This document shows positions 1 through 64,000 of a stretch of DNA of 64,000 nt, piece by piece. This stretch comes from Octopus sinensis (lineage: Eukaryota), in NCBI RefSeq assembly GCF_006345805.1, contig NC_043013.1, positions 43,090,001 to 43,154,000 on the forward strand, given 5' to 3'. Below the pieces are notes generated by a model, which saw nothing but the letters and a program-made list of their open reading frames with translations, had not been told where the DNA came from and did no database searches. The stretch's first letter is position 1. Each line of letters starts with the position of its first letter. Position numbers and translations under genes: made by a program.

Positions 1-67
1 ACTGCTTCATGTACTCTTCTTAACCTTGCTTTATACCTCTGTTGTTTCCTTTACTCTCTCTGAATCC

Positions 68-294
68 TGTTTCTTTACTACCCACAAGGGGCTAAACACA
101 GAGGGGACAAACAAGAACAGACAAATGGATTAAGTCGATTACATCGACCCCAGTGCATAACTGGTACTTAATTTATCAACCCCGAAAGGATGAAAGGCAA
201 AGTCGACCTCGGCGGAATTCGAACTCAGAACGTAACGGCAGATGAAATACGGCTACGCATTTCGCTCGGCGTGCTAACGGTTCTGCCAGCTCAC
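68..294 (-). mobile_element. tRNA-derived SINE (family B) with 10-bp target-site duplication
   Basis: Head ...gagctggcagaaccgttagc on the minus strand with B-box-like gagttcgaattc. CTCTGAATCC flanks both sides (58-67 and 295-304). Related copies at about 14415-14580, 33737-33960, 45065-45360 and 53185-53350. Confidence 0.85.
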
Positions 295-1267
295 CTCTGA
301 ATCCCTGTTACTGCTGTTATGTTAGTGTCTTCACCGGTAAGAAGACCCTATTTATGTTTGTATTTGGAGCATGTAGAGTTGATGGACCTGCTCCTCCTTC
401 GTATCTTCTCTCCTTCCTTAAAAAAACTGTTCGGGTGGATTGAACATATGAGGGACAAATGGTCTGTTGGCATATAGCTTTCAGATTTGTTGGGGTTTAC
501 TAACTTCCCTGGTTATGTCATCAAAACAGCCTACTGTAGTGAGATGTTGGTTTATATCTTAGCAATGTCTCAATTTGTTGAGACTAACCTATTTCTTAAA
601 CTTTCGGTGCTTTTGACTCCCTAGTCAGTCACCATGTGTAATTATGATTCTTCAAAATTGTACATAACATAAATTTGAAAAAAATTTTAGATAAAAGGGA
701 AAACTGAAAACCTTTTTGAATTTAATATCATCCTCCTTTTCCAGACTCTCTCCATGTTGGTATGGTTTCTATGACTGCATGTCCTTCCTAATGCCAACCA
801 CTTTTGTTATGGAGCGTACTGAATGCGTTTTTATTGGCACCATCACTAGAAAGATTTTCGATAGGGTTGAGAACTGGTGATAAAGTTCCTAGCCATCATC
901 ACAGTCGTACCTCTTTTATTTCTATTAAAAAGTGTGTTTCAAAGCTAACTACTTTCTCCAATAAACTCTTTATTATATCTTTCCCAATGGGAACATATCA
1001 ATGTTCCTACACACAACAAAAGTTATGCTGCTACTTTGACATCCAGGAAGCTTTCGACTGTTTCTCAAACTATAAACTTAGACTTAAAATACTGGTCACT
1101 GAGCTTCACACAGAGCTTCACTGGAACTTCTCTGTTTTGATGGGGATTTTTTTTTTTCCATTAGGCCATGGAGTAGGATTTTAACTCAGAATGCAAAGCG
1201 CAGGAATAAATAAATACAGGGACGTAAACACATCAGCATCAGTTGTCAAGCGATGGTGGGGACAAAC

Positions 1268-2270
1268 ACATACTAGCTGTAAAAAAAAATGTGTAGAATA
1301 CGAATACGAAAAAAATATTTTTGCACAAACGAATGGGTGGGGAGAGGACCTTTGGAAAATTCACAAGATCCGATTTTTCCCTCATAACTTACTGGAAAAT
1401 GGATATATATTATTAAAATTTTAGAAACATCGTTCAAATGGCACAAATTACGATTATAAAGAAGTTTGTGGGGGAAATATTTTCCGATGGGATGGGAGAG
1501 AACTGTCAGAAAATTCACACGATCCGGTTTTTTTCCTCCTCATAACTATCAGGAAAATGGATATCTTTTGATGAAATTTTACAGAAATACCTTTCAAACA
1601 GCATAGATTATGGTTAAAAAGAAATTTGTGGGAAAAATGTTTTCCGAAGGGGTGGGGAGAGTATTGTCGGAAAGTTCACACGATCAGTTTTCCCCTCTCA
1701 TAACTTTCAGGATCTAGTTTAGTGCCTGGTCACCAAAACGACAAAAAAAAAAAGACTATTAGGTGTAAAAAAATGTGTACAAAACGAATATGAGAAAAAA
1801 AATTACGCAAACAAACGGAGGTGGGGGAGATGACTTCAGAAAATTCACACGATCTGATTTTTTCCCTCATAACTTTCAGGAAAATGGATATTTTTCAATG
1901 GGGAAAAAATTTGGAAAAATCCCCGTCAAAATGGAGAAATTCCAACTTTCCTAATCTGAAACTCCTCTCCCCACCCAGAAAAAAATTCCTGCAAATTTCT
2001 TTATAATCGTAATCTATGCCGTTTGGAAGGTATTTGTATAAACTTTCATTTTCCTGAAAGTTATGAGGGAATAAATTCGGGTCATGTGAATTTTCTGAAA
2101 CTTCTCGAAAAATTCTTTCCAACAAATCCCTATATACTCTGAATCTACAGCATCTAAGAATTTGATGAGAATTTTGTTAGAAAGTATCCATTTTTTTACC
2201 GGTGGGGGTGAGATATGCCTTTGTTTATATTTTACACTTTTTGTACCCTTGGAAACGCACATACGCTCCT
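1268..2270. repeat. Diverged array of ~165-bp units with an inverted distal part (foldback/MITE-like dispersed repeat)
   Basis: Recurrent aaaattcacacgatc...ctcataactttcaggaaaatggatat motif at about 1355, 1510, 1675 and 1840, inverted at about 2045-2100. A related piece lies at 4790-4890. Confidence 0.7.
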
Positions 2271-2397
2271 GATATTGTTCTGACAAGATATTGGGTACCT
2301 AGCACTTATTAACTACTGTTCCTGTAGTTTCTGCCTTTTTCACCTAACTCTCTAAAAATAGCAGAAGAATCTTCACAGAATTTCAGATGCAGAACCT

Positions 2398-2844
2398 GTG
2401 TTTTTATGGGGGACTGGAGGTGCAATGAATGATTTTATCAACTACAAGCAACCAGATGTTGATATATTTTATATCATCAGGCAGGGCGCCACAATTGGCT
2501 CATTAACTCAAAAAGCATGTTATATTCTCACTTCTTTGCCTGTTCATAAACAATTATTCATTAAGATTGCAGTAGGTATTAATGCTATGCTAACTAAAAA
2601 TTCATCTGGTGTTATCCACTTGTCGTCCCTCACAATTGAGGATATTGTTCATAAATTGAAAAATTTCAATTCAAATGTTGAATCTGTCAACTCATCAACA
2701 GTTGATGGATTTATCACCATTCCCACTGCCAACTTATGTCACATTAATAACACTTTTACTAAATCTGGTGTTCTTAAAACAACTGAACAGCAAAGATTAA
2801 ATAGCTACATTATTAGGTTCATGGACAGTTTCCTGGCACCAATG
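2398..2844 (+). pseudogene. Truncated SGNH/GDSL-hydrolase-like ORF, probably LINE ORF1 esterase relic
   Basis: RQGATIGSL and IKIAVGINAML resemble SGNH blocks II and III. The ORF is cut at 2845 by a MITE. Family assignment is from motif memory only. Confidence 0.4.
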
Positions 2845-3398
2845 GGATGTTTTCGGTTTGACCGACAGTTTTTTAAAAATAATTTCCACGTAACTAAACA
2901 CTTTTAAACTTCGTATACTGGTAGAATGTGTTTATAAAACATCTTTTTCTCTTGGCTTTATTGAGAAAATTCTATGGTTTGTAAGATATTTGTTGCTTTT
3001 TTTTTTCTTCAATTTCTGCAATTTCAACCAAACAATGACGTCTATTGAGGTAAAAAAAACATTCTGTGCCGTATGAATATGTCCCTCGTTTAAGAAACAG
3101 ATTGGGTTTATTTACATTTCTGAAGAAAAAAAAAGATACCCTTCCCCCCACCCCTAACCCTAAAACAGATTGAAATGCAATAGATCGATATTAGGGTCAA
3201 TAGACGTCATTGATTGGTTGAAATTGCAGAAATTGAAGAAACGAAAAACAACAAATATCTTACAAACTATAGAATTTTCTCAATAAAGCCAAGAGAAAAA
3301 GATGTTTTATAAACACATTCTACCAGTATACGAAATTTATAAGTGTTTAGTTACGTGGAAATTATTTTAAAAAACTGCCGTTCAAACCGAAAAGATCC
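2845..3398. mobile_element. Merlin-like MITE, foldback variant with ~200-bp inverted arms, no TSD
   Basis: Starts GGATGTTTTCGG and ends CCGAAAAGATCC. Same family as 36637-37053. The flanks caccaatg and tcgacctt differ. Confidence 0.8.
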
Positions 3399-3899
3399 TC
3401 GACCTTTTGCAATCTGAGTTCAAATCCCGATGAGACCAACTTTGCTTTAACCCTTTCTGCGTCGACGAAAAAGTATTCGTCAAAATTGTCGGGTTGTTGA
3501 AACTGTAAGGACGTTGGATCGGATGCTTTGCGCTATTTATTCTTACGCCTTGCATTCTGAGTTAAAATCCTACCCAATGGTCTAAGAGGTAATACGTCCC
3601 TCAGTTTAACACCGCTATTTGTACTTTGGAATGCGGCTTTTGAGCTGGCGAGGAACTTTACTATATTTCAAGAGTCAAGAATCCCCGCCTCCCAAAAAAT
3701 ACAGGTCCTGCCATCTAGTGCTCAAAAGAACAGCTTAAAAGGGGAGTTAACTACTACTTAAAACTAACCTTCAACTTCATATCGTAGATGGCTTTAGGAA
3801 GCTGGAAGATTGCATCTTGACAAGATTATTGGGATTGAACGTCCAGAAAAGATAGGTAAGCAATATTATTTCCTGTTAAATATCCACATAGAGAATAAA

Positions 3900-4113
3900 C
3901 GAATCCGACATGCGTCTGTGCGACACATACATGTTCGTACGAACGCACGGGTGTTGGAAGGTAGAATTCTGTTTCACTTAACGCCATTTACTCGCAGCAT
4001 AACTTTTTTATTATTTTCAGGAATTTTCAGAAGGTTTTTGCGAATTTGTGTTTTACACACGGGATGCAAAACCAAGAATAAAAAAAAAAAGATTTTTTGG
4101 TGTGTGTTTTAAG
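3900..4113 (+). promoter_or_regulatory. Candidate promoter / 5'UTR exons of the SAFB-like gene
   Basis: Locally CpG-rich, with a YY1-like cgccattt near 3982 and a possible 60-nt GT-AG intron at 3961-4020 with a pyrimidine tract. No transcript evidence. Confidence 0.3.
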
Positions 4114-5277
4114 GTCTATTTAGCTGTTATTTTTAGCCTATCTCACGACCACTTGATTACCCTTCTCCCCGGAAGATCGCCCACCTTTCTTTGTCACTCT
4201 GATGAATGTTGTTTTTTAAGTATCTTTCTTCTTAACAAACACATTTAATATAGTCTGTTGTGCTTGGATTTAATCAATAAATTCGGTCTCCGATTTTTTT
4301 AAATAAATTTGAAAAAAATGCATTTTTCATGGTTGTATGAATTACCACGTGTAGAATAAAAAAAATGAAATTCGTTAACATTTTCTGGAAAAAAAAATAA
4401 AGGTCGTTTACATAAGTTACAGTTTGTGTTTTGACTGGGAGTTTTCAGATTTTTTTTTTAACGGTTACAATTGGAAATAATGGAGCAAAAAAAAAATTTG
4501 GTCGATTTTGTGGACACTACGCACTTAAAAACGAGGGGAGAAATTTTCCCATTAAAAAAAAAAAATTAAACTCTAATATTTATGAATTTATTAGAATACA
4601 TGACATTTTAAAAAATATCTTTTGTTTGAGTGTGTGGCTGTGGTAACAAGCTTGCGTCCTAACCATATGGTTCAAGGTTCAGTCCCACTGCATGGCACCT
4701 TGGGAAAGTGTCTTCTAAAAGCTAAGGCCGTTCAATATAAAGATCTTCACCCAGGAATTAAAAAAAAAACCAGCCTGGTGGGTGTTAACAAGTATGTAGA
4801 AAACGAATATGAAAAAATGCCGCGCTGACGACAGTGGAGGGTGGATGGGGAGGGGACTTTCTGTCATAACTTCCGGTAAAATGGATATATGTTTATATAT
4901 ATATGTATATGTATATGTATATTGATTTTTTTTTTACGGAATCCCACGTTTTTGGTTATGGAGGATCCGATTCTGAAAAAAAAATTTTTTTTTTTAAATC
5001 GCATTTTAAAAATTTCAATTACTGCGGGAAATTATTCTGAAAGAAATCTTTGCAGAAAGATATGAGTAGATTGATTACATTATGTTATCACGGTTTTGTG
5101 AGATTTGACTGTTGTTTCTAGCATGTGGCTAGCCTGCTTGAAGGCCTGTGGTGTAGAGATATATATATATATATATATATATATTTGTAAAATTTCAATT
5201 TTTTTCAAGAAAGAATATATATATATATATAAACTTACTGGCGTTGTTTGTCAACAACAACTATCGGCGGTGTATTA

Positions 5278-5315
5278 TTCGTTTGTCACTGTTATAAATA
5301 ACAGTGACAAACGAA
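5278..5315. repeat. Perfect 18-bp-arm palindrome inside a larger inverted repeat (about 5234-5612)
   Basis: ttcgtttgtcactgttat-aa-ataacagtgacaaacgaa. Confidence 0.9.
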
Positions 5316-6096
5316 AAATCGTGCGTTTGTACTGGTTTTAGGGTTACGGAAAAAAGTGAAAAAGAAATTTGAGGTGGGTAGGGGGAAAAAAGTCTTTCCA
5401 AAAATAGTAGCTGAAAAACAGGAAAAAAAAGAAAACAAACTAAAAGCGGTAGAAATGCACGAATGATTGTGGTGGTGCCATGAAGTAAACATGCTTCAGA
5501 TACACTCGCTTATTCATACAAACATAACTGAGATGAAATATGTCATAAATAACAGTGACAAGCGAAATATACACCGCCAGAAGTTGTTGTTGACAAACAA
5601 CAGCAGTAATTTTATTAAGCTGAATACACGTCATTGATTGGTTGAAATTACCGAAATACGACAACTTTAACACAAAATAACTTTGAAAATACAAACTTTT
5701 CTCAACAACACTAAGAGTAAAATATGTTTTATATACCGGTGTCCGAAGTTTGAAAGTGCTTAGTTACAAAAAATTAATTTCTCGATCTGCTGTTCAAAGG
5801 GTAAAGATACAAAAAAGAAAAAAAAAATCAATATATATTCATTTTACCGAAAGTTATGACGGGTGAAGATCTTTATATTGACTCCAAAGCCTTGTAAGTG
5901 GATTTCGTAGACATAAACTGAAAGAAGCCTGTCGTGTATGTACATATATATATATGTGTGTGTCTTTGTATCTGTGTTGACAATTGGTGTTTATGTCCCC
6001 GTAACTTAGCTGTTTGGCATAATGACCTATAAGGTAAATACTAGGCAGTGCTCCAGTATGGCCGCAGTCAAATGACTGAAGCAAATAAAAGAACAC

Positions 6097-6127
<31 letters not shown>

Positions 6128-6324
6128 ATGCGCAGGGTGTGTGGTAAGAAACTTGCTTCCCAACACGGAACCATGTGGTTCCGAGTTCAGTCCCAGTGTC
6201 GCACCTTGAGCAAGTGTATTCTACTATACCCTCAGGCTGCCCAAAACCTTGTGAGTGGATATGGTAGATGGAAGCTGGAAGAAGCCTGTCGTGTGTGTAT
6301 GTATATATATATCAAATCAAATCA

Positions 6325-7072
6325 AATCAAAATAGATGAACATCAATGGAATTTGTATCTTTGTGGTACCAGTGCCGGTGGCACACAAGAAAACCATCCG
6401 AACGTGGCCGTAGCCAGTACCACATCGACTGGCCTCCGTGCTGTGGGCACGTAACAAACACCATCCGATCGTGGCCATTCGCCAGCCTCATCTGGCACCT
6501 GTGTCGGTGGCACATAAAAACACCATCCAAAGACCCGGCAAGACTAGTCAGGCCATAACCCGTGGCCCCTACCTGGGACGTAGTCAGTCCACCTGTGCAT
6601 ACCTTCCTTCTTGTGACACTTGTGAAGACCTGTTGAGGCAAGTGAAAATCAAAACAAATCAAAATAGATGAACATCAATGGAATTTGTATCTTTGTGGTA
6701 CCAGTGCCGGTGGCACACAAAAGCATCCGAACGTGGCCGTAGCCAGTACCGCATCGACTGGCCTCCGTGCTGTGGGCACGTAACAAACACCATCCGATCG
6801 TGGCCGTTCGCCAGCCTCGTCTGGCACCTGTGTCGGTGGCACATAAAAAACACCATCCGAAGTGGCCGTGGCCAGCCTCGTCTGGCACCTGTGTCGGTGG
6901 CACATAAAATCACCCACTACACTCTCGGAGTGGTTGGCGTTAGGAAGGGCATCCAGCTGTAGAAACACTGCCAGATCTGACTGGCCTGGTGCAGCCTTCG
7001 GGCTCCCCAGACCCCAGTTGAACCGTCCAACCCATGCTAGCATGGAAAGCGGACGTTAAATGATGATGATGA
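6325..7072 (+). mobile_element. RTE LINE 3'UTR fragment with internal ~330-bp tandem duplication and (GAT)n tail
   Basis: Same sequence as the 3'UTR following the RTE ORF end at 53980-54711. The block starting caaaatagatgaacatc occurs at about 6329 and about 6660. Confidence 0.8.
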
Positions 7073-7870
7073 GATATATATATATACACATACACACACA
7101 CACTCTTTACTCTCTTTTATTCTTTTACTTGTTTCAGTCATTTGACTGTGGCCATGCTGCAAGCATGCTGGTGTGCCTCAATGGCCATTAAAGGGGTTTT
7201 TCCAGCGCCCTCAACTTTTCATCAAAAGGTTGTGAATTGTTTTGTTTGTTTTTGTTTTTTTCTTTTTAATTTTTTTCATTTTTCTTTTTGTTTTGTCCAA
7301 TTTTCTAATTTAATTTTGTAAAATAGTAAACACTGAAGGCAGGCAATATGATAATAGTGTAAAAAAAAAAAAGATTGCAATATATTATTCCTTGGCTAAA
7401 AGTTTGGAACGTCAGTCTGAAAATTAGAATTTTTGTATTAAATGCTCAAATGTATGCATTGTATAGTTTTGAATCAAATTGTACTTGGGCATAAATATTT
7501 TGATTTTTAAAAAAATGTTCCAAACTTTTGGATACGACTGTAGAAAATGGTAATCAACGGCGTCCATAGGTAAAAAAATGGTTGAGAGCCCCTGATTTAA
7601 AGTATTGACACAGCATAGTCTGTTGATGAGTAAGATTAAACAAGTTTTCATTTTCTGTCAACTGTTTTTTTTTTCCAGAATTGACTTTCTGTAGCATTGT
7701 CTGAATAGTCATCTTCATCCTCCAGGAAATCATACCAAAGGAGAAAAAAATAGGAAATTTCAACTCCAGCATAAATTTGTGGTCAAAACAGCGCTCTCTC
7801 AGATAGTTTATCTCCAACACCTACCTGCGTTCTGTGTAAAGCTCCATTTGCATTGAAAGACACAATCAAC

Positions 7871-8106
7871 ATGGAAACTTCCCCCGTTGAACAGAGTGAG
7901 AAAAATGTTTCAATGATTGTACATGTTGATGACACACAAAGTGATCTAGAAGCTGATCTTGTGGCATCAGAGACGAATAATGAAGAAATGAGCACAACGG
8001 GAAGTGAAGATTCAGATGGCGGAAGTGAAACGGAAAAAATAACTGAAGAAAAGGCTAAGAAGGAAACAGAGCAAACAAAGAAGAAAGGTCATGTTAGGCC
8101 AAAAAG
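7871..8106 (+). CDS. SAFB-like gene, acidic N-terminal exon (start ATG tentative; alternative donor after 8087)
   Basis: caacATGG context; METSPVEQSEKNVSMIVHVDDTQSDLEADL...KKKGHVRPK; donor AAG|GTTGGT. Confidence 0.6.
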
Positions 8107-8191
8107 GTTGGTTTCCTTGTCATCTTTCCTACTGCTTTGATTTAAAGATGTTATTAGTTAAATGATCTTACTTCTCGGTATATATATATAT

Positions 8192-8238
<47 letters not shown>

Positions 8239-8408
8239 ATTAGGGAGTATGTCCAAACTTACAGGGGGAAATTAGATTTAGGATTAAATCAAATTTCACA
8301 GTATAAATATAAATTAAATTAGAAATAAAACCACTCAAACAGTGATAGACATTTTATTAGACAACTTGCCTAATAGTGGTTTTATCTCTATTTTAATTTA
8401 ATTTAATT

Positions 8409-8467
<59 letters not shown>

Positions 8468-8630
8468 ATTAGGGAGTATGTCCAAACTTACAGGGGGAAA
8501 TTAGATTTAGGATTAAATCAAATTTCACAGTATAAATATAAATTAAATTAGAAATAAAACCACTCAAACAGTGATAGACATTTTATTAGACAACTTGCCT
8601 AATAGTGGTTTTATCTCTATTTTAATTTAA

Positions 8631-8681
<51 letters not shown>

Positions 8682-10144
8682 CAAATAAGAAAATGGAGAA
8701 GCACATTAGTTGGTTCATCAACTTTAGAACATTAAAATGTTGACTTATTTATTTATCAAAACGACAACCATAATAACATACATACATATAGTATATTATT
8801 CAATGCATATAAGATAAGAATACAAGCAGTTATTTAAAAACATGAAAATAAATTATCAAAATCACTTACAGCTGTTTCAGCCTATAGATAATAGCAACTC
8901 ATTGTGCCTATATTAGTCAAGTGTATTGAGGTGATAGGCAGTTGAAAATGAGGTACTTGTTTCTCTTGTTTACTCTTGTGGGTTTGAACTTGAACCCACA
9001 AAAGTAAACAAGAGAGAGAGAGAAACAAGGAAAATGCCACTTGTATTTGAACACTATGCAAATATTCTTTTAAAAAACTTTTCTTTTAATTTTACCAAAA
9101 GTTAACTGTTTTCCATACTTAAAGTTGAAAAAGTTTCAATGACTGAAACCGGTACTGAAATGTTTTTTATAAAATTATTTTAGCATTTTCTATCTTGACT
9201 TTTTTCTCCATATACATATGTGTGTGTGTATGTATTAAAGGCGGTGCTCCAGCATGGCTGCAGTCAAATGACTAAAACAAGTAAAAGAAAAAAATGACTA
9301 ATAATGGACTCTCCTGTCGTTAGATGATGTATGAGGGTTCAACAATTTCTTACCAAACAACCACACAGATGATTTGTGCCGGTGGCATGTAAAAAGCACC
9401 ATCTGATTGTGGCCGTTGCCAGCCTCGCCTGGCCCCCGTGCCGGTGGCACGTAAAGAGCACCATCCGACCATGGTGCTTTTTACGTCTGGCACGTAAAAA
9501 GCACCCACTACACTCATGGAGTGGTTGGCGTTAGGAAGGGCATCCAGCCGTAGAAACATTGCCAGATCAGACTGGGCCTGGTGCAGCCTTCTGGCTTCCC
9601 AGACCCCAGTTGAACCGTCCAACCCATGCTAGCATGGAAAGCGGGTGCTAAATGATGATGATGATGATCAAATGTTTGTTTAGACATAAGCTCACTGCCT
9701 CTATCAAATCAACATTACCTGTACAGGTGCAACAGATGTTGAAACGATCGCATAGCAACACACCGCAATGCCTGGTCTGGGAATTAAACCCACAATCTTG
9801 CAATCGTGAGTGCAACACCCTAACCACTGAGCCATGCCTCTTCGCATTTCTCGGTATATACATGTGTGTTTTATTTTAACCTTAAGCTAACCTGTATCAT
9901 CATCATTGTTTTAGTGTCCACTTTTCCATGCTTGCATGTGTCGGAGGAAGTTTATTGAGGCAGGTTTTCTCTGGCCGGATGTTCTTTCACTTGACAACCC
10001 TCACCTGTTTTCAAGCAAGGAGTGGAATTTCCCACTAGCCACACATGATTTTGCAGAATACTGAAAACAAGTGAGACAGCTTGCGTGACAGGGACTCTCA
10101 TTTACAACTATCACGATATCAAGACTAGGAGGAACAAATATATA

Positions 10145-10180
<36 letters not shown>

Positions 10181-10382
10181 CCTTATTTAAAAGCAGTAGA
10201 AATTTAACAAAAGCTGTTACTTGGAGTTTCACGTTCTCGTTTGTGTCCGACGAACGGGAATGTGAAACTCCGAGTAACAGCTTTTGTTAAATTTCTGCTG
10301 CTTTTAAATGAAGTATATTATTCTACTTCTGGTATTTGAGTACTCTTTTTTCCACCTTGTTTCACATTTTTGTGTTTATTCC

Positions 10383-10424
<42 letters not shown>

Positions 10425-13076
10425 TATACATAGATATATATACACACATATACATAGACGTAGGAGTGGCTGTGTGGTAAGTAGCTTACTTACCAACCAC
10501 ATGGTTCCGAGTTCAGTCCCACTGTGTGGCACCTTGGGCAAGTGTCGTGTACTATAGCCTCAGGCTGACCAAAGCCTTGTGAGTGGATTTGGTAGACGGA
10601 AACTGAAAGAAGCCCGTCGTATATATATATGTGTGTGTGTGTGTGTGCACATTTGTGTGCCTGTTTATCCCCCCATATCACTTAACAACCGATGCTGGTG
10701 TGCTTACGTCATTGTAACTTAGTCGTTCAGCAAAAGAGATCGATAGAATAAGTACTGGGGTTGATTTACTCGACTAAAGGGGGTGCTCCAGCATGGCCAC
10801 AGTCAAATGCCTGAAACAAGTAAAAGAGAGTAAAGATATATATTTATATATATATATGACTGATACATTGGTATATTTAACTTTAAGACTAATATTCATT
10901 GATCCATGACAGAATATATGCTTATTTCAATTGTTGAACCTATCTGAAATTCCCCATGGCATTTTTTTATACTTTTGCATCTTGGGTCTTTTATATGAGC
11001 ACTTCAGACTACTGCCTATACAATAAATAAAGAAACTTTACTATATATATATATATATATATATTTACTATATATATATATATATTTATTCAAACAGGCT
11101 TACTTTGGTTTCCTTCTACTAAACCCACTCACAAGGCTTTGGTCAGCTCAGGGGTATTGTAGAGGACAGTTGCTCAAGGTGTCACTGTGGAAGCATGTGG
11201 CTTAGTGGTTAGGATGTTGGACTTGTGATTGTAAGATTGTGGTTTCGATTCCTGAACTGGGCACCGCGTTGTGTTCTAGAGCAAAACACTTCATTTCATG
11301 TTGTACATGCATACATACTCAAATATATATATATATATATACACTACTTATTTATTTGTTAACTTCAATATATCTCTACCTGGTTGTTTAGATTGAGAAA
11401 CTTGATGTAAAGTTGCATAATATAGATTTGTTTCTAATTTTATTTTATTTGAATGCTGAAATAACATTTCTATTCTGTCTCTTAGCATTCAGAATTCGTT
11501 ATATTTTTTGATATTTCTAAACATTTGTTTTATTGTTGTAGGGATCAGTCGAACGTTGACAGACGTAAGTTTTTTAATTTTTTACTTGAATGTTTTCTTT
11601 CTTTCTAAGCTTATTGTAACAGTTTGAGATATTTGAAATTTGAACATAAGCAGGAGAGTTGTGTTTCATATTTATTGGTTCATTTCATATGTATAATACA
11701 CACACACACACATAGGGTGTCCCTAAAGTCTGGACACTAGGAAATCTCATGTTGGTGGGGGCCACTTTTTCTTCAGTGAACATGTAACAGATGCGACTTA
11801 TCTCACCATGTTGAGAAACCAGTTAATGCCCCAACTTGAAAGGCTAGGTGAAGAACTTTGAGTGGTTCCAACAAGATGACAGCCCTGCCCATTTCACCAC
11901 AGTGGTAAGAAATTGGTTGAATGACAATTTCCCTAACTGGATTGGAAGATGTGGCCATGTGGAGTGATCTCCTTGTTCACCAGATCTTAGCCTCCTTGAC
12001 TTCTTTTTTTTCTTTCTGAGGTGTGCTGAGGGAGAAAGTGTACTGACTGAAAGTCACAGTTGCAACACACACTTGATATAAGAGTGAATGTGCTCAAATT
12101 GATGGCAGTGTAAAGTTAATACATCGGGTTCACGTAAATCTTGCAAAATGCATCAACCTTTGCATCAGAAATGGTGGAAATTATATTGAAGATGTTATTT
12201 GTTAATCTTCCAATTGTATAGAATATTGCTGAAAATTTTATGTGTATTTTGTGAAAATATACATTTTGCCTATGTGTCCAGACTTTAGGCACACCCTATA
12301 TGTGTGTGTGTGTGTGTATTTTATTTATTTATTTATTTATTTATTTATTGAATGTTTTCCTGCATTTAATAGCTCGCAACCACCGTTGGAATTTGAGGAT
12401 CACAGGTCTTCCTTCAAATACCTGTTTGGATGAACTGAAAAGGCTTTGTAGCCAGTACGGCACAGTATGTTGAATGAAATTTTGTTCTTCATTTTCATTT
12501 GATGCTTTTATTATTGAATTAATGATAGTAATTACTCATTAGTACTTATATTCAAAATACCAACAGCAACCTAGTATGTGTATGTGTTATGTATCTCCCA
12601 TTTATGAAAGCCTTACTGATAGTTGCTAAGAAGAGAGACAGAATCAAAATGCTGGAGGTGTTTTCTTAATGATATTTGACAATGTAGTTGTATATGCTTA
12701 GTTAGGCAAGTATGTTTAATTTTGCTCTTGTCTTTTGTTGTCAGTGGTGGGTAAATCACACCAATCACTCATTCTGAACTACAAGTGTTTTTGGTAGTTT
12801 GCTCTCTTGTGAAAATACAATGAAGCTTCCTCTCATCATGATCTGTTACTCCAACACTTTGTATATTCTCTAGATTACACAAAATAACATTAAATCTCAT
12901 AAACAATTTTCTTTAACAGTTCTCTATTTGATTGCAAACAGCAGCTCTTACTAACAGGCTAGCTACACTCTGTTCTTATCTAAGACCCAGATCTCTCAAT
13001 CTTCATTCCAATATCCAAACTTTGCTCTGATAGGTGATATTTGTACATCTGTTGAATTCACTCTCCTTGTCGTTCT

Positions 13077-13124
<48 letters not shown>

Positions 13125-16100
13125 GAAACACTTCCAGTTATTTAAGTTCTAAGTCTCTCCTCATCTACTACTCTCTAAGTACATCTGCTTCTCTTATTAC
13201 TCTCCAAACTTGCTCTACTCACCAACAACTCTTTAACCATAAAGGCACAGTTATGTTGAATGAAATCCTTTCCTTCACATTCATGTAATGTTTTTATTAA
13301 TGAATTAACTCTTCTCTAAAATCCTTGACTTCAATACTCTCAGCTCCGTTTGGCTCTTGCTAGTGCTAGATTAACCATTAAGCAAAATAAGCACGTGCTT
13401 AGGGCATCAAAGGAAGGAGGGGGCCATCACAGAAATGCTAAATGGTTTATGACACAAAAGAAGCCACTTTAAACTTACCAAAATAATATTTGGGATGCCT
13501 TATCTCTCTATTAAGTATAGAAGCAGATGTGTTATGTAAGATTAATTTTGAGAATCAGATCAAAAACTTTGCAATTGAAAAAGTAGGGAAAAACTTTGCG
13601 AATACAAATAAAGTGGAAATATACAAAATTAAATTAGTTTTGTTTCCTTTTGAAAAATAAAAATTTATTTTATGGTTTATTATTATTTATACCTTAAATT
13701 ACATATATATGGGGGTACGAAAATCTTCAAAGTGTTTAGGGCCTCTATGGGTCTTAATCCAGTCTTGGCTCTTGCACTCATTCCATACTCATTTCAAACC
13801 AACATCTGTAAAGCTATTATAGGAAATATGGATGATGCTTCTGACTAATTAGTCACTAATGAAGTCACTTGCCAACACACACTAACCTTTGATCCAAAAA
13901 CATGTCTTTCCCCTCTCCTCTCTCAAAATAATGTACAGTATCCAAAGATTATTGCACATTAACAGGAAATATCTTAAATTGAAGAAATGTAAAATTCTTT
14001 ACAGGAATTTTTTGTTTTTTCATTAAAAAATTTTTTTCTAATGGTTTTGTCAGGAGTAAAAGGCTGTGCCCATATCCTGTTTCTTAAAGAAGGCTGATCT
14101 TGTGCCACCGCTACTTTGGCACTCATTCTTTGTTTCCTCACTTCTCTTCTCCTCCCACCCCTTGCCCCATAATAACCACTATACCCAGTCATTTCTCTTT
14201 GGATGTTGGTTTTCTGGAATTCCTTCACTGCAGCCATCAATTTCAATTGTTCAAAAGAAATAGTTCTAATATTTCTTACCAGTCTTGGAGAACCTGTAAA
14301 AACCACGGGCACTGCCCTTTCCTTTGAATCAGTAAAAAAACACCTGAAAATATTTAATATATTGATACTGATTTCAAATTTTGGCACAAGGCCAGCAATT
14401 CCAGAGGAATAGGTAAAGTCATTTACATTGTCCCCAGTGCTCGACTGGTAATTATTTTACTGACTCTGAAAGGATGAAAGGCAGAGTCGACCTTGGCAGG
14501 ATTTGAACTTAGAACACAAAGCTGGATGAAATACTGTGAAGCAATTTGTCCAGTGTGCTAACGATTCTGCCAGCTCGCTGCCTTTTTCAAGATATTGACG
14601 TTGATAACTTTTGGATTGAATACATACATGTAATTTTTCATGTTTAAAGTTTAACTATTTTCTACTGTTTTTGTCTGTTCATACCAGATTTTGGGTGCCA
14701 AAATATTATCAAAAAAACGAAAAACTGGTGTTCAGTATCGTGCTTGCATAGGAATGTCTCAGCCTGAAGAGGCTGAAAAATGTATCAAGTTTTTGAACCA
14801 AACTAAAATTGAAGGCCATAAGATAAAAGTTCTTAAGGTGAGTTATCCTCTCTTCATTGGTTTGTCTTCAGACCAGATGGTCAGCTACTGAATTAGGTAT
14901 ATATGATGAGCTTTATTGTTATTTACTATTGGAATATTGATGGTCATCGTTTCCAATAGATATAGATTTTGGAGCAAGTTGAGTTAATCAGGTTATTGCA
15001 GTATAAATGTTTAACTCTTGAAAAGAATAGACATTTATATATCAGGTGTTCAGGCTAAATTTGACATGGTTAACTCTTAACTCTTTCGTTACTATTTATT
15101 TCGAGATGCTCTGTGTTTCTTTCAATTATTTAAAATATAACAGAAAATTTAGTAAAATAGCTTAGTTATCATTAACCCTTTAGCATTTAAACCGGCCATA
15201 TCCGGCCAAAAGTATTCTGCCTGTTTTATGTTCAAACTGGCCAGATCTCACACCAACCCTACAATATCGTTTTAAAAATTAACAGCTACCTCATCAAAAT
15301 CTCATAGCTACAAGATAATGCATGATTAGTTCAAAACAATGTGGATAAAAAAAAGTATTAATTTTGGCAGAATAATGTGAACACTAAGGGTTAAGCTAGT
15401 GTTAGAAACCTAAATTGTAACTAAGGTTTCATGGAAGATTTTAATTCAAAGCTTATGAAAACAAGACATTTGTTCTACAGATCCAGAGCTGGTTTCAGCC
15501 ATGTTGGTAACAAAAGGGTTAAAGCGGATAGGCGTTTATATACTGGGTATTTGGGTTAAATTTGACATGGTTAATTCTTAAAGAGGGTAGATGTTTATAC
15601 ACCGAGTGTTCAGGCTAAATTTGACAGTTTGCATAAAAAGAAAAAAAAAACATCTCATCCAAAATTTAAATATTTAAAAAATAAAAAATATGGGTCGATT
15701 TGCTCGACTAAAGGCGGTGCTCCAGCATGGCCGCAGTCAAATGACTGAAACAAGTAAAAGAGTAAAGAGTAAGAGTAAACCAGATTATGGCTGGGAGATA
15801 ACAGTTTAAAGGTAGCAGCTCAAGACAGCCTCAAGACAGCTTCAGAACCTGGTGTATGCATTCTCCACTGTGTTCCTGGGAAGATATTTGAACACCACCC
15901 TGATCTTGGCTACCAGCTCAGTCTTGGTGTTTCAAATAGAGCAGCTGTTATCTTTCTCACCTGTGCCCCACATGTAGTAATCAATGGGATTACGATCAGG
16001 GGAATTAATAATGAGGCCAGAAATTGGAGCTGGTGAAGTTGTAGGCATTCTGTGACAACCACTTCCAGCTCATTCTGTAAATGTGACAAAGAACCAAATC

Positions 16101-19100
16101 CTGCTACCACACATATGGCCTTCTAGCATCAACTCTTTTCAGCCAGGGATTGGGATGTTCAAAGATGTGGAGATGGATTCTGACTTGTGGATTCAGTCAG
16201 AATGCATGCTGTGTCCCTTCCAACTGGCCATAACTTTGTAGTCTCCATTGCACCTGTCCATGTCACATCAAACAGTATTCACAGAGCATTGAGCAGCATG
16301 TCAGTATTTTGATACTCAGTGTGAATTATCATGATACAGGCAACTCTTTTTTTCCAATATTTAGATGGTTTCCAGTGTTCCATGTCAGCTAACTTTTTCT
16401 CAACTACAGCTTTAATAGTTATGCTCTCCAACTTTGTGGACTGTTGACTGTCCACTGATACATCAAGCAGTTTGGAGGGGGGGGGGACAAAGAAAGTGGT
16501 CAAGTTTAGCCTGGACACTGTATGTTGTCAACTGTTTAAGTAAATAGATATCTGGTTATCTATTTAAGAAAGTAGATATAGATAGACGTGATCAGCTATT
16601 TAGATAGGTGTTAGTCAGTTGTTACCCTTGTGACTAGACATGTTTTCACGGAAGGTTGGAGACAAGATAAAACTTGTATGATGGTGACGTTCCTCTTATA
16701 ACTATCATATGATGTTAACCCTTTCGTTACTGTATTTAGTTTGAGATGCTCTGTGTTTCTTACAATTATTTTAAATATGACAAAGAATTTAGTAAAATAA
16801 CTTAGTTATCTTTCAGCTGGTGTTAGGAACATAAATTGTGACTAAGGTTTGGTGGAAGATTTTAATTCAAAATGTATGAAAACAAGACATTTTACCACAG
16901 AGCCGGTTTTGGCCAGGTTAGTAACAAAAGGGTTAAAGCAAAGAAACAGTTGCATGCATGCACACATACATACATACACACACACACACACGATAGGCGT
17001 ATTTCAGTTTCTGTTTGCCAAATCCACTAACAAGGTTTTAGGCTGCCTGGGGCTATAGTAGAAGACGCAATCACTTCCAACCCTATAGCTTTGAGAAAAT
17101 ATTAACTTGCTTGAAAATTTTTTAGGATTGGCAACAGGAAGAGCATCTAGCTGTTGAAAATCTTCCTCAAGAAATTCTCTTTGACCTGTGCAGCCATGGA
17201 AAAAAGTGGATGTTGAATGATGAGGATGATGATAGTTTTAATATGGTTTGTTAGTTTTATGTGGCTTTCTTTTCTACATTTTATGTTGTTTTATATCAGA
17301 AACGATGGAGACAAAACAGTCTGTGGAGAAAACTCGAACTCGCTCAAAAACAGGAGGAGTCTTTCAGATTGTTTCAACATGGTGAACAGTTAAGGTTTGT
17401 TGAAATTCCACTGAAATTATAATTGTTTAATGCTGGATTCCATCATTGTATTCTTTTATTCTTTTACTTGTTTTTGTCATTTGACTGTGGCCATGCTGGG
17501 ACACTGCCTTGAAGGGTTTTAGTCAAACAAATCAACCCCAGGACTTTTTTTTTAAAGAGACTGGTACTTACTCTATTGGTCTCTCTGTGGCAAACCACTG
17601 CATCACAGGGGTGTAAACACATCAACACCGGTTGTCATGTAGTGGTGGTGGAAGATAAACATAAAGACACACACATATGGCGGGTTCTTTCAGTTTCCAT
17701 CTACCAAATCCACTTGAGGCTTTGGTCGGCCCAAGGCTATAGTAGAATACACTTGCCCAAAGTGCCACACAGTGGAACTGAACCCAGAGCCATGTTGTTG
17801 GGAAGCAGACTTCTTACCACACAACCATGCTTTTCTGTGCAGCACATTGGACAAGTGTCTTGTATCATATGCCCAGATTGACCAATGCTTTGTCAGTGAA
17901 ATTTGGTAGATGCAAACTATGTTAAACCTCATCTGAGGGGCTATTCCAGTTTTTGGTAAAAGAATACTCCTGTCACCTGGTTTAACACCACATTGGCCCT
18001 TGGCTGCTTTCAGGCTAGGTCTTTAATCTATGGATAGCTTCTTCCCTTCTAATCAATCTTGGATTGGAAACACTGAAAAAACACATTTTGTGTACTGCTT
18101 TTCATTTTCTGACTAAGTTATAAATCATTTTAAAATCTTTTGAATAGCATATTTGGCTTATGATGAATTTGGAATTTAATTTGTTTCAAAAGCTGGAGTT
18201 AAGTCAAGAGGAAAAAATCCAATTAGTTGGTTGGGCATCACTGAAAATGTTGTACTCTTTATAGAGATGAAAAGAGGATATACTCCTTAGCATGGAAATT
18301 TAATGAAATGATTGTCAGACATACAGTTTCTCGATTCTTGTGGTGAACTGTTGTTTGTGTTGTTGCTTAGTCTCAGATCAAATCTTATTATGCAGACATA
18401 TGATTGAAGACATTCCAGCTGTAACCATCCCATTTTTTATGGCTATCTTTAGAACTATCTTCTTCAATACATATATTTTTTAAGATGAGAGAATGACGAT
18501 GTTATATGTTCAAGATTTCTTGTAGGCACAAGCGTGGATGTATGGTAAGAAGCTTGCTTCTTAACAACATGATTCTGGGTTCAGTCCTACTGTATGGTAC
18601 CTTGGGCTGACCAAGACCTTGTGAGTGGAGGGTTTGGTAGACATAAACTGAAAAAACCCCCGTTGTATATGTGTTTGTTTCTGTGTTTGTCCCTAACCAA
18701 TGTTTGACAACTGTTGTTGGTGTGTGTGCATGTCCCCATAACTTAGTGGTTTGGCAAAAGAGATTGATAGAATAACTACCAGGCTTTAAAAAAAAAATAT
18801 GTGCTGAGGGCGATTCATTCAACTAAAATTCTTTAAGCTCGTGTCCCAGCATGACTGCAGTCTAATGACTGATGCAAGTAAAAGATAAAAGATAGGTCAA
18901 ACAATCACACAGACTCTCTAAACTGTACCTCTACATGATACATATTTAGTGTTATGTGAATGTTAGCTTGATACTTAAATGTCTCTGTCCAAATGTGACT
19001 TCTCTTTTCTGAAAAATGAAATGTGTTTATATATTATCCTTACAACTCAAAAATACCCTATGTCAAGAAGCTGTTCTTTATCCTGTCTATGTTTAAACGC

Positions 19101-21336
19101 TTTATTAAAACCTTCCATATCAGGTTGAAATATTTTTGCCATTTTTTTTTTTGTTCAAACTGACCAGATTAAGTCTTTCATACTCATCCTACAATGGCAT
19201 TCTAAAATAATCTCATCATTCAAAGCTATTAGATAATGCATGATTAATTCCAAACAGCGTGATGCTTATTTATATAAGCATTGCATTTGAAAGTGAAGGT
19301 GCATGGCTCAGTGGTTAGAGCATCAAGCTTACGATTGTGAGGTTGAATCCTGGACCGGGCTGCATGTTGTGTTCTTGAGCAAGACACTTTATTTCATGTT
19401 GCTCCTGTTCACTCAGCGGTAGAAATGAGTTGCAACGTCACAGGGGCCGAGCTGTATCAGCCTTTGCCTTTCCCTTGGATAACATCGGTGGTGTGGAGAG
19501 GGGAGGCCAGTATGCATGGGCGGCTGCTGGTCTCCCATAAACAATCCTGCTTTGACTTGTGCTTGGGAGGGTAACTTTCTAGGTGTAATCCCATGGTCAG
19601 TCATGCCCGAAGGGGGTCTCAGCCACATTTGACAGTAATCTGAATGCTAAAGGGTTAAAGAGTTTACTCTTTTATTCTTTTACTTGTTTCAGTCATTTGA
19701 CTGCAGCCATGCTGGAGCACCGCCTTTAATTGAGCAACTCGACCCCACGACTTATTCTTTTGTAAACCCAGTACTTATTCTGTCAAGTCTCTTTGCTGAA
19801 CCGCTAAGTAACGGGGACCTAAACACCAGCATCGGTTGTCAAGTAATGCTAGGAGGACAAACACACACACGCATACATATATATATATACATATATATGA
19901 CAGGCTTCTTTCAGTTTCCGTCTACCAAATCCACTCACAAGGCTTTGGTCGGCCTGAGGCTATAGTAGAAGACACTTGACCAAGGTGCCACGCAGTGGGA
20001 CTGAACCAGGAACCATGTGGTTGGTAAACAAGCTACTTACCACACAGCCACTCCTGCACCTATTTGTTTAGATAGCTGCAGCTGCTTCTAATATTTCAAA
20101 TATTTAAGGTTAGAAAAGTGATCTTGGGACAAATGCTTAATTTTCCCAGAGATTCCAATGTAAGTTTCTTCGATATTCTGTAAAGTAATACTAGTCAGAT
20201 TAGTTGCAGGTTGGTGTGTGTAGGCTATGATTTTCGTTTTCTTTTTGTTTAAATTTTTGATATCTTTATTTATGTTATTTCACACTTTTCAGGTGGGAGA
20301 AAATGAAACTACAAAATCAGAACCTATCAAAATTTGAAATAGGAAGACAACTTCTTGAACTGAATTTTCGATGGACAGAGGTGTTGCGGTGAGTGAGACA
20401 GATTGTGTTGTCACTCTGTCGACTTAAATTTTTTTATCATTGTCTTTGACATCACTTATATAACTTGACTAATTTATTTTATTCCCCTTGGGGGCTGAAA
20501 TTTCTGGTGTTTTGCTTGACAAGCAACCAAGACTTTTGGCAGTTAGCTGTGCTTGAGAAGATACGTGAAGCTAAATAAAATTGTGGCTCATCATCATCAT
20601 CATCTTTTAACATCTGTTGTCCATGCTGGCATGGGTTGGATAATTTGAGCAAAGCTGGGGAGCTGCACCAGACTTCAGTTTGATTTGGCATGGTTTCCTC
20701 AGCTGGATGCCCTTTCTAACACTAACCACTTTATAGTGTGTGCTGGGTGCTTTCACATGGCACTGCCAGAAGTGCTTTTCACCACCAGAGGGACGGGTCT
20801 TAATACTTCTGCTGTAATATTTTTCTTCATATTCCACTCAATCAGGATTGACAGCAACATATTTATAAAGCAACCTTGTTTTATGAAAAATGAAATTATT
20901 TACTGTGAAGGTCTCTTGTTTTTCAGTAGCAAAGAATAAATCCCATTATCTACATTGGTATATCAGCTATTGTATTGATATTGGAGCTGTTTATTGTCTT
21001 ATTCTCTGGCTATAAATCAACTATTGATCAGTCCAGATTGTGTAGACCTATAGTCAAAGCTGTGATCGTTCAACCTATTTTTAAGACTTGAGAAATATGT
21101 TGTCCAATGTATCTGATTTTTTGCTCTCTTTTTTTTTTTCTTTTTTCGAGAGATGGTGAGGAACGATTTTTTAAAACTCTTTTTCTTTCTAAAGGAAGAT
21201 TTGGCTGCTGTTGCTAGTATGTTGAATGCCATAGAGCAGTTTTCCCACCCTATTTTTTCCCAGGCCCTACTATAACTTTCCAGAAAAATATATGTCCCCC
21301 TGGTAGTTGGAAAAAAAAAATCAACTTTATCTTTTG

Positions 21337-21373
<37 letters not shown>

Positions 21374-24300
21374 GCACGCACATACATGATGGGCTTGTTT
21401 CAGTTTCCATCTACCAAATCTACTCAAGGCTTTTTGGACAGCTTGATACTATGGTAGAATACACTTGCCTAAGGTGCCACACAATGGGACTGAACCTGGA
21501 ACCATGTGATTGGGAAGCAAGCTACTTACCACACAGCCACGCCTTTCATAATTATATACTTTTCTTAATGCCCACACTGGGGCATTAGAATAGCGCTATA
21601 CTGTAGCAAACAGTCTTCATACTGTATGCTTGGCTGGGGGGATTAACTTGGCTAGGCTGAGTATAGGTGTGGTCTGTTTGCTGTAAAAAGATTTTCAAAA
21701 TTACATGTCCCACTAAAAAAAAAAAATGTTAACTCCCACACCCTACCACAATCTTCCCAGGTCCCACTGGTGGGAATGTATGCCCCACTTGTCTCGGTGG
21801 TGTCTTGACTATTTACTATCTTTTCCTCTATCATTCAGTGCAGCAGTTGTTTACTTTATTTTTCTGTTTGTTGTTTTAAATAGGCTGAATGAGATGAGAA
21901 ATGCCATAGAAAATCCTGGTGATCCAAGAAATATGAATAAGGGATCACGGAGGAACAGTTCCCATACCCCCTCCATGTTTCAATTTCCATTCCAAAATCA
22001 ACCCTGGTAAGTCATGCATGACAGAGACAATTTATCTTTTAATCTTCATCTTGTTTTGGTCATTGTACTATAGCCATGCTGGGGTACTGCTGTGAAACGT
22101 TTAGTCAAACAACTTGACTCCGTTACTAAGTTTTTTATGAAAGCCTGGTGCTTATTCTGTCGATCTCTATTTGCCAAATTACTAAGTTATGGGGAAGTAA
22201 GCAAATCAACACTGGTTGTCAAGCAGTGGTAGGGGATAAGCACAAAGACTCAAACATATAGATGGATATATACATGCGCACACACACACACACACACAGA
22301 GTGACAGGCTTCTTTCAGTTTCCATCTACCAAATCCATTCGCAAGGCTTTGGTTGACCCAAAGCTGCAGTAGAAGACACTTTCCCAAGGTGCTGTGCAGT
22401 GAGACTGAACTTGGAACAATATGGTTGGGAAGCTAACTTCTTATCACACAGGCTCGACCACATTTTCGGGGGGGGGGTAGAAAGATTTAGCTGCTGTTTC
22501 TAGTATGTTGAGTACTATATTCATGTTGGCTTGCTTGGTACTCTGATCATTTACCCTTCTGTAAAAAGTTATTTACTATCTTATCCTCTGGCTGCTTATT
22601 CTGCGCAGTATCTTCATTTCGCTGTTTATTGTTTAAAATAGGCTGGAAGAAATGACATGTTCTGTGAAAAGGCCTCTGGATTGAGGCAACCCATGTAAGG
22701 GAGAGTTCTCCAGTGGATTCACAGGATCAAAGGAGAGAAATTCCAATATTCTGTCTATATTTGAACTTCCATCCCAAAATCAATCTCAGTAAGTTGTGTG
22801 TGATGGAGACAATTCAGTGAATCCATTTTTTTTTCTTTAGCAAATGATTTTTCAGAAGATTTGGTTGCTGTTTCTTGTCTGTCAAGTACCATGGAGGCAC
22901 TTGTGTTGGTTCAGTTGGTGTTTAGGGTTAAGGTTATTTAATGTTTTCCTCTCACTGCTTATCATTCGATCCAGCAATTGTTTATTTCTGTTAACTTCAT
23001 TTTCCTGTTTATTGTTTAAAACAGGATGGAAGCAAGCCATTCCATGCAGAGATCTCAATTTCAAAGTAACCGAGATGGACCCACACAATCAAAGAGAAAG
23101 AGGAATAGGAGGTTCAATGTCCATGTCCCCTCTCTATTTGAACTTCCATTCCACAATCAACCTTGGTAAGCTGTGTGTGATGGACACCAATATACCATTG
23201 CTTTCATTTTACAGTAATCCCTTGACTATTGCAAGTGTTGCTTTTGAAAAAAAACCCTCGATAGGTGAAAGTCCGTGAAATAGAAACAGTAATGTACTGT
23301 ATATTTTATTATTTTTATAATTTGTATATATTTATTACAAATGCAAAACAACACTACACACTCGCCTCCTGGCTTTAGTTTTCCATACGGTGTGTGCAAT
23401 TCTTTGTTTACTCATCTACGGTACACTACGTATTTTCTTTTAATATATTTTAATTAATGTGTTATACAGTACAGAAAGAGCTGTATTTTTATTGATTGAA
23501 TTTTAGGCATGAAAATGCTTATTTTACTACAGAAATAATTGAAATTTAAAAAAATATAAACATCTATTGGCCTCAGAAATCCACAATATACTGAGGAGTC
23601 CATGATGTAAATTTACATATATTAGCCTGAAAAATCTACGATGTACTGAGGGTGTGATAGATGAACCATGATATGGCGAGTGGTTACTGTACTAGAATTG
23701 CTGTGTTCTAAATTAACATTACTTTTGCCTTTGGCCTTTTACAAGTGCTAGTGTACATACCTGTCACTAATTGTTCTTGTTTGTGGTTATACCTTTATGT
23801 CTCACCATACTGAACAGATCTTTGATCAGAGGTATTTAAGTCTTGATTATTCCATCTGTTTTTAGACATAATATAGGCTTACATTATCTGATTGATTGAT
23901 TGATTGATTCCAGTTTCAGCTCATGAGCTGTGGCCATGCTGGGGCACTGCCATTTAAATTTTCATGGCAACAAAGAATGATTTGACAAAAATTTGGTTGC
24001 CATTTTTTAGTTGCCTTAGCTGTCACATAAAGACACTCTTGTTGGCACAACTGGTGTCCTAGTTGTTTATTGTTCAGAGTTAAGCCTATCATCTTATCAT
24101 CTATCTGCTTATCATTCAGTAGAGGGTTGTTTACTTTTGTTAATGTCATTTTGTTGTTTACTATTTAAAATAGGCTGAAAGACACAATCGGTTCCATGCA
24201 AAAACCTCAAGATGGAAGCAATCCCCAAATTGAAGCCCTCTTGGCTGGACCCATGGGATCGCTAATGAGAAATTCCCCTATACTCGCTGCATTAGGACTT

Positions 24301-27300
24301 CTATTACAAAGTCAGTTTCGGTAAGCAGTGTGATAGAGATTACTGGAAATGTGATGTTCTAAATTAAAATTTCTTTCACCTTTTTTAATGTTGGCATCTT
24401 ACAAGTGCGTGTGTGTATCATTTTTTATCTCTTTTTCTCACAGTGTTAATGAATACAAGAACACAGATTATGGAAAACAAGTTCAGCATAATGAGAGGAG
24501 TGGGAAAGTTTTGGGAGGTGGAAGCCATTCTGATGTCCCTGAAGTTTCGGGAGATGGAAGCCATTCTGATGTTCCTGAAGTTTCGGGAGGTGGAAGCCAA
24601 TCTGATGTCCCTGAAGTTTCGGGAGGTGGAAGCCAATCTGATGTCCCTGAAGTTTCGGGAGGTGGAAGCCAATCTGATGTCCCTGAAGTTTCGGGAGGTG
24701 GAAGCCATTCTGATGTCCCTGAAGAAAAACAAATGAAGAAGCAGAGAACAGATCCTTTCCCAGATGTTCAAAAGAAAGTTGAAACACAAATTGAAGAAAA
24801 ACTTAAACAGTAATTTTGCTTGTTATTTAAACGTCTTAACTTTTACTTTTGATTTTAACTATATAAAATCCATGTTGATCTAAACGTGAGCTGATATATA
24901 GATGAGTTTTGTTGTAAACAATATTCTTCATATAGATCAGTGTTGGTGCATGCACCAGCCTCTGTCTTGGTCAGTGTTGATGCATATACCAGCTTTTCGT
25001 AGAGGTCAATGCTAGTCATTAATTGTTCTTGTTTTGTGATTCTAAATCCACAGCTTGTGTTGTTTACTCCTAGGTTTCATCAAATTGAGCAGACCTTTGA
25101 TCAAAGGTATTCCGGTCTTGATCATTCCATCTATTTTTAGACATAATGTAGGCCTACATTATCTGTTGCATCCATTTAAAATTTTAAGCCAATAAATAGT
25201 GATTTGTCAAAGATTTGGCTGTTGATTTTCATTGAGTAATCACCTAGAAGTACGCTCCTTAGCTTAGTTGTGTATTATTGAGATTTAAGGCTATTTACTA
25301 TCTTTTCCCTTACCTGCTATCATTCAGTACAGCAATTGTTTACTTCTGTTAACTTCATTTGTTGCTTATTCTTTAAAATAGGCTGAGAGAACTGGTACAT
25401 TCCATACAGATGCCTCTGAATCAAAGGAAACAACACGAGGAACCCAATCGACCCAGCATGAGCAATTATAACAACGCTTCTAGATTTGATCTTCCATTCC
25501 AGAATGAATCTCGGTAAGCTGTGTGTACTGGAAACCCTGTGTGTAGGGCTTCATTGATTTCTTATTCATTGAAATTGTGATGTTCAACATTAAAGTTTCT
25601 CCTTTTCTTTTTCTTTTCTCAGTTTTGTCTTCTTGTGTGTAATTATATAAGTATCTGCATTATATGTCTATTTGTGTGTGTACACACTCTCACCCACACA
25701 CATATATGCATGTATTATGTTTGTGTATATACATACTTACTCTCACACGTGTATGTATGTTTGTGTGTGTGTGTGTATATATATAAACTAACAGTGGAAT
25801 AAACAGATACACTTTTCCCTTACGTATCTACATAGTATATATTGTTTACTGGGTACTGCTGACCAAATCTGTGGTTGATGCAAAGTCTCAGTTAGGCCGA
25901 GGGCGACTTGGTGGTGGAACAAGGAGGTGGACAGTGCTATAAGAGCAAAGAGACAGGCTTGGAAGGACTGGGAAAACGGTGGAAGCAAAGCATTGTATCA
26001 GGGAGCCAGAAGGAAGGCTAGGCAATATCCTGTGAAGACATGGTCTGTCATGGGCAATGTTACGTTAGTTAGAAACAAAGGTTGGTGAAAGGAAAGGCAT
26101 CTAACTGTAGAAAATCTGCCCCAGTAAACTCTATCAAACCCATTCAAGCCTAGTGGTTAGTGGTTTCAGACTTTGAGATCAAAGAACTTACAGACACAAA
26201 TCAATATGAAAAAGGAAGATATAAAGGCTTTAAGATGCAGTGAACAGTCAGGGATTTAGAGACATATTAATCAAAACATTTCTTGAGGCGAGAAGAGGAA
26301 ATAGTGAAGTAATCAGGACCGTTAAAGGCAAGAGATGTTGACGTAACAAAAAATGTTAAGTTTTAAAAACAACACAGTAAAACACTAATTTAAAAAGTCT
26401 AGAGAAGTTGTACAACTGGTGCATGTATATGAACAGCAATGCTACATGGTGGTGAGATGTGGGCCTTGAATGCAGAGAACATGTGAAGGCTAGAGAGAAA
26501 TGAAGCTATTATGCTCTGCTGGCTGTGCAATGGAGTGCTAATGTAGTGTGAGAAAAGTTTGAGATAAGAGGAATTAGATGTAGTGTGCAAGACAAGATGT
26601 GTTGGTTTGGTCATTGGATGCCAATCCCTTAAAGTGGATGGGGCTTGTAGAAGGGGGAGACCCAGGAAAACATGGGATGGAGTACTGAAAGCCAATCTCA
26701 AGACACTTAGCCTTATGAAGGATATGACAAAGGACTGAGATATCGGCATCTTGCTGTAATCAAGAAGACCCATCCACCACTGCAGAATTGATACCTGTAC
26801 TGATGCCATGTAAAAAGCACCCAGTACATTGTAAAATAGTTTTAGGAAGGGCATCCAGCTGTAAAAACCATGCCAGAACAGACAAAGGAGCCTGGTGTGC
26901 CCCCCTCCCGGGCTTTACCAGCTCCTGTCAAACTGTCCAACCCATGCCAGCATGGAAAAACAGACATTAAATGATAAGATGATGATGATGTACAAAGTCC
27001 AGAGAGGAAGGAATATCTATAGTATAGTGAAGAACTGATAGCAGTAGATGTGTGTGTAGTAGTAGTAGTAGTAGATGGGTTTGTAACAGAAAGAAAACTA
27101 ATTATCTAAAAATTCCACATCTGCACAAACATCTGAAACCCTATCCAGAAAAGGCCGATTGATTGGCATGAAGTTACAGATGTGTTCCAGCCCCTTGTCC
27201 ACAAGCACATTGTCTCCTACCGTTGCTATAATAGCCTCTGCTCCTCAGGAAATAGTTGTTTTAAGCCACCCACTTCCAGACATTCCAATTCCACTTACCT

Positions 27301-30300
27301 CTTCTCATCTGATCACACATGTTGTTTCATTCACCCCTGCCCCAGGTCCTTCATTGATATCTATGACCAATCTTTTTTTCCCCCCAGAAAATTCTGCAAT
27401 TTCTTTACTGCTCATATCTTTCCAACAAATGTTGACTTGAAACAATATTCAAGAAGAATGTTGATGTTACCAGTCTCACCTGTCAAGAAGGCCTGTGAAA
27501 GCTATGGGTCCTGCCACTTGCTCCAGACCCATTAAGTATAAAAGAAAAAAAATGACTATTTGGTTACAGATTATTAATGACATCATGAGAGTAGGGAAAG
27601 CAGAACTGGAAGTTGAAGGCTGCTTTGATGAACATAACAAATAAGAAATGATAAAGTATTTGTGGAAGAGTCCTGTCTGAGATGTTAAATCAGTAACGAA
27701 CTGATGACTGGTCCAGAATAGTAATGATGTATAATATTTAACTTTGATTTTGGCTCTGTACAGGTCAGTGTTGATCCAAATGTTGGCAGGTGCACTTATA
27801 GGTCAGAGTTCTTGTTAGCGACAACTTCTATTTACATCACTGTTGGAGCATATACCAGCTTCTCTACAGAGTACACAACAGCCTCAGTTGTTTTTGTTCT
27901 GTGGTTACAAACTCCCTGGTGGTGTTGTTCTGCACTACATCAGATCAGATACAGCAGACCTTTGATCAAAAGTATTCCGTCCATGATCATTCTATGTATT
28001 TTTCAGATATAATATATAGGTCTACATTATCTAATACTAATAAAAATAGATAATGTAGACCTACATTATCTATTTTTTATGTTTATAAGACAGCAAAGAG
28101 GGATTTAAAGATTTGGCTGCTGTTTCTAGTTGCTTGAACAACCACATAGGAAGCACTTGTTTGGAGTTAAGACTATTCACTATCTTATTCTCTATTTGCT
28201 TAGCATTCAGTGCTATAGTTGTTTACTTCTGTTAACTTTATTTTGCTGTTTATTGTTTAAAATAGGATGGGGGAAATGAGTCATTCTATGAAGAGACCTC
28301 GTGGGGACGAACCCTGGAACGGACCCAGAAGATCCAGGATGAGTGGTTATAACAACAACACTTCTAGATATGAACCCCCATTCCAGAATGAATCATAGTA
28401 AGTTTCGCAAGATGGAGACAGTTCCTTCCTGACTTCATATTTACTGGAACTGTGTGGTTTTTCATTAGGTTTTTCTTTTTCTTTTTGCCTTTCTCAGCCT
28501 TTGACCTCTTGCACTTGTGTGTGTGTGTGTGTGTGTATACTTATGCCGATGCCATGTAAAATGCACTCATGCTGCTGGTACATAAAAATGCATCCAGCAC
28601 ACTGTAACATGGTTGGCATTAAGAAGGGCATTGAGCTGTAGAAATCATGCCAAAACAGACAATTGGAGTATGGACAGCTCTGCAGCTGGTCAGCTCCTGT
28701 CAAACTGTCCAACCCATGCCAGCATGGAAAACAGGCATTAAACAATGATGATATAACCATATATTTTCAGGTTCAGTCCCACTGTGTGGCACCTTGGGCA
28801 GGTATCTTCTATAGCCTCAGGCTGACCAAAACCTTGTGAGTGGATATGATAGACAGGAATTGAAATAAGCCTGTCATATGTATATAGTTGTGTGTTTGTG
28901 TCTCCTTGTCATTGCATGATAGTTGTAAATAAGCCTCACAATCACACAAGTGGTGTCGATCATTTCCAGTTGCAGGTGTAAACTTGTCCAGCTAGGGGGG
29001 AAATATAACCTTACCTGGAAGCAAGTGAGGGGGTGGGCAGTTGGAAGGGCATCTGGCTGTAGAAAATCTACCTCAATAAATTCCGTCAGACCATGTAAAC
29101 CTGGAAAAGATGTTAAATTGATAATGATTGTGTTTATGATATATATCATCATTATTGTCTGCCTTCCATGCTGGTGCGGGTTGGCTGGTTTGACAGGAGC
29201 CAGCCAGGTAGAAGACTACCCCAGGCTACTGTGTCTGTTTTGGCATGGTTTTTACAGGTGGATGTCCTTCCTAACACCAACTGACCCACAGAGTGGACTG
29301 AGTGCTTTTTACATGACCCCAGCACAGGTGAGGTCAGTCTTGGTGTGCCTTCCAAAAGCCAACCACTTCACAATGTGAACTGGATGCTTTTTATGTGGCA
29401 CCAGCACTGGCAGGGTCACCAAGTAACTTGCAAGACAAGGAATTTTGGAGGAGGTGATCTTGTGTCAGATGAAAGGTTAGAGTGTGACAGAGAAACAGAT
29501 AGGCAAAAACGGGTGTTTTGTTATAGAGGAGGTACATGGTTACATATATATTATGTCATTTCTCTTTTTCTCTGTCAGCTATAATGAATATGAGAATACA
29601 GATTATGGAAGACGGGCCGATCAGAAAGAAAGAGGAATGAGGAGTTGGGAAATGGGTCCTTCGCAAGATTTCCAAGGCAGATACAATGACTGGTCTCGGA
29701 CAGATGAAAACTGGTAATTTCCTTTTTTTTTTTTTTTTATCTGAATTTTTAGTCTTAGAGACCAGTCCAAACAGATGGCAGAGCCTGATGCAATCTTCTG
29801 CCAGTATGGGAAGCAGATTTTAAGTGATGATGATCTTACCTTTTTACAGATCACTGTTGAGCTAAACAAGCTACCATAAAAGCGAGTGTTAGTCTAAACA
29901 ACATCCTCTATATAGGTTAGTATTGGCATATACCCATGGTTCTATACAGGTCAATCTTGTTTTAACAAGATGACCTATACAGAACCATGTGTTTAAGCCA
30001 GGTCAAAATATCAAAGTGCCTTTTGTGCAGGTATATTTCTAAACACTTCTATAACAAAGTAAATTTGCTCTTTTTATGTCAGATTTACTTCTGTTTCCAG
30101 GACAGGCTTTGATGCAAGAAGAGATATTGGTCGAAGTAGGGGACCTGAAAGAAGATATAGTGGCCCTAATCGAGAACAAGATTCTGTATCATCTTATAAC
30201 AGAATGAGTCAAATGAGAAGTTCTCATGGTAAGTTTCTATTGTTTTACTCGATGTTTTTGACCAGCTCTCTCCCCCTCTCCATTTCACTCACTCACCGAC

Positions 30301-31286
30301 AGATGAAATTTTGTACGCTCTATTTCCCAATATAGTATTTTCACTGTTTCTCTGCCTTCTGAAGCAATCCCTCTTTCAATACAATCCCTTTCTTCCTTGA
30401 ATCCTATTCTTTACATATCTCATTATTCTGTTTTAATATTAATTTATTGGAATCTTCAGTTTTTATATTTGTGCACCTTTTCTCTGTCTTCCTTTTAGGT
30501 GGTGGATCTAACCAGAGATCTTGGGATTCCAGCAGTGCAGATAGGAAAGGGGACAGCTGGTCCCACACATATGGAGACATTGGCAACAGTAGCATGAACC
30601 AACCCAATGACCAGTGGTTTGGTAACCCCGTGAACTCAACAGGGCGTGACGCTACTGGAGCATTTGTTGACAGTAGTAGAAAAACTAACAGTAAAGGGAA
30701 GGGGTACAACCAGAGACCCACTTACAGTAAAGGGAAGAAGTACAACCAGAGATCCACTAACAGTGACGGGATGGGGTACAACCAGAGACCTACTAACAGT
30801 GAAGGGATGGGGTACTACCAGAGACCTACTAACAGTGAAGGGATGGGGTACAACCAGGGACCCACTAACAGTGAAGGGATGGGGTACAACCAGGGACCCA
30901 CTAACAGTGAAGGGATGGGGTACAACCAGGGATCCACTAACAGTGAAGGGATGGGGTACAACCAGGGACCCACTAACAGTGAAGGGATGGGGTACAACCA
31001 GGGACCCACTAACAGTGAAGGGATGGGGTACAACCAGGGATCCACTAACAGTGAAGGGATGGGGTACAACCAGGTACCCACTAACAGTGAAGGGATGGGG
31101 TACAACCAGACATCTACTAACATGTTTGACAATTCTCAGGCACAGGATGGGATCACGATGAATACATATGGTGGTGGTAATGATGGACAAATGCAACAGC
31201 CTTATTTCAGTGCTTACAACACAGGATACCAAAATGAAGGCTTTCCATCAAGTACAGTTGGGAGTCAGAACAGGTTGTTTAACTAG
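7871..31286 (+). CDS. SAFB-like: Diverged SAFB/SLTM-like RRM protein, multi-exon gene (about 927 aa without the stop-containing exon)
   Basis: Model: 7871-8106, 11542-11564, 12373-12464, 14688-14837, 17300-17394, 20293-20388, 21884-22006, [22642-22788 has TGA], 23025-23165, 24174-24320, 24444-24809, 25382-25513, 28266-28397, 29579-29713, 30101-30228, 30499-31286. All junctions are GT-AG and phase-consistent (2784 nt). The RRM NLRITGLPSNTCLDELKRLCSQYGT|ILGAKILSKKRKTGVQYRACIGMSQPEEAEKCIKFLNQTKIEGHKIKVLK aligns by eye to SAFB [32 protein letters not shown]...[24 protein letters not shown]. The start codon is uncertain. Confidence 0.75.
8223..8637. repeat. Direct duplication (period 229 bp) of a Penelope-relic-like segment bounded by (TA)n
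   Basis: Cores 8223-8408 and 8452-8637 read identical. A diverged relative lies at about 41905-42030. Confidence 0.85.
8863..8939 (-). ncRNA. Dead hammerhead remnant (3' half intact, CUGANGA core missing)
   Basis: Minus strand GCCTAT...ATAGGCT GAAA CAGCTG TA AGTG. Shares ataggctgaaacagct with the motif at 43541-43556. Confidence 0.5.
9375..9668 (+). mobile_element. RTE LINE 3'UTR fragment
   Basis: ...ggcgttaggaagggcatccagc...catgctagcatggaaagcgg...(gat)n. Further copies at about 32345-32730, 40954-41111(-), 43720-44058, 55520-55900(-), 58105-58435 and 60600-60915. Confidence 0.85.
10244..10280 (+). ncRNA. Minimal type I hammerhead ribozyme motif (U4C core variant) within a 57-bp-stem hairpin (10185-10309)
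   Basis: TGT CCGACGA ACG-GGAA-TGT GAAA CTC-C-GAG TA ACA: stem I 3 bp, stem II 3 bp, stem III ACTC/GAGT, GUA cleavage triplet. Confidence 0.65.
10458..10832 (+). mobile_element. tRNA-derived SINE (family A), near full length
   Basis: Head ggagtggctgtgtggtaag...gggttcagtccc, central (TA/TG)n, tail gcagtcaaatgactgaaacaagtaaaagag. Other copies at about 17455-17830(-), 18530-18890, 19660-20060(-), 22065-22450(-), 34844-35225, 49400-49760 and 50197-50660. Confidence 0.85.
11542..11564 (+). CDS. SAFB-like gene, 23-nt micro-exon (DQSNVDR)
   Basis: ttgttgtag|GGATCAGTCGAACGTTGACAGAC|gtaagt. Restores frame between the donor after 8106 (phase 2) and the acceptor at 12373 (phase 1). Confidence 0.6.
11715..12296 (+). 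mobile_element. Tc1/mariner internal-deletion derivative
   Basis: TIRs gggtgtccctaaagtctggacac / gtgtccagactttaggcacaccc with TA on both sides. Internal decayed WFQQD.SPAH...WIGR.G...SPDL transposase C-terminus. Confidence 0.85.
12373..12464 (+). CDS. SAFB-like gene, RRM first half
   Basis: taatag|CTCGC...GGCACA|gtatgt; RNHRWNLRITGLPSNTCLDELKRLCSQYGT. Confidence 0.8.
14688..14837 (+). CDS. SAFB-like gene, RRM second half
   Basis: ataccag|ATTTTG...CTTAAG|gtgagt; ILGAKILSKK...GHKIKVLK. Confidence 0.85.
15081..15518. mobile_element. piggyBac-like MITE (TTAA TSD) containing a second piggyBac-like MITE (15176-15390)
   Basis: TTAA at 15077, 15172, 15391 and 15519. An uninterrupted copy of the outer element at 16719-16932 is also TTAA-flanked. 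Confidence 0.85.
16719..16932. mobile_element. piggyBac-like MITE
   Basis: TTAA ccctttcgttac ... gtaacaaaaggg TTAA. Confidence 0.85.
17300..17394 (+). CDS. SAFB-like gene, coiled-coil exon 1
   Basis: atatcag|AAACGA...TTAAG|gtttgt. Only the phase-0 frame is open: KRWRQNSLWRKLELAQKQEESFRLFQHGEQLR. Confidence 0.7.
19295..19620 (+). mobile_element. tRNA-derived SINE (family C)
   Basis: tggctcagtggttagagc A-box head, then gttgtgttcttgagcaagacacttt. Fragments of the same type at about 11170-11310 and 44090-44380. Confidence 0.7.
20293..20388 (+). CDS. SAFB-like gene, coiled-coil exon 2
   Basis: ttttcag|GTGGGAG...TTGCG|gtgagt; WEKMKLQNQNLSKFEIGRQLLELNFRWTEVLR. Confidence 0.75.
21884..22006 (+). 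CDS. SAFB-like gene, duplicated exon A1
   Basis: aaatag|GCTG...CCCTG|gtaagt; 123 nt; ends SMFQFPFQNQPW. Confidence 0.75.
22642..22788 (+). pseudogene. Duplicated exon A2 with in-frame TGA (22682-22684): pseudo-exon or poison exon
   Basis: Intact aaatag| and |gtaagt sites, 147 nt. GAT TGA GGC AAC aligns to GAT GGA AGC AAT of A4. Confidence 0.7.
23025..23165 (+). CDS. SAFB-like gene, duplicated exon A3
   Basis: aaacag|GATG...CCTTG|gtaagc; 141 nt; ends SLFELPFHNQPW. Confidence 0.7.
24174..24320 (+). CDS. SAFB-like gene, duplicated exon A4
   Basis: aaatag|GCTG...TTTCG|gtaagc; 147 nt open frame. Confidence 0.7.
24444..24809 (+). CDS. SAFB-like gene, exon B1 with GGGSHSDVPEVS repeats
   Basis: ctcacag|TGTTAATGAATAC...AAACA|gtaatt; 366 nt; starts VNEYKNTDYG, homologous to exon B2. 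Confidence 0.7.
24514..24723 (+). repeat. Coding minisatellite, 36-bp unit, 5 full copies plus one partial
   Basis: ggaggtggaagcca(t/a)tctgatgtccctgaagtttcg. Confidence 0.95.
25382..25513 (+). CDS. SAFB-like gene, duplicated exon A5
   Basis: aaatag|GCTG...TCTCG|gtaagc; 132 nt; ends SRFDLPFQNESR. Confidence 0.7.
25850..26990 (+). mobile_element. Decayed RTE LINE fragments (linker region; ORF2 C-terminus plus 3'UTR)
   Basis: TWWNKEVDSAIRAKRQAWKDW at about 25910. RRGRPRKTWDGVLKANLKTL at about 26650, followed by a (gat)n tail at about 26980. Confidence 0.7.
28266..28397 (+). CDS. SAFB-like gene, duplicated exon A6
   Basis: aaatag|GATG...TCATA|gtaagt; 132 nt; ends SRYEPPFQNES. Confidence 0.7.
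29579..29713 (+). CDS. SAFB-like gene, exon B2
   Basis: tctgtcag|CTATAATGAATATGAG...AACTG|gtaatt; YNEYENTDYGRRADQKERG... Confidence 0.7.
30101..30228 (+). CDS. SAFB-like gene, R/G/S-rich penultimate exon
   Basis: tttccag|GACAGG...CATG|gtaagt; TGFDARRDIGRSRGPERRYSGPNR... Confidence 0.75.
30499..31286 (+). CDS. SAFB-like gene, terminal coding exon with prion-like repeat tail
   Basis: ccttttag|GTGGT...; open to TAG at 31284-31286 (ORF track 30447..31286). Confidence 0.8.
30678..31109 (+). repeat. Coding minisatellite, 12 x 36 bp (xxTNSEGMGYNQ)
   Basis: Directly visible, with higher-order order GPT-GPT-GST repeated twice. Confidence 0.95.
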
Positions 31287-31381
31287 AAAGAGATGGAGTC
31301 TGAGATACACTTTAATTTCTTTTATATTTTAATTCCTGATGGAGAAAAGGAAAAACATCATATGATCTTTTTTGTCCAAGC

Positions 31382-31387
31382 AATAAA
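31382..31387 (+). terminator. Candidate polyadenylation signal of the SAFB-like gene
   Basis: AATAAA about 95 nt after the stop. Confidence 0.45.
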
Positions 31388-34150
31388 AGCATTAAGCAGT
31401 GTTATGCTAAAAAACATATACTCTCGGATTTGTTTGCTGTGAACTCATTTACTTAAGTGATTTGAATTTATGGCTAACATGATAGCCCAAGAGAGTTCAC
31501 ATCTGTAAGATATGGGGAACACAGCTTGTGGGTCTTATAGTGAGTTTATGGCTAGAAGGAATAAGTACTTTCATGGTGTCCTAGAGAGGTGTGTGTGGGG
31601 GTTAGTTTACTAATAGTTACCAATGGAGCTCATGGATAGTGGTCTTAGACAGCCAGGTAAGATTACCTTTTTTTTGTAGGTAGATGGAGGGAACTAACTG
31701 ATAATCTGAAATAATTGGGAATGAGACTGTTGATATGTAGTTAGAGGCAGAAGAACAATTAGGTGACAAGGACATTTCTGAAAGGATGAACACCAACTGG
31801 GTCTTGGATGTCAATATGGAAGGTAGTTTATAAATAAAGATATGGCTACTAATACTGGACATTGCTCACCCCACATGCTGTATAAACATTTACTGATAAT
31901 TGATAATTTGTCCATCATTAGTCAAATAAAAACCATTTAATGTTTAATTTTCTTGTAAATTTATTTTGCCTGTGTTTTCTGTATTTACAGCATTTGAGCC
32001 TTAAAACAAAATTTCATTCATCATTGTTTTATGTCCATTCTCCATGTTGGCATGGATTGGGTGGTTTCACATGGAGTTGTCTGGACTCCAACTGTCTGCT
32101 GTGGCTGGATGCCCCTTCTTAATGCTAACTGCTTTTTACATGTCACTATCACAGACACATTTACATAGCAGCAGCATGGATGCTTTTTTAAGTGCTCCAA
32201 CACTTGAAAGGACAATCCTGTACATGTGGATGACAGCGATTTTACCGAGCCTCACATGTCTTATCAAGTACAACAAATTGCCACATCTCCTGGTCCATTG
32301 TCATTTCCTCATATATATATGCATATGTCATACTATTACTAATGCCAGCAAAACGGGACTGTGCTTGAGGAGACCTATTGAGTCAAGTACACCAACATCA
32401 AAATAAAAATCAAATGGAAATTGTAGTTGTGATACCCATGCCGGTGGCACGTAAAAGGCACCATCCGAACATGGCCGATGCCAGCGCCATCTTGGCTGGC
32501 TTCCATGTCGGTGGCACATAAAATGCACCAACCGATTGTGGCCATTGCCAGCCTCCTTTGACACATAAAAAAGCACCCACTACACTTGTGGAGTGGTTGG
32601 CGTTAGGAAGGGCATCCAGCTGTAGAAACACTGCCAGATCAGACTGGAGCCTAGTGCAGCCTCCTGGCTTTCCAGACCCTGGTTGAATCGTCCAACCCAT
32701 GCTAGCATGGAAAATGGGCGTTAAATGATAAGTTGCTAATGTAGCTTTGTAGTTGCTCAATTGCCAGAAATGGATAAATTTGCAACTTTATGGTGATTAC
32801 TTTATCATGAAAGGTGATAGCTGCCTTATTCAGTTTTTTTCTCAAACTGCTCAATGTCAACACGTCCATTGCTCTGAGGTGAATTTTAAGATCAACTGAT
32901 GATTTACAAAGTCAAGTTTTTTTCTGTTTGGCTTCACTTTTTAAAATTTTAATTTAGATGAAAATTTTCAAATTTGGTACATTGATGTAATTTTTTAATG
33001 TCGAATCTGGTGTTGTTATTCATTTGTTCTAAAAAGATTAGTAAAATGTTACAGAGGTTTAAAGTTTGATCATTTTTACCTGTCAGAAAACAAGATTCAG
33101 AAGCATGATGACAAAATAGAAGTTTTAATAAGTTTTATTGAATAAAGTTATGTGAAATGTTGGAAGAGACATGAAATGCAAAAAATTATTTTAAAAAATG
33201 GAAAATAAACTGAAACTGAACATTATATTACAAAAAAAAAACAGTTCAGTTCATACAGACAATACATATTTTGTTGTGAAAATTAAACAAGGAAAGCTTG
33301 CAATGCACTCAAGGAGTTTGTCAAACAAATTACAATTTTTTATATCTCCTGTGCCACAGAAACCCACAGAGATAAAATTCAACCATAGAATTGTGGGCCC
33401 CACAGTGACAACAACTGATAGGTGAAAGCAGGAAAACACAACATATCAGATGGGTAAGCAGAGCACACAACAGCTTAGATTATTATCTATGGAAACAGGC
33501 ACCAATATGTTTGTGGCTTTCAATTAGCTATAACTACCTAAAATTTGCAAACTTTAAGAAGCTATTAATTTCTGGCAAAAATGAATTTAATTTCCATAAT
33601 TAGCATACAAAGCTGCAGCTATACACCAAATTTGAAATCAATTGGAACAAAATTGAAAACTAAACATGGCAAGCAAAAGCATCTCCATATGTAGAATGAT
33701 CAGGGACATATATAAGATGTTCCTGTACAGATATCTATTTCTTTATTACCCACAAGAGGCTAAACATAGAGGGGTCAAACAAAGACAGACATGGGTATTA
33801 AGTCGATTACATCGACCCCAGTGCGTAACTGGTACTTAATTTATCGACCCTGAAAGGATGAAAGGCAAAGTCGACCTCGGCGGAATTTGAACTCACAACG
33901 TAACAACAGACGAAATACCGCTAAGCATTTCTCCCGGCGTGCTAATGATTCTGCCAATCGTCACAGTCCACGTTTAGATGTATGCTCATTGCTTCATACT
34001 TGCACAAATAGTTACGTTGTGGATGTGGTGGTAAGAAGTTGGTGTCTAGATTGCTTCAGTAATTATGTGTAGAATTTCATTTGATTAACCCTTTAGCATT
34101 CAGTTTTCTCTGTCAAGTGTAATATTCTCATTGATTTGAATTAGTCAAGC

Positions 34151-34500
34151 ACGAAACCAGTGGATTCATATAAAGCTAGAATAATAGAGGAAAGGACAGG
34201 ACATGCCCTCGTCCGTGAGAGGATTCATTACAACCGTTGGAAAAAGACATCAACTAAATAACGAAATCAAAGAGAGGTTATCTTCATTAATTAGGAAAAT
34301 AACCAGAGATGATGATAGAAAGAGAATCCAACAAGATCTAGAAAAGTCATACATGAAAGAATCTGAGATGGTGAAGACTCGCCAGATTAAGAGGTTTATG
34401 AAACTCGAAGCTCAGAGAATGGAGACTGAAGTCCGTCGCCCACCTTTCAAAAGCAGTAATTAATGTAAGTAGTCGACATCTAGGAAGCTCTGAAGAAAAA
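34151..34500 (+). mobile_element. Penelope-like retroelement ORF N-terminal fragment (frameshifted)
   Basis: KARIIEERTGHALVRERIH / RIQQDLEKSYMKESEMVKTRQIKRFMKL / KAVINVSSRHLGSSEEK. The last resembles the PLE pre-RT VINLSSR.L...E motif (from family knowledge, not aligned). Confidence 0.65.
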
Positions 34501-34505
34501 AAAAA

Positions 34506-34765
34506 CCTACGGGCATATGGCGAAGTGGTTAAGAGCGCGGCTACTAGCCCTAAGATTCCGAGTTCGATTTCTGGCAGTGACCTGAATAATAATAACATCG
34601 AAAAATACCTAAGGAATGAGAACCCAGGTTCGAAATTTCCCCCAAAACACCTGATGAAGGCTGGAGGGTATATCAACCGAAACGTTGTGTTAACAACAAA
34701 CAAGATGAGGACAAATATCCGTCAAATGTAAATAATGTACATAATTCCTCATCTCTTAAATATAG
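34506..34765 (+). mobile_element. tRNA-headed SINE-like unit containing a hammerhead motif
   Basis: A box TGGCGAAGTGG at 34518-34528 and B box GAGTTCGATTT at 34560-34570, then (AAT)n, body, hammerhead and tail. Two more copies at 48077-48624. Confidence 0.8.
34647..34690 (+). ncRNA. Minimal type I hammerhead ribozyme motif
   Basis: ACAC CTGATGA A GGCTG-gagggtatat-CAACC GAAA CG TT GTGT: stem I 4-5 bp, extra A after A9, stem II 4 of 5 paired, palindromic ACGT stem III, GUU triplet. Confidence 0.7.
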
Positions 34766-35425
34766 ACTTGTATTACCTTTAATCGAGTAGTATATTCCTC
34801 GTTTCCTAGTTATGGCATATAACTGGTTAGAAATTACTATTGGTGCAGGAGTGGCTGTGTGTTAAGTTGCTTGCTTATCAACCACATGGTTCCGGGTTCA
34901 GTCCCACTGCGTGGCACCTTGGGCAAGTGTCTTCTACTACAGCCTCGGGCAGACCAAAGCCTTGTGAGTGGATTTGGTAGACGGAAACTGAAAGAATCCA
35001 TCGTATATATGTATGTGTGTGTCTGTGTTTGTCCCCTCAACATCGCTTGACAACCGATGGTGGTGTGTATACGTCCCCGTCACTTAGCGGTTTGGCAAAA
35101 CAGACCGACAGAATAAGTACTAGGCTTCCAAGGAATAAGTCCTGGGGTCGATTTGCTCAACTAAAGGCGGTGCTCCAGCATGGCCGCAGTCAAATGACTG
35201 AAACAAAAAAAAGAGTAAAGAGAGAGTATTGGTTTCGTGTCTACAATTACACTTGGCTATACTTGACGATTCATCAGATTTAGGGAATTAACGAAGTAGG
35301 GCTGAGGAAGCGGGCAGTTATCAAATCCAGTCTTCGTCACATAGCCAGACTATTTCAATTAAATTTTCAAGAGTTCGAGTAGGGTTACCTCCCTTCGTTA
35401 TTATTTATTTATATTTATCTCGCTT

Positions 35426-35439
35426 GGCCCCATAGCAAC
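35426..35439. promoter_or_regulatory. RFX X-box-like motif upstream of tektin
   Basis: GGCCCCATAGCAAC matches 13 of 14 positions of GTHNYYATRRNAAC, 164 bp before the ATG. RFX control of ciliary genes is established. Confidence 0.55.
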
Positions 35440-35602
35440 CATCCCGTGTTGTTAGGACGCTACTACTGATGAAAACATCGCTCTCTCACTTTGCTCCTCT
35501 CTTTATTTTATATACATTTCTTTCTCTCTTTTTAACTCCCATCTCCTCTCTACGTTTACTTCATATAAGTACATTCGTAACAGAAAAGGATAAAACTTCA
35601 AA

Positions 35603-35874
35603 ATGGCTGCGTGTGTCGTGGGCCCGAACCTAAATACTTGCCAACCGGCGGGCGATGTGGGTGAAGCGAGTATCATACACCCACCGGTGGAATGTGGACC
35701 AAAAGGTGAACTTGACTGTAGGACCAAGAGAGAGACATTCGAAGATTCAGTGCTGATGACTAACACTGGAAATGATATGGGTATCTCGACCCAAGGTTAC
35801 CGAAGCAACAAATATAACGATATGGAGTGGAATAACAATAACTACGCCAAATATTTTCAATCTGCCTCTGACAG
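35603..35874 (+). CDS. TEKT4: TEKT4 exon 1
   Basis: caaaATGG start; donor CAG|gtaaac. Confidence 0.85.
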
Positions 35875-37491
35875 GTAAACTTAAAAACCTCTGACATCGA
35901 CCACCTCTTTTGTCACTTTTAACTCCCTCCCCCCGTCTTCCTCATCTATTTCCAACGTTTATATCTTCTGTTTTTTACTTGGTTCTGTCATTTGACTGTG
36001 ACCATGCTGGGGCAGCGTTTAAAGAATATTTGTATGTAATTTCGATTCTTCAAAGTCAAGTCGAGCAGTTATAAAAACCCTGGATTTTAGGAAAAACAAA
36101 TCAACCCAGGACTTTTTTTTCAAGCCTAGTACTTATTATCTATCGGTCTATTTTGCCGAACCGCTATGTTACGGAGACGTAAACATACCAACACTGTTGC
36201 AAGCAGCGCTAGGGGACAAACACAAAGACACACACACACAGCACGCATATGATGAGCTTCTTTCAGATCCCATCTACCAAATCCACTCACAAGGCTTTGA
36301 TCGGTCCGAGGCTATAGTAAAAGACACTTGCCCAAGGTGCCATGCAGTGAGACTGAATCTGGGGCCATGGGGATTTGGAAGCAAGCTTTTTGCTACGCCA
36401 GCACCTTAATCAACGGTTTTAATGGTTTTTCCAATCTACTACAAATATTCTTTAAACGCTGCCCCAGCATGGTCACAGTCAAATGACAGAACCAAGTAAA
36501 AGACAGAAGATATAAACGTTGGAAATAGATGAGGAAGACGGGGGGAGGGAGTTAAAGGTGAGGCAATGTTTCGGAAACATTGCCAGGTGACAAAAGAGGT
36601 GGTCGGTGTCAGAGGTTAACGAATATTTCATCAGTTGGATCTTTTCGGTTTGAACGGCAGTTTTTAAAAATAATTTCCACGTAACTAAACACTTTTAAAC
36701 TTCATATACTGGTAGAATGTGTTTATAAAACATCTTTTTCTCTTGGCTTTATTGAGAAAATTCTATAGTTTGTAAGATATTTGTAGTTTTTTTTCTACAA
36801 TTTCTGCAATTTCAACCAATCACTGACGTCCATTGAGGTAAAAAAACATTCTGTGCCATATGAATATCCCTCATTTAAGAAACAGATTGGGTTTATTTAC
36901 ATTTGTGAAGAAAAAAAGATACCCTTCCCCCCACCCCTAACCCTAACCCTAAAAGAGATTGAAATGCAATAGATCGATACTAGGGTCATGATTATGGGTG
37001 ACAATTTCATATGACACCGCTAGAAAAAACTGCCGTTCAAACCGAAAATATCCCATCAGTTTATAGTGATTAATTACAATCTTTCCTCGGCCACAATAGA
37101 ATCACTCATGCTACAGAGACTAATTAACATGTACTATTACGACAACGACATGGTGACTTGGCATGGTCGTTAGAGCATCTTTTCAAATGCTTTGCTGTAT
37201 TTGTTCCTACTCTGCGCTCCAGGTTCAAATCCCACCGAGGGCAACTTTACTTTTCATCATTTCAAGATCCATTAAAAGAAATGCCAATCGACGGCAGTGG
37301 ATTCTCCGAACTGCAAGAATGTTGAACTGATGTACTTGTGGTATTTGGTCTGGCGCTTGGCATTCTGCGTTCAAATCCTGCCATGGACTATTTGGATGGT
37401 AAACTTAATCCATCGCCTTATTCAACACTGTTACTTGGTCCTTCAGCGAACTTCATTCTGTTGCAAGCATCTGGGCCAAGTTTTGTGATAC

Positions 37492-37549
<58 letters not shown>

Positions 37550-39995
37550 GTCTCAGAGACCATGTAAAGATTCATGTGTATTTGTCTTATCATCTGACTA
37601 AGAAAGAAAAAAGATTTGATTGGAGTGAAATACTCTTTTGCTATAAACTCTTTAGAACAAGTCGCATCTTCTTTGATTGTCTCCAGTTTTTCTCAAAATC
37701 AAATGTAAGTTTATGCAACACAATGCAACCATGAAATCCAGAATAATATTTTTACTGAAATTTCTTCATTCCCTTCGGTAAATTTATAGAAGAACACCCT
37801 TCCCGATTTTGGTGAACTAATTATTTACCCCCTTTTCTCCCGTGTCTTATCAATTAATCTGACCTTCGAACATGCCACAAAGGACTTCTTCTCGGTAATG
37901 AAGGAGGCTGATGGAAACCTTAGATTCCTCATCCCTGGAGTTTCCCTGACCATTTATGTGTGTGTGTTATCAATGAATATGACTTCCAAACCAATCGGAA
38001 ACAACTAGCTTTATAGAAAAAGAGGGTATAAGAGGGGTGGATAAGCTCATCGGAATTTCGCAGATCTAACTCCTCTTTTGCGTTTGGTGGGAAATAATTC
38101 CTTTTTTTCATTGATTTTACGTGTGCTATCAATTAATTTGGTCTCCAAACATGCCGCAAAGGACTACCCCACTATGTTTTCCGAGAGAAAAAAGTCTTTT
38201 TCAGCATGTTCCAATGTCAAATTAATTGAGAGCACATTAAAGAAAAAAACAAAAAAAAAAACTAGTAAAAATAATTATTTCCCACTGAAACCAAGAGGAA
38301 TGTTCTACAAATTTGCCTTCACTTTATTGGTTTTTCTCCTTCATTTCTACTTTGTTATTGTTTCTCAGTTGTTTAGTTCCCATGCTAACCCTGGTCAGTT
38401 GTGACCTATGATCAAGTCATGAACATCTCGTCTACCATCCAACAACAGAAATAGTCCTTCATTCAGGCTTCCACACCACCGGCGTAGCTAATAGGGAAGC
38501 AAGATAAACCACTGTTCCTCTCGAGCATATTAAAAAAAAAATTGGCATCATTTCAACAACAATTGAGAAATGATTTTGAAATTGTTTGATGTATTATGGT
38601 GCCTTTTGTATGTGCTTGCTCGCTCCCACTAACTTTAGAACCTGGCTACACTTCAATTCCATACTTCTCTAAAGTTTCACTGATGTGGCAATGAAGAACC
38701 ATAGTCTAAGATAGAAGACACTATCCTAAGTGCTGCAAATCCCAAACCACGTCACTTCAGAGCAAACATCTTAATGACATGGTCATGCCTTTGTAATATG
38801 TATGCGAATACATTTTGGTATTAGAATTATTACATTCTATGATTTTTTTTTTTTTGCTAAATAAACCTACTAAAGTTACTTCTGCAAGACTAAGTACTCA
38901 CTGAAGAATATGCAGTAGCTATCAATTTCTTTCATAGTTTTTTTTTTTCATTCCTTAAATCAGACACAACTCTGAAGTGATCCGCAACGACTCCTCAAAT
39001 ACTATGAATACCACAGAGGCCATCACCAAGAAAACCCAGGATGACATGACCAAGAAGCTAGGAGAGAGAATACAAGACATTAGTTTCTGGAAGTTTGAAC
39101 TTGAACGAGCTATCCAAGACATGCAAGATGAGATAGATCTGCAAGTGACAATGAAGAGACAACTGGAGAATGCACTGCGTTCTGTTGAGATACCGCTGCA
39201 CATTGCATCAGATAACCTGAACTGCAGGCTGCGTCGACAAGGAATTGATCTTGTTGAGGATATTGTTGAAAAAGCTTTACTTCAGGTAACTTAGACGATT
39301 TTGTTATTTGCTTACTTGTTTTTTTTTGTATTTGTTTTATTTGGTAGAATGTGCATTGGTGTATTAAGTTACGGTTGCTCAAATACTTTTATATAACAAT
39401 GGAGGTTACAGTGTTATGGGTAGCATATATATATATATATTAAAATAATGCAGTTAAGTCGTGCTTTTACTTCAATTATAATGAAAATGAATTAACTATT
39501 ATAATTGAATCCATAACGAAATTAAAATCACTTGAAATATTTCTTTAAATAAACACACTCACTGCATATGGTTTACTTTATGTACAGAGGCTTGGGGAAT
39601 CAAAGACGAAATGATTTATGAAAAATAATGCTTCGATTTATGTATTTTCATAACTTGTCTTGTCACTTGATTTAGTGCCTAAAACTTAAGGACTACTCTA
39701 TATATCTTCGGAAAGACTTCCGTTCGTCCCCACTACTCCTTCAATTTCTATTTTACTAGCCTTGAAGCCATCCCTCGGGTGGCATTCAGGCTAGCTCCTG
39801 AATAGTGGGGTCAGTGGCAGCCCTTCAGAAATTGAACCTCCTTACCAATACTCCCTGGGAGTTCACGGTATGAAATTCATTGTCATTGCTCCGATTTGAT
39901 CACCAGTGCCATGTATTTAGTTTAAAATGCAGTAAAAATAGTGTGTGTGTGTGTGTGTGTGTGAGTGAGTGAGTGAGTGAGAGAGAGAGAGAGAG

Positions 39996-40031
<36 letters not shown>

Positions 40032-42577
40032 CAGTTTTATTTCAAGATTTTTTGCCGATAAAGAGCCAGTTTCTAACCTAGATCCAAAGTTCCTGCGTTG
40101 GAATTTCAACATCAACAGCAGGGTATTTTTGTTTGTTTGTATGTATGTATGTATATGTACAAACTTGTATATTTTGTTTTGTGTGTGTATTCTCATGCAT
40201 ATAGTTGTACATGTAGACATGCTCATATATACTTAAATGATAAACTGCTGGACAGCTTTACAGACTGTTAAAGTTCCAGAGATGGATTGGATCTGTAGCT
40301 TTTGGATCAGCTTTCTCCTTTCTGGTTTTGAGAAGCCTAATTTCGCAAGATTGGTATTGAGGCAGTGTGTTACATATCCCAATGCCCCAATAATTACAGG
40401 TATAAACCTGAACTTGTAATCTGGATAGAATAGCTGTAGATTCCTCATTAGTTCAGTGTAGATATTTTCATTTTCACTGATCTTTAGCTTTTATCTATGT
40501 ATGTATGCATGTATGTATTTATGTATATATGTGTGTCTCTTCTATTTTTTTAATTATCATAAATCTTCCACTGAAGAGGGATCTGGTTTCCAACAAATAT
40601 ATAAGGCTCCATCTCTGAGGTGTAGTTAACACAGACAAATTTACAAAGTCTTGCATATTTTTACTGTTCCATTCACAGATTGGACTTGTAATGTACAAAT
40701 CACCCAGTCAGTTTCCCTTTCTGAAAACCCCAGTTTATCCAGATTCTCCTTTAAGCATTTACTAACAAAACCTAGTGCTCCAGTAGTAGTAGTAGTTGTT
40801 GTTGTTGTTGTTGCTGTTGTTGTTGTTGCTGTTGTTGTTGTTGTTGATGACGATGACGATGATGGTGGTGGTGGCGGTGGTTGCGGCGGCAGCGACGCTG
40901 ACGACGACGACGATGATGAGTGAGAGAGCAGTGCATACCATAAAAGTGACAATCATCATCATCATCATCGTTTAACGTCCGCCTTCCATGCTAGCATGGG
41001 TTGGACGGTTCAACTGGGGTCTGGGAAGCCCGAAGGCTGCACCAGGCCAGTCAGATCTGGCAGTGTTTCTACAGCTGGATGCCCTTCCTAACGCCAACCA
41101 CTCCGAGAGTGGATAAATATGGATAAATAAGCATTACAGTTGTCAAACTAATCTGAATGCTAAAGGGTCAACTATTTCTGAATTCAAAAGATGACCCTTA
41201 GGATTAATGGATGATGTGTGGCTTGGTGGGTTTTTCGAAGTAAGTTATTTTGTGTGACTTACTAAAGGTTTTGTCTTCAATGGTTACAGGAAGTCAAGTT
41301 AATTAACAATGTACAGGAACTTCTGAAGAAGACAATCGCAAAAACTGACGAACAACTCGAGTAAGTACCTATTTACATACAATGCATGAATGTGTGAAAG
41401 AGTGTGTATATGCATGTGTATATGTGCGAGAGTGTGCACTTGTATGCATTTGGATGTCCTCTTGTAAGTGTGTGTGAGTTTGTATCGACATGTGTTTGTA
41501 AGCATATGTATTGCATTTATATGTGTGTTTGCACCTATATGAAATTGTATGTGTGCACTTAAATGTGTGTCTGTGCCTCTGTGTGTATGTGTAAGTGTGT
41601 GTGCTTCTGTGTGTGTGCTTCTCTGTGTGTATGTTTGTGTGAGTACCGTGATATGTGTGTGTAGGAATGTGTGCATCTCTGTTTCAATATACATTGCACG
41701 TATCCTGTTGGCTTGTCTTTTTTTTAAAGATATAATAGGTTACAATTCTACTTTTCTTGTGAGGGACAAGGTACAAATATGTGTAAATATCTGTAAGAGA
41801 TTGTATGTATGTATGAATGTAAATACATACTTATGTCTGTACATATGCATTTATTAATGTGTGTATGTGTATACACACACACACACATATATATTATAAT
41901 AATAATAATAATATGTGGGAATATTATTCCAAACTTACAGGGAAAAATTCAATTTAGAAATACTAAATCAAATTTCACAAAATATAATATATTTATATAT
42001 ATATATATATAAATTAGAAAAAAAACACCTTTTATCAATTCAATAATGAAAAATTAAATTACACCATTTAGAAAAATTACATATTATAGAAAGATTAAAT
42101 ACAAGATAAAACATATAACAATGATTAAGCAATGTGCAAAATAATAAATAAAACGTATATATTAGGTAGAATAACGACGTGTTTCGTGGTTATATTTAAG
42201 AAATGATAATAGTAATAATAATAGTAGTAGTAAAATCACTTCAGTATAAATATAGCCACTCTTCAGGTTAAAGATAAAAACAATAATATAATTAATTAGA
42301 TAAATTAATAAATATAGTTAAATAATCTTGTAAAATACGATATATCTTAACAAATATCTGGACTTCAGATACATATGCTAGGTCACAAAAATATTCCTTC
42401 AGAATCAGATTCCAAAGGGCAAAGATATAGAAGAAACTTGTGTTTTAAACCCTGTCACTCAGTAGCTGGTCTTAAAAGTCATCTAAGGGCACATCAATGG
42501 AGTGATTGTACTGTGTGTTGGGGTGTGATGTGTATGTTGATGGGATGGCTATCATCTGTCAAGATGAAGCAATCATC

Positions 42578-42663
<86 letters not shown>

Positions 42664-42911
42664 TGTGGGTACGTATGTATGTATGTATATTTACTCTGCA
42701 GAATGGTTGGAGTTAGGAAGGGCATCTAGCCTTAAAAACCCTGCCAAAACACACACAGTAGCCTGATGTAGTCTTCTACCTGGTCAGCTCCTGTCAACTG
42801 TCCTACCTGTGCATGCATGGAAGTCAGATGTTAAACAATGATGACATATATACATGCATGCACACATACATACATACATACATACATACATACATACATA
42901 CACACACACAC

Positions 42912-42967
<56 letters not shown>

Positions 42968-45900
42968 TACATACATACATACATACATACATACATACAT
43001 GCATGCATGCATGCATGCATGCATGCATATCTGGAATATTCAAACTATGCTAACTTCAGGAAATTTATTGCACAATATACTTCACAGTTTCACATGTCCT
43101 CTGTAAATGATTTTAATTAATGACATCATTGATGACATCATTACCAGGAATAACCGTCTTACAAAGCAAAAGATGGAGATGGATTGGAGTGATAAAAAGG
43201 AGGCACTACAGATTGACAGTCGATGTGCAATACTGAGGAACCACCACACCAACAAGCAGTTCTTTCCTGGTTCAGCTAATTTCCAGGAAATGTAAGTATT
43301 TGGTCTTACAGTGGTGTAAATATTGGGTATCTGATGTCTTATTATTTATTTTTTTGTTTTTATTGGATAGTATGGGTAGCATGTTTTTTTCATATATCAA
43401 TATTATTATTATAATTTTATAGTTATGTATATCCTCTGACGAGGCCTTTGGTTATTTAAACAGACAAATATAATCTTTAATGCCTAGGATTATATTACAA
43501 TGGCATCTATAAGCAATTTAAGTTGGATTGTCTCTTGACCATAGGCTGAAACAGCTATAAGGAGCAGTTTATTTGTATTATTTTTATTTTATTATTAATT
43601 TGCATATTGATGTATATTGTTTTGTTCGATTTTCATGTTCCTATTTGTATAATTAATAAACAATGTGAAATTGTAATATCCGTAAATTGATGATCGAAAT
43701 GAATTTGTTCCTCCATTTTCTTGCCGCCTTGACTGGCTTCCGTGCCAGTGGCACGTAAAAAGCACCATCTGAATCGTGGCCGATGCCAGCGCCGCCTTGG
43801 CTGGCTTCCGTGCCGGTGGCATGAAAAATGCACCAATCTGATAGTGGCCATTGCCAGCATCACCTGGCACCTGTGCAGGTGGCACGTAAAAAGCACCCAC
43901 TACACTCATGGAGTGGTTGGTGTTAGGAAGGGCATCCAGCTGTAGAAACACTGCCAGATCAGACTGGAGCCTGATGCAGCTTTCTGGCTTCCCAGATCCC
44001 CGGTCGAACTGTCCAACCCATGCTAGCATGGAGAACAGACGTTAAACGATGATGATGATATATATATAGTAAGGTAGTTGTGACGGTGTGTCGCTTAGTT
44101 GGTTAGGCTTTTGGCTCATGATCATAGTCCTTCAGCAAGACACTTTATTTCACATTTCTCCAGTCCACTCAGCTGGCAAAAACGAGTTATACCTGTAATT
44201 CTAAGGCCAGCCTTGTCATATTCTGTGTCATGCTTCAATCTCCCTGAGAACTACACTAAGGGAGCACGTGTCTGTGGAGTGCTCAGCCACTTCCATGTTA
44301 ATTTCACAAGCAGGCTGCTCCGTTGATTGGTTCAACTAGAACCCTCGACATTATAACCAATGGAATGCCAGTTTAAATGTAAGGTAGTTACACAGTGTAC
44401 TCAATATTGTTGGAGCCACTACATGATAGCCTTAGCATCCAAATCCCCTTTGCATCTTAGCCAACTAGCTTATGCATGTATGCAAGCGTAAGCAAATGAA
44501 AGAGCCAAATATATTGTTGGTGTACTTGATAAAAATAACAGCCAATTCTTCCTTAAATCATGCATTACTATTTCAGTCAAAGAATGCATATTTCTGTAGT
44601 ATCTCAAAATCTGAGCAATAGCAGCCAAATTTCCCTCATAAATAGCAATCCTACTGTTTGTTGGTTTATATGTATGTATTAACAAACAACTCAAGGCCTC
44701 TCTGTGTTAGCAAGACATATTAGATAATTCTCTTTCAAATCATATCATTCTGTCTCAAGTTAGGTTTATGCAATATCTAAGCACTGCTGGTTACTTCTGC
44801 TGGAGGAAGTGTATTTAATTTTTAACTTCCTGTATGACACAGGACTGTATGGAACTGTATTGGCCAGCCAGCCAGTCCTGAAATAAATGATTTCACAACA
44901 ATTGTACTAACTTCGTTTACAATTCATTCTGAAGAAAGTAAGGCACTGTTTAAAGTATCATTCATTTCTTTTCTGTAGCAAAATCACTGCAGGATTGAGT
45001 TGCTGATGTAGAATATTTCCAACAGTATGTTAAGGGTTAACTAAAATTTAGAACAATACCAATATTGATTCCAAATTTTGGCACAAAGCCAGCAATTTCA
45101 GGGGAGGGATAAGTTGACTACATTGACCCCAATGCTCAACTTGTACTTATTTTATTGACCCCGAAAGAATGAAAGGTGAAGTTGATCCCAGCAGAATTTG
45201 AACTCAGAACATAAAGTTGGATAAAATGCCATTAAGCATTGACCCCGAAAGAATGAAAGGTGAAGTTGATCCTAGCAGAATTTGAACTTGGATAAAATGC
45301 CATTAAGCATTTCATTGGGCATGCTAATGATTCTGCAAGTTCACCACCTTAGAACAGTGCCAATATTGACAGGGAATGTAACCTTCCTTGAATTTATATC
45401 CACAACATTACATCAAAATTTGAAGATTATTATTGTTTTTTTGCAGTCCAAATGCTATAGATAGCTGCAGTATTTCTGATAAGCAAAAGAGACAGACAAA
45501 CATTATATATTTTTTTTATGTAGGACAAGAAACATTACAGTAATATGGAAGTCAGCTACTCAGAACATGTAAACATCAGTGAGAAAGGACATTTAAGGAC
45601 AAGTGGTTAAAATTTAAGCACAGTTATAAGTATGACAGAAGAAAGTGGTCACCACACACACACTATATCATAACTTGATACTGTGTGGACTGGGTTCCCT
45701 GTTGACAGGTCCCTGATATTATATAAAGTGTTAAACACTTATAGTATGCAAATTAGCAGCCTCAGTTTTCAGGAGTCACAAGATTTTATGGGTATTTAAA
45801 CAGATTGATTAATAGTTCCTTTGGGATTCTTCAAGTGAAGTAAACACTTCTGACCCCCACTAACAATCTCAATGCAATTAAAGTTGTTCGCCATTTTTTC

Positions 45901-48243
45901 CAGTCTATGGAGAAATACATAAATATGATGTTTGTATTGGATCATCCCATAAATATTTTGGTTTTGTATACGTCTTTTATTTTTCAAAATTAAGATGAAC
46001 AAATTTCTTTTTTATTCTAAAATATACTCTCTGTCATTTTCTACAATGCTCTTCCGTCTATCTGGTAGACTTGCAAGGCCCCCTCTTCCAAAATTCCCTT
46101 GTCCATGATGAAAAATACTCCTTGAATACTGTTATGACCTCATCAACAGAATTCATATTTTTTTTTGTCCAAATGATTTCGAAGACAGTGAGATAAATGA
46201 TGATCAGATGGGGCAATATCTGTATGTGGCTGAGCATTATCCTGATGGAAGAACAGCTTTCATCTTGAAACCAAAGATGGTTGTTTTTCTTCTAGCGCTG
46301 ACTTAAGCCACTCAAGCTGCTCACAGTAGATCTCCTTTGTTATCATTTGGCTTGGATGTAAAAGTTCAAAGTGGACTAAACCTTTCATATCCCACCAAAC
46401 AGATAACAACTTACATGGATGAAGACCTTCTTTAGCCTGTGGTGCCAGTGTTTCTCCTTTCCCAACCCGTTGTCATTGGCACTTGACATTTTTATAGAGA
46501 ACCCATTTCTTGTTACCAGTCACTATTTGGTCCAAAAATGGTTTGTTCGAGATGTGACAGCAAAGAAGAGCACATATTTACTCTCTGCACATGATTAAAC
46601 TCAGAAAATTTGTGAGGAAACCAGTGACCTAATTCACTGACTTTTCCAATGGCACATGGGTGTCAATGGCTAGTTGAATGACCAAATTCAAGCTTCTCTG
46701 CTAGTTCCTCAACAGTTACAATGGGATTTTGTTCCACCAGGGTTTGCAGGACGTCCTCGTTGAACTCTACATATCTTCCAGGATGAAGCTCATCTTCTAG
46801 AGTGTAATTTCTAGCTCAGAATTTCTGGAACCACCGTTGATACTGGCTTATGCTTATTGTCTGATCCCCATATACTGCATTAATATTCCTTGCACTTTCC
46901 GTTGCATTGTTGCCTTTTTTAAACTCATAAAGCAAAATATGCCGAATATGCTCCTTTGTCACTTCCATTAAAGCTTTGAAAAAATAACTGTTAAAATTGA
47001 ACTGCATTTTTCAAAATTTGCATTAAGAATAAGGACAAGGTGAAATTACTACCTGCCTTTGTAGCATGTTGATGCAGGTAGTTTATTCTGTTCCCCTCCA
47101 ACTTTTAGTTCATGCATTGAAAAAACTGCATTATTTATGGGATGACCCAATCTCTCTATTATATAATTTTGTATATATGTATGTATACATATAAATATAT
47201 ACATTTTTATTTCATTGAAGACAATCAACTCCTGAATCTTGGGCACAGTTCACCCATGACAACATAATTCTGGCTGAAAATGAGCGAAAGTCATCCATTC
47301 AGTTGCGAGAATGTGCAAAGAACATCTTGGAGGATACTTCCAGAGACCTGTTTGAGCAGAATAATATCGTACAGTCTGCTTTCCAGAAACGTCTGCAAGA
47401 ACTTGATGATGCCAAATTTAGACATGAAAGCCATTTGAAGAAGGTATTTATTCATTTTACCTCTCTCAGTGGAAAGTCCATTAAGTGGCTCTTATTTCCA
47501 AAGAGATTTTGACTGCATAATAATGTTAAAAATACAATTCTGTTACCAGTATAGCAAGACCCCAGCCGAGTTTTGAACCATTGCATTCATATTTCTCAGC
47601 TTTGAACCATGGCTAGTATAAAAGCCATTAAGCTCACACAATTGTGGCTCAGCCAATCAGATTGATTGGCGAGCTGAAATCTTCCTACCAAAAGGTCTAT
47701 GGACGATTGTAGGTTTTAGGTCAGCAGTGATAAATAGGCAAGCAAATTCAACTTTGAACAAAGCTACTTCAGGTTTATATAAGTCATGATTCTTTTCCCC
47801 CCTATATGATATTCTCTCATCTGTTCTGGCTAATTCAACCTCAGGCCAGAGAGTTGCTAAGACGTTTAGGGCCAATCTATGTCACTTATTGCAATGAGTT
47901 GTTCTCTACTCCATTTTCACTTTTAAGTAACATGCTTATGTTGTAGTAGAAAACAAGCACTAGTCTTTAGTTCTAGCGTCCTGTAACACATTGATTTCCT
48001 AGTAAGTTAAACATTATATTCATTGAACATTGAACCATTAATTTACTGAATGTGCATTTGTAAATATAATGATGCAGATTATTTACATTTGACAGATATT
48101 TGTCTTCATCTTGTTTGTTGTTAACATAATGTTTTGGCTGTTATACCCTCCAGCCTTCCTCAGTGTCTTGGGGAAATTTCGAACCTAGGTTTTCATTTCT
48201 AAGGTATTTTTCGATGTTGTTGTTGTTGTTGTTGTTATTGTTA

Positions 48244-48285
<42 letters not shown>

Positions 48286-50153
48286 TCACTGCCTGGAATC
48301 GAACTCGGAATCTTGGGGTTAGTAGCCCATGCTCTTAACCACTACAAACCCTAAGATTCCAAGTTCAATTCCAGACAGTGACCTGAATAATAATAATAAT
48401 AATAATAATGATAATAATGATAATAATAATGACAACAACAACAACAACATCAAAAAATACCTTAGGAATGAGAACCCAGGTTCGAAATTTCCCCAAGACA
48501 CCTGATGAAGGCTGGAGGGTATAACAGCTGAAATGTTGTGTGAACAACAAACAAGATGAGGACAAATATCCATCAAATGTAAATAATGTACATAATTCTT
48601 AATCTCTTAAATATAGAACTGTATTATAATGATGCAAGTTAATAAAATATTTGGTAACTCAAGTGTTGGTGTAGTTATTGTCTTCAACTTAGTGGTTCGG
48701 CAAAAGAGACCGATAGAATAAATACTAGGCTTACAAAGAATAAGTCCTGGGGTTGATTTGCTCGACTAAAGGCGGTGCTCCAGCATGGCCGCAGTCAAAT
48801 GACTGAAACAAGTAAAAGAGTAAAAGAGACATGCGATCTTCTTAAATTTTTAACTAAACTAGAAAAATGGTGTTGATTTTTTTTTTTTCCAGGTATGTCA
48901 AGAAATTTCTGATGAAGAGAAAAATATTGAAGGTCTGCTGAAGGCTATCAGAGACAAGGAAGATCCTCTAAAAGTTGCTCAAACCCGCCTTGATGCAAGG
49001 TCTCGCCGTCCAGGAGTTGAGCTGTGTAGAGATGGCATCCAAATTGGGTATGTTTGTTAAAAGTTAAATTACTTCTGTCCCAAGGTATTTGATGTTTCTC
49101 AAATATTTCTAAATCTATATTCAAATACCTTGTTTTTTAAAGTGTTTGTATTCTCAAGCAATGAGTGCATCCTAGAAGGTTCTAGATAGAAAGTTGCATC
49201 ATGTGATGTTTTGATGCTGATTGGTTAGTTAACTGATTACGTAACTGATTGGTTAGTTAACTGATTACGTGACTGGCTATTACTAAACTGTGGCTTTTCC
49301 TTGGCAATTTGTCAGTTCAGTTTCGAATCTGCTACTGTATCAAAGTTCTTTATAGTTATATTTACACTTTACAATGAAAAATAAAATTTTAAATCCATAG
49401 GCACAGGAGTGGCTGTGTGGTAGGTAGCTTGTTTACCAACCACATGGTTCCGGGTTCAGTCCCACTGCGTGGCACCTTGGGCAAATGTCTTCTACTATAG
49501 GCTCGGGCCGACCAAAGGCTTGTGAGTGGATTTGGTAGACGGAAACTGAAAGAAGCCCGTCATATATATGAGTCTGTGTTTGTCCCCCTAGCATTGCTTG
49601 ACAACCGATGCTGGTGTGTTTATGTCCCCGTTACTTAGCAGTTCAGCTAAGTACTGGGCTTACAAAAGAATAAGTCCCGGGGTCGAGTTGCTCGATTAAA
49701 GGCGGTGCTCCAGCATGGCCGCAGTCAAATGACTGAAACAAGTAAAAGAGTAAAAGAGTAAGGAGTATAACAACAACAAAAAAGAAAGAAAGAAAAAGAA
49801 AAAAAGCACATTCACTTCTCTAAAATATTGCTCACACTTTTCGAATGATGTACTTCATTTGGTACGTTGCACATCACATGCAAGATAGACACAGCTGTGG
49901 TTGTACCATTAGGAAGCTTGCTTCCCAACATTGTAGTCATGGGTTCAGTCTCACTTGGGGAAGTGTCTTGTACTGTTGTCCTGAGCTGACCAAAGCTTTG
50001 TATATTTTGGTAGACAGAAACAGAAAGAAGTCTAACTTGACTGACAAAACAAAACTCCGGATGTCCGTGTTTTTCCTTGTCCCTTTGTTGTGTCATCTCG
50101 CTGGATGTTTTGCGTTCTTGTCCCCTTTATATATATATATATATATATATACG

Positions 50154-50190
<37 letters not shown>

Positions 50191-50377
50191 AAAATGCAGG
50201 AGTGGCTGTGTGGTAAGTAGTTTGTTTACCAATCACATGGTTCTGGGTTCAGTCCCACTGTGTGGCACCTTGGGCAAGTGTCTTCTACTATAGCCTTGGG
50301 TCAACCAAAGCCTTGTGAGTGGATTTGGTAAACGGAAACTGAAAGAAGCCCATTGTATATATATATATAATATATAT

Positions 50378-50435
<58 letters not shown>

Positions 50436-51985
50436 GTGTGTGTGTGTGTGTATGTGTTTGTGTCTGTTTGTCCCCCCACCATCGCTTGACAACTGATGCT
50501 GGTGTGTTTACGTCCCCATAACTTAGTGGTTCAGCAAAAGAGACCGATATAATAAGTACTAGGCTTACAAAGAATAAGTCCTGGGGTCGATTTGTTCGGC
50601 TAAAGGTGGCGCTCCAGCATGGCTGCAGTCCAATGACTGAAACAAGCAAAAAGAAAAGAAAAAGAATATATATATGTATAAATATTACAAACTGGGATAA
50701 GAACGCAAAACATTTTGATGACGACACAAAAAACACGGATGGGACATTCGAAGCCTTCAATCTACAGTCAAGAACCGGATCATCCATGCAATTTCGGCTG
50801 ATATACACACACACACATACATATAGCAATAATAACAATAATCTTTGGTTGGAATTTATAAACATTTAATGCATTGCTATTCATGTTTCCACAAATCTCT
50901 TAAGTTCATGTCTCTTAAGATCACGGTCCATATTCCTGGCATGATTACAGTGTAGTCCATAGCATCCTTGGACATCAGGTTGGTCATCTTCATGGACTCA
51001 TTTCTTCAGGTGATACAACATTAATGGATGTTTACTAGAGAAATGTTTATTCCTTTTGGCTGAGTTATGTGGGTATTTTCTGTGTGTATTTGGTGGGGAG
51101 GAAGTGGAGATGACGATAGAAAGAGAGGAAGGAATGGTAGTTATATGGGGAAGGAGATGTGCATGGTGATGTTGGACTTATTTTGCTATTCAGTCTGCAG
51201 ATGTCAAGGCTGGGTCATAATACATCTAAGGCATAACTATCTTCAACGAATTCTGAAGTAAACAGGTCAGACGGGGTACACCCACTACAGTCACCAGCTG
51301 TAGAAGTTCATTGTCTGTGCTTTTTTTGTGATTGTATTTGTCTGCGACCACCACTTGGCAACTGGTGTTGGTTTGCTTACATCCCTATAACATAGCAGTT
51401 CAACAAAAGAGACTGATAGAATAGGTACCAGGCTTTAAAATGATGAGTACTGCGGTTGATTTGTTTGACTAAACCAGACCTGGCCAACTCAAATTACATT
51501 GCAAGCCACTTTAATCACAGAAAGTTTTTTGAGGGCCGCTTGTGTACTTTATGTACTCATAGTCAAATAGTTACTGCTAGATAACCATGTCCAAATATTT
51601 ATTTGGATAATACTATTCCTCAACCCTTGTGCACACCCCAACATTATTGGTGATGAGGAACTCAAACCGCCGAAGACATAACAATGACGATGATGATGAT
51701 GATAATGATAATAGTATAAATTCAGAATTTTTCTAATTTTTTCTCTCTCTCTCTTTTTTTATATCTAGATTAATCCAAGAAGTTGATGAAATTAACACTT
51801 CCATTACAACCCTGAAAAAGAAACTGATGGAAGCTCAGAATTCTCTCAAGAACCTGCAAGACACAAGGATGTGTTTAGAGAAAGAAATTTCAAACAAGAT
51901 AAATTCCATTTTTATCGACAGGCAGAAATGCCTTCCAATGCGAGAACGCTACCCTACAGTGCTGCGTTTACAGGGTTATCAATAA
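35603..51985 (+). CDS. TEKT4: Tektin-4 (tektin A1-type) axonemal protein, 7 coding exons, 467 aa
   Basis: Exons 35603-35874, 38964-39285, 41290-41360, 43148-43291, 47221-47443, 48893-49047, 51769-51985 (1404 nt, all GT-AG, in phase). Motifs: GYRSNKY..EW..NNYAKY, LGERIQDISFWKFEL, MDWSDKKEAL, RPGVELCRD signature, and C-terminus YPTVLRLQGYQ. Confidence 0.92.
35886..36617. repeat. Local inverted duplication (arms 35886-36034 and 36440-36617)
   Basis: 149-bp arm with 3 substitutions and one 29-nt insertion in the right arm. Confidence 0.9.
36637..37053. mobile_element. Merlin-like MITE with 8-bp TSD
   Basis: TIRs GGATCTTTTCGGTTTGAACGGCAGTTTTT / AAAAACTGCCGTTCAAACCGAAAATATCC, with CATCAGTT at 36629-36636 and 37054-37061. 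GG termini plus 8-bp TSD fit Merlin, but hAT is not excluded. Confidence 0.8.
38964..39285 (+). CDS. TEKT4: TEKT4 exon 2
   Basis: aatcag|ACAC...CAG|gtaact. Confidence 0.92.
40233..40785 (-). mobile_element. Two R4/Dong-type (REL endonuclease) LINE C-terminal fragments
   Basis: FIPVIIGALGYV...LQIQSISGT (40233-40448) and GALGFVSKCL...LQVQSVNGTVKICK (40641-40785). Confidence 0.65.
40786..40968. repeat. Mosaic trinucleotide microsatellite (GTA/GTT/GAT/GAC/GGT/GGC/CAT)
   Basis: Directly visible; source of the spurious poly-V/T/D ORFs. Confidence 0.9.
41290..41360 (+). CDS. TEKT4: TEKT4 exon 3
   Basis: ttacag|GAAGTC...CTCGA|gtaagt. Confidence 0.9.
42172..42270 (-). ncRNA. Minimal type I hammerhead ribozyme motif with intact core, in a Penelope-type AT-rich relic (about 41905-42370)
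   Basis: Minus strand TAAC CTGAAGA GTGGCTATATTT-(50 nt)-AAATATAACCAC GAAA CACG TC GTTA: stem I 4 bp, stem II 11 of 12 paired, GUC triplet. Confidence 0.75.
42846..43030. repeat. Compound (TACA)n(CA)n(TACA)n(TGCA)n microsatellite
   Basis: Directly visible. Confidence 0.95.
43148..43291 (+). CDS. TEKT4: TEKT4 exon 4
   Basis: taccag|GAATAAC...GAAAT|gtaagt. Confidence 0.92.
43432..43563 (+). ncRNA. Minimal type I hammerhead motif, stem III damaged
   Basis: TCCT CTGACGA GGCCTTTGGT-(85 nt)-ACCATAGGCT GAAA CAGCTA TA AGGA: stem II 9 of 10 paired; CAGCTA instead of palindromic CAGCTG. Confidence 0.65.
46020..47010 (-). mobile_element. Decayed mariner transposase
   Basis: MEVTKEHIRHILLYEFKKGNNATESARNINAVYG...WFQKF, DIAPSD and LPDRRKSIVEND motifs. 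Confidence 0.85.
47221..47443 (+). CDS. TEKT4: TEKT4 exon 5
   Basis: ttgaag|ACAATC...AAGAAG|gtattt; QSTPESWAQFTHDNI... Confidence 0.92.
48077..48624. mobile_element. Head-to-head dimer of the tRNA-hammerhead SINE-like unit within one 12-bp TSD
   Basis: Minus copy about 48077-48345 and plus copy about 48346-48624. TATAATGATGCA at 48065-48076 and 48625-48636. Confidence 0.85.
48498..48541 (+). ncRNA. Hammerhead motif, second copy of the 34647 family (stem III CG>TG)
   Basis: ACAC CTGATGA A GGCTG-gagggtataa-CAGCT GAAA TG TT GTGT. Confidence 0.6.
48893..49047 (+). CDS. TEKT4: TEKT4 exon 6 (RPGVELCRD)
   Basis: tttccag|GTATGT...ATTGG|gtatgt. Confidence 0.92.
51769..51985 (+). CDS. TEKT4: TEKT4 exon 7 (terminal)
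   Basis: atctag|ATTAATC...CAA TAA. Confidence 0.92.
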
Positions 51986-52083
51986 CTAGTTCAGCACTCT
52001 TGTGTGATTTGTCAATGGGTTGCCCGGTACACACACACACACACACACACATACACACACACACATACACACACATACACACA

Positions 52084-52139
<56 letters not shown>

Positions 52140-52522
52140 TATATCAACACATATTTCTATATGCTTCATAATACTCAGAATTCAACATGTAAACACACAC
52201 AATTTCACATCTTTTCTCTCTCTCTCTCTTTACACACACACACACACACATATACTATAAAAAACAAGCAAAGAAGGGGTTTTTATGAGGATACAACACA
52301 ACCGATATTAATTGCTATACATTATCAAAAATAGACGTAACATATAAACAATGGAACGCTTATTTTGAATATGAATATTGCAATCGCTTGGTGGTACTGT
52401 GGCTGCCATGCTTGTCAAATCACCAAATGAATTAGTTGTCATCTAACCAAGGGTTAATTTTCACTTTACTTTTATTTTAGGAAATTTTGATATCAAAGCA
52501 GCAACCCTATTACAGTTAATTA

Positions 52523-52528
52523 AATAAA
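52523..52528 (+). terminator. Candidate TEKT4 polyadenylation signal
   Basis: AATAAA about 540 nt after the stop; another near 52625. Confidence 0.3.
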
Positions 52529-53979
52529 TTAACTAACTTCAAAATTTTCGATTAAAATATTTCTATAAATTATATGTATAAATACTTTTATTGTCATATA
52601 ATTATATATAACAGAAATTATTATAATAAAAATCATGTTCTGTTGCTGCTACTAAAAAGAAAAATATTATGCCTGCTTGAATTATGTATGTTGGATGATT
52701 ATTATTATTATTATCATTATTATTATTATTATTATTATTTTTATGTTTGACTTTTGCTTTACATTTGTACAAGTTGGCTCCAAGTCTCACCCAGAGACCT
52801 CAAGAGGCAACAAGTTGGAAGTTCATGTTGGTGTTATGCCTAGGGTGCCATATATTTGGTTTTGTACATAGTGTTGTTCTAGAGAATGTCTAATAAACCA
52901 TAAGAAAATTGTGTTTGTTTTAAAATTTGAGATTACATAGACAGTATTTTACGTAGAATATGGGCAGTTCCCATGAGCACTATCTTTTGAATTTCTGCCA
53001 TTTTGGGGTTTCCTAGTATCTGAGCTAGGTAGCAATCAGCCCCTTTTGCTATCATTCCTAGGGCACCTACGACAATAAGTATTGTTTTAGTCTTCAGGTT
53101 CCACATTTTGCTAATTTCTATTTCCAGATCTTTTGCTCAGTTTTATTATTATTATTATTAATTATTATTATTATTATTGTGTAAGGTGGCAAGATGGCAG
53201 AACCATTAGCATGCTGGATGAAATGGTTAGCGGTATTTCGCCCATCGCTACATTCTGAGTTAAAATTTCTCCATGATCAACTTTAGCTTTCATCCTTTCA
53301 GGGTCAATAAATTAAGTACCAGTGGAGCCCTGGGGTTGATATAATCAACTAGTACCCTCCCCTGAATTTCAGAGGATTATTACTATTAATCTGTGTGTGT
53401 GTGTGTGTAAGGTGACGAGCTGGCAGAATCGTTAGCATGCCAGACAAAATGCTTAGCAGCATTTTGAAACCATATAACCACACACACACATGTTTGACCT
53501 GGATATGAAAGTTATGAAGTTCTTTCAAAATTGATTAGGAACAATACAAGATACCCTATGCTTATCCAAATTGGAACTGCAATACATGCAATGATAAAGA
53601 AATGATATTAAGAATTGCGATGAGCCCCAGCTTAGAAATGTATCTGATAAAGCCTTGGGAATTCTGAACACTTAAGTAAGCATCTAAGGATGCACAATGC
53701 TTTTGATGTTACAAGCAAGGACCTAATGAAATTACAGGATATTTTAAACTCTTGAATGTGCCACATAAAATTAGTCATGATTAAAGCAGGATTCATGAAG
53801 CCCAACAATTGGTAAATGTTTGTTGTTGGTATTTATTAAGTGACACAATAAAGCTGAAATGTACTGACAACCAAAGTCTTCTAAATCAAAAGAGCACATC
53901 TGTTGGTAGGAATGGGATGCTGAATAATACAATGTGAACATGTGTGTGTGTGTGTGTGTGTGTACATGCATGTCTGTGT

Positions 53980-54711
53980 GTCATGTACTGCGGATGGATG
54001 AGGAGAGATGTGTGAAGAAGTGCCGCTCCCAAATAGTTGAAGGAATCAGGGGAAGAGGTAGACCCAGGAAGACATGGGACGAGGTAGTCAAGCATGACCT
54101 CAGAGCGTTGGGCCTCACTGAGGCAATGGCGAAGGACCGAGATCTCTGGAGATATGCTGCGACTGCAAAGACCCGGGATGCTTCCGGCACCAGTTCCGCA
54201 TAGCCCCTGCCCATTCAAAGTACCTTGGATCCCAGAACATCTCGCTGTGCTTGAGTAGACCTGTTGAGTCAAGTGCATGTACATGAACATTGAAACAAAT
54301 ATCAATGGAAATAGTAGTTGTGATACCTGTGCCGGTGGCACATAAAAAGCACCATCCAAACGTGGCCGTTGCCAGTGCCGCCTCGACTGGCTTCTGTGCT
54401 GGTGGCACATAAAAAGCACCATCCGAACGTGGCCGATGCCAGCGCCGCCTTAGCTGGCTTCCGTGCCGGTGGCACGTTAAAAGCACCACCCAATCGTGGC
54501 CGATGCCAGACCCCTCTGGCACCTGTATAGGTGGCACGTAAAAAGCACCCACTACACTCGCGAAGTGGTTGGCGTTAGGAAGGGCATCCAGCTGTAGAAA
54601 CACTGCCAGATCAGACTGGAGCCTGGTGCAGCCCCTGGCTTCCCAGACCCCGGTCGAACCGTCCAACCCGTGCTAGCGCGGAAAACGGACGTTAAACGAT
54701 GATGATGATGA
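53980..54711 (+). mobile_element. 5'-truncated RTE LINE: ORF2 C-terminus, 3'UTR with internal ~47-nt repeats, (GAT)n tail
   Basis: HVLRMDEERCVKKC...GRGRPRKTWDEVVKHDLRALGLTEAMAKDRDLWR is contiguous with the abundant 3'UTR repeat. Confidence 0.88.
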
Positions 54712-56377
54712 TCTTCTCCTCTGGTGTAACATGTGGCAGAAGCTTCTTAATTATTGCTTCTATTACACTTCTGACATTGTACAGCTGTGACAGATCTAAA
54801 TTACACAGCAGCAACTTCCAAGAATTGTTTAAAATCCTGCAAGATAGTGAATTACTTCTTCCTGATCCACAATTGATATTAATCTTCCTGATTAATATCA
54901 ATTTAAACCAGTGGCTTAGCATATAGAAAAAATCTGATATAAGAGGGATGACCACTAGGTGGACATCCAATATGCTAAATGTAGACCCCATATGGTCTGA
55001 CCACCAAGAAAAGATTGTTCTCAAGAAAATTCAGCAAACGCCAGACCCTAACCCTGACCCCAACCTTGTACCTATTGGTTTGCAGGTAAACTGTTTCCTG
55101 GAGGTGCCTGCAACAGCTGCTAGTTGTTGCTGTTGACTGTAATATTTTAGTGCTTTGGGCACAAGTATATCTTTTTCACACAGCTACTTGTGTGTTAAAT
55201 ATTGATATTGTAGGTTACGGAAACACATTTGATATCAATTTCTCTACTGTCTTAATCACAATGCTTCTTGGAGCTGGATCGATAGTACCATTATTGTTGG
55301 AAGGAAATCTTTCCTTTCCAGTTTGTAACAAAGTTTTGGTATACTGACCATACAACTAATCCCCCAAACAATGGACTTTCATAGAGTTGTAGGCAGATTA
55401 GTTATTTTTAACTAGAGTCCACAATGATGACAATTTAAGGCAGGTATGAATTTCGTTGACTTTTGTTCTGTTTGGGATCATTTGTAGGGTTTTTTTCTTC
55501 TTCTTCTTCTTCTTCTTCTTCATCATCGTTTAACGTCCGTTTTCCATGCTAGCATGGGTTGGACGGTTCGACCAGGTTCTGGGAAGCCAGGAGACTGCAC
55601 CAAGCTCCACTCTGATCTGGCAGTGTTTCTACAGCTGGATGCCCTTCCTAATGCCAACCACTCCATGAGTGTAGTGGGTGCTTTTTACATGCCACCAGCA
55701 CAGGGGCCAGAGGAAGCTGGCAACGGCCATGATCAGTTGGTGCCACCAGCACAGGTATCACAACTACAATTTCCATTTGATTTTTAGTTTGATGTTGATG
55801 TACTTGACTCAATAGGTCTCCTCAAGCACAGCAGGTCGCCCTACAATCCAAGGTAAGCACAGCAGGCCGTCCTACGATCCAAGGTACTTTGGATGGGCTG
55901 GGGCTGCTATGTGAAGCTGGTGCAGAAAACAGCTATGATGTTTGTCAAAATGAATTCCTGGCACTGAAGAATGATTCAGGAGTAAAAAATGTTTGATGAG
56001 AAATCAATCACCTGAAATAGGCTTTTGTAACTTTAGTGTATTAAGTTATTACTTATGAATATAAAATAACCTCTTTATTCAAATTTTAGTATCCATAAAC
56101 TTTTTCTGTAGCTATTAAACTTGTAAAAGACCATTACAAGTAAAATGTTCCTTTTATTTATTATCTTTTACTTTGGTAAATATATCTGTTAAAATGAGAT
56201 GTCAGTGATATTTTCATTTTTACGTAATTTAGATGACAGTTTATTCACTGCATCCAGCATATTTCCTAATCAATGTAGACAAATTGTTACAATGTCCAAT
56301 ACTTCAGTAGTCTTCCTGAGAAAACCTCTCACACAGATGCAAAGTGCTAAAAGTACACACACACACACACACACATA

Positions 56378-57140
56378 TGACTTTTGCAAGGTGTTTGACT
56401 TGGTGGACAGGGATGTGCTTTATACGATGCTGGATCTACAAAGTATACCTCCTGAACTAATTGGGCTGATGATGGCTTTGTATACCAGAACAATCAGTGC
56501 AGTTTTGATTGGGAGCTCAACATCTGACTTTTCCCTAATTAGATCTGGGATTCATCTGAGTTGTGTTTTGGCTCCCACTCTGTTCAATGCCTGCATTGAT
56601 TGGATACTCAGCTGAATGGTGGCTTGATTGAGATATAGTGCACTCATTGGCAAAACTAAGATTATAGACTCAGATTTTGCTGATGATGCAGTTATTCTTG
56701 CTGAATCACTGGATATCTTAAGGAGCATTCCCCTTTCACTGACAGAGGAAACAGAACCACTTGGCCCTAGAGTCTCTTGGGTCAAGACAAAGATATAGTC
56801 TGCCAGCTTCCTGGAGGGCTCCATCTCATTTGTCTCTGTTGCAGGTGAGACTGTCAAAGTTGTTAACCACTTCACTTATCTCAGCAGTGAGATTCATAAC
56901 AGTGTTAGCTCCAAGTCTGAAGCCCTGAAAAGACTTGAGTGAGCTGGTGGATTCACAGACTTATTGGACAAGGGTGTTTGGCACTGCCGATATCTGTGCA
57001 GGAGGACAAAAGTTCAGGTCTTTAAGTCACTAGTCCTCCTTACCCTGCTCTATAGTTGCAAGATTTGGACACTGTCTGGGGCCCTTAGGTGCTGCCAGAA
57101 GTTCTTTGGTACCAGGATGCTTTGCAGGATTATGGGTTAC
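56378..57140 (+). mobile_element. Decayed RTE-type reverse transcriptase fragment
   Basis: DFCKVFDLVDR...SGIHLSCVLAPTLFNACIDWIL...DFADDAVILAES, with stops and frameshifts. Confidence 0.85.
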
Positions 57141-57495
57141 CATGTTCTCTTCATTGTGCATCTGGCTGGGTTGACAGCTCACAATGGTAAACCAATTATT
57201 TAAAAAAAAGAAAGAAAGAAAAGGATCTAGAAAAAGAGAGAAAAGGGTGCATGGGTTATAATAGATTGAGAACTTCAGAGCTAAAGCAAGCGCATGAATC
57301 TTTATCCTAAAGCTGGCGCTCCAGCATGGGCACAGTCAACTGACAAACAAGTGAAAGAGTAAAGAATATGTAACAGGTGAAGTGAGATAAGATAATAATT
57401 TCTAGATGTTTCTCTATTCTATTGTCTTTCATATTCATCTTGAAAAACCTTGACCTCAGCTCTTTCCCTATTTTTTCAGATGGGCAAGCCATGTA

Positions 57496-57649
57496 CTGTA
57501 TTTTAACATATGTAAAGAACCCTTTTTTGTCAAATATTAGGTTAAAAAAATATGGGAGTTTCTTATAGTATTGTAATCCCTTACAAAACCTTTTTTCCAA
57601 ATTTTAAGTCCCCAAAATTAGGGGGTTCTTTATACATGTTAAAATATGG
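57496..57649. mobile_element. pogo/Tigger-like MITE
   Basis: ~26-bp imperfect TIRs (ctgtattttaacatatgtaaagaacc / ggttctttatacatgttaaaatatgg) flanked by TA. Confidence 0.65.
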
Positions 57650-59224
57650 TATTCACCTCTTTAGGGTAATCTGAAAGGGAAATCTACGGCACTCTGTTAA
57701 CAGGCGTGATTAATGCCTTAAGTTTAATATTACTACAGTTGGTTCTCCTGGGATGAGTTGAGCCTTGCTTTCCGTAGATGTTCACAGAAAGCACCACCAC
57801 CTGGGGTTTAAAGAGCAATGGAGTGGAATTCATGCACTGTGGCTGATCTCTCTCCTCCACACGAACACACATATATAAATACACACACATATTAATATTT
57901 GTTTTTATGTTCAGTTATAATAAAAACAATTTTACATTAATCTGATTGGGTTAATTTATACTTTTATAGAGTACAAATGCTTTATCCTTAAACAGAAATG
58001 TTGTTGCAGTCAGTGACTTTGAAATTTCAGCCAGCTATGATGGCTGAAACTTCGAAGTCACTGTCAACATCATTCTCATTTGAGAATAGTTTGGATCATA
58101 TGGTGACCTGCTGTGCTTGAGAAGACTTATTGAGTCAAGTACATCAACACCAAAATAAAAATCAAATGGAAATTGTAGTTGTGATACCCGTGCCAGTGGC
58201 ATGTAAAAAGCACCAACCGATCATGGCTGTTGCCAGCTACCCCTGGCCTCTGTGCCGGTGGCACAAAAAAAACACCCACTAAACTGAGAGTGGTTGGTGT
58301 TAGGAAGGGCATCCAGCTGTAGAAACACTGCCAGATCAGGCTGGAGCCTGGTGCAGCCTCCTGGCTTTCCAGACCCCGGTCAAACCATCCAACTCATGCT
58401 AGCATGGAAAACGGATGTTAAATGATGATGATGATATATATATATATATACTATTCTCAAACAGGAATGATGTTTATATAATCCAATTTCTCTCACCATC
58501 ACTTACTATAGTCACTTCTTTCTCCATCTCTAAGCATCTCCCCTCATACTCTTATGAAACATCCCCCTCTATACCACCTATACTCCCTCCCCCCCTACCT
58601 TGTGGGTAGGTTCAGATGCATTTCAAGCACTATTTCTCTTTCCTTCTTTTCTTACTGGGGTAACCAAATATCTTCCCTATAGTAAGACCCCTATCTCTAT
58701 CCTTCTTAACCTCTCAACCAGCACAAAGCCACCTCCTTCAGAACCATTCCATCTCAGCTGAGGAGATCTTTGTCTTGCAAGTTACTTGGCAACCTGCTGG
58801 TGTTGGTGCCACATAAAAAGCACCCAGTACACTCTAAAGTGGTTGGCATTAAGAAGAGCATCCAGCTGTAGAAACCATGTCAAAGCCAACAGCAGAACCC
58901 AGTGCAGTTCTCTGGCCTTGCCAGCTCCTGTCAAACCATCCAACCCATGCCAGCATGGAACTCCCAGCTCCTATCAAGTGGTCATTCTTCTGGAACATTG
59001 TCCTCATCACATTTAAGCATTACTCAGTTACTCCAGTTCTCTATGATACTCTTAGAAACATCATCTCTTTTACTGGTGTTAGTAAACAATAAAGCTGTAA
59101 CTACCATAATCAAGGCAGAATATACCATGATAGCTTTCAAACAATGAACCAGCATGGAAGCCTTTCTGTGGTTACTTGAGCTGCTAAAAATTGTTGTGAA
59201 GTCTTCTTGAAATTACTTGCCTTT

Positions 59225-60449
59225 TGTTCTTGTAGGAATGAAATGTCTGATTTTATTATGCACCAAGTTTGACAGTCGTCAACTCTAATGTTTTATCCTG
59301 ACAATTCTTTGTTTTACAACATTGAAGGGTTACATCATCCCTTTTTGAAATGCAATTCATGGTGTGAGTTTTCTCTTGTAAATCAATTATTGTGAACCCA
59401 TGGATAGATCAAAAATTTGTGTTGTTTATGAATATGAATTCCATCGTGGAATCAATTCATCCTAAACAGCTTGAAACATCAATGAGGTTTTTGATGAAGA
59501 TATGGCGAATGAATACACTGTACGATCATGGTTTAAGAAGTTCTGGTCTGGTGACTTTTCTCTTGAAAATCAGCCCCATGGCAGACCTGAGATCAGGATG
59601 GATAATGATGAGCTGGAAACTATGCTTGAGTTGGCAGCAAGGTTTGATGTTTCGATTCCAACTGCATTGGACCATTTGAAACAAATCAGCAAGGTAAAGA
59701 AGCTGGACAAGTGGTTACTGCACAAACTGAACGAGTATCAAATGATACGTCGTCTTGAAACTTGCTGTTCTTTGCTGTCACAGCGTAAAACCAAACCATT
59801 TTTGCATTGTATTGTTATGTGTGATGAAAAATGGATTCTTTTCAACAATAGCAAGCGTTCTTCATGGTGGTTGGATAGGGACACTGCTAAAATGCAATCC
59901 AAAAAAGAATATTCACCAAAAAAAAGCTAATGGTGTCTGTTTGCTGGTGTCATCCATTACTTTTTCATGAGACTTGGTAAATCACTTACAGCAGATGTAT
60001 ACATCAACCAACTGGATGAAATGATGAGTGAACTTGCAATTAAATAACCGAGATTGGTCAATAGAGACATGCCAATTCTCTTGCAAGACACTGCTCGACC
60101 AGATGTTGCACAAAGAACTTTGCTCAAGTTACAGGAACTGAACTTGGAAGTACTCTGTCATCCACCATACCTTACACCAACTGACTATCACGTTTTCCAA
60201 GCATTAGACAACTTTTAGCAAGTAAAAAACTTCAAATTTGAAGAAGATGCAAAAACAGCCTCTTGTGATTTCATCACCTCTTGCTCTCCAGAATTGTTTA
60301 TTGCCAGCATAAGTAAGCTACTGATAAAATGGCAAAATTGTATTGATAACTCAGATGCATACTTTGATTAACTGCATTGCTTTTTGTTGAGATAAAGTAA
60401 AATAAACTTTCAGTTCAAAATTTGACATTTCATTCTCGATGACCTGATA
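59225..60449 (+). mobile_element. Near full-length decayed mariner element
   Basis: WFKKFWSGDFSLENQPHGRP...KKLDKWLLHKL...IVMCDEKWILFNN. Right TIR ...gacatttcattctcgatgacctgata and left TIR remnant ggaatgaaatgtc. Confidence 0.88.
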
Positions 60450-61213
60450 TTTTTGATAATGTAGTTTTGGTACAGTATGTCTAGAAAAACGAAAGCTGGG
60501 ATAGTTATTACTGGATCACCCAGGTCTGTTCAGTAAGAGCTGACTTCAAGCTTAATATCTACCTTCAAACGTATGAGGTACTACATTAGTATATTGTCTT
60601 GTGCCAGTGGCACGTAAGAGAACCATCCGAACGTGGCTGTAGCCAGCACCGCCCTGACTGGCCCCCGTGCCGGTGGCACGTAAAAAGCACCATCCGATCG
60701 TGGCTGTTTGCCAGCCTCGTCTGGCACCTGTGTCGGTGGCATGTAAAAAGCACCTACTGCACTCATGGAGTGGTTGGCGTTAGGAAGGGCATCCAGCTGT
60801 AGAAACACTGCCAGATCAGACTGGGCCTGGTGCAGCCTTCTGGCTTCCCAGACCCCAGTTGAACCGTCCAACCTATGCTAGCATGGAAAGCGGGCGTTAA
60901 AAGATGATGATGATATAGTGAGGTAAGGTAAAGGATAACAAGCATCATGAAAAGGTTCACATCTTTATTGAACTAACAACTTGCAGAAATAATTTGCATT
61001 GATTAATCTTTAACAACAGCAGTATCAATCTCGATAATACTTCATCTAGTTTTATCATCATAAGTAGAAACTCTGCCAGATCAAGACTGGAGTGTGGTGC
61101 AGCCATCTGGTTGCCAGCTCTCAGTCAAAATCGTCCAACCCATGCTAGCATGGAAAACGGATGCTAAACAGTGAAGCCAGTGAAAGATTCTGTTTTCATC
61201 CCCATTTTCATTA

Positions 61214-61248
<35 letters not shown>

Positions 61249-61249
61249 G

Positions 61250-61461
61250 CAGGGTGGCCCCAAAGTAGGTTTACAGTTATCATGTAGGCACTTTAAATTT
61301 CTTTTAAAACATTTTATTACATTTAAATTTCTATCTTACAATCAACTAAATTAGCATAGAATAATGATTTCATATTTTTTTATAATTAAGATCTAAACTG
61401 TTAATTTATGAATGCGAAAGGGATAGTCAAATAACTGTAAACCTACTTTTGGGCTACCTTG
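61250..61461. mobile_element. Tc1/mariner-type MITE
   Basis: TIRs cagggtggccccaaagtaggtttacagtt / aactgtaaacctacttttgggctaccttg in a (TA)n context. Confidence 0.75.
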
Positions 61462-61759
61462 TATATATGTATATATACACACATATATATACTTATATAT
61501 AACTGGGGAAGGCTGGTTTATGGGATTATCCTGGTTTCCCTTTATGGATGGGAAACTCAAGGTAATGCCATACACTGGCCTTCCCGAGTAAAATATAAAC
61601 TGCTCTACATCTAAGAGCATGCTTCTTCTTCATATTTATGTTTTCTACAAACGATTATATATATATATCGTGTGTAGAAAGCATAAATCCGGAGAAGCAC
61701 TCTCTCTCTCCATATATATGTGTATGCATATATATATATTTATATATGAAAATTTATGC

Positions 61760-61832
<73 letters not shown>

Positions 61833-63382
61833 TATATATACAAGATAAGAAAATGGAGAAATACATCAAAATCAAATATCGATTACCAGATAATACTCAA
61901 TCACATACTTTATTAAACCACCACATAAGAGACTGTAGGGTTAATCAATTATAACTCGGTCTGAGATTTATTATTGAAAATATATGTAGAAATAGATATT
62001 AAAACATACGTATGTAAGTTTGTATGTATATATACATACATAGATACATACATATATATATATATATGTATATATACATACATACATACACATATATATC
62101 GAATATAGTACGGTATGTGCAGAAAATGCATGTTGCGTCTATTATTTGGTTTCACCATTCTGTTATCTTATTTGAAACTTAGTATGACACCTTACACGTT
62201 CTTCAGGCCTTTCTCCGCCCTAATGCAATATTACTATTATTGTTAATAATAATAATCGATAAAGGTATTATTATACACCTGACAGTTTTCCCTTAACTAC
62301 GTCCCAGATTTAACTAAAGTTAACCTTGAAAAAAAAAAAAAAAAAAAAAGGAAAATGTAGTCAAGGGCAGATAATCTAGTTTGAATAGAGGTTCATTTTG
62401 AAAAATCCATTAAATATATCTTTCCTTTTTTAAATTCAGTTTCAGACGTCATATTTAAATTACATCTAAAAGAGAAGGTAAAATAAACAGTTAAAAATAA
62501 AGAAAGTGACATAAACAAAAACTAATCTCGAAAAGTGATAGTGTATTTTCGGGTTCCCATTCCTCAAGTATTGGCGCGTCTTCCAAATTCTCCAGTCTTT
62601 AACTGTTTACTGGAATTACTGCTATTGTAGTTATCGACTGTCTTATACTTTATTTATCTCTCTACTGCTTATTCAATCAAATTTTGTAAAGGTTTCTACA
62701 TTTTTCTAGTTTACATTTAATACAATTTAAAAATGAATCTAATCATTTAATGTTTATAGATATAAGAATTCTTTTCTATATTTTGGGCATTTTCCCCAGG
62801 TTATATATAAATATATATAATATATATATATACACACATTATTTTCATGTGTGTACATACCCGATTCATACACATCACTCCACAAGTTTTCAAGCGACAC
62901 AGATAACAATAAAAAATGTCGAAATATAAAATTTGATTACGTCAATGTTTTTCATTGAAAAAACATTTATTTTATTTTATTTATTTCTACATTTATTAAC
63001 AATATTTTAAAACATTAATTTGCAATTATTCTTTTGAGAAAATTATTTCATGTATGTATTTGGCTGCGGGATTTCTCTTCTCTTCTGTTCGGCTTAGTTT
63101 TGTTGTTGTTTTAAGTAATATTTATATCTGTGTGAAGATATAAATATATATATATATATATATTTGTATATATAAGTATATATATATAATTTATTCTTCT
63201 TAATTTATTTATAGTTTCCATTTTTTTGTTTTTCACTGAATCTCTCTCTGCATAAATCATTAGCTTAGTATTTTTGTTTCTTTTCAATTTCTCAAATTTT
63301 TTCCCCCCCACCTTACTTACACCATTTCTATCCCCCGACTCTCTGTATTTCTCCGAATTTCAACATTGTCCAGTTTCTTCAC

Positions 63383-63478
63383 ATGGATTTAGCTGACCGA
63401 GATGTTGAAGGGAAACGTTTAAGATGTGAAAACGCATCAGAAGAATCGAGTAGAAAGAACAACGGAGTTTGCGAGAAG
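63383..63478 (+). CDS. Possible first coding exon of a further gene running out of the window
   Basis: cacATGG start, MDLADRDVEGKRLRCENASEESSRKNNGVCEK, consensus donor AAG|GTAAGT, possible acceptor tgtccag| at 63373, CpG-rich surroundings. No homology recognised. Confidence 0.4.
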
Positions 63479-63804
63479 GTAAGTAAAAACAGCCCATTGG
63501 ACGGACCTTCTTCGTTTTCTCTGGAATCGAAAACAGCGGGGAGGTCTGAGGGTTTTCAAAAGAAATTTACTTGGTGGTTTGTACGTCACTTGTTTGCTTA
63601 TGAAAAACTCACATATACTCACAATTCGAATCAGTTTAGGTAAAAAACATTTACGAAAGAATGTATGCTACACGTCATGAATATTTACACTTATAGATAA
63701 ATAAAAAGGTGTATACACACAAATAGATGAGGAACGTCCCCATTTTACACACAAGATTACACTATGTTATTTATATGTGTGTGTAGAGCATTTCAGTAGG
63801 TATG

Positions 63805-63847
<43 letters not shown>

Positions 63848-64000
63848 GTGTATATATGTATATAAATGTATATATCGATGTGTATATGGTTAAATTCATA
63901 TCTTTCTATAGCGATGTGCATAACTACATAGGTATGCATGTGTTTTGTGTGAGTGTATACACATGCATATATATATATATATATATGTATATACACACAC

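Follow-up and report, generated by a model that had tools for sequence, protein, structure and literature searches.

In the 64 kb stretch of Octopus sinensis DNA analysed here (the window), gene LOC115220812 carries six homologous copies of one exon (A1 to A6), interspersed with copies of a second (B). We interpret this array, with a probability of roughly 85%, as a serial exon amplification comprising one cassette exon and one pseudoexon, whose copies are spliced one after another and not as alternatives. This reading rests on the anatomy of the array, its orthology, the usage of its exons in annotated products and the maintenance of its reading frame. It describes ordinary repeat expansion through exon duplication, with no splicing switchboard and no new splicing mechanism.

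Gene identity and product

Splicing in the order A1-A3-A4-B1-A5-A6-B2, with A2 left out, yields a protein of 927 amino acids identical to RefSeq XP_029646837.1. The exons surrounding the array are as follows:

7871-8106, + strand, exon 1 (start codon and acidic region), with homology to canonical SAFB
11542-11564, + strand, micro-exon 2, 23 nt
12373-12464, + strand, first half of the RRM
14688-14837, + strand, second half of the RRM, RNP1 region QYRACIGM
17300-17394, + strand, exon 5, helical linker
20293-20388, + strand, coiled-coil exon, phase 2/2, with CG at its end; constitutive, feeding into the array
30101-30228, + strand, constitutive exon after B2, first base G
30499-31286, + strand, last coding exon

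LOC115220812 belongs to a tandem SAFB/SLTM-like gene cluster; it is an octopus-specific copy of the nuclear-matrix gene SAFB that evolves fast and has no SAP domain, an assignment that corrects the misleading product names 'epsin' and 'GATA zinc finger domain-containing protein 14-like'. It resembles the SAFB1/SAFB2/SLTM family in its location within such a cluster, its RRM (RRM_1 score of 35.3 bits against a cut-off of 20.7), coiled-coil exon, A and B segments and C-terminal region, with the segments from the coiled-coil exon through A and B to the glycine-rich tail sharing 43-56% identity with O. bimaculoides SAFB-like proteins and canonical O. sinensis SAFB. It differs from the family in several respects. 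The RNP1 stretch reads QYRACIGM, compared with RCYGFVTM in canonical octopus SAFB. Pfam found no SAP domain in the protein or its O. bimaculoides ortholog but did find one in canonical O. sinensis SAFB, and a tblastn search of the 7.8 kb before exon 1 with the canonical protein recovered no SAP-encoding exon, whereas neighbouring paralogs have one. Homology to canonical SAFB runs on 5' of the exon 1 ATG, and the gene is therefore a 5'-truncated copy. Within the window, tblastn with canonical residues ~460-700 (the Arg/Glu-rich and Lys/Ser-rich middle, whose low complexity may escape detection) matched only the coiled-coil exon. Finally, A and B each occur once in the neighbouring paralogs as well as in canonical SAFB proteins of octopus and Argonauta, against six A and three B copies here, which upholds the comparison with SAFB drawn in an earlier note on this DNA. 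A literature search on SAFB in octopus returned nothing relevant.

Anatomy of the array and its duplication units

The array and the remnant within it are laid out as follows:

21884-22006, + strand, A1, 123 nt, ending ...MFQFPFQNQP; in 11/11 annotated products
22642-22788, + strand, A2, 147 nt, pseudoexon interrupted in frame by TGA at 22682-22684; in 0/11 annotated products
23025-23165, + strand, A3, 141 nt, ending ...LFELPFHNQP; constitutive
24174-24320, + strand, A4, 147 nt, motif lost (LGLLLQSQF), hydrophobic; constitutive
24444-24809, + strand, B1, 366 nt (NEYKNTDYG...)
25382-25513, + strand, A5, 132 nt, ending ...RFDLPFQNES; constitutive
~27545-27740 (approximate limits), + strand, psi-B, decayed third B exon of the A5 unit
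28266-28397, + strand, A6, 132 nt, ending ...RYEPPFQNES, TA before the donor; cassette, in 7/11 annotated products
29579-29713, + strand, B2, 135 nt (YNEYENTDYG...); constitutive

The anatomy described in the earlier note was confirmed: six homologous A exons lie at the positions and lengths it gave, each in phase 2/2 with an AG acceptor and a GTAAG donor, their peptide endings match those it quoted, and B1 and B2 are homologous to each other and both in phase 2/2. A profile built from the A units recovered exactly six A copies in the window (E = 1e-58 to 1e-88), and in the profile search as many as five matched stretches were given only by the cluster of LOC115220812. The flanking homology is equally real, taking in the upstream intron, the polypyrimidine/AG region and the donor-side GTAAGYTGTGTG..ATGGAGAC, with five matches to the upstream element GATTTGGCTGCTGTTTCTAG at ≤3 mismatches where chance would give 0.01. 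The upstream intron sequence common to the copies is ancestral, as it also precedes the only A exon of a paralog. Acceptors of the A exons are of a weak type (tttaaaatag before G), and the shortest intron is 236 nt.

In the coding frame, five of the six A copies contain 0 stops, and the other two frames average ~2.8 stops per copy. The first reading had missed three features: the A2 TGA, which reads RPLD*GNP; a TAG created when A6, ending in TA, is joined straight to the post-B2 exon with its initial G; and the decayed third B. Joined instead to B2, whose first base is C, the TA of A6 gives Tyr and the CG of A5 gives Arg. The suggestion that any subset of A exons can be included without frameshift thus holds for the frame and fails for the open reading frame, which is closed by the A2 TGA and by the A6/post-B2 TAG.

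Three intronic features recur across the array:

23748-23863, also 25023-25138 and 27888-28003, + strand, intron block D5 of the large A-B unit
24897-24998, also 27797-27864, + strand, intron block D8, originating in the intron that follows B
28108-28129, + strand, conserved upstream intron element AAGATTTGGCTGCTGTTTCTAG, with copies starting at 21196, 22482, 22856 and 25210 and a weaker one near 23990

The duplication units are defined by D5, which is also found upstream of the paralog's single A exon, by D8, by the D8-to-D5 junction, which marks a tandem-duplication breakpoint, and by the psi-B remnant. We propose that, before O. sinensis, O. vulgaris and O. bimaculoides diverged from their common ancestor, two symmetric phase-2/2 exons located after the coiled-coil region and before the glycine-rich tail, A (ending ...SRF-E/D-L-P-F-Q-N-E-S) and B (starting YNEYENTDYG), would have been amplified by tandem segmental duplication. 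Two kinds of unit would have been duplicated, a large one of A, B and intron and a short one of A only, giving six A and three B copies, and the frame would have been kept at each step because exons in this part of the gene are multiples of 3 in the same phase. The copies are now spliced in series, with A1, A3, A4, B1, A5 and B2 constitutive, A6 optional, A2 unused and one B decayed.

Collagen and nebulin are classic cases of repeated exons. As in other tandem exon duplications, the octopus array consists of adjacent homologous exons of common origin, on the same strand and in the same phase, with homology reaching into the introns, intronic breakpoints and serial splicing that adds repeat units. 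It departs from them in that the repeat is short, weakly constrained, disordered and housed in a lineage-specific RNA-binding-protein paralog, and in the nesting of two unit sizes (A; A plus B) with a third level of expanding 36-nt in-exon repeats, one inside B1 (24506-24724, 6.1 copies, absent in O. bimaculoides) and one in the last coding exon (30684-31109, 11.8 copies against 7.8 in O. bimaculoides). The formation of internal protein repeats by tandem exon duplication is reviewed in PMC9013439.

Exon usage in annotated products

Usage was tabulated from 11 annotated protein models of O. sinensis, O. vulgaris and O. bimaculoides, the alternative forms in O. vulgaris being PASA additions from Iso-Seq and RNA-seq assemblies (PMC10700109). 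A1, A3, A4, B1, A5 and B2 occur in all 11, as counted from gene models and not from reads, so that rare or tissue-specific skipping of A1, A3, A4 or A5 would be invisible; A2 occurs in none, in models that are likewise blind to its inclusion in transcripts bound for nonsense-mediated decay. A6 is missing from four (O. sinensis isoform X4 and the transcript-derived O. vulgaris CAI9735043, CAI9735045 and CAI9735046), in all of which B2 follows straight after A5. The serial layout recurs in the O. bimaculoides model XP_014784467.1, and every annotated product carries 4-5 A exons in series. Only A6, and none of A1, A3, A4 and A5, is represented by products with and without it in which the frame is kept, and its skipping reduces the count of intact motifs from 4 to 3. 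The proposal of a candidate cassette or mutually exclusive splicing module therefore survives in its first part, for A6, and falls in its second, at least 4 A exons being present per product; free combinatorial use of the A exons finds no support in the same table.

It could still be argued that the array acts in its entirety as a regulated multi-cassette module, from which tissues choose subsets of A exons to set motif copy number. Weak-type acceptors, the truly optional status of A6 in two species and the symmetry of the A and B exons, all multiples of 3 such that every skipping variant constructed stays open, are consistent with such a module. However, we consider it unlikely, given that A1, A3, A4 and A5 are retained in all 11 products, the Iso-Seq-informed O. 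vulgaris set included, that the two alternative forms looked up (without A4 and B1, or without B1) are absent from the protein collection, and that the motif copies are unevenly retained.

A Dscam-type cluster, in which RNA pairing between a docking site and upstream elements would admit one A exon per transcript, is already contradicted by the serial inclusion of 4-5 A exons, and we give it next to no chance. The octopus array does share features with mutually exclusive clusters (Dscam, the human sets of PMC5740500 and the competing-structure model of PMC6071210): origin by tandem duplication, from which such selector sets can arise (PMC6071210), a common phase, similar lengths and a conserved element in the intron beside each copy, here ~22 nt long and ~170 nt upstream. 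In addition, one paralogous locus (L001) has an inverted copy of the element 460 nt upstream of the direct copy. Yet the plus-strand complement of the element is absent at ≤5 substitutions from the O. sinensis gene and from its O. bimaculoides ortholog, the donor-side element is likewise without a complement, and the best common duplex (-20.9 kcal/mol, at a site in a SINE) falls within the range of shuffled introns (mean -18.6, minimum -23.9 kcal/mol). On the strength of exact, fuzzy and energy-based scans we rejected the docking/selector hypothesis. Neither frame nor steric exclusion would enforce exclusivity, with exons that are multiples of 3 and introns of at least 236 nt, and, unlike the known clusters, the array includes several copies together.

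A2 as a pseudoexon

A2 is an unused pseudoexon. Its stop is present in O. sinensis and O. vulgaris, whereas O. bimaculoides has CGA at this codon and an open exon, and the stop is therefore recent. Poison exons are usually highly conserved. A2 might be an autoregulatory exon of this kind, its inclusion bringing in the stop and triggering transcript decay, as three species conserve its splice sites in intact form, the in-frame TGA occurs in two, and its absence from all protein models is what would be expected of a decay-targeted isoform. We nevertheless regard this as very improbable: besides the recency of the stop, A2 is no better conserved between species than introns (94.6% identity against 92.9%), and it is skipped in the O. 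bimaculoides model despite being open there. Two candidate causes of skipping were also rejected. The CTGTTAAC box of A3-A6, considered as a lost branch point, is missing from A2 but also from constitutive A1, and an A at donor position -1 is common to A2 and A6 but also found in constitutive B1.

Orthology and constraint

The window is collinear with O. bimaculoides CM046617.1, downstream tektin gene included, and each A copy groups with its O. bimaculoides ortholog with 100% bootstrap. A comparison of copy number across Octopus species had been suggested for this locus, and the array proved to be one-to-one between O. sinensis and O. bimaculoides; it is older than the separation of these lineages. 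Compared with O. vulgaris, the locus shows 99% identity over 11 kb, with the A2 stop common to both.

When neutral decay was simulated up to the divergence seen, a copy stayed open in 7-12% of cases, compared with the five of six observed to be open, and the pattern in the array is therefore beyond chance. Coding length differences between species (24, 3, 180, 12 and 138 nt) are all multiples of 3, whereas introns accumulate 11.5 indels per kb, of which just 28% have lengths divisible by 3, and this rate predicts ~29 events in the exons. Splice sites are all conserved. At the amino-acid level, A-exon sequence is barely constrained, since dN/dS there is near 1 (0.92); the value across the gene is 0.68. 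Among the six paralogous A copies, dN/dS is saturated and noisy (dS 0.5-3) and gives a hint only. Exons diverge faster than introns.

These rates, together with the loss of SAP, the changed RNP1 region and the degeneration of A2, A4 and one B, might suggest a decaying duplicate in which the array is a neutral, functionless relic. A relic is highly unlikely, however, to have kept an intact ORF of 835-927 amino acids across 15 exons in three species with all splice sites in place, to have admitted only multiple-of-3 coding indels where ~29 mostly frame-breaking events are expected, or to be represented by transcript-based isoforms; moreover, unused A2 behaves differently from the used A copies (5.4% against 11.9% divergence).

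The repeated motif and the optional exon A6

Serial amplification multiplies a short F/Y-x-x-P-F-Q/H-N motif, in agreement with the earlier view of the A exons as coding tandem duplicates of one symmetric exon. Identity among the A copies is 70-73% at the exon 3' end and 48-51% in mid-exon, and the motif is identical between O. sinensis and O. bimaculoides in A5 and A6. Decay of the motif has affected A4 in the two species, as the endings listed in the earlier note already show for this DNA, and also O. bimaculoides A3 (FERSFRNQP), which weakens the case that every A copy is functional. A single-sequence AlphaFold model, a weak indicator of disorder, gave pLDDT <50 and no secondary structure for A1, A3, A5, A6 and B2, and a helix of low confidence for A4. 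The product of the amplification would be a longer, largely disordered linker with 3-4 intact aromatic-Pro-Phe-Gln/His-Asn motifs. We infer that the motif may be a binding site and that its copy number may matter.

A6 lies between two inverted repeats:

26793-26959, + strand, SINE-like repeat upstream of A6, complementary to 29164-29329
29164-29329, - strand, inverted SINE-like repeat downstream of A6, partner of 26793-26959 and 28598-28752

The upstream repeat sits in a 2.08-kb segment (26014-28094) absent from O. bimaculoides, and the predicted gain from the pair flanking A6 is -111 kcal/mol against ~-10 when shuffled. Inverted intronic repeats, such as Alu pairs in primates, promote exon skipping. 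By analogy, A6, the sole optional exon, has on either side inverted copies of a single SINE-like repeat, which are candidates for pairing, although, unlike in the Alu case, their pairing faces competition from another same-sense copy on the downstream side of A6. A bolder reading would make the array a young, adaptive multivalent docking region, in which expressed copies outpace introns by positive selection and, in the O. sinensis/O. vulgaris lineage, the upstream SINE-like repeat in its segment absent from O. bimaculoides gave rise to an inverted pair that loops out A6. We think this improbable; if true, the SINE-like pair would have turned a constitutive repeat into a valency switch between 4 and 3 motifs.

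In conclusion, serial amplification at LOC115220812 provides a clean, datable case of how a run of symmetric exons in the same phase allows a gene to be enlarged through exon amplification. The amplified copies have since met different fates, with four A exons constitutive, one a cassette, one a silent pseudoexon and one B decayed, and the setting for this growth is a lineage-specific cluster of SAFB-like genes in octopuses.

Anatomy of the exon array

An acceptor-context scan of the window returned six sites, each with a GTAAG donor after the exon, which reproduced in position, length and phase the six duplicated exons (A1 to A6) of the SAFB-like gene LOC115220812 described in an earlier note; the reading frame begins at the second base in 6/6 (phase 2/2). 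The observation of an array was thus confirmed: the peptide endings of A1 to A6 were the same on translation, the copies shared upstream intron, acceptor region and donor-side sequence in a multiple alignment, and a search of the window with a DNA profile from the array units found exactly six copies. The two exons of a second duplicated type, B1 and B2, are homologous as described; a decayed third B exon (psi-B) 3′ of A5 had been overlooked, as had intron blocks D5 and D8, further parts of the large duplicated unit.

Exons of the array, by window position (A exons placed by acceptor-context scan and GTAAG donor)
21884-22006, plus strand: A1, 123 nt
22642-22788, plus strand: A2, 147 nt
23025-23165, plus strand: A3, 141 nt
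24174-24320, plus strand: A4, 147 nt
24444-24809: B1, phase 2/2, homologous to B2
25382-25513, plus strand: A5, 132 nt
~27545-27740: psi-B, decayed third B, 3′ of A5
28266-28397, plus strand: A6, 132 nt
29579-29713: B2, phase 2/2, homologous to B1

In the coding frame, five of the six A copies have no stops, against ~2.8 stops per copy in the other two frames, and under simulated neutral decay to 30–45% divergence an A copy stayed open only 7–12% of the time. Identity among copies was 55–67% in the distal intron, 77–83% in the 40 nt immediately 5′ of the exon, 62% at its 5′ end, 48–51% in the exon middle and 70–73% across motif and donor, a profile indicating that splice signals and motif were kept, with the exon middle free to change. 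Intact motif copies in O. sinensis are FQFPFQN (A1), FELPFHN (A3), FDLPFQN (A5) and YEPPFQN (A6). Those of A5 and A6 are the same in O. bimaculoides, the A3 motif has decayed there (FERSFRN), and A4 has lost its motif in both species. The counterpart in canonical octopus SAFB (one A and one B exon) is SRFDLPFPNESRYNEYENTDYGRR and in Argonauta PRFDPGYQNESRYND, and a Logan-assembled homolog (P0010) keeps only SRF; judged from these sequences, the motif is conserved within octopods. A4 (24174-24320), which is hydrophobic (ILAALGLLLQSQF), is also the sole A copy for which a helix was modelled, with low confidence, and it may now serve another role.

Gene identity

The plus strand of the window, in eukaryotic, AT-rich DNA rich in SINE-like repeats and microsatellites, carries an RRM-bearing gene. 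Word-index protein searches matched only O. bimaculoides SAFB-like proteins with one A and one B each, at 43–44% identity. An exhaustive profile search led to XP_014784467.1 (O. bimaculoides, 834 aa), the sole family member with several matched stretches, whose locus is collinear with the window and, as in the window, has a tektin gene after it. Rebuilt, this ortholog has 15 exons, with A1, A3, A4, B1, A5, A6 and B2 in series and A2 skipped. The same 15 exons are present in the window with conserved splice sites and an intact ORF, the 927-aa product of which is an exact match to XP_029646837.1 (Octopus sinensis LOC115220812, ‘epsin isoform X1’). The O. vulgaris locus is 99% identical across the whole array and has the A2 stop in common. 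Pfam finds only an RRM in the product, which shows homology to SAFB/SLTM; the RefSeq names (‘epsin isoform X1-X3’ for the O. sinensis products and, for that of O. bimaculoides, at one time ‘GATA zinc finger domain-containing protein 14-like’) appear to be artefacts of low complexity.

The RNP1 stretch (exon 14688-14837) reads QYRACIGM in O. sinensis, QYRGCIGM in O. vulgaris, QYRASIGM in O. bimaculoides and RCYGFVTM in canonical octopus SAFB, a change that may have altered RNA binding. Two O. vulgaris models (P0035 and P0037) start MLGQKARNHRW... from an alternative first exon, dropping the acidic N-terminus. Elsewhere in the window, the tektin gene follows the SAFB-like gene on the plus strand (38977-39294 and onward; same arrangement in O. 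bimaculoides), pieces of mariner/Tc1-like transposase ORF occur in the intron before the RRM (11727-11964) and near 59.5 kb (59392-59930), and a reverse-transcriptase-like ORF lies near 56.3 kb (56199-56615).

Exon usage and splicing

RefSeq alternative isoforms require transcript support. Usage was scored in 11 annotated products: a 90% cluster holding five O. sinensis isoforms and five O. vulgaris models, plus the O. bimaculoides protein. A1, A3, A4, B1, A5 and B2 occurred in 11/11, A2 in 0/11 and A6 in 7/11, being skipped in O. sinensis X4 and three O. vulgaris models. The O. vulgaris alternative forms are PASA updates from Iso-Seq and RNA-seq assemblies (PMC10700109). Across the 11 products, the suggestion of a cassette module holds for A6 and fails for the other A exons. 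Skipping A6 reduces the intact motif copies from four to three, and the resulting A5-B2 junction (...FDLPFQNES-R-YNEYENTDYG) restores the ancestral A-B junction. The proposal that any subset of A exons can be included without frameshift holds for the frame and not for the ORF, on two points that the note had overlooked: A2 has an in-frame TGA (22682-22684), and A6, because it ends in TA, needs B2 next, with B2 (first base C) giving Tyr at the junction and the exon after B2 (first base G) giving TAG.

Mutually exclusive splicing, the other mode proposed, is contradicted by the serial inclusion of A exons in the 11 annotated products, and the search for docking sites was negative. On the plus strand of the gene, in O. 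sinensis and O. bimaculoides alike, no site within 5 substitutions matched the conserved upstream element in reverse complement, and no complement of the donor-side element was found. The best intronic site pairing with at least 5/6 upstream regions reached −20.9 kcal/mol, no better than the spread of shuffled controls (mean −18.6, minimum −23.9), and sits in a SINE. Exon lengths are all divisible by 3 and no intron is shorter than 236 nt, which removes frame and steric hindrance as grounds for exclusion. The conserved element upstream of the A copies is not peculiar to the array: a paralog has it 5′ of its single A exon. Further copies of this element (GATTTGGCTGCTGTTTCTAG) occur outside the array, a direct one 2.7 kb 5′ of exon 1 (window 5100-5121) and two inverted ones in the paralog locus (L001 12867-12888 and 18341-18362); it may belong to an ancient dispersed repeat, e.g. 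a terminal inverted repeat.

Inverted copies of a single SINE-like repeat lie on either side of A6 (26793-26959 and 29164-29329). Their complementarity is 78%, and pairing between them is predicted to gain −111 kcal/mol versus about −10 for shuffles; a same-sense copy (28598-28752) is a potential competitor for the shared partner (−83 kcal/mol). Pairing of these repeats could possibly cause the skipping of A6. The upstream arm sits in a 2.08-kb segment between A5 and A6 (26014-28094) absent from O. bimaculoides. This segment carries, besides a SINE-like copy, sequence derived from the units (the decayed B and one block each of D5 and D8), for which reason deletion in O. bimaculoides is more likely.

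Otherwise the isoforms differ by integral 12-aa units, encoded by 36-nt repeats in B1 and in the last exon; intra-repeat splicing, polymorphism in copy number or faulty alignment may account for this. The B1 repeat (GGSHSDVPEVSG, window 24506-24724) has 6.1 near-identical copies in O. sinensis versus one in O. bimaculoides (L002 21812-21997); O. sinensis X2 and X5, like some O. vulgaris models, deviate by an integral number of units, and GT..AG is available inside the repeat. The last-exon repeat (GMGYNQGPTNSE, window 30684-31109) has 11.8 copies versus 7.8 in O. bimaculoides (L002 25601-25882), and isoform X3 is short by two units.

Origin and divergence of the array

SAFB-like genes form a tandem cluster on one O. 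bimaculoides chromosome, with the paralog encoding P0003 ~40 kb from the ortholog and more copies adjoining both. The paralog order (D5 block, GATTTGG element, A, short intron, B, D8-like intron) is repeated three times in the window, in the A4, A5 and A6 units, with D8 abutting D5. This junction is the signature of tandem duplication whose breakpoints fell in the introns 5′ of A and 3′ of B. The A1-A3 units are shorter and hold A only; 3′ of A3 just the start of the A-B intron is left (family D17). In a unit tree of both species each copy pairs with its ortholog at 100% bootstrap; the array is therefore older than the species split, with no homogenisation afterwards. Argonauta and the Logan-assembled homolog have single copies. 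A short palindrome (...aggtctacattatctaatactaataaaaatagataatgtagacct...) splits the D5 block of the A6 unit (window 28018-28076).

Between O. sinensis and O. bimaculoides, substitution identity was 92.9% in introns, 89.8% in exons of the whole gene, 88.1% in included A exons (Fisher p = 2e-5 against introns) and 94.6% in A2, which did not differ from introns and did differ from the used copies (p = 0.03). Exons outpace introns overall (10.2% versus 7.1% divergence, window 7871-31286 against the O. bimaculoides locus), with dN/dS of 0.92 in A exons, 0.51 in B and 0.62 in the rest. Positive selection cannot be claimed, because synonymous sites are also faster than introns (dS 0.146). The unused A2 diverges at the intron rate. 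At the indel density of introns (11.5 per kb, with just 28% being multiples of 3), ~29 events would be predicted in exons; the observed coding length differences (24, 3, 180, 12 and 138 nt) are all multiples of 3, and the reading frame is protected. Single-sequence AlphaFold gave pLDDT below 50 and no secondary structure in A1, A3, A5, A6 and B2, modest confidence in the RRM, and low-confidence helices in A4 and at the B1-A5 junction. The picture that emerges is of a region translated under loose constraint, as a disordered linker would be.

Of the earlier interpretation, duplicated, in-frame, motif-bearing exons with one cassette stand, and exclusive or free combinatorial use does not. The gene is already in RefSeq, under misleading names. 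The coiled-coil exon just 5′ of A is itself tandemly duplicated in neighbouring paralogs (L001 ~9994-10117 and 11836-11952), and their proteins P0002 and P0003 show repeats of a LERMKLEKMKLEKEK... segment. The SAFB-like gene family has thus seen duplication of same-phase exons more than once, and the array is a tandem exon amplification of a well-known kind in a lineage-specific SAFB paralog.
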